From a bacterium (GTDB lineage Bacteria > UBA8248), in NCBI GenBank assembly GCA_965221165.1, contig CBDCRP010000002.1, positions 992,001-1,056,000 of the forward strand: a stretch of DNA of 64,000 bases, written 5' to 3'. Shown piece by piece: positions 1 to 64,000 of the stretch. The position numbers and the translations under genes were made by a program. A model generated the notes under the pieces. The model was not told where the DNA came from. It saw only the letters and a list, made by a program, of their open reading frames with translations, and searched no databases. Each line of letters opens with the position of its first letter. Within the stretch, counting starts at the first letter, position 1.

Positions 1-212
1 CCGCCCAGCGCCGCGAACCCCATCACCCCGATGTTGAAGAGTCCGGCATAGCCCCACTGTATGTTGACGCCCAGAGACATCACGGCCGATATCAGGCAGA
101 GATTCAGGATCGCCAGCGCCAAGGGCCAGCTTTGGACCAGGCCGACCACGGCCAAAGCCGTGAACATGGCGGCGAACATGAAGATGGCGCGCGTACGGTC
201 TGTGGGGTTCAT
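1..212 (-). CDS. livM: Branched-chain amino acid ABC transporter permease (LivM-like), 5' part only; runs off the window start
   Basis: ATG at 212 overlaps the livH stop (ATGA). Reads MNPTDRTRAIFMFAAM...LNLCLISAVMSLGVNIQWGYAGLFNIGVMGFAALG, the typical LivM N-terminal motif. Confidence 0.8.
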   Translation of the reverse strand, partial: MNPTDRTRAIFMFAAMFTALAVVGLVQSWPLALAILNLCLISAVMSLGVNIQWGYAGLFNIGVMGFAALG

Positions 213-1222
213 GGCGCTCTCCGCCCGAAAATGCCGGTGGGACGGAGCAGCAGCACCAGTACCAGTATGACGAAGGAAACCGCGAACTTGTAATCCGTGG
301 ACAACAATTGCACCAACCCTTGCGGCGCCCAATCGCCGGGCAGGGAATAGGCGAGGAATTTCTTGTAGGCGTAGGTGAGCGTGACTTCGGAGAAGGCGAT
401 GGTGAAGCCTCCTGCGATCGCGCCCAGCGGGTTGCCCAGTCCACCGATGATGGCGGCGGCGAAGATGGGCAGCAGGAGATGGAAATAGGTGAACGGCTTG
501 AAGCTCTTGTCCAGGCCATACAGGACACCTGCGATGGTGGCGAGCGCCGCGGCTATTATCCAGGTGGTACGAACGACCCGTTCCGGATCGATCCCCGAGA
601 GCAGGGCCAGGTCTTCGTTGTCCGAATATGCGCGCATGGATTTGCCGGTGCGCGTGCGGTTCAGAAACCAGAACAGCGCCGCCACCACGAGCACCGCCGT
701 CAGGATGGTCAAACCCTGCGTAGTCTTGAAGGCGACGCCCTCGCTGAAACCGCTCAGGCGCTTGAAGGCTGGGGCCGTGATGATGAAACGCTCCCCGTCG
801 ACGAACCACCGATCGCCTGGCCCGATGATGAAGCGCACCACGCTGTTGTAGACGAACATCACCCCGACCGAGACGATCATCAACACCTCGGGTTTCGCCT
901 TCACCCGACGGTAGAAACGATACACCCATCGATCGAACAACAGGCAAAGAGCTATCGTGCAGAGGACACCGAACGGCAGGGCCAGCAACGCTGTCGGCAA
1001 CGGCGCGATCGAAACGCCCCAAGATTGCAGCAACCAAGTCAGCAGGATGGTCGCCATGGCCCCAAAGGCCATGGTGTCGCCCTGGGCGAAGTCCGAAAAG
1101 CGCAAGATGGCGTATATCAAGGTGACGGCCAGAGCTCCGAGCGCCAACTGACTGCCATACGCCATGCTGGGAACGATGACGAAATTCGACAACAGGATCA
1201 GCGCGTTCAGGATGCCGTCCAT
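209..1222 (-). CDS. livH: Branched-chain amino acid ABC transporter permease (LivH-like)
   Basis: Hydrophobic 337 aa ORF with TRTGKSMRAYSDNEDLALLSGID and IIGGLGNPLGA motifs. Confidence 0.88.
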   Translation of the reverse strand: MDGILNALILLSNFVIVPSMAYGSQLALGALAVTLIYAILRFSDFAQGDTMAFGAMATILLTWLLQSWGVSIAPLPTALLALPFGVLCTIALCLLFDRWVYRFYRRVKAKPEVLMIVSVGVMFVYNSVVRFIIGPGDRWFVDGERFIITAPAFKRLSGFSEGVAFKTTQGLTILTAVLVVAALFWFLNRTRTGKSMRAYSDNEDLALLSGIDPERVVRTTWIIAAALATIAGVLYGLDKSFKPFTYFHLLLPIFAAAIIGGLGNPLGAIAGGFTIAFSEVTLTYAYKKFLAYSLPGDWAPQGLVQLLSTDYKFAVSFVILVLVLLLRPTGIFGRRAP

Positions 1223-1226
1223 CGCC

Positions 1227-1949
1227 TCAGCCGCCCAGGAACGCCCGGCGGACTTCCGTGTTCATCATCAGGGCCGGGCCGGTGTCGGTATAGCGGTTTC
1301 GCCCCTGCACCAGCACGTATCCCCTGTCGGCGATGCTCAGCGCCTGGCGGGCGTTCTGCTCCACCATCAGAACGGCGATGCCGCTTCCGGCGATGTCGAG
1401 AATGCGCACGAACAATTCGGTCATCACGATGGGCGAGACCCCCGCCGTGGGTTCATCGAGCATCAACACCTTCGGACGGGTCATGAGCGCGCGGCCCACC
1501 GCCACCTGCTGGCGCTGGCCGCCGGATAGTTCGCCCGCGAGCTGGCGGCGCTTCTCCTTGAGGACGGGAAAGAGGTCGAACACCTCCCCCATGGTGTCCG
1601 CAATGTCTTCGCAGCGAATGAAGGCCCCCATCTCCAGGTTTTCCTCCACCGTCATGGAGGTGAAGACGTTGCCGGTTTGCGGCACCAGACTCATGCCGCT
1701 GACGACGCGATCCTGCGGCGTCAGCCCGGTGATGTCCTCCCCGCCCAGGCGAACCGAACCCTCGCGCATCTCCAGCATGCCGAAGAGCGCCTTCATCGCC
1801 GTGGATTTGCCCGAGCCGTTGGGGCCGACGACGACCGTGATTTCTCCGCATCGGGCGCCGATGGTGCACCCGTGCAGAATGTCCGGTCCGCCGTAGCCGC
1901 CGGTCATGTTCTCGCCGAGGAGATAATCTTCCGAATCATTCATCGTCAT
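1227..1949 (-). CDS. livF: ABC transporter ATP-binding protein (LivF-like)
   Basis: Walker A GPNGSGKS, signature LSGGQRQ, Walker B LMLDEP, VEQNA. Confidence 0.9.
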   Translation of the reverse strand: MTMNDSEDYLLGENMTGGYGGPDILHGCTIGARCGEITVVVGPNGSGKSTAMKALFGMLEMREGSVRLGGEDITGLTPQDRVVSGMSLVPQTGNVFTSMTVEENLEMGAFIRCEDIADTMGEVFDLFPVLKEKRRQLAGELSGGQRQQVAVGRALMTRPKVLMLDEPTAGVSPIVMTELFVRILDIAGSGIAVLMVEQNARQALSIADRGYVLVQGRNRYTDTGPALMMNTEVRRAFLGG

Positions 1950-2727
1950 CGGTTCGGTTCGGCTTGTCTTTGCGGCGCCCGCCCAGATAGGCCGTGATGA
2001 CCTGCTCGTCGGCCTTCACCTCCTCGACGCCGCCCTGTGCGAGAATCGCGCCCTCGGCCATGACGATCACGGGATCGCAAAGGCGCGAGATGAAATCCAT
2101 GTCGTGCTCTATCATGCAGAACGTATAGCCGCGCTCGCGCTGCAATCGCAGAATCGCATCGCCCAGCGTTTTGAGCAGGGTGCGGTTCACGCCGGCGCCC
2201 ACCTCGTCGAGAAGAACGATCTTCGCGTCGGCCATCATGGCGCGGCCCAGTTCCAGGAGTTTCTTCTGGCCGCCGGAGAGGTTCCCTGCCAGTTCGTCGG
2301 CTACCTGCGTGATTTGAAGAAACTCGATGACTTCCTCGGCCTTGGCCCGAACGCGCTCTTCTTCGGAGCGCACCAACTCGGGCTTCAGCCAGGCTCCGAG
2401 CAGGTTTTCTCCCGCCTGGCCCGAGGGCACCATCATGAGGTTTTCGCGCACCGTCAGGGTGGAGAATTCCTGCGCGATCTGAAAGGTGCGCAGCATGCCC
2501 ATGGCGCACAATTCATGAGGCTTGAGACCGGTGACGTTCTCCCCATCGAGATAGACGCTGCCCGACGTGGGGCGGTAAACCCCGGCGATGACGTTGAACA
2601 GCGTGGTCTTGCCCGCGCCGTTGGGGCCGATGAGACCGGTGATGCGGCCGCCGTCGATAGTGAGGGAAACGCCATCGACGGCGCGAATGCCGCCAAAGTG
2701 CATGTGTAGATCAACGACCGAGATCAT
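1936..2727 (-). CDS. livG: ABC transporter ATP-binding protein (LivG-like)
   Basis: GPNGAGKTT, LSGGQKK, LLDE, IEHDM and C-terminal AYLG. Confidence 0.9.
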   Translation of the reverse strand: MISVVDLHMHFGGIRAVDGVSLTIDGGRITGLIGPNGAGKTTLFNVIAGVYRPTSGSVYLDGENVTGLKPHELCAMGMLRTFQIAQEFSTLTVRENLMMVPSGQAGENLLGAWLKPELVRSEEERVRAKAEEVIEFLQITQVADELAGNLSGGQKKLLELGRAMMADAKIVLLDEVGAGVNRTLLKTLGDAILRLQRERGYTFCMIEHDMDFISRLCDPVIVMAEGAILAQGGVEEVKADEQVITAYLGGRRKDKPNRTDDDE

Positions 2728-2750
2728 AAAATCCGCAAGGAACGCCTGAC

Positions 2751-3935
2751 CTAGTGGTACCGCACGGTGGTGATCTTCCCACCCTTCACCAGTATCTCGC
2801 GGTAGTTGCCCGCGCTCTCACCAGCCCCGATCAGTTCGACCGCCGATGCGCCCACGTAATCGACGTCGCCACCCTTGGCGAGAATCTTGAGCGCTTTGGC
2901 CAGTTCACCGGGATAAATCTTCTCGCCCGGCGCATTGGCGACCATCATCACCTTGTCCTTGAGTTTCATGCTCTTGCTGGAGCCGGCCGCCTGCATGGCC
3001 AGGAGGATCAAGGCCGCGGCGTCATAGGATTCGGCCACGAACGGGGTGCCTCCCTTGAAGCCGGCCTTCTTGGCCAGCGCCCCGAGCTTCGCCGCACCCG
3101 GGCTGTCCGTGCCGGGCACGGTGCCGTAAGAACCATCGAGCGCCTTGCCGATCGCCTTCGGCAGGCTTTCGCCGATCATCCCGTCGGGCAGCACGAAGGT
3201 TTCGAACGCGCCGGTATCGACCGCCGCCCGGATGATGCCCTTGCCGCCCTGGTCCAGGTAACCGGCGACAATCAGAACATCGCCGCCTGCGGCTGCGAGT
3301 GCGCCGACTTCCGCCGTGTAGTCCGCCTTGCCGTCTTCATGCGCCGCGGAAATCGTAATCTTGCCGCCGGCCTTCTCGAAGTTGGTCTTGATGCTATCAG
3401 CCAGGCCCTTGCCATAATCGTTATTGGTGTAAGTCAAGGCCGCCGACTTGACGCCTCTTTCCTTCAAAACGGCGTTGAGAACCTGCCCCTGCCGGGCGTC
3501 GGAGGGAGCGGTGCGGAAGAACAGCCCATTGTCCTTGATGGTGGAAAGAGCAGGTGAAGTCGCCGAGGGGGAAATCATCACGACCCCGTTGGGCATAGCC
3601 ACGTTTTGCAGCATGGCGATGGTGACGCCGGAACAATCCCCCCCGACGATGGCGTTCACCTTATCGGACGTGACCAGACGCTCGGTCGCCGCCCTGGCGG
3701 CCGCTGAATCCGTACAAGTGCTATCGCCGCGCACCGAAACCACCTTGGCGCCGCCCAACAGGGCGCCGCTGTCGCTGACTTCCTTCATCGCCAATTCAGC
3801 GCCCTTGGCCATAGGCGGGGTGAGGGATTCAATGGGGCCCGTATAGCCGAAAATGACGCCCAATTTCACGGTTTCCGCACTGGCCGTCGCACCTGCAACT
3901 AAAACCAAAGCCATCGCAACCAGCAGTTTTTTCAT
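2751..3935 (-). CDS. ABC transporter substrate-binding protein (LivJ/LivK family)
   Basis: Signal peptide MKKLLVAMALVLVAGATASA, ISPSATSPALS, FFRTAPSD, NNDYGKG. GGAG RBS precedes the ATG at 3935. Confidence 0.9.
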   Translation of the reverse strand: MKKLLVAMALVLVAGATASAETVKLGVIFGYTGPIESLTPPMAKGAELAMKEVSDSGALLGGAKVVSVRGDSTCTDSAAARAATERLVTSDKVNAIVGGDCSGVTIAMLQNVAMPNGVVMISPSATSPALSTIKDNGLFFRTAPSDARQGQVLNAVLKERGVKSAALTYTNNDYGKGLADSIKTNFEKAGGKITISAAHEDGKADYTAEVGALAAAGGDVLIVAGYLDQGGKGIIRAAVDTGAFETFVLPDGMIGESLPKAIGKALDGSYGTVPGTDSPGAAKLGALAKKAGFKGGTPFVAESYDAAALILLAMQAAGSSKSMKLKDKVMMVANAPGEKIYPGELAKALKILAKGGDVDYVGASAVELIGAGESAGNYREILVKGGKITTVRYH

Positions 3936-4353
3936 TGCTATATCTCCTTCAGGGTCATTGTTGAACAATAAGGTAGATAGTTAGGTCCTCCGCGTAGATG
4001 AAGCCGAATTATACACGAATAAGATGTTGAAAATCGATGAAATTCTTATTCATACACCCGGCGTATCAGGCAGGGGACTTGCCCGGCCTGCTCTTGCCAG
4101 GAACGCGAAGGGCGGGATGACACGCAAGGCCATCATACTGATTACATGAATCATTTTGCAAAAGGTAAGGCGGGAGAGCGCCTCACGGAACTTATTGTGG
4201 GTGTTGTGCGAAGCACCAAAATCTTTGGGTGTGTGTTTCAGCGCCTGTTCGTCATGGGTACGCACAGTGGCGAGGACAGGCACAGGAGACTCCATGTGAA
4301 ATCTCAGATCGCTTGCACCTTATCGACTCTATGATGTTTCCTTGATTTTCAGG

Positions 4354-4392
4354 TGGCACGCCCGGTAGGACTCGAACCTACAACGTTCGGAT
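4354..4392 (-). repeat. Duplicated 3' end of tRNA-Arg(TCG); att-like island boundary
   Basis: tggcacgcccggtaggactcgaacctacaac-g-ttcggat matches 20281-20319 at 38 of 39 positions. Flanking tttccttgattttc also resembles tttccttgtttttc next to the intact tRNA. Confidence 0.9.
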
Positions 4393-4692
4393 TCCCAATC
4401 GGTAGGTTGCGGCTTTCAATTTCTACATATCTAAACGTAAAAGAATAGCAAGTTCATAAAGGACACGCGACCTGGTACGCACTCTACAATTTTTGTTGGG
4501 GGATTTGTTACGCTTGTGGCAGTGACGATAACGCGTGCCGCCAGTCTGAGCGTGATCAACATCGAAAGGGCATTCCCGCTCCTTCACGACACGTTGCCGA
4601 CGCATAACAAGGACGGAAACGATATGGAATGATTGACTCTTTTGGTGGTGTTGCCGTAAACTGATAAAGATTTAGCTAAGGAGTTCGCTCCA

Positions 4693-5436
4693 ATGATACG
4701 CAGATACTTCTTACTTTTCGTTTTTTCCCTGCTTTTTCTTTTTATCCCTAACTCTTCCCTGGCAAAGTACAAGGTCGCGCCCACCGCAGGCGGCGGAACC
4801 ATCGCCGGCCGGGTGAGCTTCGAGGGGGATACTCCCGCCCCCGTCAAATACATCATTACCAAGGACCATCACGCCTGTGGCAAAGGCCAGGTCACCCGCC
4901 AGGAGGTGGACGTGAAGGACGGCGCTCTCCGGGGCGTGATTGTCTATCTCCACAAGGTCAAGAAGGGCAAAGCCTTTTCCAAAAAAATCCAGAGCGTCGT
5001 GGTGGACCAGAAGAAGTGCGCCTATGTTCCCTACCTGCAAGTAGTCGCCGAAGGGGGCAAAGTCACCATCCTGAACAGTGACTCTGCCCATCACAACATT
5101 CACACCTACGAGATCATAGGCCGCTCCAAACGGTCCATGTGGAACATCTCTCAACCCAAATTCCGGAAAAAAGTCGTTCGCAAGGCCAAGGTTCGGCGAA
5201 GCCCCATCGTCCGGATCGAGTGTGACGTACACAACTGGATGAAGGGATTCCTCTTCGTGGCCAGGAACCCCTATTACGCGATCGTGAGCGGGGATGGGGC
5301 CTTTCAGATCAAGAATATACCCCCGGGGAAATACTCCCTGCGGGCGTGGCATCCGGCTCTGGGGATCAAGAAGAAAAAGATCACCATTTCCGCCGGTGGA
5401 AAGGAGACTGCCGCCTTCACGTTCTCTTCGAAATAA
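4693..5436 (+). CDS. Exported cupredoxin-like / carboxypeptidase-regulatory-like domain protein with predicted type-1 Cu site
   Basis: Signal peptide, HHNIH followed by CDVHNWM (C-x2-H-x2-M), and C-terminal GAFQIKNIPPGKYSLRAWH beta-sandwich. Confidence 0.7.
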   Translation: MIRRYFLLFVFSLLFLFIPNSSLAKYKVAPTAGGGTIAGRVSFEGDTPAPVKYIITKDHHACGKGQVTRQEVDVKDGALRGVIVYLHKVKKGKAFSKKIQSVVVDQKKCAYVPYLQVVAEGGKVTILNSDSAHHNIHTYEIIGRSKRSMWNISQPKFRKKVVRKAKVRRSPIVRIECDVHNWMKGFLFVARNPYYAIVSGDGAFQIKNIPPGKYSLRAWHPALGIKKKKITISAGGKETAAFTFSSK

Positions 5437-5509
5437 GGCCGGATTTCCGGCCCAGAGGAGACGGATGTCCTATAGGGTATAGAACAGCTAGCTTTGGGAG
5501 GTAGGAAGA

Positions 5510-6616
5510 ATGGATTTAGTTCGCGCTGTCGGGTGTCGGGTGCTGAGCGGAATCCTGCTGACTGCCTGGATTTTTCTTCCTGCCGCGGGCTGGGGTGCTT
5601 CTTTCTCGCCTCTTCCGGCGCCCAAGGCCCAGAAGCCCGCCCGGACCGAGTTGGGCCGGCATCTGTTCTTTGAACCCCGGTTGTCGGGGGACGGAGGGAT
5701 CAGTTGCGCCACCTGCCATCAACCCGCCAAGGGATGGGGCGATGGACAGAGCCTGTCCACGGGCTATCCCGGGAGCAAGTATTTCCGAAACGCGCAGACC
5801 CTCCTGAACGCCACCTACCATAAACGAGTCTTCTGGGACGGTCGTCTGAGCGGGGCCGACCTGCCTACGCTCGTTCGGGATCACCTGACCGAGGCCCACT
5901 TCATGCTGGTTGACGGCCGGTTGTTTCCCGAGCGGCTCAAGCAGATTCCCCTTTATGTGAAGAAATTCAAAGAGGCCTACGGAGGGGAGCCTTCCTTCGG
6001 GGGCGCGCTGAAAGCCATCGCGGCGTTCCTCCATACCATCACCTCCCGGGACGTTCCTTTTGATGAGTATCTCAAGGGCGAGAAAAAAGCCCTTTCCTCC
6101 CAGGCCAAACAGGGCCTCGCCCTGTTCCAGGAGAAGGCCGGATGCGTCCAGTGCCATAACGGAGCTCTTTTGAGCGACGGAGACTTCCATGCGCTCGGCG
6201 TTCCTGAAAACGAGCAGATATTCAAAGATCCGCTGCGCCACATCACTTTCCGCCGGTTCAACAAGGTCATCGGCGTTCCGAATTTCATGAACCTCAGGGC
6301 CGACCCGGGTCTCTACGTCGTGACGAAAGAAGAGAGCGACCGGGGCAAGTTCCGCACGCCGACTTTGCGGGAAGTCGCTCGAACGGCCCCCTACATGCAC
6401 AACGGCGCATTCGCCACGCTTGAGGACGTCGTCGCCTTTTATGACAAGGGCGGCGGCCGCGGCCCCAACAAGAGTCCACGCTTGAAACCCCTGGGCCTCA
6501 AGGCGGATGAGCGTAAAGCCCTGGTGGAATTCCTGAAAAGTCTCTCCGGCGATCCGGTTTCCATGAAGGCGCCGAAGCTTCCCGAATATGAAGTCCGCAA
6601 GCTGGGTGATAATTGA
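5510..6616 (+). CDS. idrP: Di-heme cytochrome c peroxidase family protein (IdrP-like, first copy)
   Basis: Signal peptide, LGRHLFFEPRLS, CATCH, FWDGR, CVQCH, FRTPTLREVARTAPYMHNG; adjacent to idrB/idrA. Confidence 0.85.
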   Translation: MDLVRAVGCRVLSGILLTAWIFLPAAGWGASFSPLPAPKAQKPARTELGRHLFFEPRLSGDGGISCATCHQPAKGWGDGQSLSTGYPGSKYFRNAQTLLNATYHKRVFWDGRLSGADLPTLVRDHLTEAHFMLVDGRLFPERLKQIPLYVKKFKEAYGGEPSFGGALKAIAAFLHTITSRDVPFDEYLKGEKKALSSQAKQGLALFQEKAGCVQCHNGALLSDGDFHALGVPENEQIFKDPLRHITFRRFNKVIGVPNFMNLRADPGLYVVTKEESDRGKFRTPTLREVARTAPYMHNGAFATLEDVVAFYDKGGGRGPNKSPRLKPLGLKADERKALVEFLKSLSGDPVSMKAPKLPEYEVRKLGDN

Positions 6617-6626
6617 GGAGACGGCC

Positions 6627-7766
6627 ATGAAAAGACGAATGAAAAATTGGTTCGTGGGTTCAACGATGGCCGTTTGCTTCATCGCCGTCCTTCTGACGGG
6701 AGGAGCCGGCTCGGCCCAGGAGGGGAAATTCCCTCCCCTGGGACCCCTTCCGCCGGTTCCGGTTCCGGCGGACAATCCCACCTCTCCGGCCAAGGTGGAG
6801 TTGGGCAAGCTCCTCTTTTTCGACGCCCGGTTGTCGGGGGACGCCAGCACGTCCTGCGCCTCTTGCCACAGCCCGGAGAGCGGCTGGGGAGACGGGGGGG
6901 ATCTGAGCCGGGGTTATCCGGGCACGCAGCACTGGAGGAACTCCCAGACAATCCTGAATTCAGCCTATTACGCAAAATTGTTCTGGGCCGGCGAGGTTCC
7001 GAGTCTGGAAGCGCAAGCCAAGAGCGCCGCCACCGGCAACGTGGCCGGGAACGGCGACACCATGATGATGGAGGAGCGTCTGCGCCAGGTGCCGGAGTAC
7101 GTCAAACGCTTTCGCGAGGTATTCGGAGCCGCCTGGCCGACCATCGACGACGCCTGGCGGGCCATTTCTGCCTTCGAGCGCACACTGGTCTCCAGGGCGA
7201 AGGACGTGCCGTTCGACCGCCACATGAAAGGGGACCGCAAGGCGCTTTCAGAAAGCGCGAAGCGGGGGTTGGCTCTTTTTCGCGGAAAGGCCCGGTGTGT
7301 CCAGTGCCATAACGGACCCCTGTTGTCAGACGATGACTATCACAACATCGGCGTTCCCCAAAATCCCGCATTCGAGGAAGACCCCCTGCGGCAGATTACC
7401 TTGCGTTTTCAGCACGTGATTCGGGGAGTACCGGAATCCGTGTACCGAAAGGCGGACCGGGATTTGGGGCTCTACTACACCACCAAGCGCAAGGCCGACC
7501 GGGGGAAGTTCCGTACCCCCAGCCTCCGGGAGCTGAAATACACGGCGCCCTATATGCATAACGGCGCATTTTTCGAGTTGGAAGAGGTCATTGATTTTTA
7601 TGACGAAGGAGGGGGAGAGGACCCGAACAAAAGTCCCCTTCTCAAGAAATTGGGGCTTTCAGACGAGGAGAAGGAGGATCTGCTGGCCTTTCTGCTGTCG
7701 ATATCGAGCGATAAGCCTTTGCTCGTTCAGCCACCTGAACTGCCGCCGTACGCGGCCATGCCGTAA
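6627..7766 (+). CDS. idrP: Di-heme cytochrome c peroxidase family protein (IdrP-like, second copy)
   Basis: Signal peptide, LGKLLFFDARLS, CASCH, CVQCH, FRTPSLRELKYTAPYMHNG; GAGGAG RBS before ATG 6627; paralog of the preceding gene. Confidence 0.85.
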   Translation: MKRRMKNWFVGSTMAVCFIAVLLTGGAGSAQEGKFPPLGPLPPVPVPADNPTSPAKVELGKLLFFDARLSGDASTSCASCHSPESGWGDGGDLSRGYPGTQHWRNSQTILNSAYYAKLFWAGEVPSLEAQAKSAATGNVAGNGDTMMMEERLRQVPEYVKRFREVFGAAWPTIDDAWRAISAFERTLVSRAKDVPFDRHMKGDRKALSESAKRGLALFRGKARCVQCHNGPLLSDDDYHNIGVPQNPAFEEDPLRQITLRFQHVIRGVPESVYRKADRDLGLYYTTKRKADRGKFRTPSLRELKYTAPYMHNGAFFELEEVIDFYDEGGGEDPNKSPLLKKLGLSDEEKEDLLAFLLSISSDKPLLVQPPELPPYAAMP

Positions 7767-7776
7767 GGAGGAATCC

Positions 7777-8319
7777 ATGAGCCACGAAGCCAAGGAAACC
7801 CGGCCTTGCATGTCCCGGCGGGCCTTTCTCCTGACCGGCGGAACCGCCGTGAGCGTGGTGCTGGTTACGGGCATCCCCGGTCTGGCCGGGGCGGCCCTGC
7901 AGAAGGCTGCTTATCCCCGCAAGAGAATCGGCAAGCTCGGCAGTCTCAAGGTCGATGCGCCGCAATACTTCCAATACCCGTGGAAAGACGTCTTCTCGGG
8001 ATGCATGCTGCTCAAGTTGGGTGTCGAGGCCGGCGGCGGCGTCGGTTCCAAGAGAGACGTCGTGGCGTTCAGCACCATTTGCACCCACATGGGCGGTCCC
8101 CTTCAGGGCACCTACAACGGGAAGTACAAGGCCATTGGCCCGTGCCCCTTTCATTTGACGACCTTCGACCTGATGAAGCACGGCATGGTCGCGGCGGGAC
8201 AGGCCACGGAAAGCCTTCCCCAGGTCGTTCTGGAGACCCGTGGAGACGACATCTACGCGATCGGGATGATGGGCCTCATATACGGTTATCACTCAAACCT
8301 TGCGCCGCTACAGCGCTGA
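7777..8319 (+). CDS. idrB: Rieske small subunit of AioAB-like iodate reductase (IdrB), Tat-exported
   Basis: Twin-arginine SRRAFLL, Rieske boxes CTHMGG and CPFHLT, GQATESLPQV, GLIYGY; AAGGAGG RBS. Confidence 0.85.
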   Translation: MSHEAKETRPCMSRRAFLLTGGTAVSVVLVTGIPGLAGAALQKAAYPRKRIGKLGSLKVDAPQYFQYPWKDVFSGCMLLKLGVEAGGGVGSKRDVVAFSTICTHMGGPLQGTYNGKYKAIGPCPFHLTTFDLMKHGMVAAGQATESLPQVVLETRGDDIYAIGMMGLIYGYHSNLAPLQR

Positions 8320-8331
8320 GGAGGACGCACC

Positions 8332-10998
8332 ATGGCAAGAAGTGTGACCAACTACTACCTTGCGGAAGACAGTGTACCCCTCCCGCCGCCGGACGCGGAG
8401 GTTTTCACCACGGCGTGTGACTATTGCATCGTGGGCTGCGGGTACAAGGTGTACCGGTGGCCGGTCGGACGCGAGGGCGGACCCAAGGGCGTGGAGAACG
8501 CCTTGGGCGTCGATTTCCCAACCGGCATGATGAGCGGCGCCTGGATCAGCCCGAACATGCACAACATTATCCTGGTAAACGGTCGCCCCCACCACGTTAT
8601 CGTCATGCCCGATAAGGATTCGAAGGTCGTGAACGTAGGGGGGAACCACTCCATCCGGGGCGGCGTCCTGGCCAAGAAGCTTTTTAATCCCAACGAACCC
8701 TCGCAGGATCGCCTGCGTCAACCGATGATGCGGGTTCGCGGAACCCTCCAGGAGGTTTCGTGGGAAACGGCCCTGGGCGTCATGGCGGGAATCTCGAAAC
8801 ACGTCCTCGATAAGTACGGCGAGCATGCCTGGGCCATGAAGACGTATTCCTATCAGTATTTCGAAAATACATACGCCATCTCCAAGCTCGCTTTCCGCGC
8901 CATCGGGACGCCGGCCTACGCCCCGCACGACAAGCCGGGCCCCGGCCCGGACACGCCCGGGATCGATTTTTCGGGGATCAACCCCTTCAGCGCTTCTTAT
9001 GACGACTGGGGAGAGGCCGAGGTGATCTTCTTCTCCGGCGTCGATCCATGGGAAACCAAGTCGGTCTTGTTCACCTCCTGGATCATGGGAGGGAAAACGC
9101 CCGGCAAGAAGCTCGTCTTCGCCCTTCCCCGGAAGACCACGGGCGTGGCCTACGGTGAGAAACAGGGCGGTCTTTTCCTTCCGGTCATCCCGGGAACGGA
9201 TACGGTGCTTCACCTGGCCATCATTCGCCTGATCCTGGAAAACGGCTGGGAGGATAGGGAGTGGATTGCGCGAAAGTTGGCGAACAAGTGGGAGATAAAC
9301 TCCGGCATGGGGCGCGGAACCCGCAACACGCCGTGGCAGTGGGTCACGACCTGGGGCAAGTACGGGACCGACTTCGACGGCTACAAGAAGTGGATTCTAA
9401 GCTACCCCTACGCCGAGTTGGACCAAGCCGCCAAGATTACGGGCGTGTCCGCGGCATCCATTCGGAAGACCGCTGAAATACTGGCCAAGCCCAAACCCGA
9501 CGGGACGCGCAAGAAAACCTCGTTCATGCTCGAGAAGGGAAATTACTGGTGCAACAGTTTCGGGAACACGGCTTCCTTCGCGGCCCTCGGGCTGGTTTGC
9601 GGCGCCGGGTCGCGGCCAGGCCGTGTGATTTCCCGCGGAGGGGGGCATCAACGGGGCTGGATGGGCGCAGCCGGTTACCCGAGGAGCCTGTCTCCGGAGA
9701 AGGCGCCGGGACGCCGCAAGAAGGAAATCGATCTGGACCGGTGGGTCGTGGACGGCCACGTCCGCTTTGCATGGGTCATCGGAACCACCTGGTGTCAAGC
9801 CATGGCGGCTTCTCAGGAACTGATGGACGTCTTCCAGCGATTGACTCGCCACAATCCCCATCAGATCGATAGCTTCGACGTTGATGCGGCGGTGAACGCG
9901 CTCAAGCGACGTGCGGACGCCGGCGGCATGGTTGTGGCCCACCAGGACATTTACCCTGTTTCTCCGATCGGAACCGAGTATGCGGATCTGGTGCTTCCGG
10001 CCGCCACCTGGGGCGAGGAAGACTTTACCCGGTGCAACGGCGAGCGTCGCCTCAGGCTGTACAGCAAGTTCGCCGATCCCCCCGGAGAGGCCAGGCCCGA
10101 TTGGTGGATCATCGCAGCGTTCGCCAGGAAGATGGGATTCAAGGGTTTCGACTGGAAAGACAGCAACCAAATCTTCGAGGAGGCGGCCCGCTTCGGACGC
10201 AAGGGGGTACTCAACTACCATCCGCTCGTGGTGAAGGCCAAGCGCGAGGGGAAACGGGGCCACGAATTGCTCCGCGAATACGGGACCGGCGGCATTCAAA
10301 CCCCCATACGCATGGTCAAGGGAGAACTCGTCGGGACGAAGCGGCTCCATGATGAAACCCTTGAATTGGGAACCCCGGAAGGCCCCACGATGCACAGGAA
10401 ATGGCTCACCTCCTTCGGGACCCAGAGCGGCAAGGCGGTTTTGCTGAAAAGCTACTGGGAGGACTTCAAGGATTTCTACGATCGGGTTACTCCGCAAGGA
10501 GACGAGCTGTGGGTGACGAACGGCCGGATCAACGAGCTGTGGCAATCCGGCTACGACGACAAGCGGCGGCCCTATATCATGCAGCGCTGGCCTCAGCAGT
10601 TCCTGGAAATTCACCCGCAAGACGCCCGCGCCCGCGGCATCGAATCCGGAGACCTCGTGGCTATCGAGAACGACGACCTGCTCGTGCAGACGGGAGGATA
10701 CATCGGCGTCGACGGCAAGGAGCAGACGTTTACCGAGCTGATGAAGGCCGGACGAATCAAGAAAAGCAAGGGGAGCTTCACCGCGGTGGCCATCGTCACG
10801 GATGCGGTTCGGGCGGGCGTCACCTTCGCCTATTTCGGCTTTCCCGAAAACCCGGCCAATTCGGTGGTTCACCGGGTGCCGGACCCCCTGACCAACCGCT
10901 ATCGCTATAAGCTGGGCAAGGGGAAGTTGAAGAAGATTGGAGAATCTCCGCACAAGCATTCCCTGACGAGTCTTAGTTTCGTTCCCCGGACGCTTTGA
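8332..10998 (+). CDS. idrA: DMSO-reductase-family molybdoenzyme, arsenite-oxidase-like iodate reductase catalytic subunit
   Basis: [3Fe-4S] motif CDYCIVGC, VPLPPPDAEV, NHSIRGG, YSYQYFENTYAISKL, GRGTRNT, EKGNYW, GGGHQRG, NGERRLRLY and a C-terminal molydopterin-binding domain. These resemble IdrA as I recall it, and the two adjacent peroxidases fit Idr rather than Aio. Confidence 0.85.
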   Translation: MARSVTNYYLAEDSVPLPPPDAEVFTTACDYCIVGCGYKVYRWPVGREGGPKGVENALGVDFPTGMMSGAWISPNMHNIILVNGRPHHVIVMPDKDSKVVNVGGNHSIRGGVLAKKLFNPNEPSQDRLRQPMMRVRGTLQEVSWETALGVMAGISKHVLDKYGEHAWAMKTYSYQYFENTYAISKLAFRAIGTPAYAPHDKPGPGPDTPGIDFSGINPFSASYDDWGEAEVIFFSGVDPWETKSVLFTSWIMGGKTPGKKLVFALPRKTTGVAYGEKQGGLFLPVIPGTDTVLHLAIIRLILENGWEDREWIARKLANKWEINSGMGRGTRNTPWQWVTTWGKYGTDFDGYKKWILSYPYAELDQAAKITGVSAASIRKTAEILAKPKPDGTRKKTSFMLEKGNYWCNSFGNTASFAALGLVCGAGSRPGRVISRGGGHQRGWMGAAGYPRSLSPEKAPGRRKKEIDLDRWVVDGHVRFAWVIGTTWCQAMAASQELMDVFQRLTRHNPHQIDSFDVDAAVNALKRRADAGGMVVAHQDIYPVSPIGTEYADLVLPAATWGEEDFTRCNGERRLRLYSKFADPPGEARPDWWIIAAFARKMGFKGFDWKDSNQIFEEAARFGRKGVLNYHPLVVKAKREGKRGHELLREYGTGGIQTPIRMVKGELVGTKRLHDETLELGTPEGPTMHRKWLTSFGTQSGKAVLLKSYWEDFKDFYDRVTPQGDELWVTNGRINELWQSGYDDKRRPYIMQRWPQQFLEIHPQDARARGIESGDLVAIENDDLLVQTGGYIGVDGKEQTFTELMKAGRIKKSKGSFTAVAIVTDAVRAGVTFAYFGFPENPANSVVHRVPDPLTNRYRYKLGKGKLKKIGESPHKHSLTSLSFVPRTL

Positions 10999-11049
10999 TG
11001 GAGATGGATGCTTACAAACCCGTAGAACCGTGAGGGAGGTTGAAAACGA

Positions 11050-11430
11050 ATGACTCGATCGAGAAGCTTTTTCATCTGCGCCATCGGCGTACTCGGAATG
11101 GCGATCTTTTTCTGGTCCTCTAATGACGGCGTCGCTCAGCAAAAAGGCGACGCTGCGGCCGGCAAGGTCAAATACCAGCAGCTTTGCGCCTCCTGCCACG
11201 GGGCGAAGGGCAAGGGCGACGGTCCCGCTGCCGGTGCGCTCAACCCGAAACCCAGAAATCACACGGACGCCAAATATATGAAGACCATATCGGATGAGTA
11301 TATCGCCAAGATCACCAAGCTAGGCGGCGTCGCGGTAGGGAAATCGCCGTTGATGCCCCCCTGGGGCGGAGTTCTTTCGGACCCGGACGTCCGAAACGTA
11401 GTCGCATTCATTCGCTCCCTGGCGAAATAG
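11050..11430 (+). CDS. Periplasmic mono-heme class I cytochrome c
   Basis: Signal peptide, CASCH, KGDGPAA..LNPKPRN and distal Met in MPPWG. Confidence 0.9.
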   Translation: MTRSRSFFICAIGVLGMAIFFWSSNDGVAQQKGDAAAGKVKYQQLCASCHGAKGKGDGPAAGALNPKPRNHTDAKYMKTISDEYIAKITKLGGVAVGKSPLMPPWGGVLSDPDVRNVVAFIRSLAK

Positions 11431-11434
11431 GAGC

Positions 11435-13492
11435 ATGGGGATGGATTCAGGGAATCGGGATACTCTCCCCCCCGAGCGCTCCTTTCGGGTCGAGTTGCCC
11501 GGCCACGACCACTGGCGGAAAACGATTTCTTGCCAGGCGGCCTGTCCCGTCCATACGGACGCGCGGGGTTACGTGACCGCAATCTCCGAGGAGGACTTTG
11601 AGCGTGCATATATCATCGCCCGGGGACCAAACCCCTTTGCGTCCGTTTGCGGACGCATCTGTGCGGCGCCGTGCGAAGCGGCCTGCCGCCGCGGCAACAT
11701 CGACGCGCCGGTGGCTATCCGGGCGCTCAAGCGATTCGTAACGGAGCGCTACGGGGTAGAGGCCGATTTGTCGTCCGGAAAGAGAGAAACCCCCTTCTCG
11801 CACCGGAGCCTCGGGAGTCTGCGCGATCTCCGTTTTCAGCCCTCCACACGCACCATCAACGATTTCTCGGTGCTGGAGGCGGCCCGCCGGAAACCCGAAC
11901 AGGGAAAGACGGCGGGGAAAAAAGTGGCCGTCGTCGGATCGGGTGTAGCGGGGTTGACTTGCGCCCACGATCTCGCCTTGCTCGGCTATGACGTGAGCGT
12001 TTTCGAAAAGCAGGGAGTCCCCGGAGGCATGCTGATGCTCGGGGTTCCTGAGTACCGGCTTCCGCGCGATCTCGTTCAGGCCGAGATCCAGGCCATACTC
12101 AGCCTGGGTGTGGAGCTACGACTGAACAAAGCCATCGGGCGAGACTTCGACCTTTCCGCTCTTCGCGAGGAAGGCTTTGAAGCGGTGTTCATCGCCATCG
12201 GCGCTCATGTAAGCCGCAGCCTTCCCGTGGAGGGGCGGGACGCAGACGGTGTTTTCCGGGCCGTTGAATTTCTGCTGAACGTGAATCTGAATTTCCGCGT
12301 CGAATTGGGTGAGCGCGTCGTCGTGATCGGCGGGGGAAACGTGGCCATGGACGCCGCCCGGGTCGCCGCCCGGGTCGCCGGTCAGGCGGATGTTCCCTCG
12401 AGCGTGAGCGATCAAACGGAGGACGCCGTCCACATGCGGGAAATGATGGACGTGGCCCGGCAGGCGATGCGCGTAGGAGCGAGGAGCGTCCATGTCGTCT
12501 GCCTGGAATCCCGCGATGAGATGCCGGCGTCGGATTTCGAGATTGAAGAAGCGCTGGGTGAAGGGATCGAGATCGAGCCTCGGGTGGCACCCATTCGTAT
12601 TGTAGAGAACGGGGGCCGGGTGGCCGGGCTGGAAGTCCACACATGCACCCGTGTCCGTGACGAAGAGGGCCGCTTCAGTCCGGAATTCGAACCCGGCACC
12701 AATCGCGTGATTCCGTGCGATTCGGTAATCGTAGCCGTCGGCCAGTCCTCCGACCTGTCCTGGATCGGCGAGGAGGACGGCATCGAGACGACGCCGCGAG
12801 GGACAATCCGTATAGATCCCCAAACCCTGGCCACAACCGCACCGGGCGTGTATGCGGGAGGAGACGTTGCCCAGGGCCCCCGGATCTTCATTGAAGGGGT
12901 GGAAAACGGCCACCGGGCCGCTCGCTCCATCCACACCTATCTTTCAGGCGGCCAGGTCAACGTCCAGACCCATTTTCAGTGGGCCCCCATCGAACCCTTG
13001 CGGCAAGCGCTGCTTCAGGAGCCGGGAGATGGATTTTCGCTCCCCATCGTCAATCCCGGCTACCAGAAAACTTCCCGGCGAAACCCCGACGCGCTGCCCA
13101 TCGAGCGCCGAATCGGCGTCGCCGAGGTGGAACTGGGCTATTCGCCCGGGGAAGCGGTCGATCAGGGAGTCCGGTGCCTGCGCTGCAGCGCGAATCCGAT
13201 CTTCGACGGCGCCAAGTGCATCCTGTGCGGCGGTTGTGTGGACGTCTGCCCGTCACGCTGCCTTCGAATGGTTCCTCTGGAAGCCCTTCAGGGAGGAGAG
13301 GATCTGGCGGCTTTGATCCGCACTCGCTACGGGACGTCCGCCGGGGGCGCCGGAGAGGTGGGAAGAGGCGCGGCCATGATCATGGATCCGGACGCGTGTA
13401 TCCGTTGTTCGCTCTGTGTGCAGCGTTGTCCCACGGGCGCCGTCACCATCGAGAATTTTTCTTTCCAGGAAGAATGGGTGGAGCTTGGATGA
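11435..13492 (+). CDS. FAD/NAD(P)-dependent Fe-S oxidoreductase (GltD/NfnB/DsrL-like) with C-terminal 2[4Fe-4S] ferredoxin
   Basis: CQAACPVH...CGRICAAPCEAAC, GSGVAG, GVPEYRLP, IGGGNVAMD, AGGD, RCLRC, CILCGGCVDVCP, CIRCSLCVQRCP; no signal peptide. Confidence 0.88.
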   Translation: MGMDSGNRDTLPPERSFRVELPGHDHWRKTISCQAACPVHTDARGYVTAISEEDFERAYIIARGPNPFASVCGRICAAPCEAACRRGNIDAPVAIRALKRFVTERYGVEADLSSGKRETPFSHRSLGSLRDLRFQPSTRTINDFSVLEAARRKPEQGKTAGKKVAVVGSGVAGLTCAHDLALLGYDVSVFEKQGVPGGMLMLGVPEYRLPRDLVQAEIQAILSLGVELRLNKAIGRDFDLSALREEGFEAVFIAIGAHVSRSLPVEGRDADGVFRAVEFLLNVNLNFRVELGERVVVIGGGNVAMDAARVAARVAGQADVPSSVSDQTEDAVHMREMMDVARQAMRVGARSVHVVCLESRDEMPASDFEIEEALGEGIEIEPRVAPIRIVENGGRVAGLEVHTCTRVRDEEGRFSPEFEPGTNRVIPCDSVIVAVGQSSDLSWIGEEDGIETTPRGTIRIDPQTLATTAPGVYAGGDVAQGPRIFIEGVENGHRAARSIHTYLSGGQVNVQTHFQWAPIEPLRQALLQEPGDGFSLPIVNPGYQKTSRRNPDALPIERRIGVAEVELGYSPGEAVDQGVRCLRCSANPIFDGAKCILCGGCVDVCPSRCLRMVPLEALQGGEDLAALIRTRYGTSAGGAGEVGRGAAMIMDPDACIRCSLCVQRCPTGAVTIENFSFQEEWVELG

Positions 13493-13493
13493 C

Positions 13494-13985
13494 ATGACTG
13501 CGAGCCTGGATGAATCGACCCCCCGGCGGCGGATGCTTTTGGGTCTCGGCTGGGTTTCCTTCCTGGTCTCCCTGCTGGGTCCGGTTCTCGCCAACGTCCG
13601 GTTTTTGTTCCCCAACGTCGTTTATGAAGGCGAGGCAGTTCTGAAACTCGATTCCCTGAAGAAGTACCCCGTGGGTTCCATCACGTTTTTTGCAGAAAAA
13701 AAAGTGGTTCTTTTCCGTGAAAAGGACGGATTTAGGGCCTGTACGGCCGTCTGTCCCCATCTTCGTTGTGTGATTGGTCCCTTCGTCGGGGCGCCCGGGG
13801 CGTCTCCTGATATTTTAAGGGCCCGGTGCCCGTGCCACGGCAGCACTTTCGACGGCCGGGGACAGGTGCTCGGGGGGCCTGCGCCTCGAGGACTCGATTT
13901 TTTCCTCGTAACGAAATCGCCGGATGGCCGCGTCGTGGTCGATACGCGCAAAGTCGTCGGTCCCTCCGAGCATTTCAGACTCTGA
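13494..13985 (+). CDS. Rieske Fe-S subunit of a Rieske/cytochrome b complex
   Basis: RRRML plus TM anchor, CPHLRC and CPCHGS boxes, GPAPRGL. Confidence 0.88.
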   Translation: MTASLDESTPRRRMLLGLGWVSFLVSLLGPVLANVRFLFPNVVYEGEAVLKLDSLKKYPVGSITFFAEKKVVLFREKDGFRACTAVCPHLRCVIGPFVGAPGASPDILRARCPCHGSTFDGRGQVLGGPAPRGLDFFLVTKSPDGRVVVDTRKVVGPSEHFRL

Positions 13986-13994
13986 GTCGACATC

Positions 13995-15491
13995 GTGGCT
14001 ATTGAACCCCCACCGAAATCAGGGCGCAGAAAAGCCGCATCCTGGATTAGGGACAACCGCGTAGTCCGCTCGATCTTCCGCCGCGGCTACCCGGACAACG
14101 ATCTGGACCGCTCGGCGGTCATGTTCTCTAATTTCTTCCTTCACGTCCTTCCCGCGCGAACACACGTCAACAGCCTGAAGCCCACCTACACCTGGGGGCT
14201 CGGCATCATCTCTTTTTTCCTCTTTCTCATTCTTACGGGCACCGGCTTTTTGCTCATGTTCTTCTACGTCCCTTCGACCGAACGCGCCTATAACGACATG
14301 AAAGACCTGCAATTCGTCGTCTCCTACGGCATTGTCTTGCGAAACCTCCATCGCTGGGCTGCCCATGCGATGGTCGCCATCGTCTTTTTGCACATGTGCC
14401 GGGTGTTCTACACGAGCAGCTATAAAGCGCCCCGTGAGTTCAACTGGGTTATCGGGGTGCTCCTCTGGGGGGCGACCCTGATGATGAGCTTCACGGGCTA
14501 TCTGCTCCCCTGGGATCAACTCGCCTATTGGGCCATCACCGTCGGGTCGAGCATCGCCAGCTATCCGCCCCTGGTTGGAGAATACATTCGCACCCTGATG
14601 CTCGGAGGCGACACGGTGGGGCAAAACGCCTTGATCCGGTTTTACGTCATGCATGTCGTGGTCCTGCCGGGCATTATGCTCATACTCATGGGCGTCCATT
14701 TCTGGCGGATTCGCAAAGACGGGGGCCTCTCTCGTCCACCCACGGAGCCCCTGAAGGCCGCTGTAGGCAAGTCGGCGGCTTTTTCGCCGCACAAGACATA
14801 CATGCTCGTGGAACTGGCGGAAGGCAAAACGCCCATGGTGGATGCCCAGGCCCCGGAGGAAGAGGTCATGAGTTGGCCTCACACGGTTTTCAGAATGCTG
14901 GTCGTCTTCGTGGGAGTCGTGGCGGTTCTCTCCGCCGTCGCCTATTTTTTCGATGCTCCTCTGGAGGAGTTGGCCAACCCCGAGCATCCGCCCAACCCCG
15001 CCAAAGCCCCCTGGTACTTCCTTGGACTTCAGGAAATCGTGAGCTATTCCGCTCTGGCGGGAGGCGTCATCGTTCCCGCCGCTGCGATTATCGGCCTCAT
15101 GAGCATTCCCTACATAGACCGCAACCCGGAGGGCCAGGGAAATTGGTTCACCTCACACCAGGGTCGGCGGATTACGCTTGGGTCGGTCCTGGCGATTATT
15201 CCGGTCGTCCTCATCCTGACCTATCTGAACGAGCACTACGCCGTGCGGAAGCTGGTTCCGGGCGCTCCGCAAATCTGGGTCGACCTCTTGAATCCGGGGA
15301 CCATACTGATCGCTCTGTTCGCCGTCGGGTCGCTTTACACCTGGCGGCGGACGGGGTCGAGCCGGATGGGGGCCTTGGCCTTGTATTCTTATTTTCTGAC
15401 GTCTTATGTGATTTACACGATCATCGGGCTTTATTTTCGTGGAGCCAACTGGGCCTGGATATGGCCGTGGCAGGCCATGGGCCTGCACTGA
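13995..15491 (+). CDS. Cytochrome b (b6 and subunit IV regions in one chain) of Rieske/b complex
   Basis: LHRW...[25 protein letters not shown]-x14-H in helix D ([17 protein letters not shown]) and Qo motif variant KAPWYF; extra C-terminal helices. Confidence 0.9.
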
Positions 15492-15503
15492 GGCCGATAA
15501 CGA

Positions 15504-16307
15504 ATGACGAATTCAACGCAGAATAATTCCTATGTACCGTTCGGGTGGGTGGTCGCATTCGCCGTGCTGAGCGTGTGCGCGGCCTTATTCTTTCTGCTGT
15601 CCGTCTGGAAGGATTACGACCGCGAATGGAGGGGCTATCAACGGACGTTCCGTGAAATGCTCGTCGCAAGAACAGAAAGCGAAGAGGAGCGTAAAACCGT
15701 TCTGGCGAGCGGAGATCAATTCGAGCAGATCATCGTGGACCGAGGCGAGCGCGTAGACAGGTGCGTCATGTGCCATCGGGGAATCGAGCACCCGGCGTTT
15801 CAGGGCGCCGCTCAACCCTTCGCCAGCCATCCCTCCATCCCGCTGCATCCCTTCGAGCAATTCGGTTGCACCGTGTGCCACCAGGGCCAGGGCAGGGCGA
15901 CGACCCTTCAGGATGCCCACGGAGAAGTCCGGTTCTGGGAGGAGCCGCTCCTCCGGGGAGGGTTCATTCAAGCCAGTTGCGGTCCGTGTCACGCAGGCGT
16001 TTTGAAAGAGGCCCCTCTCATTCAGAAGGGAAAGCTGCTTTATCTGATGAACGGCTGCATCGCCTGCCACAAAATCAGGGGAGCCGGCGGGGTTGTCGGG
16101 CCCGACCTGACGTTTGCGGGGGAGCGCCGGAAAGACCCGAAATGGCACATCGAACATTTCAAGGCCCCGCAAAGGGTTTCTCCCGGATCCGCCATGCCCG
16201 CCTACACCCACTTGTCGCCGGCGGACCTCGAAGCGCTGACGGTTTACATGTTGAGCCTCCGCAGGGCCCCTTCCGCCTTGGCGCTGGCTGCACCCAGAAA
16301 AAAATAG
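15504..16307 (+). CDS. Membrane-anchored tetraheme cytochrome c
   Basis: N-terminal TM helix; CVMCH, CTVCH, CGPCH, CIACH; C-terminal GPDL...SAMP class I domain. Confidence 0.88.
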   Translation: MTNSTQNNSYVPFGWVVAFAVLSVCAALFFLLSVWKDYDREWRGYQRTFREMLVARTESEEERKTVLASGDQFEQIIVDRGERVDRCVMCHRGIEHPAFQGAAQPFASHPSIPLHPFEQFGCTVCHQGQGRATTLQDAHGEVRFWEEPLLRGGFIQASCGPCHAGVLKEAPLIQKGKLLYLMNGCIACHKIRGAGGVVGPDLTFAGERRKDPKWHIEHFKAPQRVSPGSAMPAYTHLSPADLEALTVYMLSLRRAPSALALAAPRKK

Positions 16308-16334
16308 AAATAGTATCGCTCTTCCGCGGTCGCG

Positions 16335-17699
16335 CTAGTTGAGCAGCACCCTCGGTAGCCACATGGCGATGCCGGGAAAGGCCATGACCAGCCCCAGCCC
16401 GATGAGTTGGAGAATCACGAAGGGGATGATCCCGCGATATATCTGCGAGAGGCGCACCTGGGGCGGCGCTACCCCCTTCATGTAGAACAGCGCGAAGCCG
16501 AAAGGCGGGGTCAGGAACGATGTCTGTAGGTTGACCGCCATCAGAATCGAGAACCAGTAGATGACCTCGCTCTTGGGCAGGTGGTCGCCGAAGTCCAGCC
16601 CGGCGAGGATCGGCGCAAACACCGGGAGCACGATGAGCGTGATCTCGATCCAGTCGAAGAAGAACCCGAGGAAGAACGTCACCGCCATCAGGATCCCCAG
16701 GATTCCCCAGGGGTTGACCCCCACGGAGTAGATCACGTCCTTGATGAAGTCGTCGCCGCCGAGCGAGCGGAAGACGTAGGAGAAGGCGGTCGCCCCGACG
16801 AATATGAAGAACAGCATCGCGTTGGTGAGCGCGGTGCGCTCGACCACGTCCTTCAGGACCGAGAAGTTCAGCTTGCGGTTGAAGATGGCGAGCAGAGTCG
16901 CTCCGGCCGCGCCGACCCCTGCCGCTTCGGTGGGCGTCGCCCAGCCGAGGATGATCGACCCCAGGACCAGGACGATCAGAAACACCGCCGGCACCAAGCC
17001 TTTGAGCAACATCAGGATCAGTTCGTTTGGCGTCTGTGGACCCATCTCCTTGGGCAGGCGCGGCGCCAGGGAGGGATTCACGGCGCACCGCGTGAAGATG
17101 TAGACGAAATAGAGCCCGGAGAGGATCAGGCCGGGGAAGATGGCCGCGACGAACAGGGTTCCCACCGAACGCCCGAGAAGATCGGCCATGATGACCAGCA
17201 TGATGCTGGGCGGTATCAGTATCCCGAGCGTGCCCGAGGCGGCGATGGTGCCGGTCGAGAGCTCCATGTTGTATTTGCGCTCGACCATGACCGGCAGCGC
17301 CATCAGGCTGATCATCACGACCGAAGCGCCGATGATGCCGGTCGTCGCCGCGAGGATCGTCCCCATGACCGTGACCGCGAGCGCCAGCCCGCCCGGGGTG
17401 CGGCGCAGCACCACCTGGAGGCAGTACAGGAGGTTGGCGGCGACGCCGGAGCGTTCCAGCATCGTCCCCATGAAGATGAACATGGGGATCGCAACGAGAA
17501 CCAGGTTGTCGGCGAAACCCCAGATCCGGAGCACGAGGTTGAAGAACTCGATTTGGGAGAAGACATCGAAATACATGCCGATAAAGCCGAAGGCGAGCCC
17601 CACGCCGCCCAGTACGAATCCGACCGGGAAGCCCGAGAACAAGAGAGTCGCCAGGGTGAGGAACATGAAGGCCGGCAGGTAGTCCTCGACATAGAACAT
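16335..17699 (-). CDS. dctM: TRAP transporter large permease
   Basis: AIPMFIFMG, GTLGILIPPSI, ATPTEAA, NLQTSFLTPPFGFALFY. Confidence 0.92.
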   Translation of the reverse strand: MFYVEDYLPAFMFLTLATLLFSGFPVGFVLGGVGLAFGFIGMYFDVFSQIEFFNLVLRIWGFADNLVLVAIPMFIFMGTMLERSGVAANLLYCLQVVLRRTPGGLALAVTVMGTILAATTGIIGASVVMISLMALPVMVERKYNMELSTGTIAASGTLGILIPPSIMLVIMADLLGRSVGTLFVAAIFPGLILSGLYFVYIFTRCAVNPSLAPRLPKEMGPQTPNELILMLLKGLVPAVFLIVLVLGSIILGWATPTEAAGVGAAGATLLAIFNRKLNFSVLKDVVERTALTNAMLFFIFVGATAFSYVFRSLGGDDFIKDVIYSVGVNPWGILGILMAVTFFLGFFFDWIEITLIVLPVFAPILAGLDFGDHLPKSEVIYWFSILMAVNLQTSFLTPPFGFALFYMKGVAPPQVRLSQIYRGIIPFVILQLIGLGLVMAFPGIAMWLPRVLLN

Positions 17700-17711
17700 G
17701 CGCAGGCGCCC

Positions 17712-18290
17712 CTAGCTCGGCCCGATCTGGTCGATCTGTTCGGTCGCGTGCTCTTCCTTTTTGGGGAGGAGTTGGCGAAGGTCCGGTGGGCCGAACAGCT
17801 CGATGATCTTGCGCAGCAGGACGGTGATCCCCGACAGGAGCAGGACGAACAGCCCGATAGGCAGGCACGCCTTGATCGCCCAGCGATAGGGAAGGCCGGT
17901 CGCGGAGTCTGAGGCCTCGCCGACGGCCCATGATCTCTCGACGAAGTCTTCGGCGAAATAGACGACAATCAGGCAGTAGGGGATCACGAACACGATGCAG
18001 CCCACGAACTCGACCCAATCCCTGGCGCGCGAACTCAACCGCTCACGGATCAGGTCGATTCGCACGTGGGCGTCGTTGAGATAAGCGAAGCCTATACACA
18101 GCAGGAACAATAGCGCGTGCAGGTGCCACTCGCCTTCCTGCAGCTTGGTCGATCCCAGCACCAGGAAACGCCGGGTCACGACGTCGAAAATGATGACGAC
18201 CATCAGCGGAATCGAGAACCACGCGCTGACTTTACCGACGCCGATCACGATCCGGGCCAGAAACTCTTGCAATTGAAACAGATGCCGCAT
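17712..18290 (-). CDS. dctQ: TRAP transporter small permease
   Basis: Four TM segments with QEGEWHL, HVRIDL, SATGLP. Confidence 0.88.
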   Translation of the reverse strand: MRHLFQLQEFLARIVIGVGKVSAWFSIPLMVVIIFDVVTRRFLVLGSTKLQEGEWHLHALLFLLCIGFAYLNDAHVRIDLIRERLSSRARDWVEFVGCIVFVIPYCLIVVYFAEDFVERSWAVGEASDSATGLPYRWAIKACLPIGLFVLLLSGITVLLRKIIELFGPPDLRQLLPKKEEHATEQIDQIGPS

Positions 18291-18317
18291 CAATGGGCTT
18301 CCTGGCGCAACATACGC

Positions 18318-18359
18318 GAAAAAGGCGCCGGAACCGTGACCGTTACGGTTCCGGCGCCT
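18318..18359 (-). terminator. Intrinsic terminator-like hairpin between dctP and dctQ
   Basis: On the minus strand aggcgccggaaccgt-aacggtc-acggttccggcgcct is followed by a T run. Confidence 0.7.
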
Positions 18360-18402
18360 GTACTGTGGTCAAGCGGAACGGCGGAGCGCCGTCACATCGG
18401 TC

Positions 18403-19464
18403 TTACTTGAGGTAGCCGAGGTCCTTCCAGACCGCGTATTCCTTACGGAAGGCGCTGTAGGATTCCCAGACCTTCTTGAAGGTCGCGTCGCGCTTGGCGT
18501 CGGCGGCCGCGACTTCGGCCCACTTCTCCTCGAGCGTGTCCAGGATTGACTGGGGCCAGCGATGGATTGTCACGCCCTTCTTTTTGAGTTCGACCAAAGC
18601 CTTGCCCTGAATGGCCTCGCCCTCGGCGAGCCCGTCTCGGAACGCGTCGCCGCACGACACCTCAATCTGCGCCCGCTGGGTGTCGTTGAGCGCATCCCAT
18701 TTCTTTCTGTTCAGCAGCAATTCAAATACCGTCGACTGCTGGTGCCAGCCGGGGAAGTAGTAGTGCTTCGCCACCTGGTAGAAGCCGAGATTGAGGTCGA
18801 TAGCGGGCATCGAGTATTCGGTCGCGTCGATCGAGCCGCGCTCGAGCGCGGGGAAGATATCGCCGCCGGCGATGAGTTGGGTGGATACGCCCACTTTTTC
18901 CATCACCTTGGCGCCGAGTCCAAAGAAGCGCATCTTCAGGCCCTTCAGGTCGTCGATGCTCTTGATTTCCTTGCGGAACCAGCCCGACGCTTCGGGCGCG
19001 ATGACGCCGCAGGGTATCGATTTCAACCCGTGTTTCTTGTAAATCGCATCCCAGAGCTCATAGCCGCCGCCGTAGAAAATCCAGCCCATATACTCTCCGG
19101 CTCTGGGTCCGAAGGGGACGGCCGCGAACATCGCGAGCGCCGGCTCCTTGCCGTACCAGTAACCGGGCGTCGACCAGCACGCATCGACCGAACCCGCCGC
19201 AACGGCGTCGAAGCACTCCTTGGCCGGGATCAGCGCGTTGGGCTCGAAGAACTTGATTCTGATATTGCCGCCGGAAACCCGTTCCAGACGGTCGACCATG
19301 GCTTTGCCCATCGAGCCGAGCTGGGTCAGGTTGCTCGGGAACCAACTCGCCATTTTCCAGCGTATGCGCTTCGCGGCGTCCGCATCGCCGACACCCGACG
19401 CCATCAGCGTGACGCTCAACGCACAGATCATAAATCCGATCGTCGTAAGTTTCCTGATCGCCAT
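18403..19464 (-). CDS. dctP: TRAP substrate-binding protein (DctP/TakP-like, monocarboxylate/2-oxoacid type)
   Basis: Signal peptide, RWKMAS, GWFRKEI...LKGLKMR, LERGSIDATE, YYFPGWHQ. Confidence 0.9.
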   Translation of the reverse strand: MAIRKLTTIGFMICALSVTLMASGVGDADAAKRIRWKMASWFPSNLTQLGSMGKAMVDRLERVSGGNIRIKFFEPNALIPAKECFDAVAAGSVDACWSTPGYWYGKEPALAMFAAVPFGPRAGEYMGWIFYGGGYELWDAIYKKHGLKSIPCGVIAPEASGWFRKEIKSIDDLKGLKMRFFGLGAKVMEKVGVSTQLIAGGDIFPALERGSIDATEYSMPAIDLNLGFYQVAKHYYFPGWHQQSTVFELLLNRKKWDALNDTQRAQIEVSCGDAFRDGLAEGEAIQGKALVELKKKGVTIHRWPQSILDTLEEKWAEVAAADAKRDATFKKVWESYSAFRKEYAVWKDLGYLK

Positions 19465-19829
19465 CTGCAGTTCCCTCCCTTCGAGTTAGACGCGTTTCAA
19501 AAAGGGGCGACTCATCTCAACTACGGATAAGCCGCCCAATAAAGCTCCCACGCCATGCGTTACGCCAACAAATATATTCCATTTACTAAAATATATTCTA
19601 TCTCTCATTCGGCCGCTGTCAAGGGGGTAGAAATCCGGGTATCCATTATTTTTTCCGAAGCTCTGACAGGCTGTCTATGGGCAGTACAAAGGGGAGGTAC
19701 CCTTGTTGCGGGCTGGAGACGTGGACTAACCGCAGGCGAATTTCCGATCTTTGTCGTAGATATACCATAGGCGTCGGGCGGTACTCGGCATCCCGGGCCG
19801 TCCCCCGTGAAGCCGGGTAGGGCCGCGGG

Positions 19830-19952
19830 GCGCCGAGCACGCGGCCGGGATCGGAAACGACTGCGGCGATATCCGCCACGCGGAGTGAGGAGGTGGTCGT
19901 GGCGAGCACGGCTTCATGAGGGGCGTACGCATCCAGTTCCCTGAATATCTCC
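19830..19952 (-). pseudogene. Fragment of 3-hydroxyacyl-CoA dehydrogenase
   Basis: Reads EIFRELDAYAPHEAVLATTTSSLRVADIAAVVSDPGRVLG (cf. LATNTSSL...PERVIG). An in-frame TAG precedes it and similarity is lost afterwards. Confidence 0.65.
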
Positions 19953-20280
19953 TAACCGAGGGAAGACAAGCGTGACCGTCTTGTCCCAAAATTGAGATAT
20001 CCCTGCTTGAGGAGAACAAGAGAGCGGAGACTCCGCATCGATAACACAGTGTGTCCTACGTGCAAAGCCAAGGAGCACATCGAAAATTAGGCAGAAACCT
20101 CCCCGGCAATTCACCGAAGAGCGAATCGATAAGGAGTAAATCGAGTGTCTGTTTTGGTGGACGTTTTTGTGCCTGTTACATGGACATTTCAGGATACATA
20201 GAGATGCAAAGAGAACCAATCTAAAATCTATAGATTTTTTCTATCTATTCGATTTTGTTTAGTATTTCCTTGTTTTTCCA

Positions 20281-20357
20281 TGGCACGCCCGGTAGGACTC
20301 GAACCTACAACCTTCGGATCCGAAGTCCGACGCTCTATCCAATTGAGCTACGGGCGC
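20281..20357 (-). tRNA. tRNA-Arg(TCG)
   Basis: gcgcccgtagctcaattggatagagcgtcggacTTCGgatccgaaggttgtaggttcgagtcctaccgggcgtgcca folds as a cloverleaf with anticodon TCG and encoded CCA. Confidence 0.96.
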
Positions 20358-20415
20358 GTGATATCCGCCGGCCTTGTTCGGAAGCCAGGTTCCGCTCAAG
20401 AATATGTAATCGCTT

Positions 20416-20492
20416 TGGGGTGAGTGAGGGGATTTGAACCCCCGACCTCCGGGGCCACAACCCGGCGCTCTAACCACTGAGCTACACCCACC
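20416..20492 (-). tRNA. tRNA-His(GTG)
   Basis: ggtgggtgtagctcagtggttagagcgccgggttGTGgccccggaggtcgggggttcaaatcccctcactcacccca, with G-1. Confidence 0.96.
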
Positions 20493-20565
20493 ATGCCTCC
20501 ACCCGTCTCGTCTGTGCGTGTGGCCTCACATTCGGCGAGAGGAGCAACTCGGATTTCCAAAAAAA

Positions 20566-20642
<77 letters not shown>

Positions 20643-21018
20643 CCGCCTCGGCGACTGTTCCGTGGCAACCCATTCGCAGGTGCTGCTTTCCGCTCAAAAG
20701 GCAAGAGAAAATATCACAAATCGAGATCGTCAACAACGCCTTGGTGAGGGAGGCGCATCTTGCGCGAGAGGTATCACGGGAAAATAACGAACATGGCGCT
20801 CGGGCGGGTACGGGGAGATGCGTCGGAGACGATTACGCGAACATACCAACCCGTAAAACGCACACGGGGCCTTCCGGCCCCGCCCCACGAGCACCCCCCA
20901 TTCTCCCCAAATTTTTTAGATGTCTCCTTAATACAGTAAAACCGCCGGAAATGTCCACCGGCGTTGGGGAATTCCCCGAAAACACGCATCAAGGGCGATT
21001 GCCGGCGAAGCAGGAAAC

Positions 21019-21912
21019 CTACTCCCCCTCGAATGGCTTTCTGCGCACCCTGCCCTCGCCCACCAGGGCCGCCTTCATGAGGAGAACCAAGGTGTTGGTT
21101 CTGGGGATGAGGTGGATGAAGCGATCGAGCTTTTGATCGATCACGTCGATTTCGCCCTCGGAAAGTCCCAGCGCCGCCGCCCGCTCCCTGCTCAGATCGA
21201 CGGCGAAGGGAAACTCCTGGGCCGCGGCAGCCGCAGCGCCTTGCGCCTGGGTGACGGTAATCCTGTACCCCGCCTTCGCCATCTCTTCTTTGAGAAACGG
21301 CCACACCCGCTCCAGGAAGGCGGGATGATGCCCGAGGGCGCGCCAGACGCTGCCCAGCCCCCCGGTCGCCTCGCGAATCTCCTGGTACAGAGCGCCCAGC
21401 GCATCATCGGCGGCGGCCGGGTCCACCAGAGCCTCCGCGCGCATCGAGGGGGGTGGCCCCTTGGGCAGCGCATCGGTGTCCGCGTCCGATCCGGGCCGGA
21501 CGCCGCCTATCTTCATGCCGTTCAGCGCGCCCTTCAAGGCTGCCGCGAGAATGAGGTTCTTGGGATTCGCATGGTTGTATATGTCCAGGACGCCATCGAC
21601 CGCGTCGATGTCCTCAGGCGTGTAATCGAAATCATCTTCTAATTCTTCTCCCACGTCGGGCACGTCGGGCGGCATGGGCGGGGCCATCCGCATCCTGAGG
21701 TTATCCGCGCAGCGCTCGAAATAGGCTATCGAGGCGTTGGGTCTGAGCGCATCCCAGGCCGCGGAAAAGTATTGTTCATGAACGGCCAGGGTGCGATAGA
21801 TGAGGTTCACCTGCGTGCTGCGGAGCACCCGACGCATGTCTTCATAGATCGCCGCAACCTTCCCGGTGGCGCGATCTTCGGTGATTTCATCCAGGGCGAT
21901 GGGTTTCATCAT
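21019..21912 (-). CDS. Group I haloacid dehalogenase (DehI)-family protein
   Basis: Internal two-fold repeat (ATGKVAAIYEDMRRVLR / AADDALGALYQEIREAT), AWDALRPN, NHANPK; GGAGG RBS before MMKPI. Confidence 0.7.
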   Translation of the reverse strand: MMKPIALDEITEDRATGKVAAIYEDMRRVLRSTQVNLIYRTLAVHEQYFSAAWDALRPNASIAYFERCADNLRMRMAPPMPPDVPDVGEELEDDFDYTPEDIDAVDGVLDIYNHANPKNLILAAALKGALNGMKIGGVRPGSDADTDALPKGPPPSMRAEALVDPAAADDALGALYQEIREATGGLGSVWRALGHHPAFLERVWPFLKEEMAKAGYRITVTQAQGAAAAAAQEFPFAVDLSRERAAALGLSEGEIDVIDQKLDRFIHLIPRTNTLVLLMKAALVGEGRVRRKPFEGE

Positions 21913-22079
21913 TTCCCCCTTCAAGGCCCGTAAGGCAAAAGCTGAAACAGCGGCTCGGCGAGGCGCCGCGCGAATCGCCCAGAGTATAGGGGTGGTCAGT
22001 GGATGGAACAAGCCGGGAGCAGGCTCTCGAGCCGGTTTGGCTCCAAAACGCATTTTTTTCAAAAAAACAAAAAAATCCC

Positions 22080-22124
22080 TTGACACGAAAGTTGAATGGC
22101 AATATATTTGATTTAGTCAAATAT
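22080..22124 (+). promoter_or_regulatory. Sigma70 promoter with overlapping palindromic operator
   Basis: TTGACA (22080-85), 17-bp spacer, TATATT (22103-08); perfect palindrome ATATTTGA-n5-TCAAATAT at 22104-22124; further half site ATATTTGA near 22136. Confidence 0.8.
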
Positions 22125-22246
22125 TGATGCGCCGCATATTTGACAAAGATTAAAAAAGAACCATCAGACGAAATGCCCGGGAAACATCGAGGCTGCGCCT
22201 CAAAAACCCGGGCCACGAAATCCGGGAATGATTATATCGAGGAGTC

Positions 22247-22741
22247 ATGAATAGAATGGACATCACTCCGCAAGCCTGTTGCGAGGGAACAGCCCTGGAG
22301 ACCCACGGCCTCGGCGCGCGCCTTCACGTGGCGCTCGACAATCTCTTTCATCAGAAAAAACCCGCCGACAGGGAGGCGGTGTGCCGCCACGACATCACCA
22401 ACAACCAGTGGACGCTCCTTCACATGCTCGCCCATGCGGAAACGGGCCCCCTGCCCATGGGGGTGATAGCCAGGCGAATGCGCCTCACCCCGAGCGGCGT
22501 GACGCGCTGCGCGGACCCCCTGGTCGAGCGCGGTCTCATCGAGCGCTGCATGAAGGAAGGAGACCGCCGCGTGTGCTGCCTGGGATTGAGCGAGGCGGGC
22601 GCCGCGCTCCACGGGACCATATCGGAAGGCTGCGCACTCGAGGACGGCGCGCTTCTGGGCGCTTTCTCCCCCGAGGAGCAGGAAGAGATCGTCCGCGCGA
22701 TAGAAAAACTCGCGCGCGCCGCCAAGGAGTCCTCGTCATGA
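22247..22741 (+). CDS. MarR-family regulator, Cys-rich (ACC, DRRVCC, EGC)
   Basis: wHTH LTPSGVTRCADPLVERGLIER and DRR wing motif. Confidence 0.85.
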   Translation: MNRMDITPQACCEGTALETHGLGARLHVALDNLFHQKKPADREAVCRHDITNNQWTLLHMLAHAETGPLPMGVIARRMRLTPSGVTRCADPLVERGLIERCMKEGDRRVCCLGLSEAGAALHGTISEGCALEDGALLGAFSPEEQEEIVRAIEKLARAAKESSS

Positions 22742-23835
22742 TCACCGAAGCGAAAACAGTCCAGGCGGTCGATGGCCCCGCACCGCCCGCAGATGAGGCC
22801 TCCTGCTACGCGCCCGAGCCAAAATCCAGATGGACCTCCCCCTACCTGTGGGGCTTCATCTCGGGGGCTGCGCTCTTGGCGCTCATCCTCTGGACGCAGG
22901 CTGGACGAGAGATTCCAGCCGGCCTCATCACCGCCGAGGTCAAGCGAAACGCCCTGTTCATGCTGGGGAGTTTCTGGAGCATCGCGCCCTTTTTCCTGTT
23001 GAGCGTGGCGGTTTCGGCCTGGGTCACCGTAGCCGGATATGCCGAGAAGATAAAAGCGGTGTTCAACAAACGCCAGGGCATGGCCATCGCAGGTGCGGCA
23101 TCGGTGGGAGCGGTCGTGCCGTTTTGCTCCTGCGGCGTCATTCCCCTGATCGCCGCTATGCTTTCGAGCGGCGTGCCGCTGGGACCCGTAATGGCCTTCT
23201 GGATAAGTTCGCCCCTGATGAGCCCCGAGAAATTCGTGCTGACCGCAGGCGTTTTGGGCACGGATTACGCCATCGCGCGGCTCGTCACCGCCATCGTCTT
23301 AGGCGCCGGAGCGGGCTACGCCACATACCTCATCGGGCGAGGCGGCAGGCTCGACGGTGAACTGAGGACCATCGTCGCGCCGGGCGCGCAGGAAACCCAA
23401 GGCAAAACCCGGATGAAGGGGCCGTCCTTGAGCGGCTTCACCGCCCAGGCGATGAGCGTGGGCGGTTATCTCGCCAAGTGGCTGGCCGTGGCGTTTTTCC
23501 TGGAAGCGCTGATCGTCCACTACGTCGACCCCGCGTGGATAGGCGCGGTACTCGGCGAGGAAAACCCCTGGTCGATTCCCCTGGCGAGCGCGGTGGGAAT
23601 CCCGCTCTACACCTCGGGCGTCGCCGCCATTCCCATCACCAAGGGACTCCTCGCCGCAGGCATGGGCGCGGGCGCCGCCATGGCCTTTCTCATCGCCGGT
23701 CCCGCCACGTGCATTCCCGCCATGGCCGGCGTGTGGGCGCTGGTGAAGCGCAAAATCTTCGCCATCTATCTCGCCACGGGCATCCTGGGGTCACTGGTTG
23801 CGGGATACGCGTTTCAGCTTCTCATCCGGCCATAG
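22738..23835 (+). CDS. DUF318/ArsP-family permease
   Basis: PFCSCG, MAFWISSPL, GIPLY, AFLIAGPA; ATGA overlap with marR. Confidence 0.85.
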   Translation: MITEAKTVQAVDGPAPPADEASCYAPEPKSRWTSPYLWGFISGAALLALILWTQAGREIPAGLITAEVKRNALFMLGSFWSIAPFFLLSVAVSAWVTVAGYAEKIKAVFNKRQGMAIAGAASVGAVVPFCSCGVIPLIAAMLSSGVPLGPVMAFWISSPLMSPEKFVLTAGVLGTDYAIARLVTAIVLGAGAGYATYLIGRGGRLDGELRTIVAPGAQETQGKTRMKGPSLSGFTAQAMSVGGYLAKWLAVAFFLEALIVHYVDPAWIGAVLGEENPWSIPLASAVGIPLYTSGVAAIPITKGLLAAGMGAGAAMAFLIAGPATCIPAMAGVWALVKRKIFAIYLATGILGSLVAGYAFQLLIRP

Positions 23836-23864
23836 GGTTTGAGGCCGCTCATCGGTGATATCCT

Positions 23865-23905
23865 GCCCGGCGTCTGGTTTTCCACCTCAGGCGCCGGGCT
23901 TTTTT
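23865..23905 (+). terminator. Intrinsic terminator
   Basis: gcccggcgtctg...caggcgccgggc stem followed by tttttt. Confidence 0.75.
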
Positions 23906-24063
23906 GAGCCCTGAACCAGGAGTTCACGAGGCGGTATCCGCCTCGGCATACGTCGCCCCTTAAAAGACGCCCTGCCCTCTCGACAAGATGCGCGCGCAGT
24001 CGTAACCTCCCGTAAAATTTTGCAAATACCCTCATCCTGTAAACACACTGGAGACATATAAAA

Positions 24064-24921
24064 ATGCCGATATCCCCTCACGCCGCCGAATACGCAGAAC
24101 CCAGCCGCATGCGCGTGGGCTACGTCATCACCACGCCCGAAGTGCGCTCGCCCCTGATGCCGGGCGTGCGCGGGGATTTCGGCGAGAATCTGGGCGTCCT
24201 CAAGGATTTGGGCTACGACACGCTCGAAGTCGCCATGCGCGACCCCGGCGACCCCGACGCCCAGGGGGTGGAGGCGGAAATCGCCCGCTCGGGCCTTTCG
24301 GTGACGATGATTGGCTCGGCACCCAGCGAGCTTCAGGACGGGGTGATGATGTGCCACCCAGACGCCGAGGTTCGCGAGGCGGGCGCCGCCCGGCTGCGCG
24401 CCTTGATCGATGCGGGCGAGAAACTGGGCGCCCTGGGCGTGAACATCGGCCGGTTTCGCGGCACGCGCATCCCCGGCGATATGTGGGAGACCTCGAACGC
24501 CTGGATGCGCGACGCCATGCGCGCGGGTGCGGACTACGCCGCTGCGCGGGGGATGAAAATCTACATCGAACCCTACAACCGTTACGAGACGAACTTCATC
24601 AACACCGTGCGCCAGGGTATGGAATACGTGAAGGCCGAGAACCACGCAGGCCTCGCCCTGATGATAGACAGCTGCTGGATGAACTCCGAAGACGCCTCGA
24701 TACCCGGAGCCATCTTCGCCGCGCGCGAGTGGATAGAATACGTGCACGCCGCCGATTCCACGCGCGGCTATCCGGGGTCGGGCCATATCCACTTCGGCGA
24801 CTTCATCCGCGCGCTCAGGGAGATCGGCTACGAGGGCGTGCTCTCGGTGCAGATCGACCAGAAACCCGCCTTCCGCATAGCGGCGGAGCGAAGCATCCGG
24901 CTGCTGAGGTGTTATCTGTAG
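24064..24921 (+). CDS. Sugar phosphate isomerase/epimerase (xylose-isomerase-like TIM barrel)
   Basis: IEPYNRYETNFINT, LMIDS, HAADS.RGYPGSGH. Confidence 0.85.
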   Translation: MPISPHAAEYAEPSRMRVGYVITTPEVRSPLMPGVRGDFGENLGVLKDLGYDTLEVAMRDPGDPDAQGVEAEIARSGLSVTMIGSAPSELQDGVMMCHPDAEVREAGAARLRALIDAGEKLGALGVNIGRFRGTRIPGDMWETSNAWMRDAMRAGADYAAARGMKIYIEPYNRYETNFINTVRQGMEYVKAENHAGLALMIDSCWMNSEDASIPGAIFAAREWIEYVHAADSTRGYPGSGHIHFGDFIRALREIGYEGVLSVQIDQKPAFRIAAERSIRLLRCYL

Positions 24922-24981
24922 GGGTGAGGGGTTGGGGTGCAGACTCGAGAGCTCTGATCAGACGGAGGTGTCACTGCTGCT

Positions 24982-26196
24982 TCAAGCAATCGGTATCATC
25001 TTGAAATGAGCCTCGACGGTCTGAATGATTTCCTTAGCCAGCGGAAGATTTGTCTTCTCGGCCTGCCAATGCTGATGAAACAGGGCCACGGTTTCATGGG
25101 CTGTATCAAGAACCAGCTTCTCGGGCAACAGTGCCTTGGCCGCAAGATGAACTAACTCGTCTGCAGAGAATTCACTGAAACTCTTGGTTCGACTGAAATT
25201 CAGCGCAGCCTTCTCATCCGGGACATAGGGTATAGTCGACACGAAATCATAGGCGGGGGCAAGCGCCGCACGTCGCCGGTCGGGATAAATCAACGACCAG
25301 TTTTTCAAATGCATATCGGCATTACCGATCAACGTGTTGAACGTCAGCCTGCGAATGAACTCGGCGATATCCGCATCGCCGCCTTCCAAGGCAATGACTT
25401 TGGCAATGCTGCGGTAATTGGCTTTCTCGTATTTTTTATCTGGATAAACACCGAAGACCTGCGCGAAGTCCTCAATGTGGACGGGGACGCCATCCGCCAG
25501 TCGGTCAAAACGCTGAATGGCGAGCGCTTTTCCTTCCAGCTTGCCGATGCCTTCAGGCAGATTCCCGATCGCATCGACGTCAACCAGTTCGAGGGCCGGC
25601 ACGTCAATACCTATAAGACGGGCCAGGGTCATCATCGCATATTCGTTCTCGGGCACACCTGCGAATTCACGCGAAGGCAGCTTGATGATCCACGAGCCGC
25701 CGACGCCCTTGGCGGGAATCGTCAAACCACCGCTGGCCTCAGCAATCGCCGAAAACTTGAGTTGTACGCCGGCGAGTGAAAAGCGCAGCGTAGTTTCATG
25801 CGGGCCCCCATCATCTTGATCGACATGAACGTCGGGCGGCCACGCTTCACCATCGGCGGGCTGGATCGTGATCGCCCCCGGAAGATCCCTACCGAGCGCC
25901 CAGAGCAGAAAAAACTCCCGTGCGGGACTCACGCCGGCGCGGCCAGCGAGATAAGTGCGTAGATGTCCTTCCGGCAACAGATTTGAGAAGAACGGCAGCA
26001 CGCTTGCCCGGGTCGGGCGAAAGTCGGTGATCAATTCACCAAACTCGTCCTTGAAGCTCAGCCCGAGCACGGGCCGGTTCTCATCGGCGATATACTCGTC
26101 GTTGAACGCAAAGAGTATGCGATCTCCGCCGACGCGCGTCAGCGTACCGATCGGAACATCATAAAGGAGGACGTCAAGGACGGCGACATCAGCCAT
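24982..26196 (-). CDS. hipA: HipA-family toxin kinase
   Basis: PFFSNLLPEG, FSLAGVQLK, RFDR, HIEDFAQ, GNADMHLKNWS, LAPAYD. Confidence 0.92.
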   Translation of the reverse strand: MADVAVLDVLLYDVPIGTLTRVGGDRILFAFNDEYIADENRPVLGLSFKDEFGELITDFRPTRASVLPFFSNLLPEGHLRTYLAGRAGVSPAREFFLLWALGRDLPGAITIQPADGEAWPPDVHVDQDDGGPHETTLRFSLAGVQLKFSAIAEASGGLTIPAKGVGGSWIIKLPSREFAGVPENEYAMMTLARLIGIDVPALELVDVDAIGNLPEGIGKLEGKALAIQRFDRLADGVPVHIEDFAQVFGVYPDKKYEKANYRSIAKVIALEGGDADIAEFIRRLTFNTLIGNADMHLKNWSLIYPDRRRAALAPAYDFVSTIPYVPDEKAALNFSRTKSFSEFSADELVHLAAKALLPEKLVLDTAHETVALFHQHWQAEKTNLPLAKEIIQTVEAHFKMIPIA

Positions 26197-26794
26197 GATC
26201 GTCCTCTTCCAGACTATGGGCCGGGCGTACGGGTTCTCTCGTCTCCCTATCGGACAGCCCATGGGCGAGCATATTGCGGAGATTGCGAAGCTGCAAAAGG
26301 GAGGAGCGAATAGCGTCCAGACTCTCCGGGTTATCCCCAAAGGCCTTCACAGCCTCCTCGGCGCTGCGGATCGTTTCAATGTCGTGACGGGGAATCAAAA
26401 AATGCTGGAGTTCTCGCACATGGCGCTGAAGCTCGGCCAGTTCAGGTGCCTTAGGGTGTAATTGTATTAGAGCGGCGATATGGCGCTGAAGGCGCCGGAG
26501 TACCCGAAGCGTCCGACGCACGCGCCCGCGGGCGAAGAGGTTGCTTTCGACACTGTCTCGTACAATCGACTGAACGGCGGGGACGGCCTTGCGCGGCGCG
26601 AGCACAACTTCCAGTTCCAAGACACGGGCCAGCTTTACAAGGTTGGAAACCCGGAGATCGACTGCATTGTTCTCGATCTTCGAGATATGTCCCTGCGGCA
26701 CGCCGGTCTGCTCGCTCAGCGCGCGCTGGCTCAGCCCCTTGCCCTCGCGGGCGCTTTTCAGCATATCGGCTATATGTTCGGTCGAATACATCAT
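26189..26794 (-). CDS. XRE HTH antitoxin (HipB-like) with C-terminal extension
   Basis: LSQRALSEQTGVPQGHISKIEN; overlaps the hipA start. Confidence 0.8.
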   Translation of the reverse strand: MMYSTEHIADMLKSAREGKGLSQRALSEQTGVPQGHISKIENNAVDLRVSNLVKLARVLELEVVLAPRKAVPAVQSIVRDSVESNLFARGRVRRTLRVLRRLQRHIAALIQLHPKAPELAELQRHVRELQHFLIPRHDIETIRSAEEAVKAFGDNPESLDAIRSSLLQLRNLRNMLAHGLSDRETREPVRPAHSLEEDDHG

Positions 26795-26943
26795 TTTAAT
26801 TCCTTTGATATATTAAAATATACAAACAATATAATTTAATATATCAAAAAAAGATTAGATTCAAGGCTTGATAGATAAAAAAGAGAAATGACGGCGTCAA
26901 AACTTCCTAGATTGTAGGAAGCATTCCCAAAATTCAGTATCGA

Positions 26944-27261
26944 TCATATCGCTTCCGGCAACCCGGCCCGAGGCGGGAGACCCTCCTTCGTGGGCAGACG
27001 GCGGATATCATCGCCCGATTGCCCCTCGGCGCAGGCTAGTTCGAAATGCGCTTGCAGATTGAGCCAGAACTCGGGCTCGACGCCGAACCAGTGGCCCAAG
27101 CGCAGGGCCGTATCGCCGGTGATCGAGCGCTTGGCGTTGATAATCTGGCTCACCCGGTTGGGCGGTACGCCGATCTGGCGCGCGAATTCCGTGGGCGTGA
27201 CGCCGAGTTCCGCCAATTCGTTCTTCAATATCTTGCCGGGATGGACGGCTCGCTTCAACAC
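26944..27261 (-). CDS. higA: HigA-family antitoxin
   Basis: HPGKILK, RSITGDTALRLGHWFG...FWLNLQ. Confidence 0.88.
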   Translation of the reverse strand: MLKRAVHPGKILKNELAELGVTPTEFARQIGVPPNRVSQIINAKRSITGDTALRLGHWFGVEPEFWLNLQAHFELACAEGQSGDDIRRLPTKEGLPPRAGLPEAI

Positions 27262-27304
27262 CTCATCTTCCCTCTCATGAATAATAACCCACTATCTCGA
27301 CCCC

Positions 27305-27769
27305 CTACTTCTCGCACTCCCCTTTCGCGAGTTTGGTGGCGATGTGGGCCGGAAAGGCGGGGAAAATCTCGATGATTCTCTTGTCTTTCACCTCGCGCAC
27401 GACGACGGTGTGGGAATATCTTCTCGAGAGGAAAAACCCGGTGAGGCGAAAGCGGCCGAAAGACTGCCAGGTGAGGATGAAGGGATAGGTGACGGATTTC
27501 GTTTTGTTGAAAGGCCGCGAGATGAGAAGCTCCCCCTCGCCACCGATGGGGTAGGCCAGCTTCTTGAACTCGCCCTTTTTCCGCTCCACCAGCCAGACGG
27601 CCAAGTCGCGCTCTTTGGTCGGCAGCGTGATGCGCACTTTCTGCTCCACCTTGTAGCCATTGAGAATCGTGTAGCTCACTTCGCAGTTCAGCACTCCTCC
27701 TACGTTCGTCTCGGCACTTGCGCCGAGACACGAGGCGAGCAGCACGAAAACACAGATGATGCGCTTCAT
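27305..27769 (-). CDS. Hypothetical exported protein
   Basis: Signal peptide MKRIICVFVLLASCLGASA; GC-typical codon usage. Confidence 0.6.
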   Translation of the reverse strand: MKRIICVFVLLASCLGASAETNVGGVLNCEVSYTILNGYKVEQKVRITLPTKERDLAVWLVERKKGEFKKLAYPIGGEGELLISRPFNKTKSVTYPFILTWQSFGRFRLTGFFLSRRYSHTVVVREVKDKRIIEIFPAFPAHIATKLAKGECEK

Positions 27770-27905
27770 CCGAAACCCCCGGAAGTTTGAGAGGTAGCAT
27801 ACGACGGCGAACGTATTATGGATGATTTGAGCGGATGATTTCCACCGGGGGCGTCAGAAGGAGTGAGGCTGAAACCCGTACTACGACATGCGAAAGACCC
27901 CCCCA

Positions 27906-27940
27906 CAAAAAAACGCCCCGGAGCCGATGCCCCGGGGCGA
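27906..27940 (-). terminator. Intrinsic terminator
   Basis: Minus strand cgccccggg-catcggc-tccggggcg followed by ttttttt. Confidence 0.7.
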
Positions 27941-27958
27941 TTCTTTCGGTGAGGTAAT

Positions 27959-28636
27959 TCAGCCGTTCTTGTTCGGGTTCTGGGCGTCGGGTTCGGGGTA
28001 CTCGTTCGGCCAGTGGTCCACCATCGTCTTGTAGTAGGTCTTGACCTTCCCGCCGTCGAGATGGAGAGATTTCTTGATTTTGTCGACCTCGCGCTGCTCC
28101 TCGAGCGGGATGCCGAGCGAATCCATGAAGCGGTTGAAGAGGTTGAACAGCCCGCTCACCATCGTGAGCTCGACGATCTCGGCTTCCGAGAAATGTTTCC
28201 TCACCTCCTCGAACACGTCGTCTGTCGAACGCGCGGTGTTGAGCGTCACGTGCTCCGCCCACAGGATGGCCGCCTTCTCGCGCGGGGTGAACAGATCCGA
28301 TGCCATGTAGCCGTCCGTGCCGATGACTTCCACCTGCTCGGGGGTGATGCCGGCCGCTTGACCAAGCGACGTGTTGTGCGCGTATCAGTAGGCGCACCCG
28401 TTGAGATGGCTCGTCTTGATGACCACCATCTCCTTGATCTTCGTCTTGAGCAGGCTGCCCCCGCCCTCGCGCTGGAGCGTCGCTATGAAGGGCAGCATGG
28501 CCTTGGCGACGTGGGGGGTCTTGGCCAGCACCCGCATCGAATGCGGGACACGGCCCAGCATGGCGGTGGTGGCCTCATAGAAGCGGGCCACGTCGGCATC
28601 CGCCTCCTCTGGCTGAATCATCTCTATTCTGGACAT
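27959..28636 (-). CDS. AhpD/carboxymuconolactone-decarboxylase-like protein with in-frame UGA (CxxU), probable selenoprotein
   Basis: ORFs 28385-28636 and 27959-28333 are in frame and joined by one TGA: KEMVVIKTSHLNGCAY*YAHNTSLGQAAGIT. A SECIS-like hairpin follows. Confidence 0.8.
28353..28370 (-). promoter_or_regulatory. Putative bacterial SECIS hairpin
   Basis: gtcgctt-GGTC-aagcggc; the loop begins 21 nt after the UGA and resembles the GGUC loop core of the E. coli fdhF SECIS. Confidence 0.65.
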
Positions 28637-28744
28637 ACATGTTGTCTCCTGGCTGCGCGCATCATGAGAACATGGGCGCCGTGTTTATCTCGGCCCCAGC
28701 CGCCGGGCGGCGGCGAACAGCCGAATCCTGATAAATTTCTCCCA

Positions 28745-29347
28745 TTATGACCCATCCGCCGCCTCCCGGGCCAGCCACGCGCGGAATTCCGCGAGCGCGA
28801 GCCCCCGGTGGCTGACGCGGTTCTTGACCGCAAGCGGAAGCTCCGAGACGGCGCAGCCGTGCGCGGGCAGATACATGAGCGGGTCGTAACCGAAACCGCC
28901 CGCACCTTGCGGCGTACGCAATATCCGCCCGTTAAGCACACCCTCGAAAAAACCGAACCAACCGCCCGGCTTCACATAGGCCAGCACGCATACGTAGCGT
29001 GCTCCGCGCTCCGCTTCGGCCACGTCGCGCATTTTTTCGAGCAAGAGCGCGTTCCGGCCGGAATCATCCAGCCCGTCGCCGCCGAAGCGCGCGGAGCGGA
29101 CGCCCAGCTCTCCGGGCAGCGCATCCACCTCCACGCCCGAGTCATCGGCGAGCGCGGGCAGGCCGCTCGCATCGCACGCGGCCCGCGCCTTGATGAGCGC
29201 GTTTTCCGCATAGGTGGAACCGGTTTCTTCGACGTCGAAACGGAACCCCGCCTCGGCGGGGAGCAACAGTTCTACGTCCATGCCCAAGAGGGCTGCGCGC
29301 ACCTCGCGCGCCTTTCCGGGATTTCCGCTCGCAAGAACGATCTTCAC
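28745..29347 (-). CDS. rdgB: Non-canonical purine NTP pyrophosphatase (RdgB/HAM1)
   Basis: [41 protein letters not shown]; GTGA overlap with rph. Confidence 0.92.
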
Positions 29348-30081
29348 TTCGCGCCGACGTGTGCGGCCTGAACTTCCAGAAGCTCCCCGATGCCCTTTTC
29401 CGCCAGGGCGATCAAGCGGTTCAGATCGCTTTTGCGAAAAGGAGTCTGCTCCGCCGTTCCCTGAAGCTCCACGAAACGGCCCCCGCCGGTCATCACGACG
29501 TTCATGTCCACCTCGGCGTTCGAGTCCTCCGAATAATTCAGATCCAGCATGGGGACGCCCCCGACCACGCCTACGCTCACGGCGGCCACCGCTTCGCGAA
29601 TGGGAGATTCGGCGATGCGCCCATCTGCGAGCATGGCGTTCACCGCGCGCGCCAGGGCCACGTAGCCTCCCGTGATGGCGGCGCACCGCGTGCCGCCGTC
29701 CGCCTGAACCACGTCGCAGTCGATGTAAATCGTCAGCCCACCCATTTTCGAGAGGTCGACTATCGAGCGCATCGAGCGTCCGATCAAACGCTGTATCTCC
29801 TGGCTGCGGCCCGCGCGCGCGCGTTTTCTGTCCACGCGCCAGGGCGAGCTTCCGGGCAGCATGGCGTATTCCGCCGTCACCCACCCCTCGCCCGAATCGC
29901 GCTTGTGGGGCGGCACGCGCTCTTCCACCGAGGCGGTGCACAAGACCCGCGTGTCGCCCACGGAGATGAGGCAGCTTCCCGCGCACGTTTCCACGTAATC
30001 GGCCTCGACGCGTACTTTTCTGTTCTCATCGGAAAGCCTTCCGTCCGCGCGCACTCTCCCGCCCACTCCCTTTCCGGCCAT
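29344..30081 (-). CDS. rph: Ribonuclease PH
   Basis: [47 protein letters not shown]. Confidence 0.96.
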
Positions 30082-30182
30082 GCTCTCTCCTATTGAAAAT
30101 GAACCTCGTTTACAAACGCAGAGGATACTACGGGGGTTTCATGGGGAAATCCAGAGAGATGGGATGAAACCGGCAGCCCTGC

Positions 30183-33100
30183 CTATGCGGCGGGTGCGGT
30201 GTATTTCGTCTCGCGCAAGCCCACGGCGCGCCTCAAGGAGCGGACCACGTTCTGGGCCGCGAGGTAGATACAGGGCACGAGAAAAAGCGTGAACAAGGTG
30301 GAAAGCGAGAGCCCGCTCAACACGACGAGTCCCAAGGGTTTGAGCATCTCAGAACCCTTCCCCCAGCCGCTCGCCAGGGGCGTCAGCGCGATGATGGTGG
30401 TGAGCGTGGTCATCAGAATCGGGCGCAGCCTCGTCGACGCCCCCTCGATGATGGCTTCTCGGATGTCCATGCCGCGTTCTCTCAAGCGCTCGACGTAGTC
30501 GATCATCACGATGGAGTTGTTCACCACGATGCCCACGAGGAGGATGACGCCGATGAGCACCGTCGAGCCGAAGGGCGTGCCGGTGAGATAAAGACCCAGA
30601 AGCGCGCCCGTGAGCGCGGGCGGCACGGCGAAGATGATGACGAAAGGGTTCACGAGCGAGTCGTACTGAACGGCCAGCACCGTGTAGACCAGGAACATCG
30701 CGAGCAGGGCCAGGATGAGCAGTTCGCGGTTCGATTTCTTGAGGTTTTCCTCATCCTCGCCCGGCAGGATGAAGTAGCCCCTCGGCACGTCGACGTCTTT
30801 CAGGCGCGCGCGCACGTCCGAGCTCACGTCGCCCAGGGAGCGGCCCTGTATGTCGCCCGTTATCTGGACGATGCGGTTCTGATCCGTGCGGACGATGACC
30901 GAACTGCCCTGCCCGTAGCGAATGCCCGCCACGTGATGGAGGCGCGTGGAGCGTCCGTCCCGGGGAAACAGGGGCAGGTGCGCCAAATCCTGCTCGCTCG
31001 TAATCTCGGTGTCGGAGAACTTCACGCGCACGGGCACGCGCGTATCCACCCTGTTGATGAACGTGGCTATCGACCCGTCTACCGCCGTGGCCACGGTATC
31101 GCCCACGTCCTCGACGGAGAGGCCGAGTTCCGCCGCGCGCTCCCTGTTCACCTGGATGCGGAACTCAGGCCGGGGCCTGTCCTCGTTCATCTGCACGTTG
31201 TGAAGCCCCGCCACGCCCTGGAGCCTCTCGACGGCTTCTTCCGCGATGCGGTTGAGCGTGGGCAAATCCTCGCCCCGAACGCCCAGGGAGAAGCTCTTGT
31301 TGTGCCGGGTGTTGGAGGTGCGCAGGCCGCGCACCCTGCTTTTGAAGGCGTAAATCCGCGCGTCGGGATACGTCATCCGCGCGATCCGGGGCCTCAGTTT
31401 CTTCAGGTAGTCGAACACGCTCACGTCTTCTTTGAGCGTCACGTCGATTCTCCCCCGGGAGGCGGAGGGCGAAAAATTCCGGCCGAAGAGACGCCCCCCC
31501 GCCGTGGCGAACACCTTATCCACGACGGGGTCGCGCACGAGCATGTCGTGAATCTCGCGCGTCACCCGTTTGGTGTATTCGAGGGTGCCGCCAGGGGAGA
31601 AGCGGATGTCCACCGAGATGCGCCCATCATCCACCTGGGGCAGGAGTTCGTTCCCCAGTCTGCCGATGAGCGTGTAGCTGCTCGCGCAGACGGCCAGGGC
31701 GAGGATGATGACCACCCAGCGGAGCGTGAGCACGGGTCCCAGGATATAGCGGTAGACCCGGTTGGCGAGATCGACGAACCAGAGAAACAGGCGGAAGAGC
31801 GGAAAGCGGCTTAAACCGCTGCTCATCGGTATCTGCAGGAGCCGGGCGGAGAGCATGGCCACGACAGTGAGGCCGACCAGGAGGCTGCAGATGAACGCCA
31901 GCGTGATGGTGAGTATCAACTCGCGGAACAGGAGCGCCACGTAGCCCGAGATGAGCAGAAACGGCATCACGGCGGCCACGTTCGTGAGCGTGGAGGCCAC
32001 CATGGCGCTTTCCACTTCGGCGGAACCGCTCTCCGCCGCCTCGACGGGGTCGCCTCCTCCCGCCTGATGGCGCGAGATGTTCTCGAGCATGACGATGGCG
32101 TTGTCCACGAGCATCCCGACGCCGAGCGCCACCCCGCCCAGGCTGAATATGTTGAAGGTGAAGCCCAGCATCCACATCAGGAAAAACGTGAAGACCGAAG
32201 CGACCGGGATCGCCAGGCCGATGATGAGCGTGCGCCTCAAGCTGCCCAGGAAGCAAAGCACCACCAGTATCGCCAGCGAGCCGCCCACCAGGGCGGAGGA
32301 GAGGACGTTCTTGATCGAGGCGCGGATGAAGAAACTCTGGTCTGAAATCGGAACGAGGCTGATGTCGGGCGGCACGATGCCGTAGCGCTTCAGGAAATCG
32401 AGCCTCTCCCTCAGGCCGTCCACGACGGAGACCGTGTTCGCGTCGGGCTGCTTCAAAGCCACCACCTTGACGCTCTCATCACCGTTCAGCCACACGAATA
32501 TGCGCCGCTCCTTGCCGGCGTCCCGAATTTTCGCGAAATCGCGCAGGTACACCCGGCGGCCGTCTTTCGTGGGGAAGATCAGGCGCGAGAGTTCGCCCGC
32601 GTTTTTGAGCTTGCCCGCCGTCCGGCTCGAATACTCGCGCTGGGCGGTCTTCACCCGTCCGGCGGCGAGGTCCATGTTCTCGGCGCGCATCCTTCTCAGG
32701 ACCGCCGGCAGGTCGAGGCCCAGACCCTGCATCCTCGGCAAGTCGACGAGCACCTGCACCTCTTCGTCTTGGCCGCCGAACGCCTCCACCGAGGCGATGC
32801 CGGGTACGATCATCAACTGGGGGATGAGCACCTTTCGCGCCCAGGTCTGAAGCTGCGGTCCTTTCAGGGTTTTGGAAGAGAGAGCGTATTCGATGATGGG
32901 CACCTGCGCCGGGTCGGACTTGAATATCCGGGTGTTCTGAAGCTGATCCTGTATCTCCTGCGGCAAGTTTCTTCTGGCGACGTTGAATTTGGTGATGGCG
33001 TCCTGAAGCGCCAGATCGATGTCGCGCTTGAAATCGAAGAACATCCACAGGCGCGCGGCGCCCTCGCGGCTGATCGAGAAAATGCGCACCACCCCTTGGG

Positions 33101-33317
33101 TGGTCGCGAGTTCACGTTCCACCACCTTGGTGACCTGCTCCTCGACCACTTTGGGGTCGGCCCCCTCGAAATCGATGCCGATGAATATCCGGGGATAGAT
33201 GATTCTGGGCAGAAAATCGACCGGCAGCCGCGTGAGCGCGAAAAAACCCAGCACCAGCGCGCACACCACGCCCATGATGGTGCCCACGGGCCTTCTGATG
33301 CAGCTTCGGCTCAGCAT
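30183..33317 (-). CDS. RND efflux transporter permease (AcrB family)
   Basis: 1044 aa; RRPV, GMLVDNAIVMLENI, GIVVNNSI, RLRPILMTT. Confidence 0.93.
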   Translation of the reverse strand: MLSRSCIRRPVGTIMGVVCALVLGFFALTRLPVDFLPRIIYPRIFIGIDFEGADPKVVEEQVTKVVERELATTQGVVRIFSISREGAARLWMFFDFKRDIDLALQDAITKFNVARRNLPQEIQDQLQNTRIFKSDPAQVPIIEYALSSKTLKGPQLQTWARKVLIPQLMIVPGIASVEAFGGQDEEVQVLVDLPRMQGLGLDLPAVLRRMRAENMDLAAGRVKTAQREYSSRTAGKLKNAGELSRLIFPTKDGRRVYLRDFAKIRDAGKERRIFVWLNGDESVKVVALKQPDANTVSVVDGLRERLDFLKRYGIVPPDISLVPISDQSFFIRASIKNVLSSALVGGSLAILVVLCFLGSLRRTLIIGLAIPVASVFTFFLMWMLGFTFNIFSLGGVALGVGMLVDNAIVMLENISRHQAGGGDPVEAAESGSAEVESAMVASTLTNVAAVMPFLLISGYVALLFRELILTITLAFICSLLVGLTVVAMLSARLLQIPMSSGLSRFPLFRLFLWFVDLANRVYRYILGPVLTLRWVVIILALAVCASSYTLIGRLGNELLPQVDDGRISVDIRFSPGGTLEYTKRVTREIHDMLVRDPVVDKVFATAGGRLFGRNFSPSASRGRIDVTLKEDVSVFDYLKKLRPRIARMTYPDARIYAFKSRVRGLRTSNTRHNKSFSLGVRGEDLPTLNRIAEEAVERLQGVAGLHNVQMNEDRPRPEFRIQVNRERAAELGLSVEDVGDTVATAVDGSIATFINRVDTRVPVRVKFSDTEITSEQDLAHLPLFPRDGRSTRLHHVAGIRYGQGSSVIVRTDQNRIVQITGDIQGRSLGDVSSDVRARLKDVDVPRGYFILPGEDEENLKKSNRELLILALLAMFLVYTVLAVQYDSLVNPFVIIFAVPPALTGALLGLYLTGTPFGSTVLIGVILLVGIVVNNSIVMIDYVERLRERGMDIREAIIEGASTRLRPILMTTLTTIIALTPLASGWGKGSEMLKPLGLVVLSGLSLSTLFTLFLVPCIYLAAQNVVRSLRRAVGLRETKYTAPAA

Positions 33318-33330
33318 GAGGCCGCCCCCT

Positions 33331-34797
33331 TCAGGGCTGCACGATCCGGATGGGCCGCTTGTCCCGCAACTGGGTGGTGGCGCTCACCACCACCCGCTCG
33401 CCCACCCGCAAGCCCTGGAGAATCTCGATTCGCCCGTCGATCATCTCGCCCAAGCGCACCTCGCGGCGCACCGCCATGAAGCGCGGGCCGCCTCCCCCCC
33501 GGGGGCCGCGCCTTGCTCCTGCGCGCGCGTTCGCCTCGGCTACGCCCCCGCGCGCGCCGCCCCTCCTCCCGGGGCCGCCTCGTCCGCCGCCGCTTCTCCC
33601 TCCTGCTCCCCGCAACCTTTCCACGACGAAGACGACGCCCGCCTTCGTGCGCAAATCCCCGTCCCAGACCACGGCATGAATCGGCAGGTTGATGGCGCGC
33701 CTGCCCAGAAGGGGGTCGAACTTCACGCGGGCCAGAAGACCCGGCCTCAGCGAGAACCCGGGGTTTTGAACGTCCACCTCCACGATGAGCTGCCGCGAAC
33801 TCGGGTCGACGCTCGGGAAAATCCGGGTCAGCTTCCCCGAAAACGCGCGTCCCCGGTAGGCGTCGAGTTCCACGTGCGCTCCTTGGCCTTTTTTGATCAG
33901 CGGCAAATCCAGCTCGCTCACCCGCACCCGGGCGCGCAGCGTGTCCGTCTGGGCGATGGTGAACAGATGCGCCCTGTTCACCGCGAGGTCGCCGGGTTCG
34001 ATTCTTCTCCCGGTGACGACGCCCGCGATCGGCGAGCGGACGGTGAAGTATTCCACCTCCACCTTGAGGCGTTTCACCCGCTGGATACGCTGGCTCACCT
34101 GCGCCTGCGCCATCGCGAGTTCCTCCGCCCGCGCGCCGATTTTCACCAGCTTGAGCTTCTCCTGCGCGACACGCACGCGGGCCGCGTCCTCGGCTAGGCG
34201 CGCCCGTCGCTCGGCCACGTCCGCACGCGCGCGATTCGCCTCCGTCGTCACCTTGCGCCACTCTTGCGCGCTGATGACGCCTTTTTTGTGCAAGGCGCCC
34301 AAAGAGCGCGCGTTGGCCTCCGCCTCCTCTGCTCTGGCGAGAGCGGAGGTGAGTTCCGCCTCGGCCCGCTCGCGCGTCGCCTCCGCCTGTGCGACGGCGG
34401 CCGCAGAGGCCGCGATTTCCTCCGGGCGGCTTCCGGCTCTGAGTTTTTGGAGATTCGCCCGCGAGGCGGCGAGTTCGCTCTGCGCCAGACCCAAGTCTAT
34501 GCGTTTGATGGTGGAATCGAGGCGCGAGAGAATCTGGCCCTTTTTCACGCGCGCGCCCTCGCGCACCAGAACCTCGCGCACCTGCCCTTCGGCGCGGGAC
34601 ATGAGCTTCGCCTCGCTTCGGGCCAGAAGGGTTCCCGTGGCCGCTACCCGCCTGCCCAGGCGGCCCACCGCGACCTTTTGCACCTGAACCGATACGACGC
34701 GGTTTCGCCGTCCCCTCGGGCGGCCCGCCTCTGCGATGGGGCTCTCGCCTGCGACGATGAGGATGATGATAAGCAGTGCGGTTATTCTTACAGACAT
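33331..34797 (-). CDS. RND periplasmic adaptor (membrane fusion protein)
   Basis: VREGARVKKGQIL, long coiled hairpin, RSPIAGVV, LRPGL, GLRVGERVV; start uncertain. Confidence 0.88.
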   Translation of the reverse strand: MSVRITALLIIILIVAGESPIAEAGRPRGRRNRVVSVQVQKVAVGRLGRRVAATGTLLARSEAKLMSRAEGQVREVLVREGARVKKGQILSRLDSTIKRIDLGLAQSELAASRANLQKLRAGSRPEEIAASAAAVAQAEATRERAEAELTSALARAEEAEANARSLGALHKKGVISAQEWRKVTTEANRARADVAERRARLAEDAARVRVAQEKLKLVKIGARAEELAMAQAQVSQRIQRVKRLKVEVEYFTVRSPIAGVVTGRRIEPGDLAVNRAHLFTIAQTDTLRARVRVSELDLPLIKKGQGAHVELDAYRGRAFSGKLTRIFPSVDPSSRQLIVEVDVQNPGFSLRPGLLARVKFDPLLGRRAINLPIHAVVWDGDLRTKAGVVFVVERLRGAGGRSGGGRGGPGRRGGARGGVAEANARAGARRGPRGGGGPRFMAVRREVRLGEMIDGRIEILQGLRVGERVVVSATTQLRDKRPIRIVQP

Positions 34798-34977
34798 CTT
34801 TCCCGCGGCTCCCGAAAGAGAAACCCGGCGACGAACCATGCGTGCGGCGGATGCCGTGCGACGACGCACACGATCTTATCACAAAACCAGGGGTGTTCCT
34901 TTTTGGACGCGCTCGGGTTCCTGGGAGGAGGGTGATGTGTGGAGCGGCAAGACGGAGACGGGAAAAGCTATTGTTCC

Positions 34978-36174
34978 TCAAGCGGAGGACAGCCGCGCAT
35001 CTCCGGGCATGATGCGCCGCATGAATTCATCGAACATGGGCACGGTGAAAGCCGTGTCGCCGTGACTGGGACTCCAAATCATGCCCTTGTTGATCAGTTG
35101 ACTGCGAATGGGCGCCAGAGAGGTTACCGGGCGGTTCAGTTTTTTGGCGATATCCCCAGAACGATGCGGCCCGGCACCGAGTTGGGCCATCGCTCTGAGA
35201 TACTTTTTCTCCATCGGGGCCAGCCTGTCGAACCTGACCAAAAAGAAACTCTGATCCAGATCGGCTACGACCTGCCGGGTGGCGATTTCTACATCAGAAA
35301 CCCTGATGGGAGAACACTCGGCCACGTCCCATACGTGCTTGCCCCATTCCTGAAGAAAATAGGGATAGCACCGAGTCTTGGAGACGATCTCATCAAGAGC
35401 GCGAGGCTCTATCTCCACGCCTTCGTCTCTGGCGGGTTTGTCGAGCGCGAGCCTGGCATCTTCCGGCGACAATGGCCCAATTTCGGAAAAATCGAAAATT
35501 CTTTCGGCGTAGGATTTCGCCCTTCCCATGCGACCTCGCACCTGGGGGAGGCCCGCCCCCAACATGACCACGGGAAGTCGCCGCTGGGATATTCGATGCA
35601 GTGCGGTGATCAAGGCCGTGAGTTGATCTCCCGGAACATATTGAAGTTCATCGACAAAAAACGCCACACAGGCCGCATCCGCTTTGGCTGCAGCCCCGAC
35701 GACTTCGAATAATTCCTGTAAATCGCTTTGCAGTTCTCCGTTGTCCGCCAGCCCGGGTTCGGGATCGGCATCCAAACCGACTTCTATATCCCGGTATTTC
35801 ACTTTCAAAGCGCTTACGAATCCCGCGAGCCCTCTCAAGGCCCTTTGCGCCAGTTCTTTCGCCGCACGCCTACGCGAGAGCTTCAACAAAACCGTATGCA
35901 GCCGAGGCGCCAAAATGGAGGGTAACGATTGGTTTTCGGGCGCTTCTATCGACAGCGCATAGATGCCGCTTGCTTCGGCTTCTTCCCGTATGAGGTTCAA
36001 TAGCACCGTTTTGCCGACCCCACGCAACCCAAGCATCATGGCACTCTTGGCCGGGCGTCCTATTCTGGTCCGCTCCAGTGCAATCCGCGCGGATTCGCGA
36101 ATCGCATCCCGACCGGCCAACTCGGGCGGCTGCGTACCCGCTCCAGGCGCATATGGGTTGCGTATCGGATCCAT
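34978..36174 (-). CDS. AAA-type ATP-binding protein
   Basis: NPYAPGAG, GLRGVGKT, FVDELQ, YPYFLQEWG and C-terminal wHTH. Confidence 0.85.
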   Translation of the reverse strand: MDPIRNPYAPGAGTQPPELAGRDAIRESARIALERTRIGRPAKSAMMLGLRGVGKTVLLNLIREEAEASGIYALSIEAPENQSLPSILAPRLHTVLLKLSRRRAAKELAQRALRGLAGFVSALKVKYRDIEVGLDADPEPGLADNGELQSDLQELFEVVGAAAKADAACVAFFVDELQYVPGDQLTALITALHRISQRRLPVVMLGAGLPQVRGRMGRAKSYAERIFDFSEIGPLSPEDARLALDKPARDEGVEIEPRALDEIVSKTRCYPYFLQEWGKHVWDVAECSPIRVSDVEIATRQVVADLDQSFFLVRFDRLAPMEKKYLRAMAQLGAGPHRSGDIAKKLNRPVTSLAPIRSQLINKGMIWSPSHGDTAFTVPMFDEFMRRIMPGDARLSSA

Positions 36175-36551
36175 AACAAGAGCAGTTTATATCAAAATTA
36201 GCTAGTTTACAATTTTTTTATAAAGTAACTAATTTCGCTATAAATCAAGAAAAAGGCTACCGAGTTGGTTGATGTTCTTGGTCGAGTACTCTGTTTTGAC
36301 CACTCCGGCTGGATGAGTCGCGCATCGGTTCATCGAAGGAATTTATAGCGAAATTAGAGAGTTTATGGTTTTCTTATAATATAGCTAATATCGCTATAAT
36401 CGGGCAATATCGATGAACCGGGTCTTCATCCCACCGTTCGAAGCGTGAAACAAAGGTGAAAATCCAATTTTTAGGGGCTTTTATGGAAACGCCAAAGCAC
36501 CGCTCATATACCTCAAGAAGCGCCCATCGGTGTTCAAGAAGCGGTGAAACC

Positions 36552-37421
36552 TCAGTCCAGCGTGCGGAGCCAATCGGCGATTGCCCGGCCGATCTCATCC
36601 GGAGAATCCTCCTGGATGAAGTGAATCCCCGGCACGCTCACTTCGGTCTGGTTCGGCCAGGTGCGGCAGAATTCGCGCTGCTCGCCTATCAGGATGGCGC
36701 CCGGCTCGGCGTTCACGAACAGCTTGGGAACGGGCGACTCGCTGAGCCACGCAGCGTAATCGGCGACTATCCCGGCCACGTCCGCAGGCTCGCCCTCGAT
36801 GGGGATCTCGCGCGGCCACGTCAAGGTCGGGCGGCGGCCCTCTCCGGGTACTGCGAAGGGACGCCGGTATTCGGCCATCTCCTCCTCGGTAAGCTCCCGC
36901 TTGATCGAGCCCGGCAGCACACGCTCGACGAACACGTTCTTCTCCAAAACCATGGACTCGCCGCTCTCCGAGCGAAACCCCTGAAAGACCCGTTGCGCCG
37001 CCTCGGGCCATTGCGCCCACGTCAACGGCTGCACGATGGCCTCCATGTAGGCCAGTCCACGGACGGCCTCCCGATGCCGGTTGGCCCAGTCGAAGCCCAG
37101 GGCCGAGCCCCAGTCGTGCATGATGAAGGTGACGCGCTCGCCGAGGCCCAAAGCCTCTAAAAGCGCGTCGAGATGGCGGCGGTGTTCCACAAAGCGGTAG
37201 CTGCCCGGGCCGCCGGCGTCCAGCTTGTCCGAATCTCCCATGCCGATCAGGTCGGGCGCGATGCAGCGGCCAAGCGAGGAGAGATGAGGGATGACGCGGC
37301 GCCACAGGTAGGATGAGGTCGGGTTTCCGTGCAGCAAGACGATGGGGTCGCCCTCGCCGGTCTCGACATAGGCCATCGTGCGGCCGAGCACCTGCGTGCG
37401 TTTCTTTTCAATCCACGGCAC
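36552..37421 (-). CDS. Haloalkane dehalogenase (LinB/DhaA-like)
   Basis: [21 protein letters not shown], nucleophile HDWG, AYMEA, WPREIP, HFIQED. Confidence 0.92.
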
Positions 37422-37535
37422 TGCGGATCTCCTTTTGGGGCTTGGCGTTCAGGCTCTTGAACGACGTACTGGCGCACGACGCGGGAACGTCCGTTTCATC
37501 GTCTAAATGGTTGATTCAGAAAGTGATGCGGAAAT

Positions 37536-38519
37536 CTAGCCGCCGATGGAGCTCATCGTGCGCTCGGGCTGGATGAACTCTTCCTGTCCGATGAGGTGAC
37601 CCGGCGTCTTGGTGAGAACCACCTCGCCGAGCCAGGCCTTTATTTCATCATCGGTAGCGCCGCCCCTGAGCAGCTTTTTGACGTCGTGCTCGACCATGGA
37701 GAAAAGGCAGGTCCGCACCATGCCGTCCGCCGTCAAGCGGATGCGGTTGCAATCCTGACAGAAAGGCCGCGTGACCGAGGCGATGACGCCCACCTCGCCC
37801 TTGCCGTCCTTGTAGCGGTAGCGCGTCGCGGGGTCCGAGGGGTGTCCGCTCACGAGTTCGAGTTCTCCCTCTACGGAGAGGCCTTCGAGTATCTCCTCTG
37901 CCGTCAGCACCTTCTCGTGCGCCCAGGTGCGGTCCGCATCGAGCGGCATGTATTCGATGAAGCGCACGATGTGGCCCGTCTCGCGCGACCACCTGGCGAA
38001 GCGCGGCAGTTCCTCCTCGCTCAGTCCCTTGACCGCCACCGCGTTTATCTTGATGGGAGAGAACCCCGCCGCCGCCGCCGCCTCGATGCCCTCCATCACC
38101 TGGCCGAAAACGTCGCGGCGCGTCATGAACAGGAATTTACCCGCGTCCATGGAATCGAGACTGATGTTCACGCGCCGAAGGCCCGCCGCGTAGAGATCCT
38201 TCGCCATTTTGGGGAGAAAGACGCCGTTGGTCGTAAGGGCGAGGTCCATCCCGGGTTGTATTTCCATCATCTGCTCGACCAGGCGGTGTAAGTCCTTGCG
38301 CAGGAGCGGCTCGCCGCCGGTCAAGTGATAGCTCGTGAACCCCAGCTCGGTAGTGATGCGCACCACGCGGGCGATTTCCTCGTAATCGAGAACCTCCGCG
38401 TGCGGCAGCCACGTCATGCCTTCTTCGGGCATGCAGTAGAAACACCGGAAGTTGCACCTGTCCGTCACCGAGATTCTCAAATCATCGTGCCCGCGTCCGT
38501 AGCGATCGAATAACGCCAT
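37536..38519 (-). CDS. moaA: GTP 3',8-cyclase
   Basis: CNFRCFYC, TGGEP, RFIEYMP, FCQDCNRIRLTADG...CLF, terminal IGG. Confidence 0.96.
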   Translation of the reverse strand: MALFDRYGRGHDDLRISVTDRCNFRCFYCMPEEGMTWLPHAEVLDYEEIARVVRITTELGFTSYHLTGGEPLLRKDLHRLVEQMMEIQPGMDLALTTNGVFLPKMAKDLYAAGLRRVNISLDSMDAGKFLFMTRRDVFGQVMEGIEAAAAAGFSPIKINAVAVKGLSEEELPRFARWSRETGHIVRFIEYMPLDADRTWAHEKVLTAEEILEGLSVEGELELVSGHPSDPATRYRYKDGKGEVGVIASVTRPFCQDCNRIRLTADGMVRTCLFSMVEHDVKKLLRGGATDDEIKAWLGEVVLTKTPGHLIGQEEFIQPERTMSSIGG

Positions 38520-38535
38520 TTCTCAAACCTTCCCT

Positions 38536-40485
38536 TCAGGGTGCGGCCATCACCTGGCCGGTCAACCCCGTATTATACCCTCCTAAAGCCTCCACGGCAT
38601 CCTGAAAAGCCGCATCGCGCAAAATATCCACCACCTTCCGGATCGGGGGCGTCTCCCAATGGGCCTCGGGCACGATGAAATCAAAGCGCTCCCGCTCCAG
38701 GGGGATGAAATCGAGGTTCAGCATCCTGGCAGCCGCGAAAATCCCCAGACCGCAATCCGCGCGTCCCGCCGCCACCGCCATGGCCACCGCCATGTGCGTG
38801 GTCTCCACCCGCTCGTAGCCCCGGACCTCCTCGGGCGAAAGGCCGGCGCGCTCCATCAGGTGATCGAGCAGCACCCGCGTGCCCGCCCCGCTCTGGCGGT
38901 TCACGATTGCCACGTCCTGACGGCTCAAGTCGGCTATCCCCCCTATGTTCTTGGGATTCCCTTTTGGCGTCAGGATGCCCTGTTCGCGCTGGACGAAATT
39001 CACCACCACGACCGCGCGGCCCTTGAGATAGCGTTCGATGTAGCGCCAGTTGTACTCCCCCGTCTCGGGGTCCAGGAGATGGCTGCCCGCGATGTGCGCC
39101 TCGCCGTCGCGCACGGCGATGAGGCCCGCCAGCGAACCCACCGCCGAGGCGGAAAGACGCGCGTCGTGGTGCCGCGCTCTCAACTCATCCGCCAGCAGGT
39201 CGAGCGCGTTGTCGTGGCTGCCCGCCATGAGCAAGTTCCCCCGGATATCGGCCAAGGGCCTTAAAAGCTCGACCGTGACCTCCTCACCCGTCTCGATTCC
39301 CTCCGAGTGGGCGGGCACGCGCACCACGCCGTCCGCCTCCACGAGCGAACTGATGACGCCGGCCCCGCGCTTGGCGGGCAGGCAAACCATCCGCTCGCCC
39401 ACCCGGCCGAGCTTGACGCGCAAAAACTCCTCCATCCCCAGCCTCGATGCGCTCTTCCGGCTCATAAAGGCCCTAATCCGCTCCTCCTCGCCCGGGGCCG
39501 CACCCGCCATGCGCGCCATCAAGGGACGCACGAACTCCTGAAGCGCAAGCACCGCCGAGACCGGATAGCCCGGAATCCCGAGCACGGGCTTTTTCTCGCC
39601 CGATTCCGACTTGCAAACGCCCAGTATGGTGGGTTTGCCGGGGAAGATGGCCACGCCGTGCACGAGAAGCTCGCCCAGTTTTTCCACGACGGCGGCGGTG
39701 TGATCCTCCCGCCCGGCGGATGAACCCGCGTTCACCAGAACGACGTCCGCACTCTCGAGCGCGCCTCGAACCGCTTCCTCGATGGCTGAAAACCTGTCTT
39801 CCAGAATCGGGCCGGGGAGCGCCACTCCCCCCCATTCGGTGATGAAGGCGGACAAGACTCTCGAGTTGAATTCCACCAGATCGCCCGGCTTCAGATCGGC
39901 GCCTGCTTCCACGAGTTCGTCTCCGGTAGGGATGATGGCGACGCGCGGACGCCGCCGCACGCTCACCCGCGTGATGCCCGCCGCCAGAAGCGCGCCCAGA
40001 TCGTAGGGCCTTAAAACATGCCCCGCCGTGAGGATGAGCTGGCCCTCGACGATGTCCTCTCCCGCCACGCGCACGTTCTGCCAGGGGGAGAGCGCCGCCT
40101 CTATCCGAATCGCGCCGGGAGTCGCCTCGTGCACGTGCTCGATCATGACGACGCAATCCGCCCCCTCGGGCAGCGGATCGCCCGTGTCGAGAGGGTGTGC
40201 CTCCCCGCCCAACATGAATTCCTTGGGCGCAACGGGCGTGGCGCCCGAGGTCTCCGCCGAGGCGAGGGCGTATCCGTCCATGGCGGCGGCGTGAAAATGC
40301 GGGCTGGAAACCCGCGCGTAGGCCGCGCGCGCCGTCACGCGCCCGAGCGCCTCCGCCGTAGCGATTTCCTCCTCCCCGAGGCGGAACGCGCCCAGTTTCT
40401 CCAGAAGGCGCGAGAGCGCTTCTTCGCGGGGAATGTTTTCCAGATAAATTTTCCGGCCGCCCTGGGCCAGGGATGAATCGCTCAT
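38536..40485 (-). CDS. moeA: Molybdopterin molybdotransferase fused to a periplasmic-binding-like domain
   Basis: AAMDGYA, TGDEL, PGKPT, PGYP; C-terminal GSHD...VNRQSGAGTR PBP domain. Confidence 0.92.
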   Translation of the reverse strand: MSDSSLAQGGRKIYLENIPREEALSRLLEKLGAFRLGEEEIATAEALGRVTARAAYARVSSPHFHAAAMDGYALASAETSGATPVAPKEFMLGGEAHPLDTGDPLPEGADCVVMIEHVHEATPGAIRIEAALSPWQNVRVAGEDIVEGQLILTAGHVLRPYDLGALLAAGITRVSVRRRPRVAIIPTGDELVEAGADLKPGDLVEFNSRVLSAFITEWGGVALPGPILEDRFSAIEEAVRGALESADVVLVNAGSSAGREDHTAAVVEKLGELLVHGVAIFPGKPTILGVCKSESGEKKPVLGIPGYPVSAVLALQEFVRPLMARMAGAAPGEEERIRAFMSRKSASRLGMEEFLRVKLGRVGERMVCLPAKRGAGVISSLVEADGVVRVPAHSEGIETGEEVTVELLRPLADIRGNLLMAGSHDNALDLLADELRARHHDARLSASAVGSLAGLIAVRDGEAHIAGSHLLDPETGEYNWRYIERYLKGRAVVVVNFVQREQGILTPKGNPKNIGGIADLSRQDVAIVNRQSGAGTRVLLDHLMERAGLSPEEVRGYERVETTHMAVAMAVAAGRADCGLGIFAAARMLNLDFIPLERERFDFIVPEAHWETPPIRKVVDILRDAAFQDAVEALGGYNTGLTGQVMAAP

Positions 40486-40536
40486 TCGCTCACACCCGAT
40501 TCGAGGAGAAAATACCGCTTACGCCGCGCGCCCCGC

Positions 40537-41778
40537 TCAATAGAGATGCACGCGCACCTCGGCTCCCTCGCGCAGCCCCTCTGCTTCTAACGGAACCGTG
40601 ATGTAGCCGTCCGCCTTCGTCATGGTCGATATCATCGCGGAATTGCCCATCAGGGGATGGGCGACGCGCCCGCCCTCGCCCTTTGCGAGTGCGACGCGAA
40701 TCATGTCCTCGCGTCCGGGGGCGGAGGCCACGTTCCTCGCAAGGGTGGCCGCAAGACCCTCCGTCGCCGCTTCCGTGCGGGCGACCTCGCCGCTCAACTG
40801 CCTGATGATGGGCCGAACGAAGGCGTGAAAGATCATGAGGGCGGAAACCGGATGCCCCGGAATGCCGATGACCGCCTTATCCTCACCGCCCCGCTGAATC
40901 CGCCCGATGATGGTCGGCTTGCCGGGCTTGATGGATATGCCGTGCACCAGAACGCCCGGCTCTCCCAGAGAGTCGATGGCTTCTACCGTGTAATCGCGAA
41001 GGCCCATAGAGCTTCCGCCCGAGATGAGCACGACGTCCGCACTGCTTACCGCTTGCTGCAGGCGCTCTTTGATGACGGCGAGATCATCGGGGAGAATCTC
41101 GTCCGTCTCGGGCGCGCCTCCCGCCTCGATCACCCCCGCTGCGAGGGAGAAGCGGTTGATGTCGCGCACCTGGCCCGCGCGGGGCGTCTCGCGCGGGTCG
41201 ATGAGTTCATCGCCCGTGGGCAGTATCGCCACCCGGGGGCGGCGGTGGATTTCGACCGAGGTGACCCCCACGCCCGCGAGCGCGCCTACGTCCTGACTCC
41301 GCAAGCGAGCGCCCGCTCTCAGGATCAACTCGCCTTTTTTGAGATCATCGCCTACCCCGAGGACGTTCTCGCCCACGGCGGCGGGACGCCTGGCTTCCAG
41401 GGTTTCCGCGTCGGGCGCCGAGGTGAACTCCTCCATCACCACCGCGTCCGCACCTTCTGGAACCATGCCGCCCGTCAGGATGCGCGCCGCCTCGCCCCGG
41501 CCCACGGAGAACTCCGGCGCCGCCCCCATCGGCACCTGGCCGACGATATCGAGATAGGCGGGTATGGACTCGCTCGCGCCGAAAGAATCCGCCGCCCTGA
41601 GCGCGTAGCCATCCATCGTGGCGCGCGGGAAATCGGGCAGGTCGACGGGGGAGCGGACATCCTCGGCCAGAACGCGGCCCACCGCGTCGAAAGAGGAGAG
41701 ACTCTCCGCCCCCAGCGCGCGGAAGCCCTCGAGTGCTCGTTTCGCTTCTTCTGGCGATACGACCTTGAAGAACTCCAC
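40537..41778 (-). CDS. moeA: Molybdopterin molybdotransferase
   Basis: ATMDGYA, TGGMVPEGADAVVM, SGGSS, IKPGKPT, PGHP. Confidence 0.93.
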   Translation of the reverse strand: MEFFKVVSPEEAKRALEGFRALGAESLSSFDAVGRVLAEDVRSPVDLPDFPRATMDGYALRAADSFGASESIPAYLDIVGQVPMGAAPEFSVGRGEAARILTGGMVPEGADAVVMEEFTSAPDAETLEARRPAAVGENVLGVGDDLKKGELILRAGARLRSQDVGALAGVGVTSVEIHRRPRVAILPTGDELIDPRETPRAGQVRDINRFSLAAGVIEAGGAPETDEILPDDLAVIKERLQQAVSSADVVLISGGSSMGLRDYTVEAIDSLGEPGVLVHGISIKPGKPTIIGRIQRGGEDKAVIGIPGHPVSALMIFHAFVRPIIRQLSGEVARTEAATEGLAATLARNVASAPGREDMIRVALAKGEGGRVAHPLMGNSAMISTMTKADGYITVPLEAEGLREGAEVRVHLY

Positions 41779-42043
41779 CGGACCTCTCCGTCTTCAAAAT
41801 GAAAAACCAACCGCTGCGCGCGCAGGGCTGGTCGCAAAATGTAACAGGCGTTCACGGGGCTTTGTCCGGCGCCCTCTTGAAAGGATAAGGCCGCGCTGCG
41901 CCCTACGAGGCTATCCCCGGCCCGTCTCCCGCAACTCCCGGTAGGCGCGGCGCGTCATCGCCCTCTATGAGAAATAACCCGCCGCCGCGAGGAGCACCAA
42001 GCCCAGGAACCCACGCGCGGTGGACTCAGAGCGAACCGGCGCT

Positions 42044-42244
42044 TCAGCCCTTATCGCCCTCTCCGGCGGCGGACGCCTCTTTCTTATCGGGCAATTCCGG
42101 GTCGTCGCTAATCCCCTTCTTGAAGCTCTTGATTCCGCGAGCGAGGCCCGAACCGATCTCGGGCAGGCGCTTCGCGCCGAAGACCAGCACGCATATCGCG
42201 AGGATGACCAGAAGCTCGGGAATGCCCATATTCATCGGGAACAT
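42044..42244 (-). CDS. tatA: Twin-arginine translocase subunit TatA
   Basis: GIPELLVILAICVLVFGAKRLPEIGSGLARGIKSFKK. Confidence 0.93.
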   Translation of the reverse strand: MFPMNMGIPELLVILAICVLVFGAKRLPEIGSGLARGIKSFKKGISDDPELPDKKEASAAGEGDKG

Positions 42245-42269
42245 CGGCAAGACTCCTTTGGATGAATGA

Positions 42270-43451
42270 TCAGGAAGCGGCGTCCGCAAACACCTGCGAA
42301 GCGGCTCCGACACCATCTCCAGCCTTTGTAATATACCCTAATCTGGAGAAAATCACCTCCAGCGCCGAGAGAAGGTAGACCACGTTCGCCTGGGTGGCCC
42401 CGTGGCCCATCATTCCGACCCGCCATATCTTGCCGGCCACTGCGCCCAGGCCGCCGCCGATCTCGATGTTGAAGTCATTGAGCAGGCTCTTGCGAACGGC
42501 GGCGTCATCCATGCCCTCTTTCAAAGTAATGGTGTTGAGCGTGGGCGTGCGCGCGCCTTCTTGCGCGAACATGGACATCCCGAGCGCCTCCACACCCGCT
42601 TGAAGCGCCTTGCTCGTCAGGGCGTGTCTCTGAAAGCGCGCCTCCAAACCCTCATCGAAGATGATGCGCAGCGCTTCTCTGATCGCATAGTTCATCGTAA
42701 TGGGGCCGGTGTGGTGATAGACGCGCTCGTTGCCCCAGTATTTCTCGACCATGCTCACGTCGAAATACCAGCTCGTGACCTTGGATTTTCGCTCGCGCAC
42801 CTTGCCGAGCGCGCGTTCGCTGAAGGTGATGGGCGCAACCCCAGGTGGGCAGGCCAGGCATTTCTGCGTGCCGCTGTAGGCGATCTCCACCCCCCATTTG
42901 TCGAGTTCCACGGGCACGCCGCCCAGGGAGGTGACGCAGTCGAGCAGCAAGAGCGCGCCGTGCTCGCGGCACATCGCGCCGATTTCCTCCATCGGCTGGA
43001 GCACGCCCGTGCTCGTTTCCGCGTGGACGACCCCGACCATCACGGCGTCGGGGTTCGCATCGAGGGCCGCCTTCACGTCCCGGGGGTCGATGGGCTTGCC
43101 CCACGGGGCCTCCACGGTGACGACCTCCGCCCCGTAGCGCGCGGCCACATCGCTCATCCGCCCGCCGAACACGCCGTTCACGCAGATGATGGCCTTGTCC
43201 CCAGGTTCGATGATGTTGCAGACCGAAGCCTCCATCGCGGCACTGCCCGTGCCCGATACGGGGAACGTCACCTGGTTCTCGGTGTTGAAAAGCTCGCGCA
43301 GCATCCCCTGGCAATCGTCCATCACCGCGAGGAAATCGGGGTCCAGATGCCCCACCACGTGGGTGCTCATGGCTTTCAGGATTCTCGGGTGAACCGGGCT
43401 CGGCCCCGGCCCCAGCAACAAACGCAAATGCGGATTCAACTCTCCAGACAA
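42270..43451 (-). CDS. Alanine-glyoxylate / serine-pyruvate aminotransferase (class V PLP)
   Basis: LLGPGPS, HAETSTG, DCVTSLGG, SGTQKCL, YHHT; probable TTG start. Confidence 0.9.
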   Translation of the reverse strand: MSGELNPHLRLLLGPGPSPVHPRILKAMSTHVVGHLDPDFLAVMDDCQGMLRELFNTENQVTFPVSGTGSAAMEASVCNIIEPGDKAIICVNGVFGGRMSDVAARYGAEVVTVEAPWGKPIDPRDVKAALDANPDAVMVGVVHAETSTGVLQPMEEIGAMCREHGALLLLDCVTSLGGVPVELDKWGVEIAYSGTQKCLACPPGVAPITFSERALGKVRERKSKVTSWYFDVSMVEKYWGNERVYHHTGPITMNYAIREALRIIFDEGLEARFQRHALTSKALQAGVEALGMSMFAQEGARTPTLNTITLKEGMDDAAVRKSLLNDFNIEIGGGLGAVAGKIWRVGMMGHGATQANVVYLLSALEVIFSRLGYITKAGDGVGAASQVFADAAS

Positions 43452-43736
43452 GACTTTTCCCTCGCTCGAATCAAGTTTTTGGAATGGATGAGAAGCCTCT
43501 GACCCTCTCACTCGGCCTCTCGTTCCGAAATACGACCGCGAGATACTACCATACGGCCCAACCACCGCAAAGGGGGGTGGGGGGTGGATGGGAGCGCTTC
43601 GTTATTTCGTGGAAATGAGAAGACATGCGAGAGACCGTTCCTGGAAAAAGAGTTTGACAAACATTCTTGTGAAAACCTAATGTGGGGAACTGGCATACAA
43701 CCTGGAAGAAAAGAGAACTTTTTAAGGAACGGAAAA

Positions 43737-44015
43737 ATGACCGAATTCGAGATAGCGACCCTGGCCGTACAAAAATCCATGCTGGCATTGCAGAAATCGG
43801 CGCTGGTATTACAGGAATCTGCGCTCATGGCGCAATACGCAGGCGTATGGGTTGCCGGTGCGGTGGGATTCGCGCAATGCGCGCTTATCGGCGCCGGCCT
43901 TTTGTTCATGCGTCGCGCGGCGGATACGCGGGACAAGGCGCTGGACATACTCATCAAACAAACGGAGGACAATGGCCTGGCGCTGCGAACCCTTATCGCG
44001 CGAACGGCGAAGTAG
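43737..44015 (+). CDS. Small hypothetical membrane protein with heptad repeats
   Basis: LAVQKSM-LALQKSA-LVLQESA followed by a TM helix; AAGGA upstream. Confidence 0.55.
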   Translation: MTEFEIATLAVQKSMLALQKSALVLQESALMAQYAGVWVAGAVGFAQCALIGAGLLFMRRAADTRDKALDILIKQTEDNGLALRTLIARTAK

Positions 44016-44135
44016 AACCGGCATCAGCGTCATCTGGACAAGAATTCCGCTAAACCACCTAATTTCTCGCCTCACCTGCCAGCGGCGTTTCGGGCTACCG
44101 GGATGCCGGCGTACTCATGCTCGGCGCGCCCGCCC

Positions 44136-44639
44136 CTACTCCCCGTCCAGCGCGATGTTGTCGTAGTCGGGTATGGCGCCCATGCCCTTCTTGGCGGCCA
44201 TGGATTTACGCTCGTATTCCATCACCAGTTCCCCGCGCTGGTTATAGGCGCGCGTCTTGATGGTGACGATTCCGCAATCGGGCCTGCTCTTCGATTCGCG
44301 CTTGTCCAGAATCTCCGATTCCGAATAAAGCGTATCGCCCGCGAAGACGGGCGCGGGCATCTTGATGTAGGTCCACTCCAGGTTCGCCACCGAGCGGTAG
44401 GAGGTGTCGGTGACCGTCATGCCGGCCACGACGGCGAGAGTCAGCGCCGAGTTGACGAGCGGTTTCCCGAACTGGGTCTTGGACGCATAGTGGGCGTCGA
44501 AATGAATCGGGTGGGTGTTGTTCGTCAGCAGGGTGAACCAGGTGTTGTCCGATTCGAGTATGGTGCGGCCCGGCCTGTGCTTGATGACCTCGCCCACCAC
44601 GAAATCCTCATACCAGCGTCCCATCTGAAAATCAGGCAT
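44136..44639 (-). CDS. MaoC-family dehydratase
   Basis: YEDF.VG, NTHPIHFD, PVFAGDTL. Confidence 0.9.
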   Translation of the reverse strand: MPDFQMGRWYEDFVVGEVIKHRPGRTILESDNTWFTLLTNNTHPIHFDAHYASKTQFGKPLVNSALTLAVVAGMTVTDTSYRSVANLEWTYIKMPAPVFAGDTLYSESEILDKRESKSRPDCGIVTIKTRAYNQRGELVMEYERKSMAAKKGMGAIPDYDNIALDGE

Positions 44640-44738
44640 CTTCCTTCTCCTCGTTACGCGCCCACCTACCCCCAGGCGCGGGACGGCGGTTCGCCCTTTC
44701 GGCGACTAACGTCTCTTTTCTCTCCAACAACCCCCCGT

Positions 44739-45890
44739 CTAGGCGGGGTATCGCTCCAGAAGCCTCTTGGCGATGATGAGGCGCTGAATCTCGTTCGATC
44801 CCTCGCCCACCACCAGGAGTTTCGAGTCCCGGAAATAACGCTCCACCGGCAACTCCTGGATGTAGCCCATGCCGCCGTGCACCTGAATGGCCTCGCTCGC
44901 GCAGAACTCCGCCGTCTCGGACGCAAAGAACTTGGCCATGCCAGCTTCCAGGTCGCATCGCTTGCCCTGGGCCTTCAGGTTCGCCGCGTGGTAGGTCATG
45001 AGCTTCGCCGCGTGGATGCGCGTTCCCATCTCGGCGAGTTTCGCCTGGATCAGCTGATGGCCCGCCAGCGGCTTGCCGAAGGTCTCGCGCTGCTGGGAAT
45101 AGCGCATCGAATCCTCAAACGCCGCCCGCGCGAGCCCCACGCTGCGCGCCGCCACGTTGACGCGGCCGCCCTCCAAAGCGCTCATGATCATCGGAAAACC
45201 CTCGTTCTCTTGGCCCAAGAGGTTTTCGAGCGGCACGCGCGCGTCCTCGAACACCAGTTCGCTCGTGCGGATGCCCCGGTAGCCCATCTTCTTGAGATGC
45301 CGGCTCACCTGAAAGCCGGGCGTTCCCTTGTGAACGAGGATACAGGAGATGCCCTTCGTCTTGGGTTTCTCGGGATCGGTGCGCGCGAACACGCTGAACA
45401 TCGTGCCGTGCTCGGCGTTCGAGATGAACATCTTCGATCCGTTCATCACCCACTGGTCGTCCTGGCGCACCGCGCGTGTCTTGAGAGCGGCGGCGTCAGA
45501 ACCCGAACCCGGCTCGGTGAGCGCCATGCCCGAGTGCCACTCGCCGGTGGCCATTTTCGGCAGGTAGGTCTTTTTCTGCTCATCCGTTCCGTAGTTCAGA
45601 AGCATCCAGGCGGTCATCATGTGCGTGCCCAGGATGCCCGCCACGCTCATCCACCCCACGGACAGCTCCTCCATGGCGATGGCGTAGCAAACCTCGTCCA
45701 TGCCGCTTCCGCCGTATTCCTCGGGTATCGTGAAGCCGAAAAAGCCGAGTTCCTGCATCTTCTCCACGGCGGGCGTGGGGTATTTATCGGCGAGTTCGTA
45801 TTCCATGGCGATGGGCATGACCTCGCGATCCACGAAATCCTTCATCATCCGCTGAACGCTCATCTGTAATTCGGTGAACTGGAAATCCAA
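44739..45890 (-). CDS. Acyl-CoA dehydrogenase
   Basis: ALTEPGSGSD, GSKMFISN, RETFGKPL, QVHGGMGY, GEGSNEIQ. Confidence 0.95.
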   Translation of the reverse strand: MDFQFTELQMSVQRMMKDFVDREVMPIAMEYELADKYPTPAVEKMQELGFFGFTIPEEYGGSGMDEVCYAIAMEELSVGWMSVAGILGTHMMTAWMLLNYGTDEQKKTYLPKMATGEWHSGMALTEPGSGSDAAALKTRAVRQDDQWVMNGSKMFISNAEHGTMFSVFARTDPEKPKTKGISCILVHKGTPGFQVSRHLKKMGYRGIRTSELVFEDARVPLENLLGQENEGFPMIMSALEGGRVNVAARSVGLARAAFEDSMRYSQQRETFGKPLAGHQLIQAKLAEMGTRIHAAKLMTYHAANLKAQGKRCDLEAGMAKFFASETAEFCASEAIQVHGGMGYIQELPVERYFRDSKLLVVGEGSNEIQRLIIAKRLLERYPA

Positions 45891-45936
45891 GGGATGTTTC
45901 CTCCTGAAATGGAATGGCCGGAATTTCCGCCGGGTA

Positions 45937-47115
45937 TTAAATCACTCCGCCGCGGCGCAAGGCCGCCGTCTCTTCAGAAGAATAGCCGAGAGCCTCGAGC
46001 ACTTCTTCGGTATGCGCGCTCAGCCCCGGCGGGTGTTCGAGCTTGGGCGTCATCTCGCTGAATTTCACCGGAAAACGGCACATCTTCAAACTCCCGTATT
46101 CGCCTTCCACCTCGGAGAAAATCTCTCGGTGCGCCGTCTGGGGATGATCGCACACCTCGCCCAAATCGTTCACCGCCCCGCAGGGAACGCCCGCCTCCAA
46201 AAAAATCCGCCGCCACTCCTCGCGCTCTTTCGTGGCGAGAATCGGCAGTACCTGCGCAAGCAGCGCGTCCTTGTTCTCGTGCCTGTCCGCGTTGGTCGCG
46301 AAACGCGGGTCGTCCACCCATTCGGGGTGTCCGAGCACACCTGCGAACAGCCGCCAGGTGTTTTCGTTTCCGCACGCGACGCCGATGAGCTTTCCCCCCT
46401 TGGCGGGGTAGGCCCCGTAGGGCGCGAGAAAATGATGCCCCACTCCTACGCGGCTCGGCTTCTTGCCGTGCAAGTGATAGAGAAAATGGAAATAGCCCTG
46501 CATGCTCACCATGCAGTCGAACATCGAGACGTCCAACTCCTGGCCCTCGCCCGTGCGGTCGCGCTGCCTGAGGGCCATCATCGCGCCCAGGGCCACGAAA
46601 AGCCCCGTAACCCCGTCGCAGATGGAATGGGCCATCTTGGCGGGCGATTCGGGCGGCCCCGTCATCTCCATGATGCCCGCTTCCGCCTGGATGAGGCCGT
46701 CGAACGCCTTCATGTCGCGGTAGGGGCCGTCCTGCCCGTACCCGGAAGTGTGGATATAGATGATGTCGGGCTTTATCTTCTTCACTTCCTCATAAGCGAA
46801 CCCGAGCCTGTCGATAGCGCCGGGACTGAAGTTTTCGAGAAAAACGTCCGCACCCTCGAGCATTTCCCCTAATATCTTCTTGCCGCGTTCGTCTTTCAGG
46901 TTGAGCGTCACGCTCTTCTTGTTGGGGTTCACCCAGAAATGCACCGCTCCCTCGCCGAAGACTTCCTTGTCCCAGAGGCGGACCATATCGCCCGTGCCGG
47001 GGACCTCGACCTTCAGGACCTCCGCGCCGAAATCGGCCAGATGGCGCAACCCCACCGGGCCGCTGATGGATACCCCCAGCGAAACGATTCGAACGCCATC
47101 GAGCGGAAGCGCCAT
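45937..47115 (-). CDS. Family III CoA transferase (CaiB/BaiF)
   Basis: PLDGVRI, LADFGAEVLKVE, NKKSVTLNLK, ENFSPG, SGYGQDGP. Confidence 0.93.
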   Translation of the reverse strand: MALPLDGVRIVSLGVSISGPVGLRHLADFGAEVLKVEVPGTGDMVRLWDKEVFGEGAVHFWVNPNKKSVTLNLKDERGKKILGEMLEGADVFLENFSPGAIDRLGFAYEEVKKIKPDIIYIHTSGYGQDGPYRDMKAFDGLIQAEAGIMEMTGPPESPAKMAHSICDGVTGLFVALGAMMALRQRDRTGEGQELDVSMFDCMVSMQGYFHFLYHLHGKKPSRVGVGHHFLAPYGAYPAKGGKLIGVACGNENTWRLFAGVLGHPEWVDDPRFATNADRHENKDALLAQVLPILATKEREEWRRIFLEAGVPCGAVNDLGEVCDHPQTAHREIFSEVEGEYGSLKMCRFPVKFSEMTPKLEHPPGLSAHTEEVLEALGYSSEETAALRRGGVI

Positions 47116-47288
47116 TTTACGGCTCCCCGAAAAAGTGAGTTCCCTAAAGCGAGGCGGGGGACATGGCTACGTCCTGCGCTGGCCCCGGGCCCTCGCGGTT
47201 CAAGCGGTTTCTGGAAAATGTGTCCCTACGAAACCACGACAGGAGACATGACAATACACCATCGATTTCATGGATGACAAGGTGTGGT

Positions 47289-47540
47289 GGGTCAAACCCG
47301 ACCGGGGAGGGAGGGTTTGTCGCGATTGAAGAATGAGCGATTGCCGAACGAGGAGCGAGGGTTTGCGAGGGGGGTGTGGTTTTTAACGTCATTCCGGCGC
47401 ATTCCGGAATCCAGGGAATTTGTTTCTTGTGTTTTACCGTCCTTCCTGGCGAATGATAGAGAAATGGAATGCCACAATCTATCACCTGATCGGTTCTGGT
47501 CAACCTATCGGTTGCCACCAACATGCGCCGGAATGACGAT
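47289..47540. repeat. Composite palindromic intergenic repeat (copy A)
   Basis: gtcattccggcgcattccggaatcc...catgcgccggaatgac; homologous in inverted orientation to 54785-54996 and in part to 49169-49262. Confidence 0.75.
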
Positions 47541-47566
47541 AAAAGGCAACGGCGAGGTCTTCGAAA

Positions 47567-47923
47567 TCACTCCCCCGCCTCGTCGAGATAAGCCTGAAAA
47601 TCACCCGAGATCTGCGAGATGAAGGCCACCGCGCGATCGAGCGCGATGAATTCCATGTCCCCGGGGTCGTCGGCGACCTCCTCCTTCAGTTCCGTGAGCA
47701 CGTCGAGATACTCTTGGGCTCCCGGGCCTGCGGCGGTGTCTTTTTTCTCGCTCGGTTCAACTTCGGCCTCCACGAAATCCGCGAACGGCCCCACCTCGTA
47801 GGAGATGAAGCAAAACGCATGATACAGCGCCTTTTCCTCGATGCCGCCCTCGCCCTGCGCGTCTTTTCTGAGTTCGTTCAACTTCGCCAAAACGGGTTCG
47901 TGCTTCAACGGCCTCTCCTTCAT
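47567..47923 (-). CDS. Hypothetical acidic protein with internal two-fold repeat
   Basis: 118 aa; ALYHAFCFISYEVGPFADF resembles ALDRAVAFISQISGDFQAY; GC-typical codon usage. Confidence 0.65.
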   Translation of the reverse strand: MKERPLKHEPVLAKLNELRKDAQGEGGIEEKALYHAFCFISYEVGPFADFVEAEVEPSEKKDTAAGPGAQEYLDVLTELKEEVADDPGDMEFIALDRAVAFISQISGDFQAYLDEAGE

Positions 47924-48102
47924 CCTGCTCGCCCAAGCGGCGTTTAATATGTGTTTCAGACAATAAAGGCTACCGAGGGCTTGTTAAAACAGCCTCCCGC
48001 CACTGACAGGGCGGGGTCCCCATACATCACGTGAACACAGGCTTCCGCGCAGGCCATATCCCCCCCCACATATTTCATAGGGGGCCACTACCTCAGGCCG
48101 TA

Positions 48103-64000: not shown

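Follow-up and report, generated by a model that had tools for sequence, protein, structure and literature searches.

How electrons reach the periplasmic iodate reductase IdrAB is the question raised by the locus described here, which lies in a 64,000-nucleotide stretch of bacterial DNA (the window) and joins an iodate reductase gene set to genes for a Rieske/cytochrome b complex. In the available text of the idr literature the electron route to IdrAB is an assumption, and the role of flavoprotein-bearing Rieske/b complexes is a proposal. An earlier note on this DNA had described known idr clusters as four-gene cores lacking a defined electron donor chain, in agreement with the accessible passages on the cluster of Denitromonas iodatirespirans IR-12, reported without a dedicated quinone oxidoreductase (PMC8692401), and had read the present genes as the missing wiring.

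All ten of the tightly packed, co-oriented genes listed in that note were found as plus-strand open reading frames, in the same order and with the same identities (Table 1), separated by gaps of 73, 10, 10, 12, 51, 4, 1, 9, and 12 nt. For three genes, starts at 6627, 7777, and 13494 are likelier than those of the longest frames, the first two being preceded by purine-rich ribosome-binding sites. A simple scan placed no terminator-like site between 10998 and 11050, although the promoter/terminator scan, with 18 hits in all against a shuffle mean of 13.3, was not clearly above shuffles and thus carries little information. This gene order is repeated at 12 related loci, where 52-59 nt separate idrA from the cytochrome c gene, and at two others with wider gaps of 455 and 171 nt, so this junction is not an assembly accident. 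A mis-join via a 697-bp duplicate was ruled out, as the junction is kept in relatives with one copy. Two contig sets (possibly the source sample) cover the stretch and contain no credible joint. The genome also carries an exact second copy of the cytochrome c gene, ahead of a NapA-like operon.

Table 1. Positions in the window, and basis of assignment, of the ten genes and the island borders.
Feature	Position	Strand	Basis or remark
Cupredoxin-domain protein, exported, second beta-sandwich	4693..5436	+	Invariant residues, fold match
IdrP-type di-heme cytochrome c peroxidase, first copy	5510..6616	+	PF03150; 49% to NCP973 first idrP
IdrP-type di-heme cytochrome c peroxidase, second copy	6627..7766	+	PF03150; 60% to NCP973 second idrP
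IdrB, Rieske small subunit, twin-arginine signal	7777..8319	+	TIGR02694 above cut-off; 57% to NCP973 IdrB; SRRAFL
IdrA, [3Fe-4S] molybdoenzyme large subunit, without signal peptide	8332..10998	+	Identity, tree, motifs
Exported monoheme cytochrome c	11050..11430	+	In relatives, opens the five-gene module where it stands alone
Cytoplasmic GltD/Nfn/DsrL-like FAD and Fe-S NAD(H) oxidoreductase	11435..13492	+	PF14691, PF07992, Fer4
Membrane-anchored Rieske protein, Ser-Phe type	13494..13985	+	CPCHGSTF; Kuenenia Rieske PDB matches
Fused cytochrome b6 and subunit IV, 498 aa	13995..15491	+	PF00033/PF00032; APWY, no CxGG
Membrane-anchored tetraheme cytochrome c	15504..16307	+	4 CxxCH, one N-terminal TM helix
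Copy of tRNA-Arg(tcg) 3' end plus flank, att-like scar, left island border	4337..4392	-	91% over 56 nt
tRNA-Arg(tcg), right island border	20281..20357	-	TRAP transporter between tRNA and ten genes

The acceptor side of the locus is a predicted iodate reductase core of the Idr type. Its IdrA is 58-60% identical to the IdrA of Azonexus hydrophilus NCP973, R. azorensis, and N. marinus, but only 28-31% identical to the five AioA sequences compared. In a FastTree phylogeny of 49 sequences (locus L040 was left out for internal stops), it falls on the IdrA side, and a branch of 1.05 (support 1.00) separates the AioA set; internal support is weak in places, the window's own sub-branch holds no tested IdrA, and peroxidase-less enzymes fall within the same broad clade. 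The motifs HDKP and GHQR stand where AioA has HNRP and GHQE. Two di-heme peroxidase genes (two CxxCH motifs each), idrB, and idrA follow one another in the order P-P-B-A, and inspection of N-terminal hydrophobic stretches and hydropathy assigned a twin-arginine motif to IdrB, Sec-type signals to the IdrP proteins, and no signal to IdrA. Identity, tree, gene order, and motifs thus agree with the Idr assignment made earlier.

This gene order, the Tat-Rieske subunit, the signal-less Mo subunit, and the island character are shared with the IdrABP1P2 islands of Pseudomonas sp. SCT, D. iodatirespirans IR-12, A. hydrophilus NCP973, and Roseovarius azorensis; NCP973, whose genes are 49-60% identical one by one, likewise has a small cytochrome c directly after idrA. 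The window differs from these islands in its deeper IdrA branch, common to Rokubacteria/Methylomirabilota, in its additional cupredoxin, and in holding a full Rieske/b complex with flavoprotein in one block. According to the accessible text of PMC13455634, the four idr genes suffice in tested iodate reducers, even within E. coli, a point against a dedicated donor complex. The additional cupredoxin is a candidate type-1 copper electron carrier: H134/H137, C177, H180, and M183 are invariant among 12 aligned homologues, its model (pLDDT 90.6) matches amicyanin, plastocyanin, pseudoazurin, and NirK cupredoxin domains, and its family was found at 17 of 34 idrA-type loci.

AioAB is also a pair of Rieske and [3Fe-4S] Mo subunits, and databases label the window's pair arsenite oxidase because it passes the TIGR02693/TIGR02694 cut-offs. 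However, the low identity, the long separating branch, the different active-site motifs, and the two peroxidases set it apart, and the window lacks the marks of an arsenite oxidase (a place in the AioA clade, HNRP...E and GHQE motifs, no peroxidases). The Mo enzyme might nonetheless oxidise arsenite or reduced halogen species, with the complex running uphill to menaquinone and NAD+, a direction to which the AioAB ancestry, the branch without a tested member, and the APWY Qo motif, associated in the available text of PMC4122944 with reverse-running, though uncharacterised, complexes, would lend some weight. We regard it as unlikely, since the active-site motifs agree with tested IdrA and not with AioA, both peroxidases are present, and RuBisCO, acetyl-CoA synthase, and ATP citrate lyase were not found in the 96% complete genome, which would leave little need for reverse flow. 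A PF16114 match was rejected as ATP citrate lyase, being a succinate/malate-CoA ligase-like domain.

The donor side holds an Fe-S flavoprotein, a Rieske protein, cytochrome b, and a multiheme cytochrome c in one gene block. As far as the text of PMC12954380 and PMC5600118 was available, this block is of a known, uncharacterised Rieske/cytochrome b type resembling Kuste4569-4574 and Kustd1480-1485 of Kuenenia stuttgartiensis. That the type has been described, and occurs mostly without idr, was overlooked in the earlier note. Shared with the Kuenenia complexes are an Nfn-like Fe-S flavoprotein subunit (best PDB match here NfnA-type 9bov/9bp5), a b6-type cytochrome b, a multiheme c replacing c1/f, and the closest solved Rieske structures, the top two PDB matches of the window's Rieske protein being the Kuenenia Rieske entries 9rk4 (E 1e-15) and 9rk3. 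The Kustd1480 Rieske, also of the Ser-Phe type, has a measured potential of +335 mV (PMC12954380). In 26 aligned rows the flavoprotein has 12 invariant and 4 near-invariant cysteines and an invariant K99, which is probably equivalent to the lysine that replaces one cluster cysteine in Kuenenia; its cofactor motif is LES-type, not YRR, which points to a preference for NAD(H) over NADP(H). The heme ligands His 119, 133, 220, and 235 of cytochrome b, together with H50, C135, and KAPWY, are kept in 85 of 85 aligned rows, and H50 is a putative equivalent of the N-terminal His43/His62 proposed to ligate an extra b heme at the Kuenenia dimer interface.

Several features separate the two systems. In place of the split cytochrome b6 and subunit IV with heme cN, the window has one fused protein, in which the CxGG position lacks Cys in all 85 rows and the heme cn motif is absent; its multiheme cytochrome carries four hemes, whereas that of Kuenenia has six or eight, as do homologues elsewhere; and the neighbour is a molybdoenzyme rather than an HAO-like partner, in a host that appears organotrophic. 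The window's complex may be said to work like that of Kuenenia, yet we do not class it as the same complex. The APWY Qo motif and Ser-Phe Rieske also occur in cytochrome b subfamily G or clade G' (PMC5600118) and the APWY clade (PMC4122944), whose operons likewise hold an NAD(P)-binding Fe-S oxidoreductase and whose function is given as unknown; no idr link appears in the available text of either paper. Elsewhere the genome has a further Rieske/b operon with WCMGG, one that occurs throughout the phylum, which makes the island's set an extra copy.

From these parts we infer each electron-transfer step and the substrate. On balance, we lean towards the block being a dedicated menaquinol-oxidising complex that feeds IdrAB and IdrP via the small cytochrome c or cupredoxin, with the flavoprotein tying its low-potential branch to NAD(H). 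IdrAB, exported by Tat, would reduce iodate in the periplasm, and IdrP1/P2, judging by membership of the Idr family, would clear the peroxide by-product. Gene content and general bc chemistry suggest that menaquinol would be oxidised at the Qo site, the high-potential electron passing from Rieske to tetraheme c, then to the small cytochrome c and/or cupredoxin, and on to IdrB and IdrA, as well as to the peroxidases. For the second electron, an anammox-type exit is tentatively favoured, in which it would travel by way of the b hemes and then the Fe-S chain to NAD+, with complex I re-oxidising NADH; a Kuenenia-type exit to the flavoprotein would fit because CxGG is lost, H50 is invariant, and the Rieske protein is of the Ser-Phe type. 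In Kuenenia itself, the use of quinol oxidation to drive NAD(P)+ reduction is a proposal only (PMC12954380). A somewhat less probable alternative is that NADH enters through the flavoprotein and re-reduces menaquinone. The flow drawn earlier, from NAD(P)H into the Rieske/b complex, survives as one of these two directions, but with NAD(H) indicated by the motif instead of NADP(H). With textbook potentials, bifurcation would be downhill by 8-16 kJ/mol, membrane potential not yet counted. A complex prediction for cytochrome b (20-300) and flavoprotein (15-683) scored 0.28 against a mark of 0.32 and speaks neither for nor against their contact.

The distribution of the two halves bears on whether the complex is dedicated to Idr. 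In a survey of the phylum, idrA occurs in 17 of 51 genomes, all 17 of which have a block orthologue; the two lie at most 10 kb apart on one contig in 15, in one more a contig break within the cytochrome c gene interrupts the linkage, and in G048 they lie apart, with an Rrf2 regulator in front of the block. In G040 and G050 the block is present, with no idrA found. Within the window's genus, 15 genomes carry both (counting G022, whose contig ends within idrA) and 8 carry neither. The link holds across two gene arrangements that involve different block subtypes: G036 has the block upstream of its idr core, and in G007 and the genus of the window it lies downstream. As these genomes are kin, the co-occurrence counts may trace back to one or two events of linkage. 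The pairing is limited to this small phylum: no block was found near any of 31 idrA-type loci outside it, and of 30 idrA genomes from elsewhere just one has the flavoprotein gene at any position. Supplying Idr systems generally, as the earlier note proposed, was accordingly rejected as the block's role; its linkage to idr, conserved in relatives within the phylum, holds, but the block itself is not idr-specific. No publication pairing idr with such a Rieske/b complex was found in the titles, abstracts, and accessible text passages covered by literature searches.

There is an appreciable, though minority, chance that the five-gene module came to share the island as cargo and acts as an all-purpose redox hub at low oxygen between menaquinol, NAD(H), and periplasmic cytochromes, serving several periplasmic acceptors or none in particular, while Idr draws its electrons from the housekeeping chain, the route suggested for Denitromonas. 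Among 80 metagenome loci with this cytochrome b, the flavoprotein adjoins it at 75 and idrA occurs at one; stand-alone copies of the module, with the cytochrome c gene first and with their own regulator, exist in relatives; and the distribution of the block also follows that of a NapA-like enzyme, present in 17 of 20 block genomes, ahead of whose operon in this genome the duplicate cytochrome c gene lies. That operon, however, already has its own NapG/NapH-like genes, the two halves of the island are joined by gaps of only 51 and 4 nt, and the linkage persists in both gene orders and block subtypes.

The host, expected to be non-proteobacterial, is indeed so, with relatives recorded under Nitrospinota. 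It encodes MqnC, complex I, and an aa3-type oxidase. Calling the module self-contained was an overstatement, as menaquinone, Moco, Tat, and heme maturation must be host-supplied. The same wiring could conceivably serve bromate, chlorate, or a similar oxyanion, or mainly iodate/peroxide detoxification under micro-oxic conditions and not growth; the aa3-type oxidase, the IdrA branch without a tested member, and aerobic idr carriers that reduce iodate without anaerobic growth (PMC11445184) are in keeping with this, which we consider very unlikely. A dedicated energy-conserving complex exceeds the needs of detoxification, a SAR324 idr cluster that falls outside the clade of the isolates reduced iodate upon expression according to the accessible text of PMC13455634, and the sole PF06778 protein scores as HemQ; it was thereby rejected as a chlorite dismutase for hypoiodite.

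The coupling reading, with a dedicated complex feeding Idr, can be put to the test, as one ten-gene block holds donor complex, carriers, and acceptor enzyme, which makes synthesis and assay possible. The poorly understood anammox-type NAD-linked complex gains a concrete, testable partner, and the anammox bifurcation proposal becomes testable outside anammox cells. Candidate iodate reducers gain a whole uncultured phylum-level lineage, and the picture for proteobacterial iodate reducers is unchanged.

Judged from their borders, the ten genes are an integrated, movable island. It is possible, though doubtful, that this island is a bifurcating iodate-respiration module, in which an anammox-type Rieske/b complex would split menaquinol electrons between iodate, an acceptor of very high potential reached via Idr, and NAD+, an NADH/complex I loop would replace the Q-cycle, and the whole would move between orders as one unit; if true, this would be the first complex of its family with a defined terminal acceptor encoded alongside. 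CoxI identity (68-72%) was uninformative as a transfer indicator. The tRNA copy at the left border matches 20265-20319 in the same orientation, and at least six flanking contexts occur among 12 loci. At locus L010 the ten genes alone are flanked by tRNA-Arg and its duplicated 3' end, the unit being inverted in the window.

All ten open reading frames reported in the earlier note, namely an idr core (two idrP peroxidase genes, idrB and idrA) preceded by a cupredoxin gene and followed by a cytochrome c gene and a flavoprotein-Rieske-cytochrome b-tetraheme cytochrome c block, were found as stated in an ORF and domain check of the window, with intergenic gaps of 1–73 nt and per-gene G+C contents of 0.55–0.63, similar to the remaining window. 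The source assembly (3.69 Mb; completeness 96%, contamination 8.5%) belongs to a phylum of 51 genomes in the comparison set, taken to be GTDB UBA8248, which is among the classes listed for sponge MAGs (PMC9531527). It also carries two near-duplicate formate dehydrogenase loci (L148 and L149) with neighbours identical in kind, which may stem from this contamination or from strain mixing.

Coordinates of features in the window (genome G000) and of related loci
Feature	Source	Position	Strand
Copy of tRNA-Arg 3' end (56 nt)	window	4337-4392	
Cupredoxin gene	window	4693-5436	+
idrB	window	7777-8319	+
idrA	window	8332-10998	+
697-bp segment	window	10804-11500	
Cytochrome c gene	window	11050-11430	+
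Flavoprotein gene	window	11435-13492	+
Rieske gene	window	13494-13985	+
Cytochrome b gene	window	13995-15491	+
Tetraheme cytochrome c gene	window	15504-16307	+
Direct repeat of tRNA-Arg 3' end copy	window	20265-20319	
DehI-family dehalogenase-like gene	window	21019-22086	
Exact copy of 697-bp segment	G000:C2	626476-627172	
Formate dehydrogenase locus	G000:C3	2500-8500	
Formate dehydrogenase locus	G000:C2	101000-107000	
NuoG-like formate dehydrogenase gene	G040, L054	14811-17549	

By sequence, the core of the cluster is assigned to Idr. Its IdrA is 58.5% identical to that of the described iodate respirer Azonexus hydrophilus NCP973 (PMC13455634), 57.8% to WP_093034476.1 of Roseovarius azorensis, the protein found in an active band (PMC11445184), 60.3% to a protein of Notoacmeibacter marinus (a tested iodate reducer at species level; the strain may differ) and 28–31% to five AioA. 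In a FastTree phylogeny of 49 large-subunit sequences, these AioA are set apart by a long branch (support 1.00) and the window's enzyme falls with IdrA, which bears out the assignment first made in the earlier note. HDKP and GHQR occur in the window's IdrA and in two of three tested IdrA, where NCP973 has HDKC and GHQC and all five AioA have HNRP and GHQE. Gene for gene, the NCP973 peroxidases (49% and 60%) and IdrB (57%) have counterparts in the cluster, and idr synteny has been described as a diagnostic mark of Idr (PMC8692401). Within the tree, whose deep nodes are weakly supported, the enzymes of the phylum form one group (1.00) inside a Rokubacteria/Methylomirabilota branch; all tested IdrA fall outside this sub-branch, and peroxidase-less Dehalococcoidia enzymes lie in the same broad clade. 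Action on another substrate, or detoxification, is judged very improbable.

The downstream block is an already known, uncharacterised type of complex, whose operons have been placed in cytochrome b subfamily G (PMC5600118). Among solved structures, the Rieske protein is matched best by two from Kuenenia, 9rk4 and 9rk3, and the flavoprotein by NfnA-type 9bp5, the structure used for modelling the Kuenenia flavoprotein subunit (PMC12954380); for the Kuenenia complex, quinol bifurcation to NAD(P)+ via an extra heme on an N-terminal His has been proposed (PMC12954380). Cytochrome b and subunit IV form one fused protein; in an 85-row alignment (many rows near-identical relatives, the window counted twice), the four heme His, H50, C135 and KAPWY are kept in every row, while the CxGG heme cn position is without Cys. 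C135, two residues past the heme ligand H133, varies in a 26-row alignment. Rieske box 1 reads CPHLRC or CTHLRC, not CTHLGC, in every block copy of the phylum, and the Gly is retained in housekeeping copies. In the flavoprotein alignment, 16 Cys are invariant or nearly so and K99 is retained. In place of the YRR motif of NADP(H) enzymes, the flavoprotein has one of LES type; from the parallel with DsrL-1 (PMC7596348), NAD(H) is its probable cofactor.

The most likely reading, held with guarded confidence, is that the Rieske/cytochrome b complex would oxidise menaquinol, that IdrB/IdrA and the peroxidases would receive the high-potential electron via the tetraheme cytochrome c and a soluble carrier, and that the flavoprotein would connect NAD(H) with cytochrome b on its n-side. 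The flavoprotein may be the electron exit, reducing NAD+; this tentative possibility is favoured by the loss of heme cn, by H50 and by the Ser-Phe Rieske protein, a kind reported to be of mid-high potential (PMC4122944), and the route is estimated at -8.5 to -15.7 kJ/mol (textbook potentials; cost of membrane crossing excluded). An entry point for NADH, favoured by an organotrophic host and by portability, is rather unlikely. The host has MqnC, complex I subunits, an aa3-type oxidase and a second, phylum-wide Rieske/cytochrome b operon with a WCMGG motif. Searches of this 96% complete genome detected neither RuBisCO nor acetyl-CoA synthase, and NarG/Nxr was not the best score for any of the seven loci scanned out of eight other PF00384 loci, the remaining one lying among the complex I genes. 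Reverse, oxidative use of the Mo enzyme and the complex is quite improbable; the APWY Qo motif is itself uncharacterised and associated with reverse operation (PMC4122944). A citrate-binding hit considered as ATP citrate lyase was rejected as a CoA-ligase domain. Of the 20 genomes with the block, 17 also have a NapA-like operon that includes NapG/NapH-like genes.

Both idr core and block are described types; their combination in one island did not turn up in the literature searched (titles, abstracts and text passages). According to PMC8692401, the IR-12 idr cluster has no quinone oxidoreductase. The pairing is real and lineage-specific. The association of block and idrA put forward in the earlier note held in 13 of 46 idrA-type loci from named genomes, all from the window's phylum, and did not extend beyond it: two further loci are interrupted by contig ends, and the block is absent from the locus DNA of the other 31, all outside the phylum. 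Whole-genome searches of 30 of these 31 yielded one full-length flavoprotein orthologue, away from the idr locus. Within the phylum, idrA occurs in 17 genomes and the block in 20; every idrA genome has both, at most 10 kb apart in 15 of 17. In G015 a contig break falls within the cytochrome c gene, core and block both lie at contig ends in G022, and the two are unlinked in G048. In G036, a block of another subtype lies upstream of the core. Since related genomes are not independent, the pairing may trace to only two linkage events. Shared cargo, with the block merely on the same island as idr, is considered unlikely. When metagenomes were scanned with the alignment of cytochrome b (many contigs short), 417 loci were confirmed; among the best 80, the flavoprotein was a neighbour in 75, the Rieske in 77 and the multiheme gene in 71, and one, a 95% identical relative, had idrA. 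idrA was not found in G040 and G050, where, as in G048, the block follows an Rrf2-like gene (family assignment from a scan of the G048 copy); in G040, a same-strand gene for a NuoG-like formate dehydrogenase is some 1 kb away from it.

Idr wiring seems lineage-dependent. Other membrane modules lie downstream of or near idrA in deep idr loci (L016, L020, L022, L025, L034, L035 and L042), including a cytochrome bd subunit I-like protein (7 of 34 loci) accompanied by a diheme cytochrome c, and a heme b protein of EB_dh type. Loci of the Planctomycetes/SAR324 type have a Fer4_5 membrane protein and SCO1.

The window's island is bordered by direct repeats of a tRNA-Arg 3' end, and no integrase was seen between them. 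At the related locus L010, the space between tRNA and 3'-end copy holds the ten genes alone; compared with L010 and L012, the window has the unit in the opposite orientation and an additional TRAP transporter, and at least six flanking contexts occur among twelve loci. A DehI-family halocarboxylic acid dehalogenase-like gene adjoins the tRNA cluster at the border, as in L010 and L012. G007, from outside the window's order, has identical gene order and 76–83% identity in flavoprotein, cytochrome b and IdrA despite 50% in RelA (same-family genomes: RelA 63–71%, block proteins about 60%), and block trees join it to the window's genus at 1.00. These comparisons fit transfer of the ten genes as a unit, although the NapA-like enzyme is likewise slightly closer in G007 (85% versus 81–84%) and its placement in the IdrA tree is weakly supported (0.55).

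An exact 697-bp copy of the idrA end, the complete cytochrome c gene and the flavoprotein gene start lies directly upstream of the diheme c/NapA-like/NapG-NapH-like operon. Two copies occur only in G000 among the 51 genomes, and one sequencing run shows roughly twofold contig depth there, a weak sign; the copy is either a recent duplication or an assembly artefact.

The product of the first gene is predicted to combine a cupredoxin fold with a second sandwich, and its His/Cys/His/Met set is invariant among aligned homologues. The term cupredoxin is absent from the main text of PMC8692401. Outside the phylum, 13 of 30 loci have a member of this family next to idr, and more distant relatives lie just upstream of the flavoprotein in eight idr-free loci among the best 80 of 417 (L065, L066, L076, L107, L108, L137, L138 and L139).

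Follow-up and report, generated by a model that had tools for sequence, protein, structure and literature searches.

A conserved bacterial operon joins a flavoprotein-bearing Rieske/cytochrome b complex to probable iodate reductase genes

The closest described counterparts of the complex analysed here come from anammox bacteria, and are represented by Kuste4569-4574 and Kustd1480-1485 of Kuenenia stuttgartiensis (Kartal et al. 2013, as reported in the available text of PMC12954380). Quinol-driven reduction of NAD(P)+ by these complexes remains a proposal in that text, and an alternative role has been suggested for them (de Almeida 2016, as cited in the accessible part of PMC5600118). That same part of PMC5600118 records the co-occurrence of the flavoprotein module with cytochrome b outside planctomycetes (Dibrova 2017). 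A further comparison is offered by iodate reductase, which the idrP-P-B-A gene set separates from arsenite oxidase (PMC10989891; available portion of PMC8692401), and for which the published model, as given in that portion of PMC8692401, names the housekeeping bc1 complex, together with a soluble cytochrome c, as the source of electrons.

Within a 64,000-nucleotide stretch of bacterial DNA (hereafter the window; GCA_965221165.1, CBDCRP010000002.1:992001-1056000), we analysed an operon of ten genes whose last four lie at 11435-16307. The first of these four (11435..13492, + strand) adjoins the Rieske and cytochrome b genes and was assigned by domain searches to a 685 aa flavoprotein with NfnB/GltD-type Fe-S motifs; it is predicted to be cytoplasmic, and hydropathy analysis found no hydrophobic or transmembrane segment in it. 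Its Pfam domains, Fer4_20 (residues 31-105), Pyr_redox_2 (162-485) and a 4Fe-4S dicluster (594-669), give a layout of N-terminal Fe-S domain, FAD site, NAD(H) site and C-terminal 2x[4Fe-4S], a sequence signature for a protein with FAD, at least 4 Fe-S clusters and a site of the NAD(H) type. Alignment of relatives revealed three additional invariant Cys residues, C581, C584 and C609. The flavoprotein also contains 'VVCLESRDEMPAS', which presumably stands at the place of the GltD YRR motif; LES would then align with YRR, with Glu-Ser where GltD has Arg-Arg, such that E358 would take the position of the 2'-phosphate-binding Arg. E358 is invariant among the aligned relatives, and the residues of this site point to a preference for NADH over NADPH.

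The AF2 model of the flavoprotein (pLDDT 86) found its best fold matches among NfnB-type modules (9bov_A, 9n5u_A, 8oh5_C, 5jca_L and 4ylf_B), with dihydropyrimidine dehydrogenase (DPD) also among the matches; the solved structures closest to it in sequence and fold come from the electron-bifurcating complexes NfnABC, StnABC and NfnAB, of which they are subunits. Its N-terminal Fe-S, FAD and NAD(P)H domains resemble those of NfnB, of the 'A' subunits of NfnABC and StnABC, and of GltD, while its C-terminal dicluster domain resembles that of DPD. In contrast to NfnB, GltD and DPD, the flavoprotein has no NfnA, GltB or FMN-domain partner (a domain search of the operon genes found neither an NfnA nor a GltB gene), and its gene always lies beside Rieske/b genes. 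Automatic annotation names its relatives glutamate synthase beta subunit-like or formate dehydrogenase beta subunit.

The TGA stop codon of the flavoprotein gene (13490-13492) is followed by a single base and then by the ATG, at 13494, of a gene for a 163 aa Rieske 2Fe-2S subunit (13494..13985, + strand; Pfam Rieske, 6e-11). Hydropathy analysis identified an N-terminal hydrophobic segment in this subunit that serves as its predicted membrane anchor, and its boxes read CPHLRC and CPCHGSTF, with the Ser kept and the Tyr position occupied by Phe. The next gene (13995..15491, + strand) encodes a fused, unsplit cytochrome b of 498 aa that matches Pfam Cytochrome_B and, weakly, Cytochrom_B_C. It consists of a b6-like four-helix part and a subunit-IV-like part, in which hydropathy alone places 4-5 hydrophobic segments after residue 290. 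Helix D has the b6-type spacing H220-x14-H235, and helix B the spacing common to all bc and b6 proteins, H119-x13-H133; all four haem ligands are invariant among the cytochrome b relatives. His50 is likewise invariant, and is present also in the second cytochrome b of the genome, which has no flavoprotein. The haem-cn Cys is absent from its expected position, where the window protein reads '...TYTWGLG' and the second cytochrome b 'FTWCMGG', and was found in only 3 of 56 relatives. In place of the usual PEWY the window protein has 'KAPWYF', and all of the fused cytochrome b relatives (16/16) have APWY. Both APWY and the missing haem-cn Cys are family traits rather than oddities of the window. 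The original prediction had described the domains of the 685 aa flavoprotein, its 1-bp distance from the Rieske gene, and an unsplit b6-type cytochrome b with APWY for PEWY, all of which are seen in the sequence; it was also right that the haem-ci/cn Cys is missing, but not in its exact alignment, as the column of the Cys corresponds to the G that follows W rather than to W itself.

The last of the four genes (15504..16307, + strand) encodes a membrane-anchored tetrahaem cytochrome c of 267 aa, with four CxxCH motifs and, by hydropathy, one N-terminal transmembrane segment. Neither a cytochrome c1/f subunit nor the PEWY Qo motif was found in this set; tetrahaem c and APWY occur instead. Compared with the cytochrome b6f/plastocyanin system, the window complex shares the H-x14-H spacing in helix D, the succession of a four-helix cytochrome b and a subunit-IV-like part and, in many loci, a cupredoxin-type carrier encoded with the module. 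It differs from b6f in lacking cytochrome f and haem cn, in having APWY rather than PEWY, and in its added cytoplasmic flavoprotein; it would moreover be respiratory, whereas b6f is photosynthetic.

The anammox complexes are closer, having in common with the window a Rieske protein, a b6-type cytochrome b, a multihaem c, a cytoplasmic NfnB/GltD-type flavoprotein, and a subunit-IV-like part with >3 helices. The flavoproteins are homologous over their full length, a comparison made with Scalindua loci: the second Rieske/b operon of a Scalindua genome encloses a flavoprotein 32% identical to that of the window (residues 16-679), and the window protein is 44% identical to the flavoprotein of Scalindua's module of the same kind. 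In a quick tree, the 32%-identical protein branched beside the family together with one other paralogue. These sequence relationships support a complex of the anammox type, in agreement with what had been predicted. The Ser/Phe pair of the window Rieske protein is shared with Kustd1480, which was measured at +335 mV (available text of PMC12954380). Similarly, a conserved His occurs in the n-side stretch at the N-terminus of cytochrome b, where the anammox AlphaFold3 models described in that text place an extra haem; by analogy, the region of His50 may be equivalent to that position, making His50 a candidate ligand. Differences are likewise evident: cytochrome b and subunit IV are fused in the window; the haem-cn Cys is missing, whereas the available text of PMC12954380 lists haem cN; the window c is tetrahaem, compared to six or eight haems for the anammox subunits in the same text; the gene order is flavoprotein-Rieske-b-c, with no HAO-like subunit; and the partner is an Idr-type molybdoenzyme in a host that is not an anammox bacterium.

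The operon begins with a gene (4693..5436, + strand) for a 247 aa periplasmic, cupredoxin-like protein with an N-terminal hydrophobic segment and a Sec-type signal, which is likely a soluble electron carrier judging from its homologues, all of which (36/36) have the ligand pattern His...C-x2-H-x2-M. A Scalindua homologue scores 24.0 bits against a Pfam Copper-bind cut-off of 21.2, while the window protein itself has Pfam matches only to fn3_3/CarboxypepD_reg, toward its C-terminus; in 29 of 67 loci a homologue is encoded immediately upstream of the flavoprotein. Next come two idrP-like genes of the dihaem cytochrome c peroxidase/MauG family, ~50% identical to one another and each with two CxxCH motifs (5510..6616, + strand, CCP_MauG 2.1e-41; 6588..7766, + strand, CCP_MauG 5.4e-43). 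They are followed by genes for an AioB/IdrB-type Rieske small subunit (7777..8319, + strand; Tat signal SRRAFL), an 888 aa AioA/IdrA-type molybdopterin subunit with an N-terminal 3Fe-4S domain (8332..10998, + strand; Pfam Rieske_3 at 1.5e-35, Molybdopterin and Molydop_binding), and a monohaem class I cytochrome c of 126 aa with a signal peptide, seen as an N-terminal hydrophobic segment, and one CxxCH (11050..11430, + strand; Cytochrome_CBB3/Cytochrom_C). The AioB/IdrB-type ORF is listed from 7591, and the ATG at 7777 is its likely start. Neighbors among the ten genes overlap by as much as 29 nt (6588/6616) or stand up to 73 nt apart, and the spacing around the four core genes is 4, 1, 9 and 12 nt. 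All ten genes occur in identical order in 12 of the 15 related regions fetched; the other three end at contig edges and are consistent up to there. As read from its genes, this operon combines the flavoprotein-Rieske/b module and an idrP-P-B-A-type cluster with genes for a cupredoxin-like protein and a cytochrome c.

Does the flavoprotein belong to the complex, and is the molybdoenzyme an iodate reductase? To address linkage, relatives of the flavoprotein (41-92% identity) were picked by sequence alone. Rieske and cytochrome b genes lay directly downstream in 56/56 public loci with at least 1500 bp of downstream sequence, and in 47/47 with at least 4000 bp, 43 of which had the multihaem c homologue following cytochrome b as well. 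The loci span >10 phyla, with 2 of the 56 from the window's own genus, and the adjacency is far beyond chance; a general absence of such linkage, named beforehand as evidence against the complex, is contradicted. It is highly improbable, then, that the flavoprotein is an unrelated neighbor such as a glutamate synthase small-subunit paralogue: the automatic names cited above would fit that view, but linkage in every locus and the 1-nt gap to the Rieske gene argue against it, as do the scores under every NCBIfam cut-off (PRK12771, 441.8 bits against 516, the best; gltA, 283.1 against 471.75; gltD_gamma_fam, 214.9 against 482.95), the lack of a GltB gene nearby, and a separate GltD-like gene in the genome (C2:906723-908174). 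The flavoprotein has no close paralogue in its own genome, where it sits at one of two Rieske/b loci. Docking of its C-terminal part with cytochrome b, suggested originally, gained weak support: with residues 506-685, cytochrome b as a monomer and 3 controls, the score was 0.44 compared to 0.00 for the best control. Of 157 solved complexes, 116 reached the mark used; among 215 mismatched pairs, 2 did. Scores <=0.60 that reached it came from 18 of the 157 solved complexes plus both passing mismatches; the runs shared at least 72% of contacts, with partner pLDDT of at least 74. On the strength of gene content and topology, we regard 11435-16307 as encoding one respiratory complex of four parts, with the flavoprotein on its predicted cytoplasmic side and tetrahaem c on its predicted periplasmic side. 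It belongs to a known and widespread kind, and the rarity implied by the original prediction was overstated.

The upstream molybdoenzyme is probably an iodate reductase with the AioA/IdrA-type gene encoding its catalytic subunit. The genes present and their order agree with published iodate reductase clusters (PMC10989891; available portion of PMC8692401), and the P-P-B-A order is that of the Ca. Methylomirabilis iodofontis cluster (PMC10989891). With idrABP1P2 of Pseudomonas sp. SCT, Denitromonas sp. IR-12 and Ca. M. iodofontis the cluster analysed here shares an AioA-like Mo subunit that bears a 3Fe-4S domain, a Rieske subunit exported by the Tat route and a pair of dihaem cytochrome c peroxidases; unlike these, it has its own flavoprotein-bearing Rieske/b complex, cytochrome c and cupredoxin-like protein. 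Rokubacteria and NC10 MAGs contain relatives of the molybdoenzyme with 75-78% identity. A true arsenite oxidase, with the complex taking As(III) electrons via cytochrome c in reverse or acting as a plain bc complex during arsenite oxidation, is unlikely. AioA and AioB do exceed the NCBIfam arsenite oxidase cut-offs (TIGR02693, 454.9 bits against 359; TIGR02694, 119.2 against 95.65), every named relative is automatically annotated as such, and an ArsP-family permease lies 6 kb downstream. No iodate reductase model was among the NCBIfam matches listed for these subunits, however, so the arsenite oxidase label is expected either way. Moreover, two peroxidase genes lie just upstream of aioB/aioA in all 12 full-length related regions, two KSB1 loci also keep two dihaem peroxidase genes before aioB/aioA, and in the available portion of PMC8692401 published neighborhoods place such peroxidases with IdrA, not AioA. 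The very high-potential acceptor proposed originally is plausible, to the extent that the upstream genes represent an idrP-P-B-A set.

We tentatively favor, at somewhat less than even confidence, bifurcation of menaquinol to iodate and NAD+, the direction of flow being our inference; that the complex is the private electron supply of the Idr-type periplasmic enzyme is, from gene content, about as probable. Menaquinol would be oxidized at the Qo site, with the downhill electron passing from the Rieske center through tetrahaem c and cytochrome c or the cupredoxin to IdrAB and iodate, and the other crossing haems bL and bH and then following the Fe-S chain to FAD, where NAD+ would be reduced. The uphill step would be paid for by the large drop to the high-potential acceptor, analogous to the anammox proposal, and the NADH could return to complex I, which by our reckoning would keep more energy than an ordinary Q cycle. 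In support, the genome has futalosine-pathway menaquinone genes, with no Ubi hydroxylase over cut-off, as well as two NuoD genes; the Ser/Phe pair of its Rieske protein is that of Kustd1480; and the idrP-P-B-A set and order suit the acceptor side. Against it, the molybdoenzyme passes the arsenite oxidase models, the docking support is weak, His50 recurs in the cytochrome b that has no flavoprotein, many bacteria with the module look like heterotrophs that would have no evident reason to make NADH from quinol, and complex I, encoded in the genome, already lets NADH be made or used by other routes. The NAD(H)-type site with its invariant E358, furthermore, fits entry of electrons as well as exit, and NADH is the usual catabolic donor. 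FAD might instead oxidize NADH, passing electrons through the Fe-S chain and haem bH to menaquinone at an n-side site, with quinol then oxidized at Qo in a Q cycle toward tetrahaem c and the Idr enzyme. The result would amount to a built-in NADH dehydrogenase for a private bc complex. This direction we consider rather doubtful. Cytochrome b retains its Qo motif and all four b-haem ligands, which would still allow a normal Q cycle, and the module is common in mostly organotroph lineages beside varied terminal reductases (NosZ at 3 loci, molybdoenzymes at 11 and COX1 at 1). Such a route, however, would save less energy than complex I working with a bc complex, has no need of the high-potential-type Rieske signature of this menaquinone user, and sits poorly with the rarity of the haem-cn Cys, the residue that forms the n-side quinone site of b6-type complexes. 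It is very unlikely that the NfnB-like FAD itself splits the NAD(P)H pair, sending one electron down to the b haems and quinone and the other up via Fe-S to ferredoxin. The kinship with NfnABC, StnABC and NfnAB speaks for it, and C581, C584 and C609 could hold a further cluster, but the domain search found no ferredoxin gene or NfnA-like partner in the operon, and the order of N-terminal Fe-S, FAD/NAD and C-terminal dicluster is that of DPD, in which the clusters form one wire rather than two branches. A single path is likewise traced in the anammox AlphaFold3 models (available text of PMC12954380).

What distinguishes the window is a conserved operon uniting a flavoprotein-Rieske/b module with probable iodate reductase genes. 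Menaquinol bifurcation, the reading we prefer, may extend to an iodate-driven NAD+ reductase that splits menaquinol at Qo and recycles NADH via complex I, with the module acting as a general 'supercharged Q cycle', a possibility we hold with less confidence. If true, menaquinone-using bacteria would attach this module to non-pumping, high-potential periplasmic reductases, such as those for iodate, N2O and nitrate/nitrite.

The flavoprotein gene (11435-13492, +) belongs to a run of ten genes packed tightly on the plus strand at 4693-16307, with neighbouring genes overlapping by up to 29 nt (6588/6616) and lying at most 73 nt apart. Its 685-aa product carries the Pfam domains Fer4_20 (residues 31-105), Pyr_redox_2 (162-485) and a 4Fe-4S dicluster domain (594-669); a sequence scan found neither a signal peptide nor a hydrophobic segment, and no NCBIfam model reached its cut-off, the best being PRK12771 (441.8 bits vs 516). 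The TGA stop codon (13490-13492) is separated by a single base from the ATG of the Rieske gene (start 13494, +), whose product is anchored at its N-terminus and carries the boxes CPHLRC and CPCHGSTF. The cytochrome b gene (13995-15491, +) encodes a single 498-aa protein consisting of a b6-like part and, after it, a subunit-IV-like part, with haem ligands H119-x13-H133 and H220-x14-H235, a Qo motif of APWY and no Cys at the haem-cn position. The APWY count omits 15 rows, for which the regular expression for the PEWY position had matched xRFY in helix D. The last gene of the operon (15504-16307, +) encodes a cytochrome c with an N-terminal anchor and four CxxCH motifs. These features establish the parts of the module and their predicted sides of the membrane, and they agree with what the original prediction described at 11435-16307 apart from two small corrections. 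The H-x14-H spacing it reported holds for helix D only, the spacing in helix B being x13; the haem-ci Cys is indeed absent at TWGLG, and with the second cytochrome b of the genome as reference the Cys position corresponds to the G following W. The fused cytochrome b has His as its final residue (codon 15486-15488) in 13 of 16 aligned relatives, mostly within W-P-x-H, while two of the other three end earlier and one is cut by a contig end. This His could be a metal or haem ligand.

We scanned one genome per GTDB species with an alignment of 15 flavoprotein relatives. Relatives were encoded by 436 stretches; from the best 80 came 71 loci, 41-92% identical, whose hosts, judged by record titles, included Acidobacteriota, Bacteroidota/Ignavibacteria, Chloroflexota, KSB1, Zixibacteria, Planctomycetota (incl. 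Ca. Scalindua), Binatota, Calditrichota, Kiritimatiellia and others. Loci were picked by flavoprotein sequence alone, and neighbours were then sought by tblastn. Within this set from the best 80 of 436, Rieske and cytochrome b genes lay directly 3' of the flavoprotein gene in 56 of 56 loci with at least 1500 bp downstream, two of which are from the window's own genus, and in 47 of 47 with at least 4000 bp downstream. A multihaem c homologue was present too in 43 of these 47 loci, and gene order was Rieske-b in 43 loci and b-Rieske in 4. The genetic linkage of the flavoprotein and Rieske/b genes is obligate; the original prediction would have been refuted by flavoprotein homologues generally lacking such linkage, and the 56 linked loci decisively show the opposite. 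The window's genome has two Rieske/b loci, with the flavoprotein at one and no close paralogue of it elsewhere in the genome. The second locus (contig C3, 369-371 kb) encodes a split cytochrome b with a CxGG motif and lacks the flavoprotein.

Docking of the flavoprotein on cytochrome b, a check that the original prediction called for, received weak support when full-length cytochrome b (16-row alignment, as a monomer) was modelled with flavoprotein residues 506-685, the score being 0.44 compared to 0.00 for the best of 3 controls. Of 157 solved complexes, 116 attained the docking mark, as did 2 of 215 mismatched pairs; with scores of 0.60 or less it was attained by only 18 of the solved complexes, and by both of the passing mismatches. 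The runs shared at least 72% of contacts, with a partner pLDDT of at least 74. This modelled result is consistent with binding, and given the strong prior from synteny it adds little.

A model of the flavoprotein built from a 70-row alignment (mean pLDDT 86, pTM 0.87) was poorly defined only at residues 1-12 and in an insert at 317-347. The top sequence and fold matches were NfnB-type modules of the electron-bifurcating enzymes NfnABC (9bov_A, 9n5u_A) and StnABC (8oh5_C), followed by NfnB (4ylf_B, 5jca_L) and then by dihydropyrimidine dehydrogenase and GltD. Six Cys residues of the N-terminal domain (C33, C37, C72, C76, C80 and C84) are invariant, and the C-terminal domain contains two CxxCxxCxxxCP motifs. 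Outside both ferredoxin motifs, C581, C584 and C609 (window 13175-13261) are likewise invariant in 70 flavoprotein sequences, and could be ligands of a further Fe-S cluster. The family has L-E-S, with Glu358 invariant, at what is presumably the position of YRR in GltD. By the usual Rossmann-fold rule, this invariant Glu suggests that the flavoprotein prefers NADH over NADPH.

For over a decade, discussion of Rieske/b complexes that carry a cytoplasmic NAD(P) oxidoreductase has centred almost exclusively on anammox bacteria, which are difficult to culture and cannot be genetically manipulated. The complex type itself is not new (Dibrova et al.). A 2025 paper on the Rieske proteins of Kuenenia (PMC12954380) describes Kuste4569-4574 and Kustd1480-1485 as resembling b6f and containing a subunit-IV-like protein of five helices, cytochromes with six or eight haems and an NAD(P) oxidoreductase on the cytoplasmic side, with Rieske potentials of +303 and +335 mV and a proposed role in NAD(P)H production by quinol bifurcation. 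The same paper reports an AlphaFold3 prediction of an extra haem b between the two cytochrome b monomers. In place of Kuenenia sequences, our sequence comparison used one Scalindua genome (via locus L084). One of its loci holds a module of the window's type whose flavoprotein is 44% identical to that of the window. A second holds an operon of two cupredoxin-like genes, Rieske, cytochrome b, flavoprotein and a subunit-IV-like gene, the flavoprotein being 32% identical across residues 16-679. The window's Rieske protein shares the Ser plus Phe signature of Kustd1480; of 60 family loci, 56 have CPCHGS and 51 have both Ser and Phe. His50 lies near the N-terminus of cytochrome b, in a segment on the n side, and is conserved in 55 of 56 relatives, the 56th lacking residues there; the anammox model places the ligand of the extra haem in the same segment. 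As a marker of flavoprotein-linked complexes His50 was rejected, being present also in the genome's second, flavoprotein-less cytochrome b.

A quick maximum-likelihood tree of 35 flavoprotein rows, whose deeper order is unsure because of long branches, recovered the window's family as a clade with SH-aLRT support of 98. The sister of this clade is a Scalindua protein (locus L110, G041:C83, 8174-10249) in which an NfnB-like core plus dicluster domain is fused to an MvhD/FlpD domain, and no Rieske/b genes were found within 8 kb of it. The operon-embedded Scalindua flavoprotein branches next (SH-aLRT 90). The KSB1 flavoprotein was not sister to the window's.

All ten genes occur in the same order in 12 of 15 related regions, the other 3 being cut by contig ends, and this order is kept inside the genus and once outside. 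Of the 22 other genomes in the genus, 14 carry the flavoprotein, and a homologue of 76% identity occurs in a single genome from a different family of the same class (NCBI label 'Nitrospinota bacterium'). The only relative outside the genus with the full operon is locus L024 (G029:C29), where the cytochrome b frame (12467-13960) stops at a TAG six codons short of the window protein's end. Idr-type genes were found in only 4 of the 47 distant loci that extend 7 kb or more upstream, two from the window's genus and two from KSB1. When Pfam was run on 64 of 154 large neighbouring ORFs (34 loci), the module's partners elsewhere included NosZ (3 loci), molybdopterin enzymes (11 loci), one haem-copper oxidase subunit (1 locus) and sigma-54 regulators (6 loci). 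Nar-like neighbours, too, were seen in some of these loci. Because different partner enzymes lie beside it across loci, the module behaves as a portable quinol-oxidising unit joined to varied periplasmic terminal enzymes. The sigma-54-dependent regulator genes lie 5' of the module in several phyla (loci L030, L035, L040, L053, L056 and L062) and adjoin histidine kinase genes in L030, L035, L040 and L056. In the window, scans for promoters (2 promoter-like sites vs 3.2 expected) and terminators (18 vs 13.3) did no better than chance, leaving a promoter-like site at 4633-4662, before the first operon gene, without weight. A search for sequencing runs returned two DNA-type entries from one study and no RNA.

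The window's genome (3.69 Mb, 96% complete, 8.5% contamination) contains futalosine-pathway menaquinone genes and two NuoD genes, and has no ubiquinone hydroxylase over cut-off. A nitrite oxidiser was considered and rejected, the best NXR-type molybdoenzyme scoring 140 bits vs a TIGR03479 cut-off of 984.75, and RuBisCO not being found in the genome at that completeness. An exact copy of ~697 bp links window ~10804-11500 with ~626.4-627.2 kb on the same contig (G000:C2; locus L100, ~8488-9185). It takes in the final 67 codons of the AioA/IdrA-like gene and the complete cytochrome c gene, and runs to codon 22 of the flavoprotein gene; at L100 it lies directly 5' of a Nap-like cluster encoding a dihaem c, an 879-aa NapA-like enzyme, NapG, NapH and NapG. 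The copy could be a true duplication that donated the cytochrome c gene, or an assembly artefact. Downstream of the operon, a TRAP transporter on the opposite strand (16335-19464) is followed, 5-7 kb from the operon, by genes for a DehI-like protein (21019-22086, -) and an ArsP_1-family permease (22279-23835, +), the latter being the sole arsenic-flavoured gene noticed near the AioA-like enzyme. Further on, a HipA-like kinase gene overlaps a HipB-like HTH gene (24982-26794, -), probably as a toxin-antitoxin pair.

Upstream of the module, the operon encodes a secreted cupredoxin-like protein (4693-5436, +), two dihaem CCP/MauG-family peroxidases (5510-6616 and 6588-7766, both +), an AioB-type Rieske protein with a Tat motif (likely start 7777, +), an AioA-type molybdoenzyme (8332-10998, +) and a monohaem cytochrome c (11050-11430, +). 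Pfam matched the cupredoxin-like protein only to fn3_3/CarboxypepD_reg, and Copper-bind was not hit. In 29 of 67 loci a homologue lies directly 5' of the flavoprotein gene, and all 36 homologues that cover the region (loci L026-L096) conserve the ligands typical of type 1 copper sites, as His...C-x2-H-x2-M; a Scalindua homologue passes Copper-bind at 24.0 bits (cut-off 21.2). Idr-linked copies read CD[VA]HN[WF]M, and most others C[NRK]VHPEM. A blue copper carrier beside a b6-like complex recalls plastocyanin with b6f. That the molybdoenzyme is an arsenite oxidase might seem to follow from its two subunits, both of which exceed the NCBI arsenite oxidase cut-offs, and from its relatives at 75-78% identity in Rokubacteria and NC10 MAGs, all auto-named arsenite oxidase. 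The gene set and its P-P-B-A order are the same as in iodate reductase clusters, such as idrP2-P1-B-A in Ca. Methylomirabilis iodofontis (Zhu et al., PMC10989891), and Reyes-Umana et al. (PMC8692401) reported that the peroxidase genes accompany IdrA, not AioA. We regard the arsenite oxidase as improbable.

With a probable iodate reductase as partner, the direction of electron flow that we tentatively favour, by analogy and at a little less than an even chance, is the quinol bifurcation of the anammox-type model. The flavoprotein would dock on the n side of cytochrome b, its Fe-S chain linking FAD to haem bH. Menaquinol (about -75 mV) would be oxidised at Qo, the first electron passing through a high-potential Rieske centre to iodate, whose potential is roughly +0.7 V. 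Because the drop from menaquinol to iodate allows a very low-potential bL, the second electron could pass from bL to NAD+ (-320 mV). NADH returning via complex I would then yield more protons per electron than a normal Q cycle, which, we argue, would explain the module's pairing with non-pumping periplasmic reductases. The main rival, in which electrons from NADH enter bH and the quinone pool, uses the same partners and strikes us as rather unlikely. Flavin-based bifurcation to ferredoxin appears quite improbable. That the flavoprotein is an unrelated neighbour is hardly credible, and synteny contradicts it.

We found no open-access paper in which idr genes are tied to a Rieske/b-flavoprotein complex. 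The window presents an anammox-type complex connected to another, well-defined acceptor system of high potential, the Idr-type cluster, in a menaquinone organism. Bifurcation, if true, would add a quinone-based route to NADH, and would change how the energy yield is worked out for respiration of iodate, N2O and similar acceptors; NADH entry, if true, would define a widespread shortcut around complex I. Under either direction, the linkage to idr genes suggests that iodate respiration is commoner, and differently wired, compared to the proteobacterial models.
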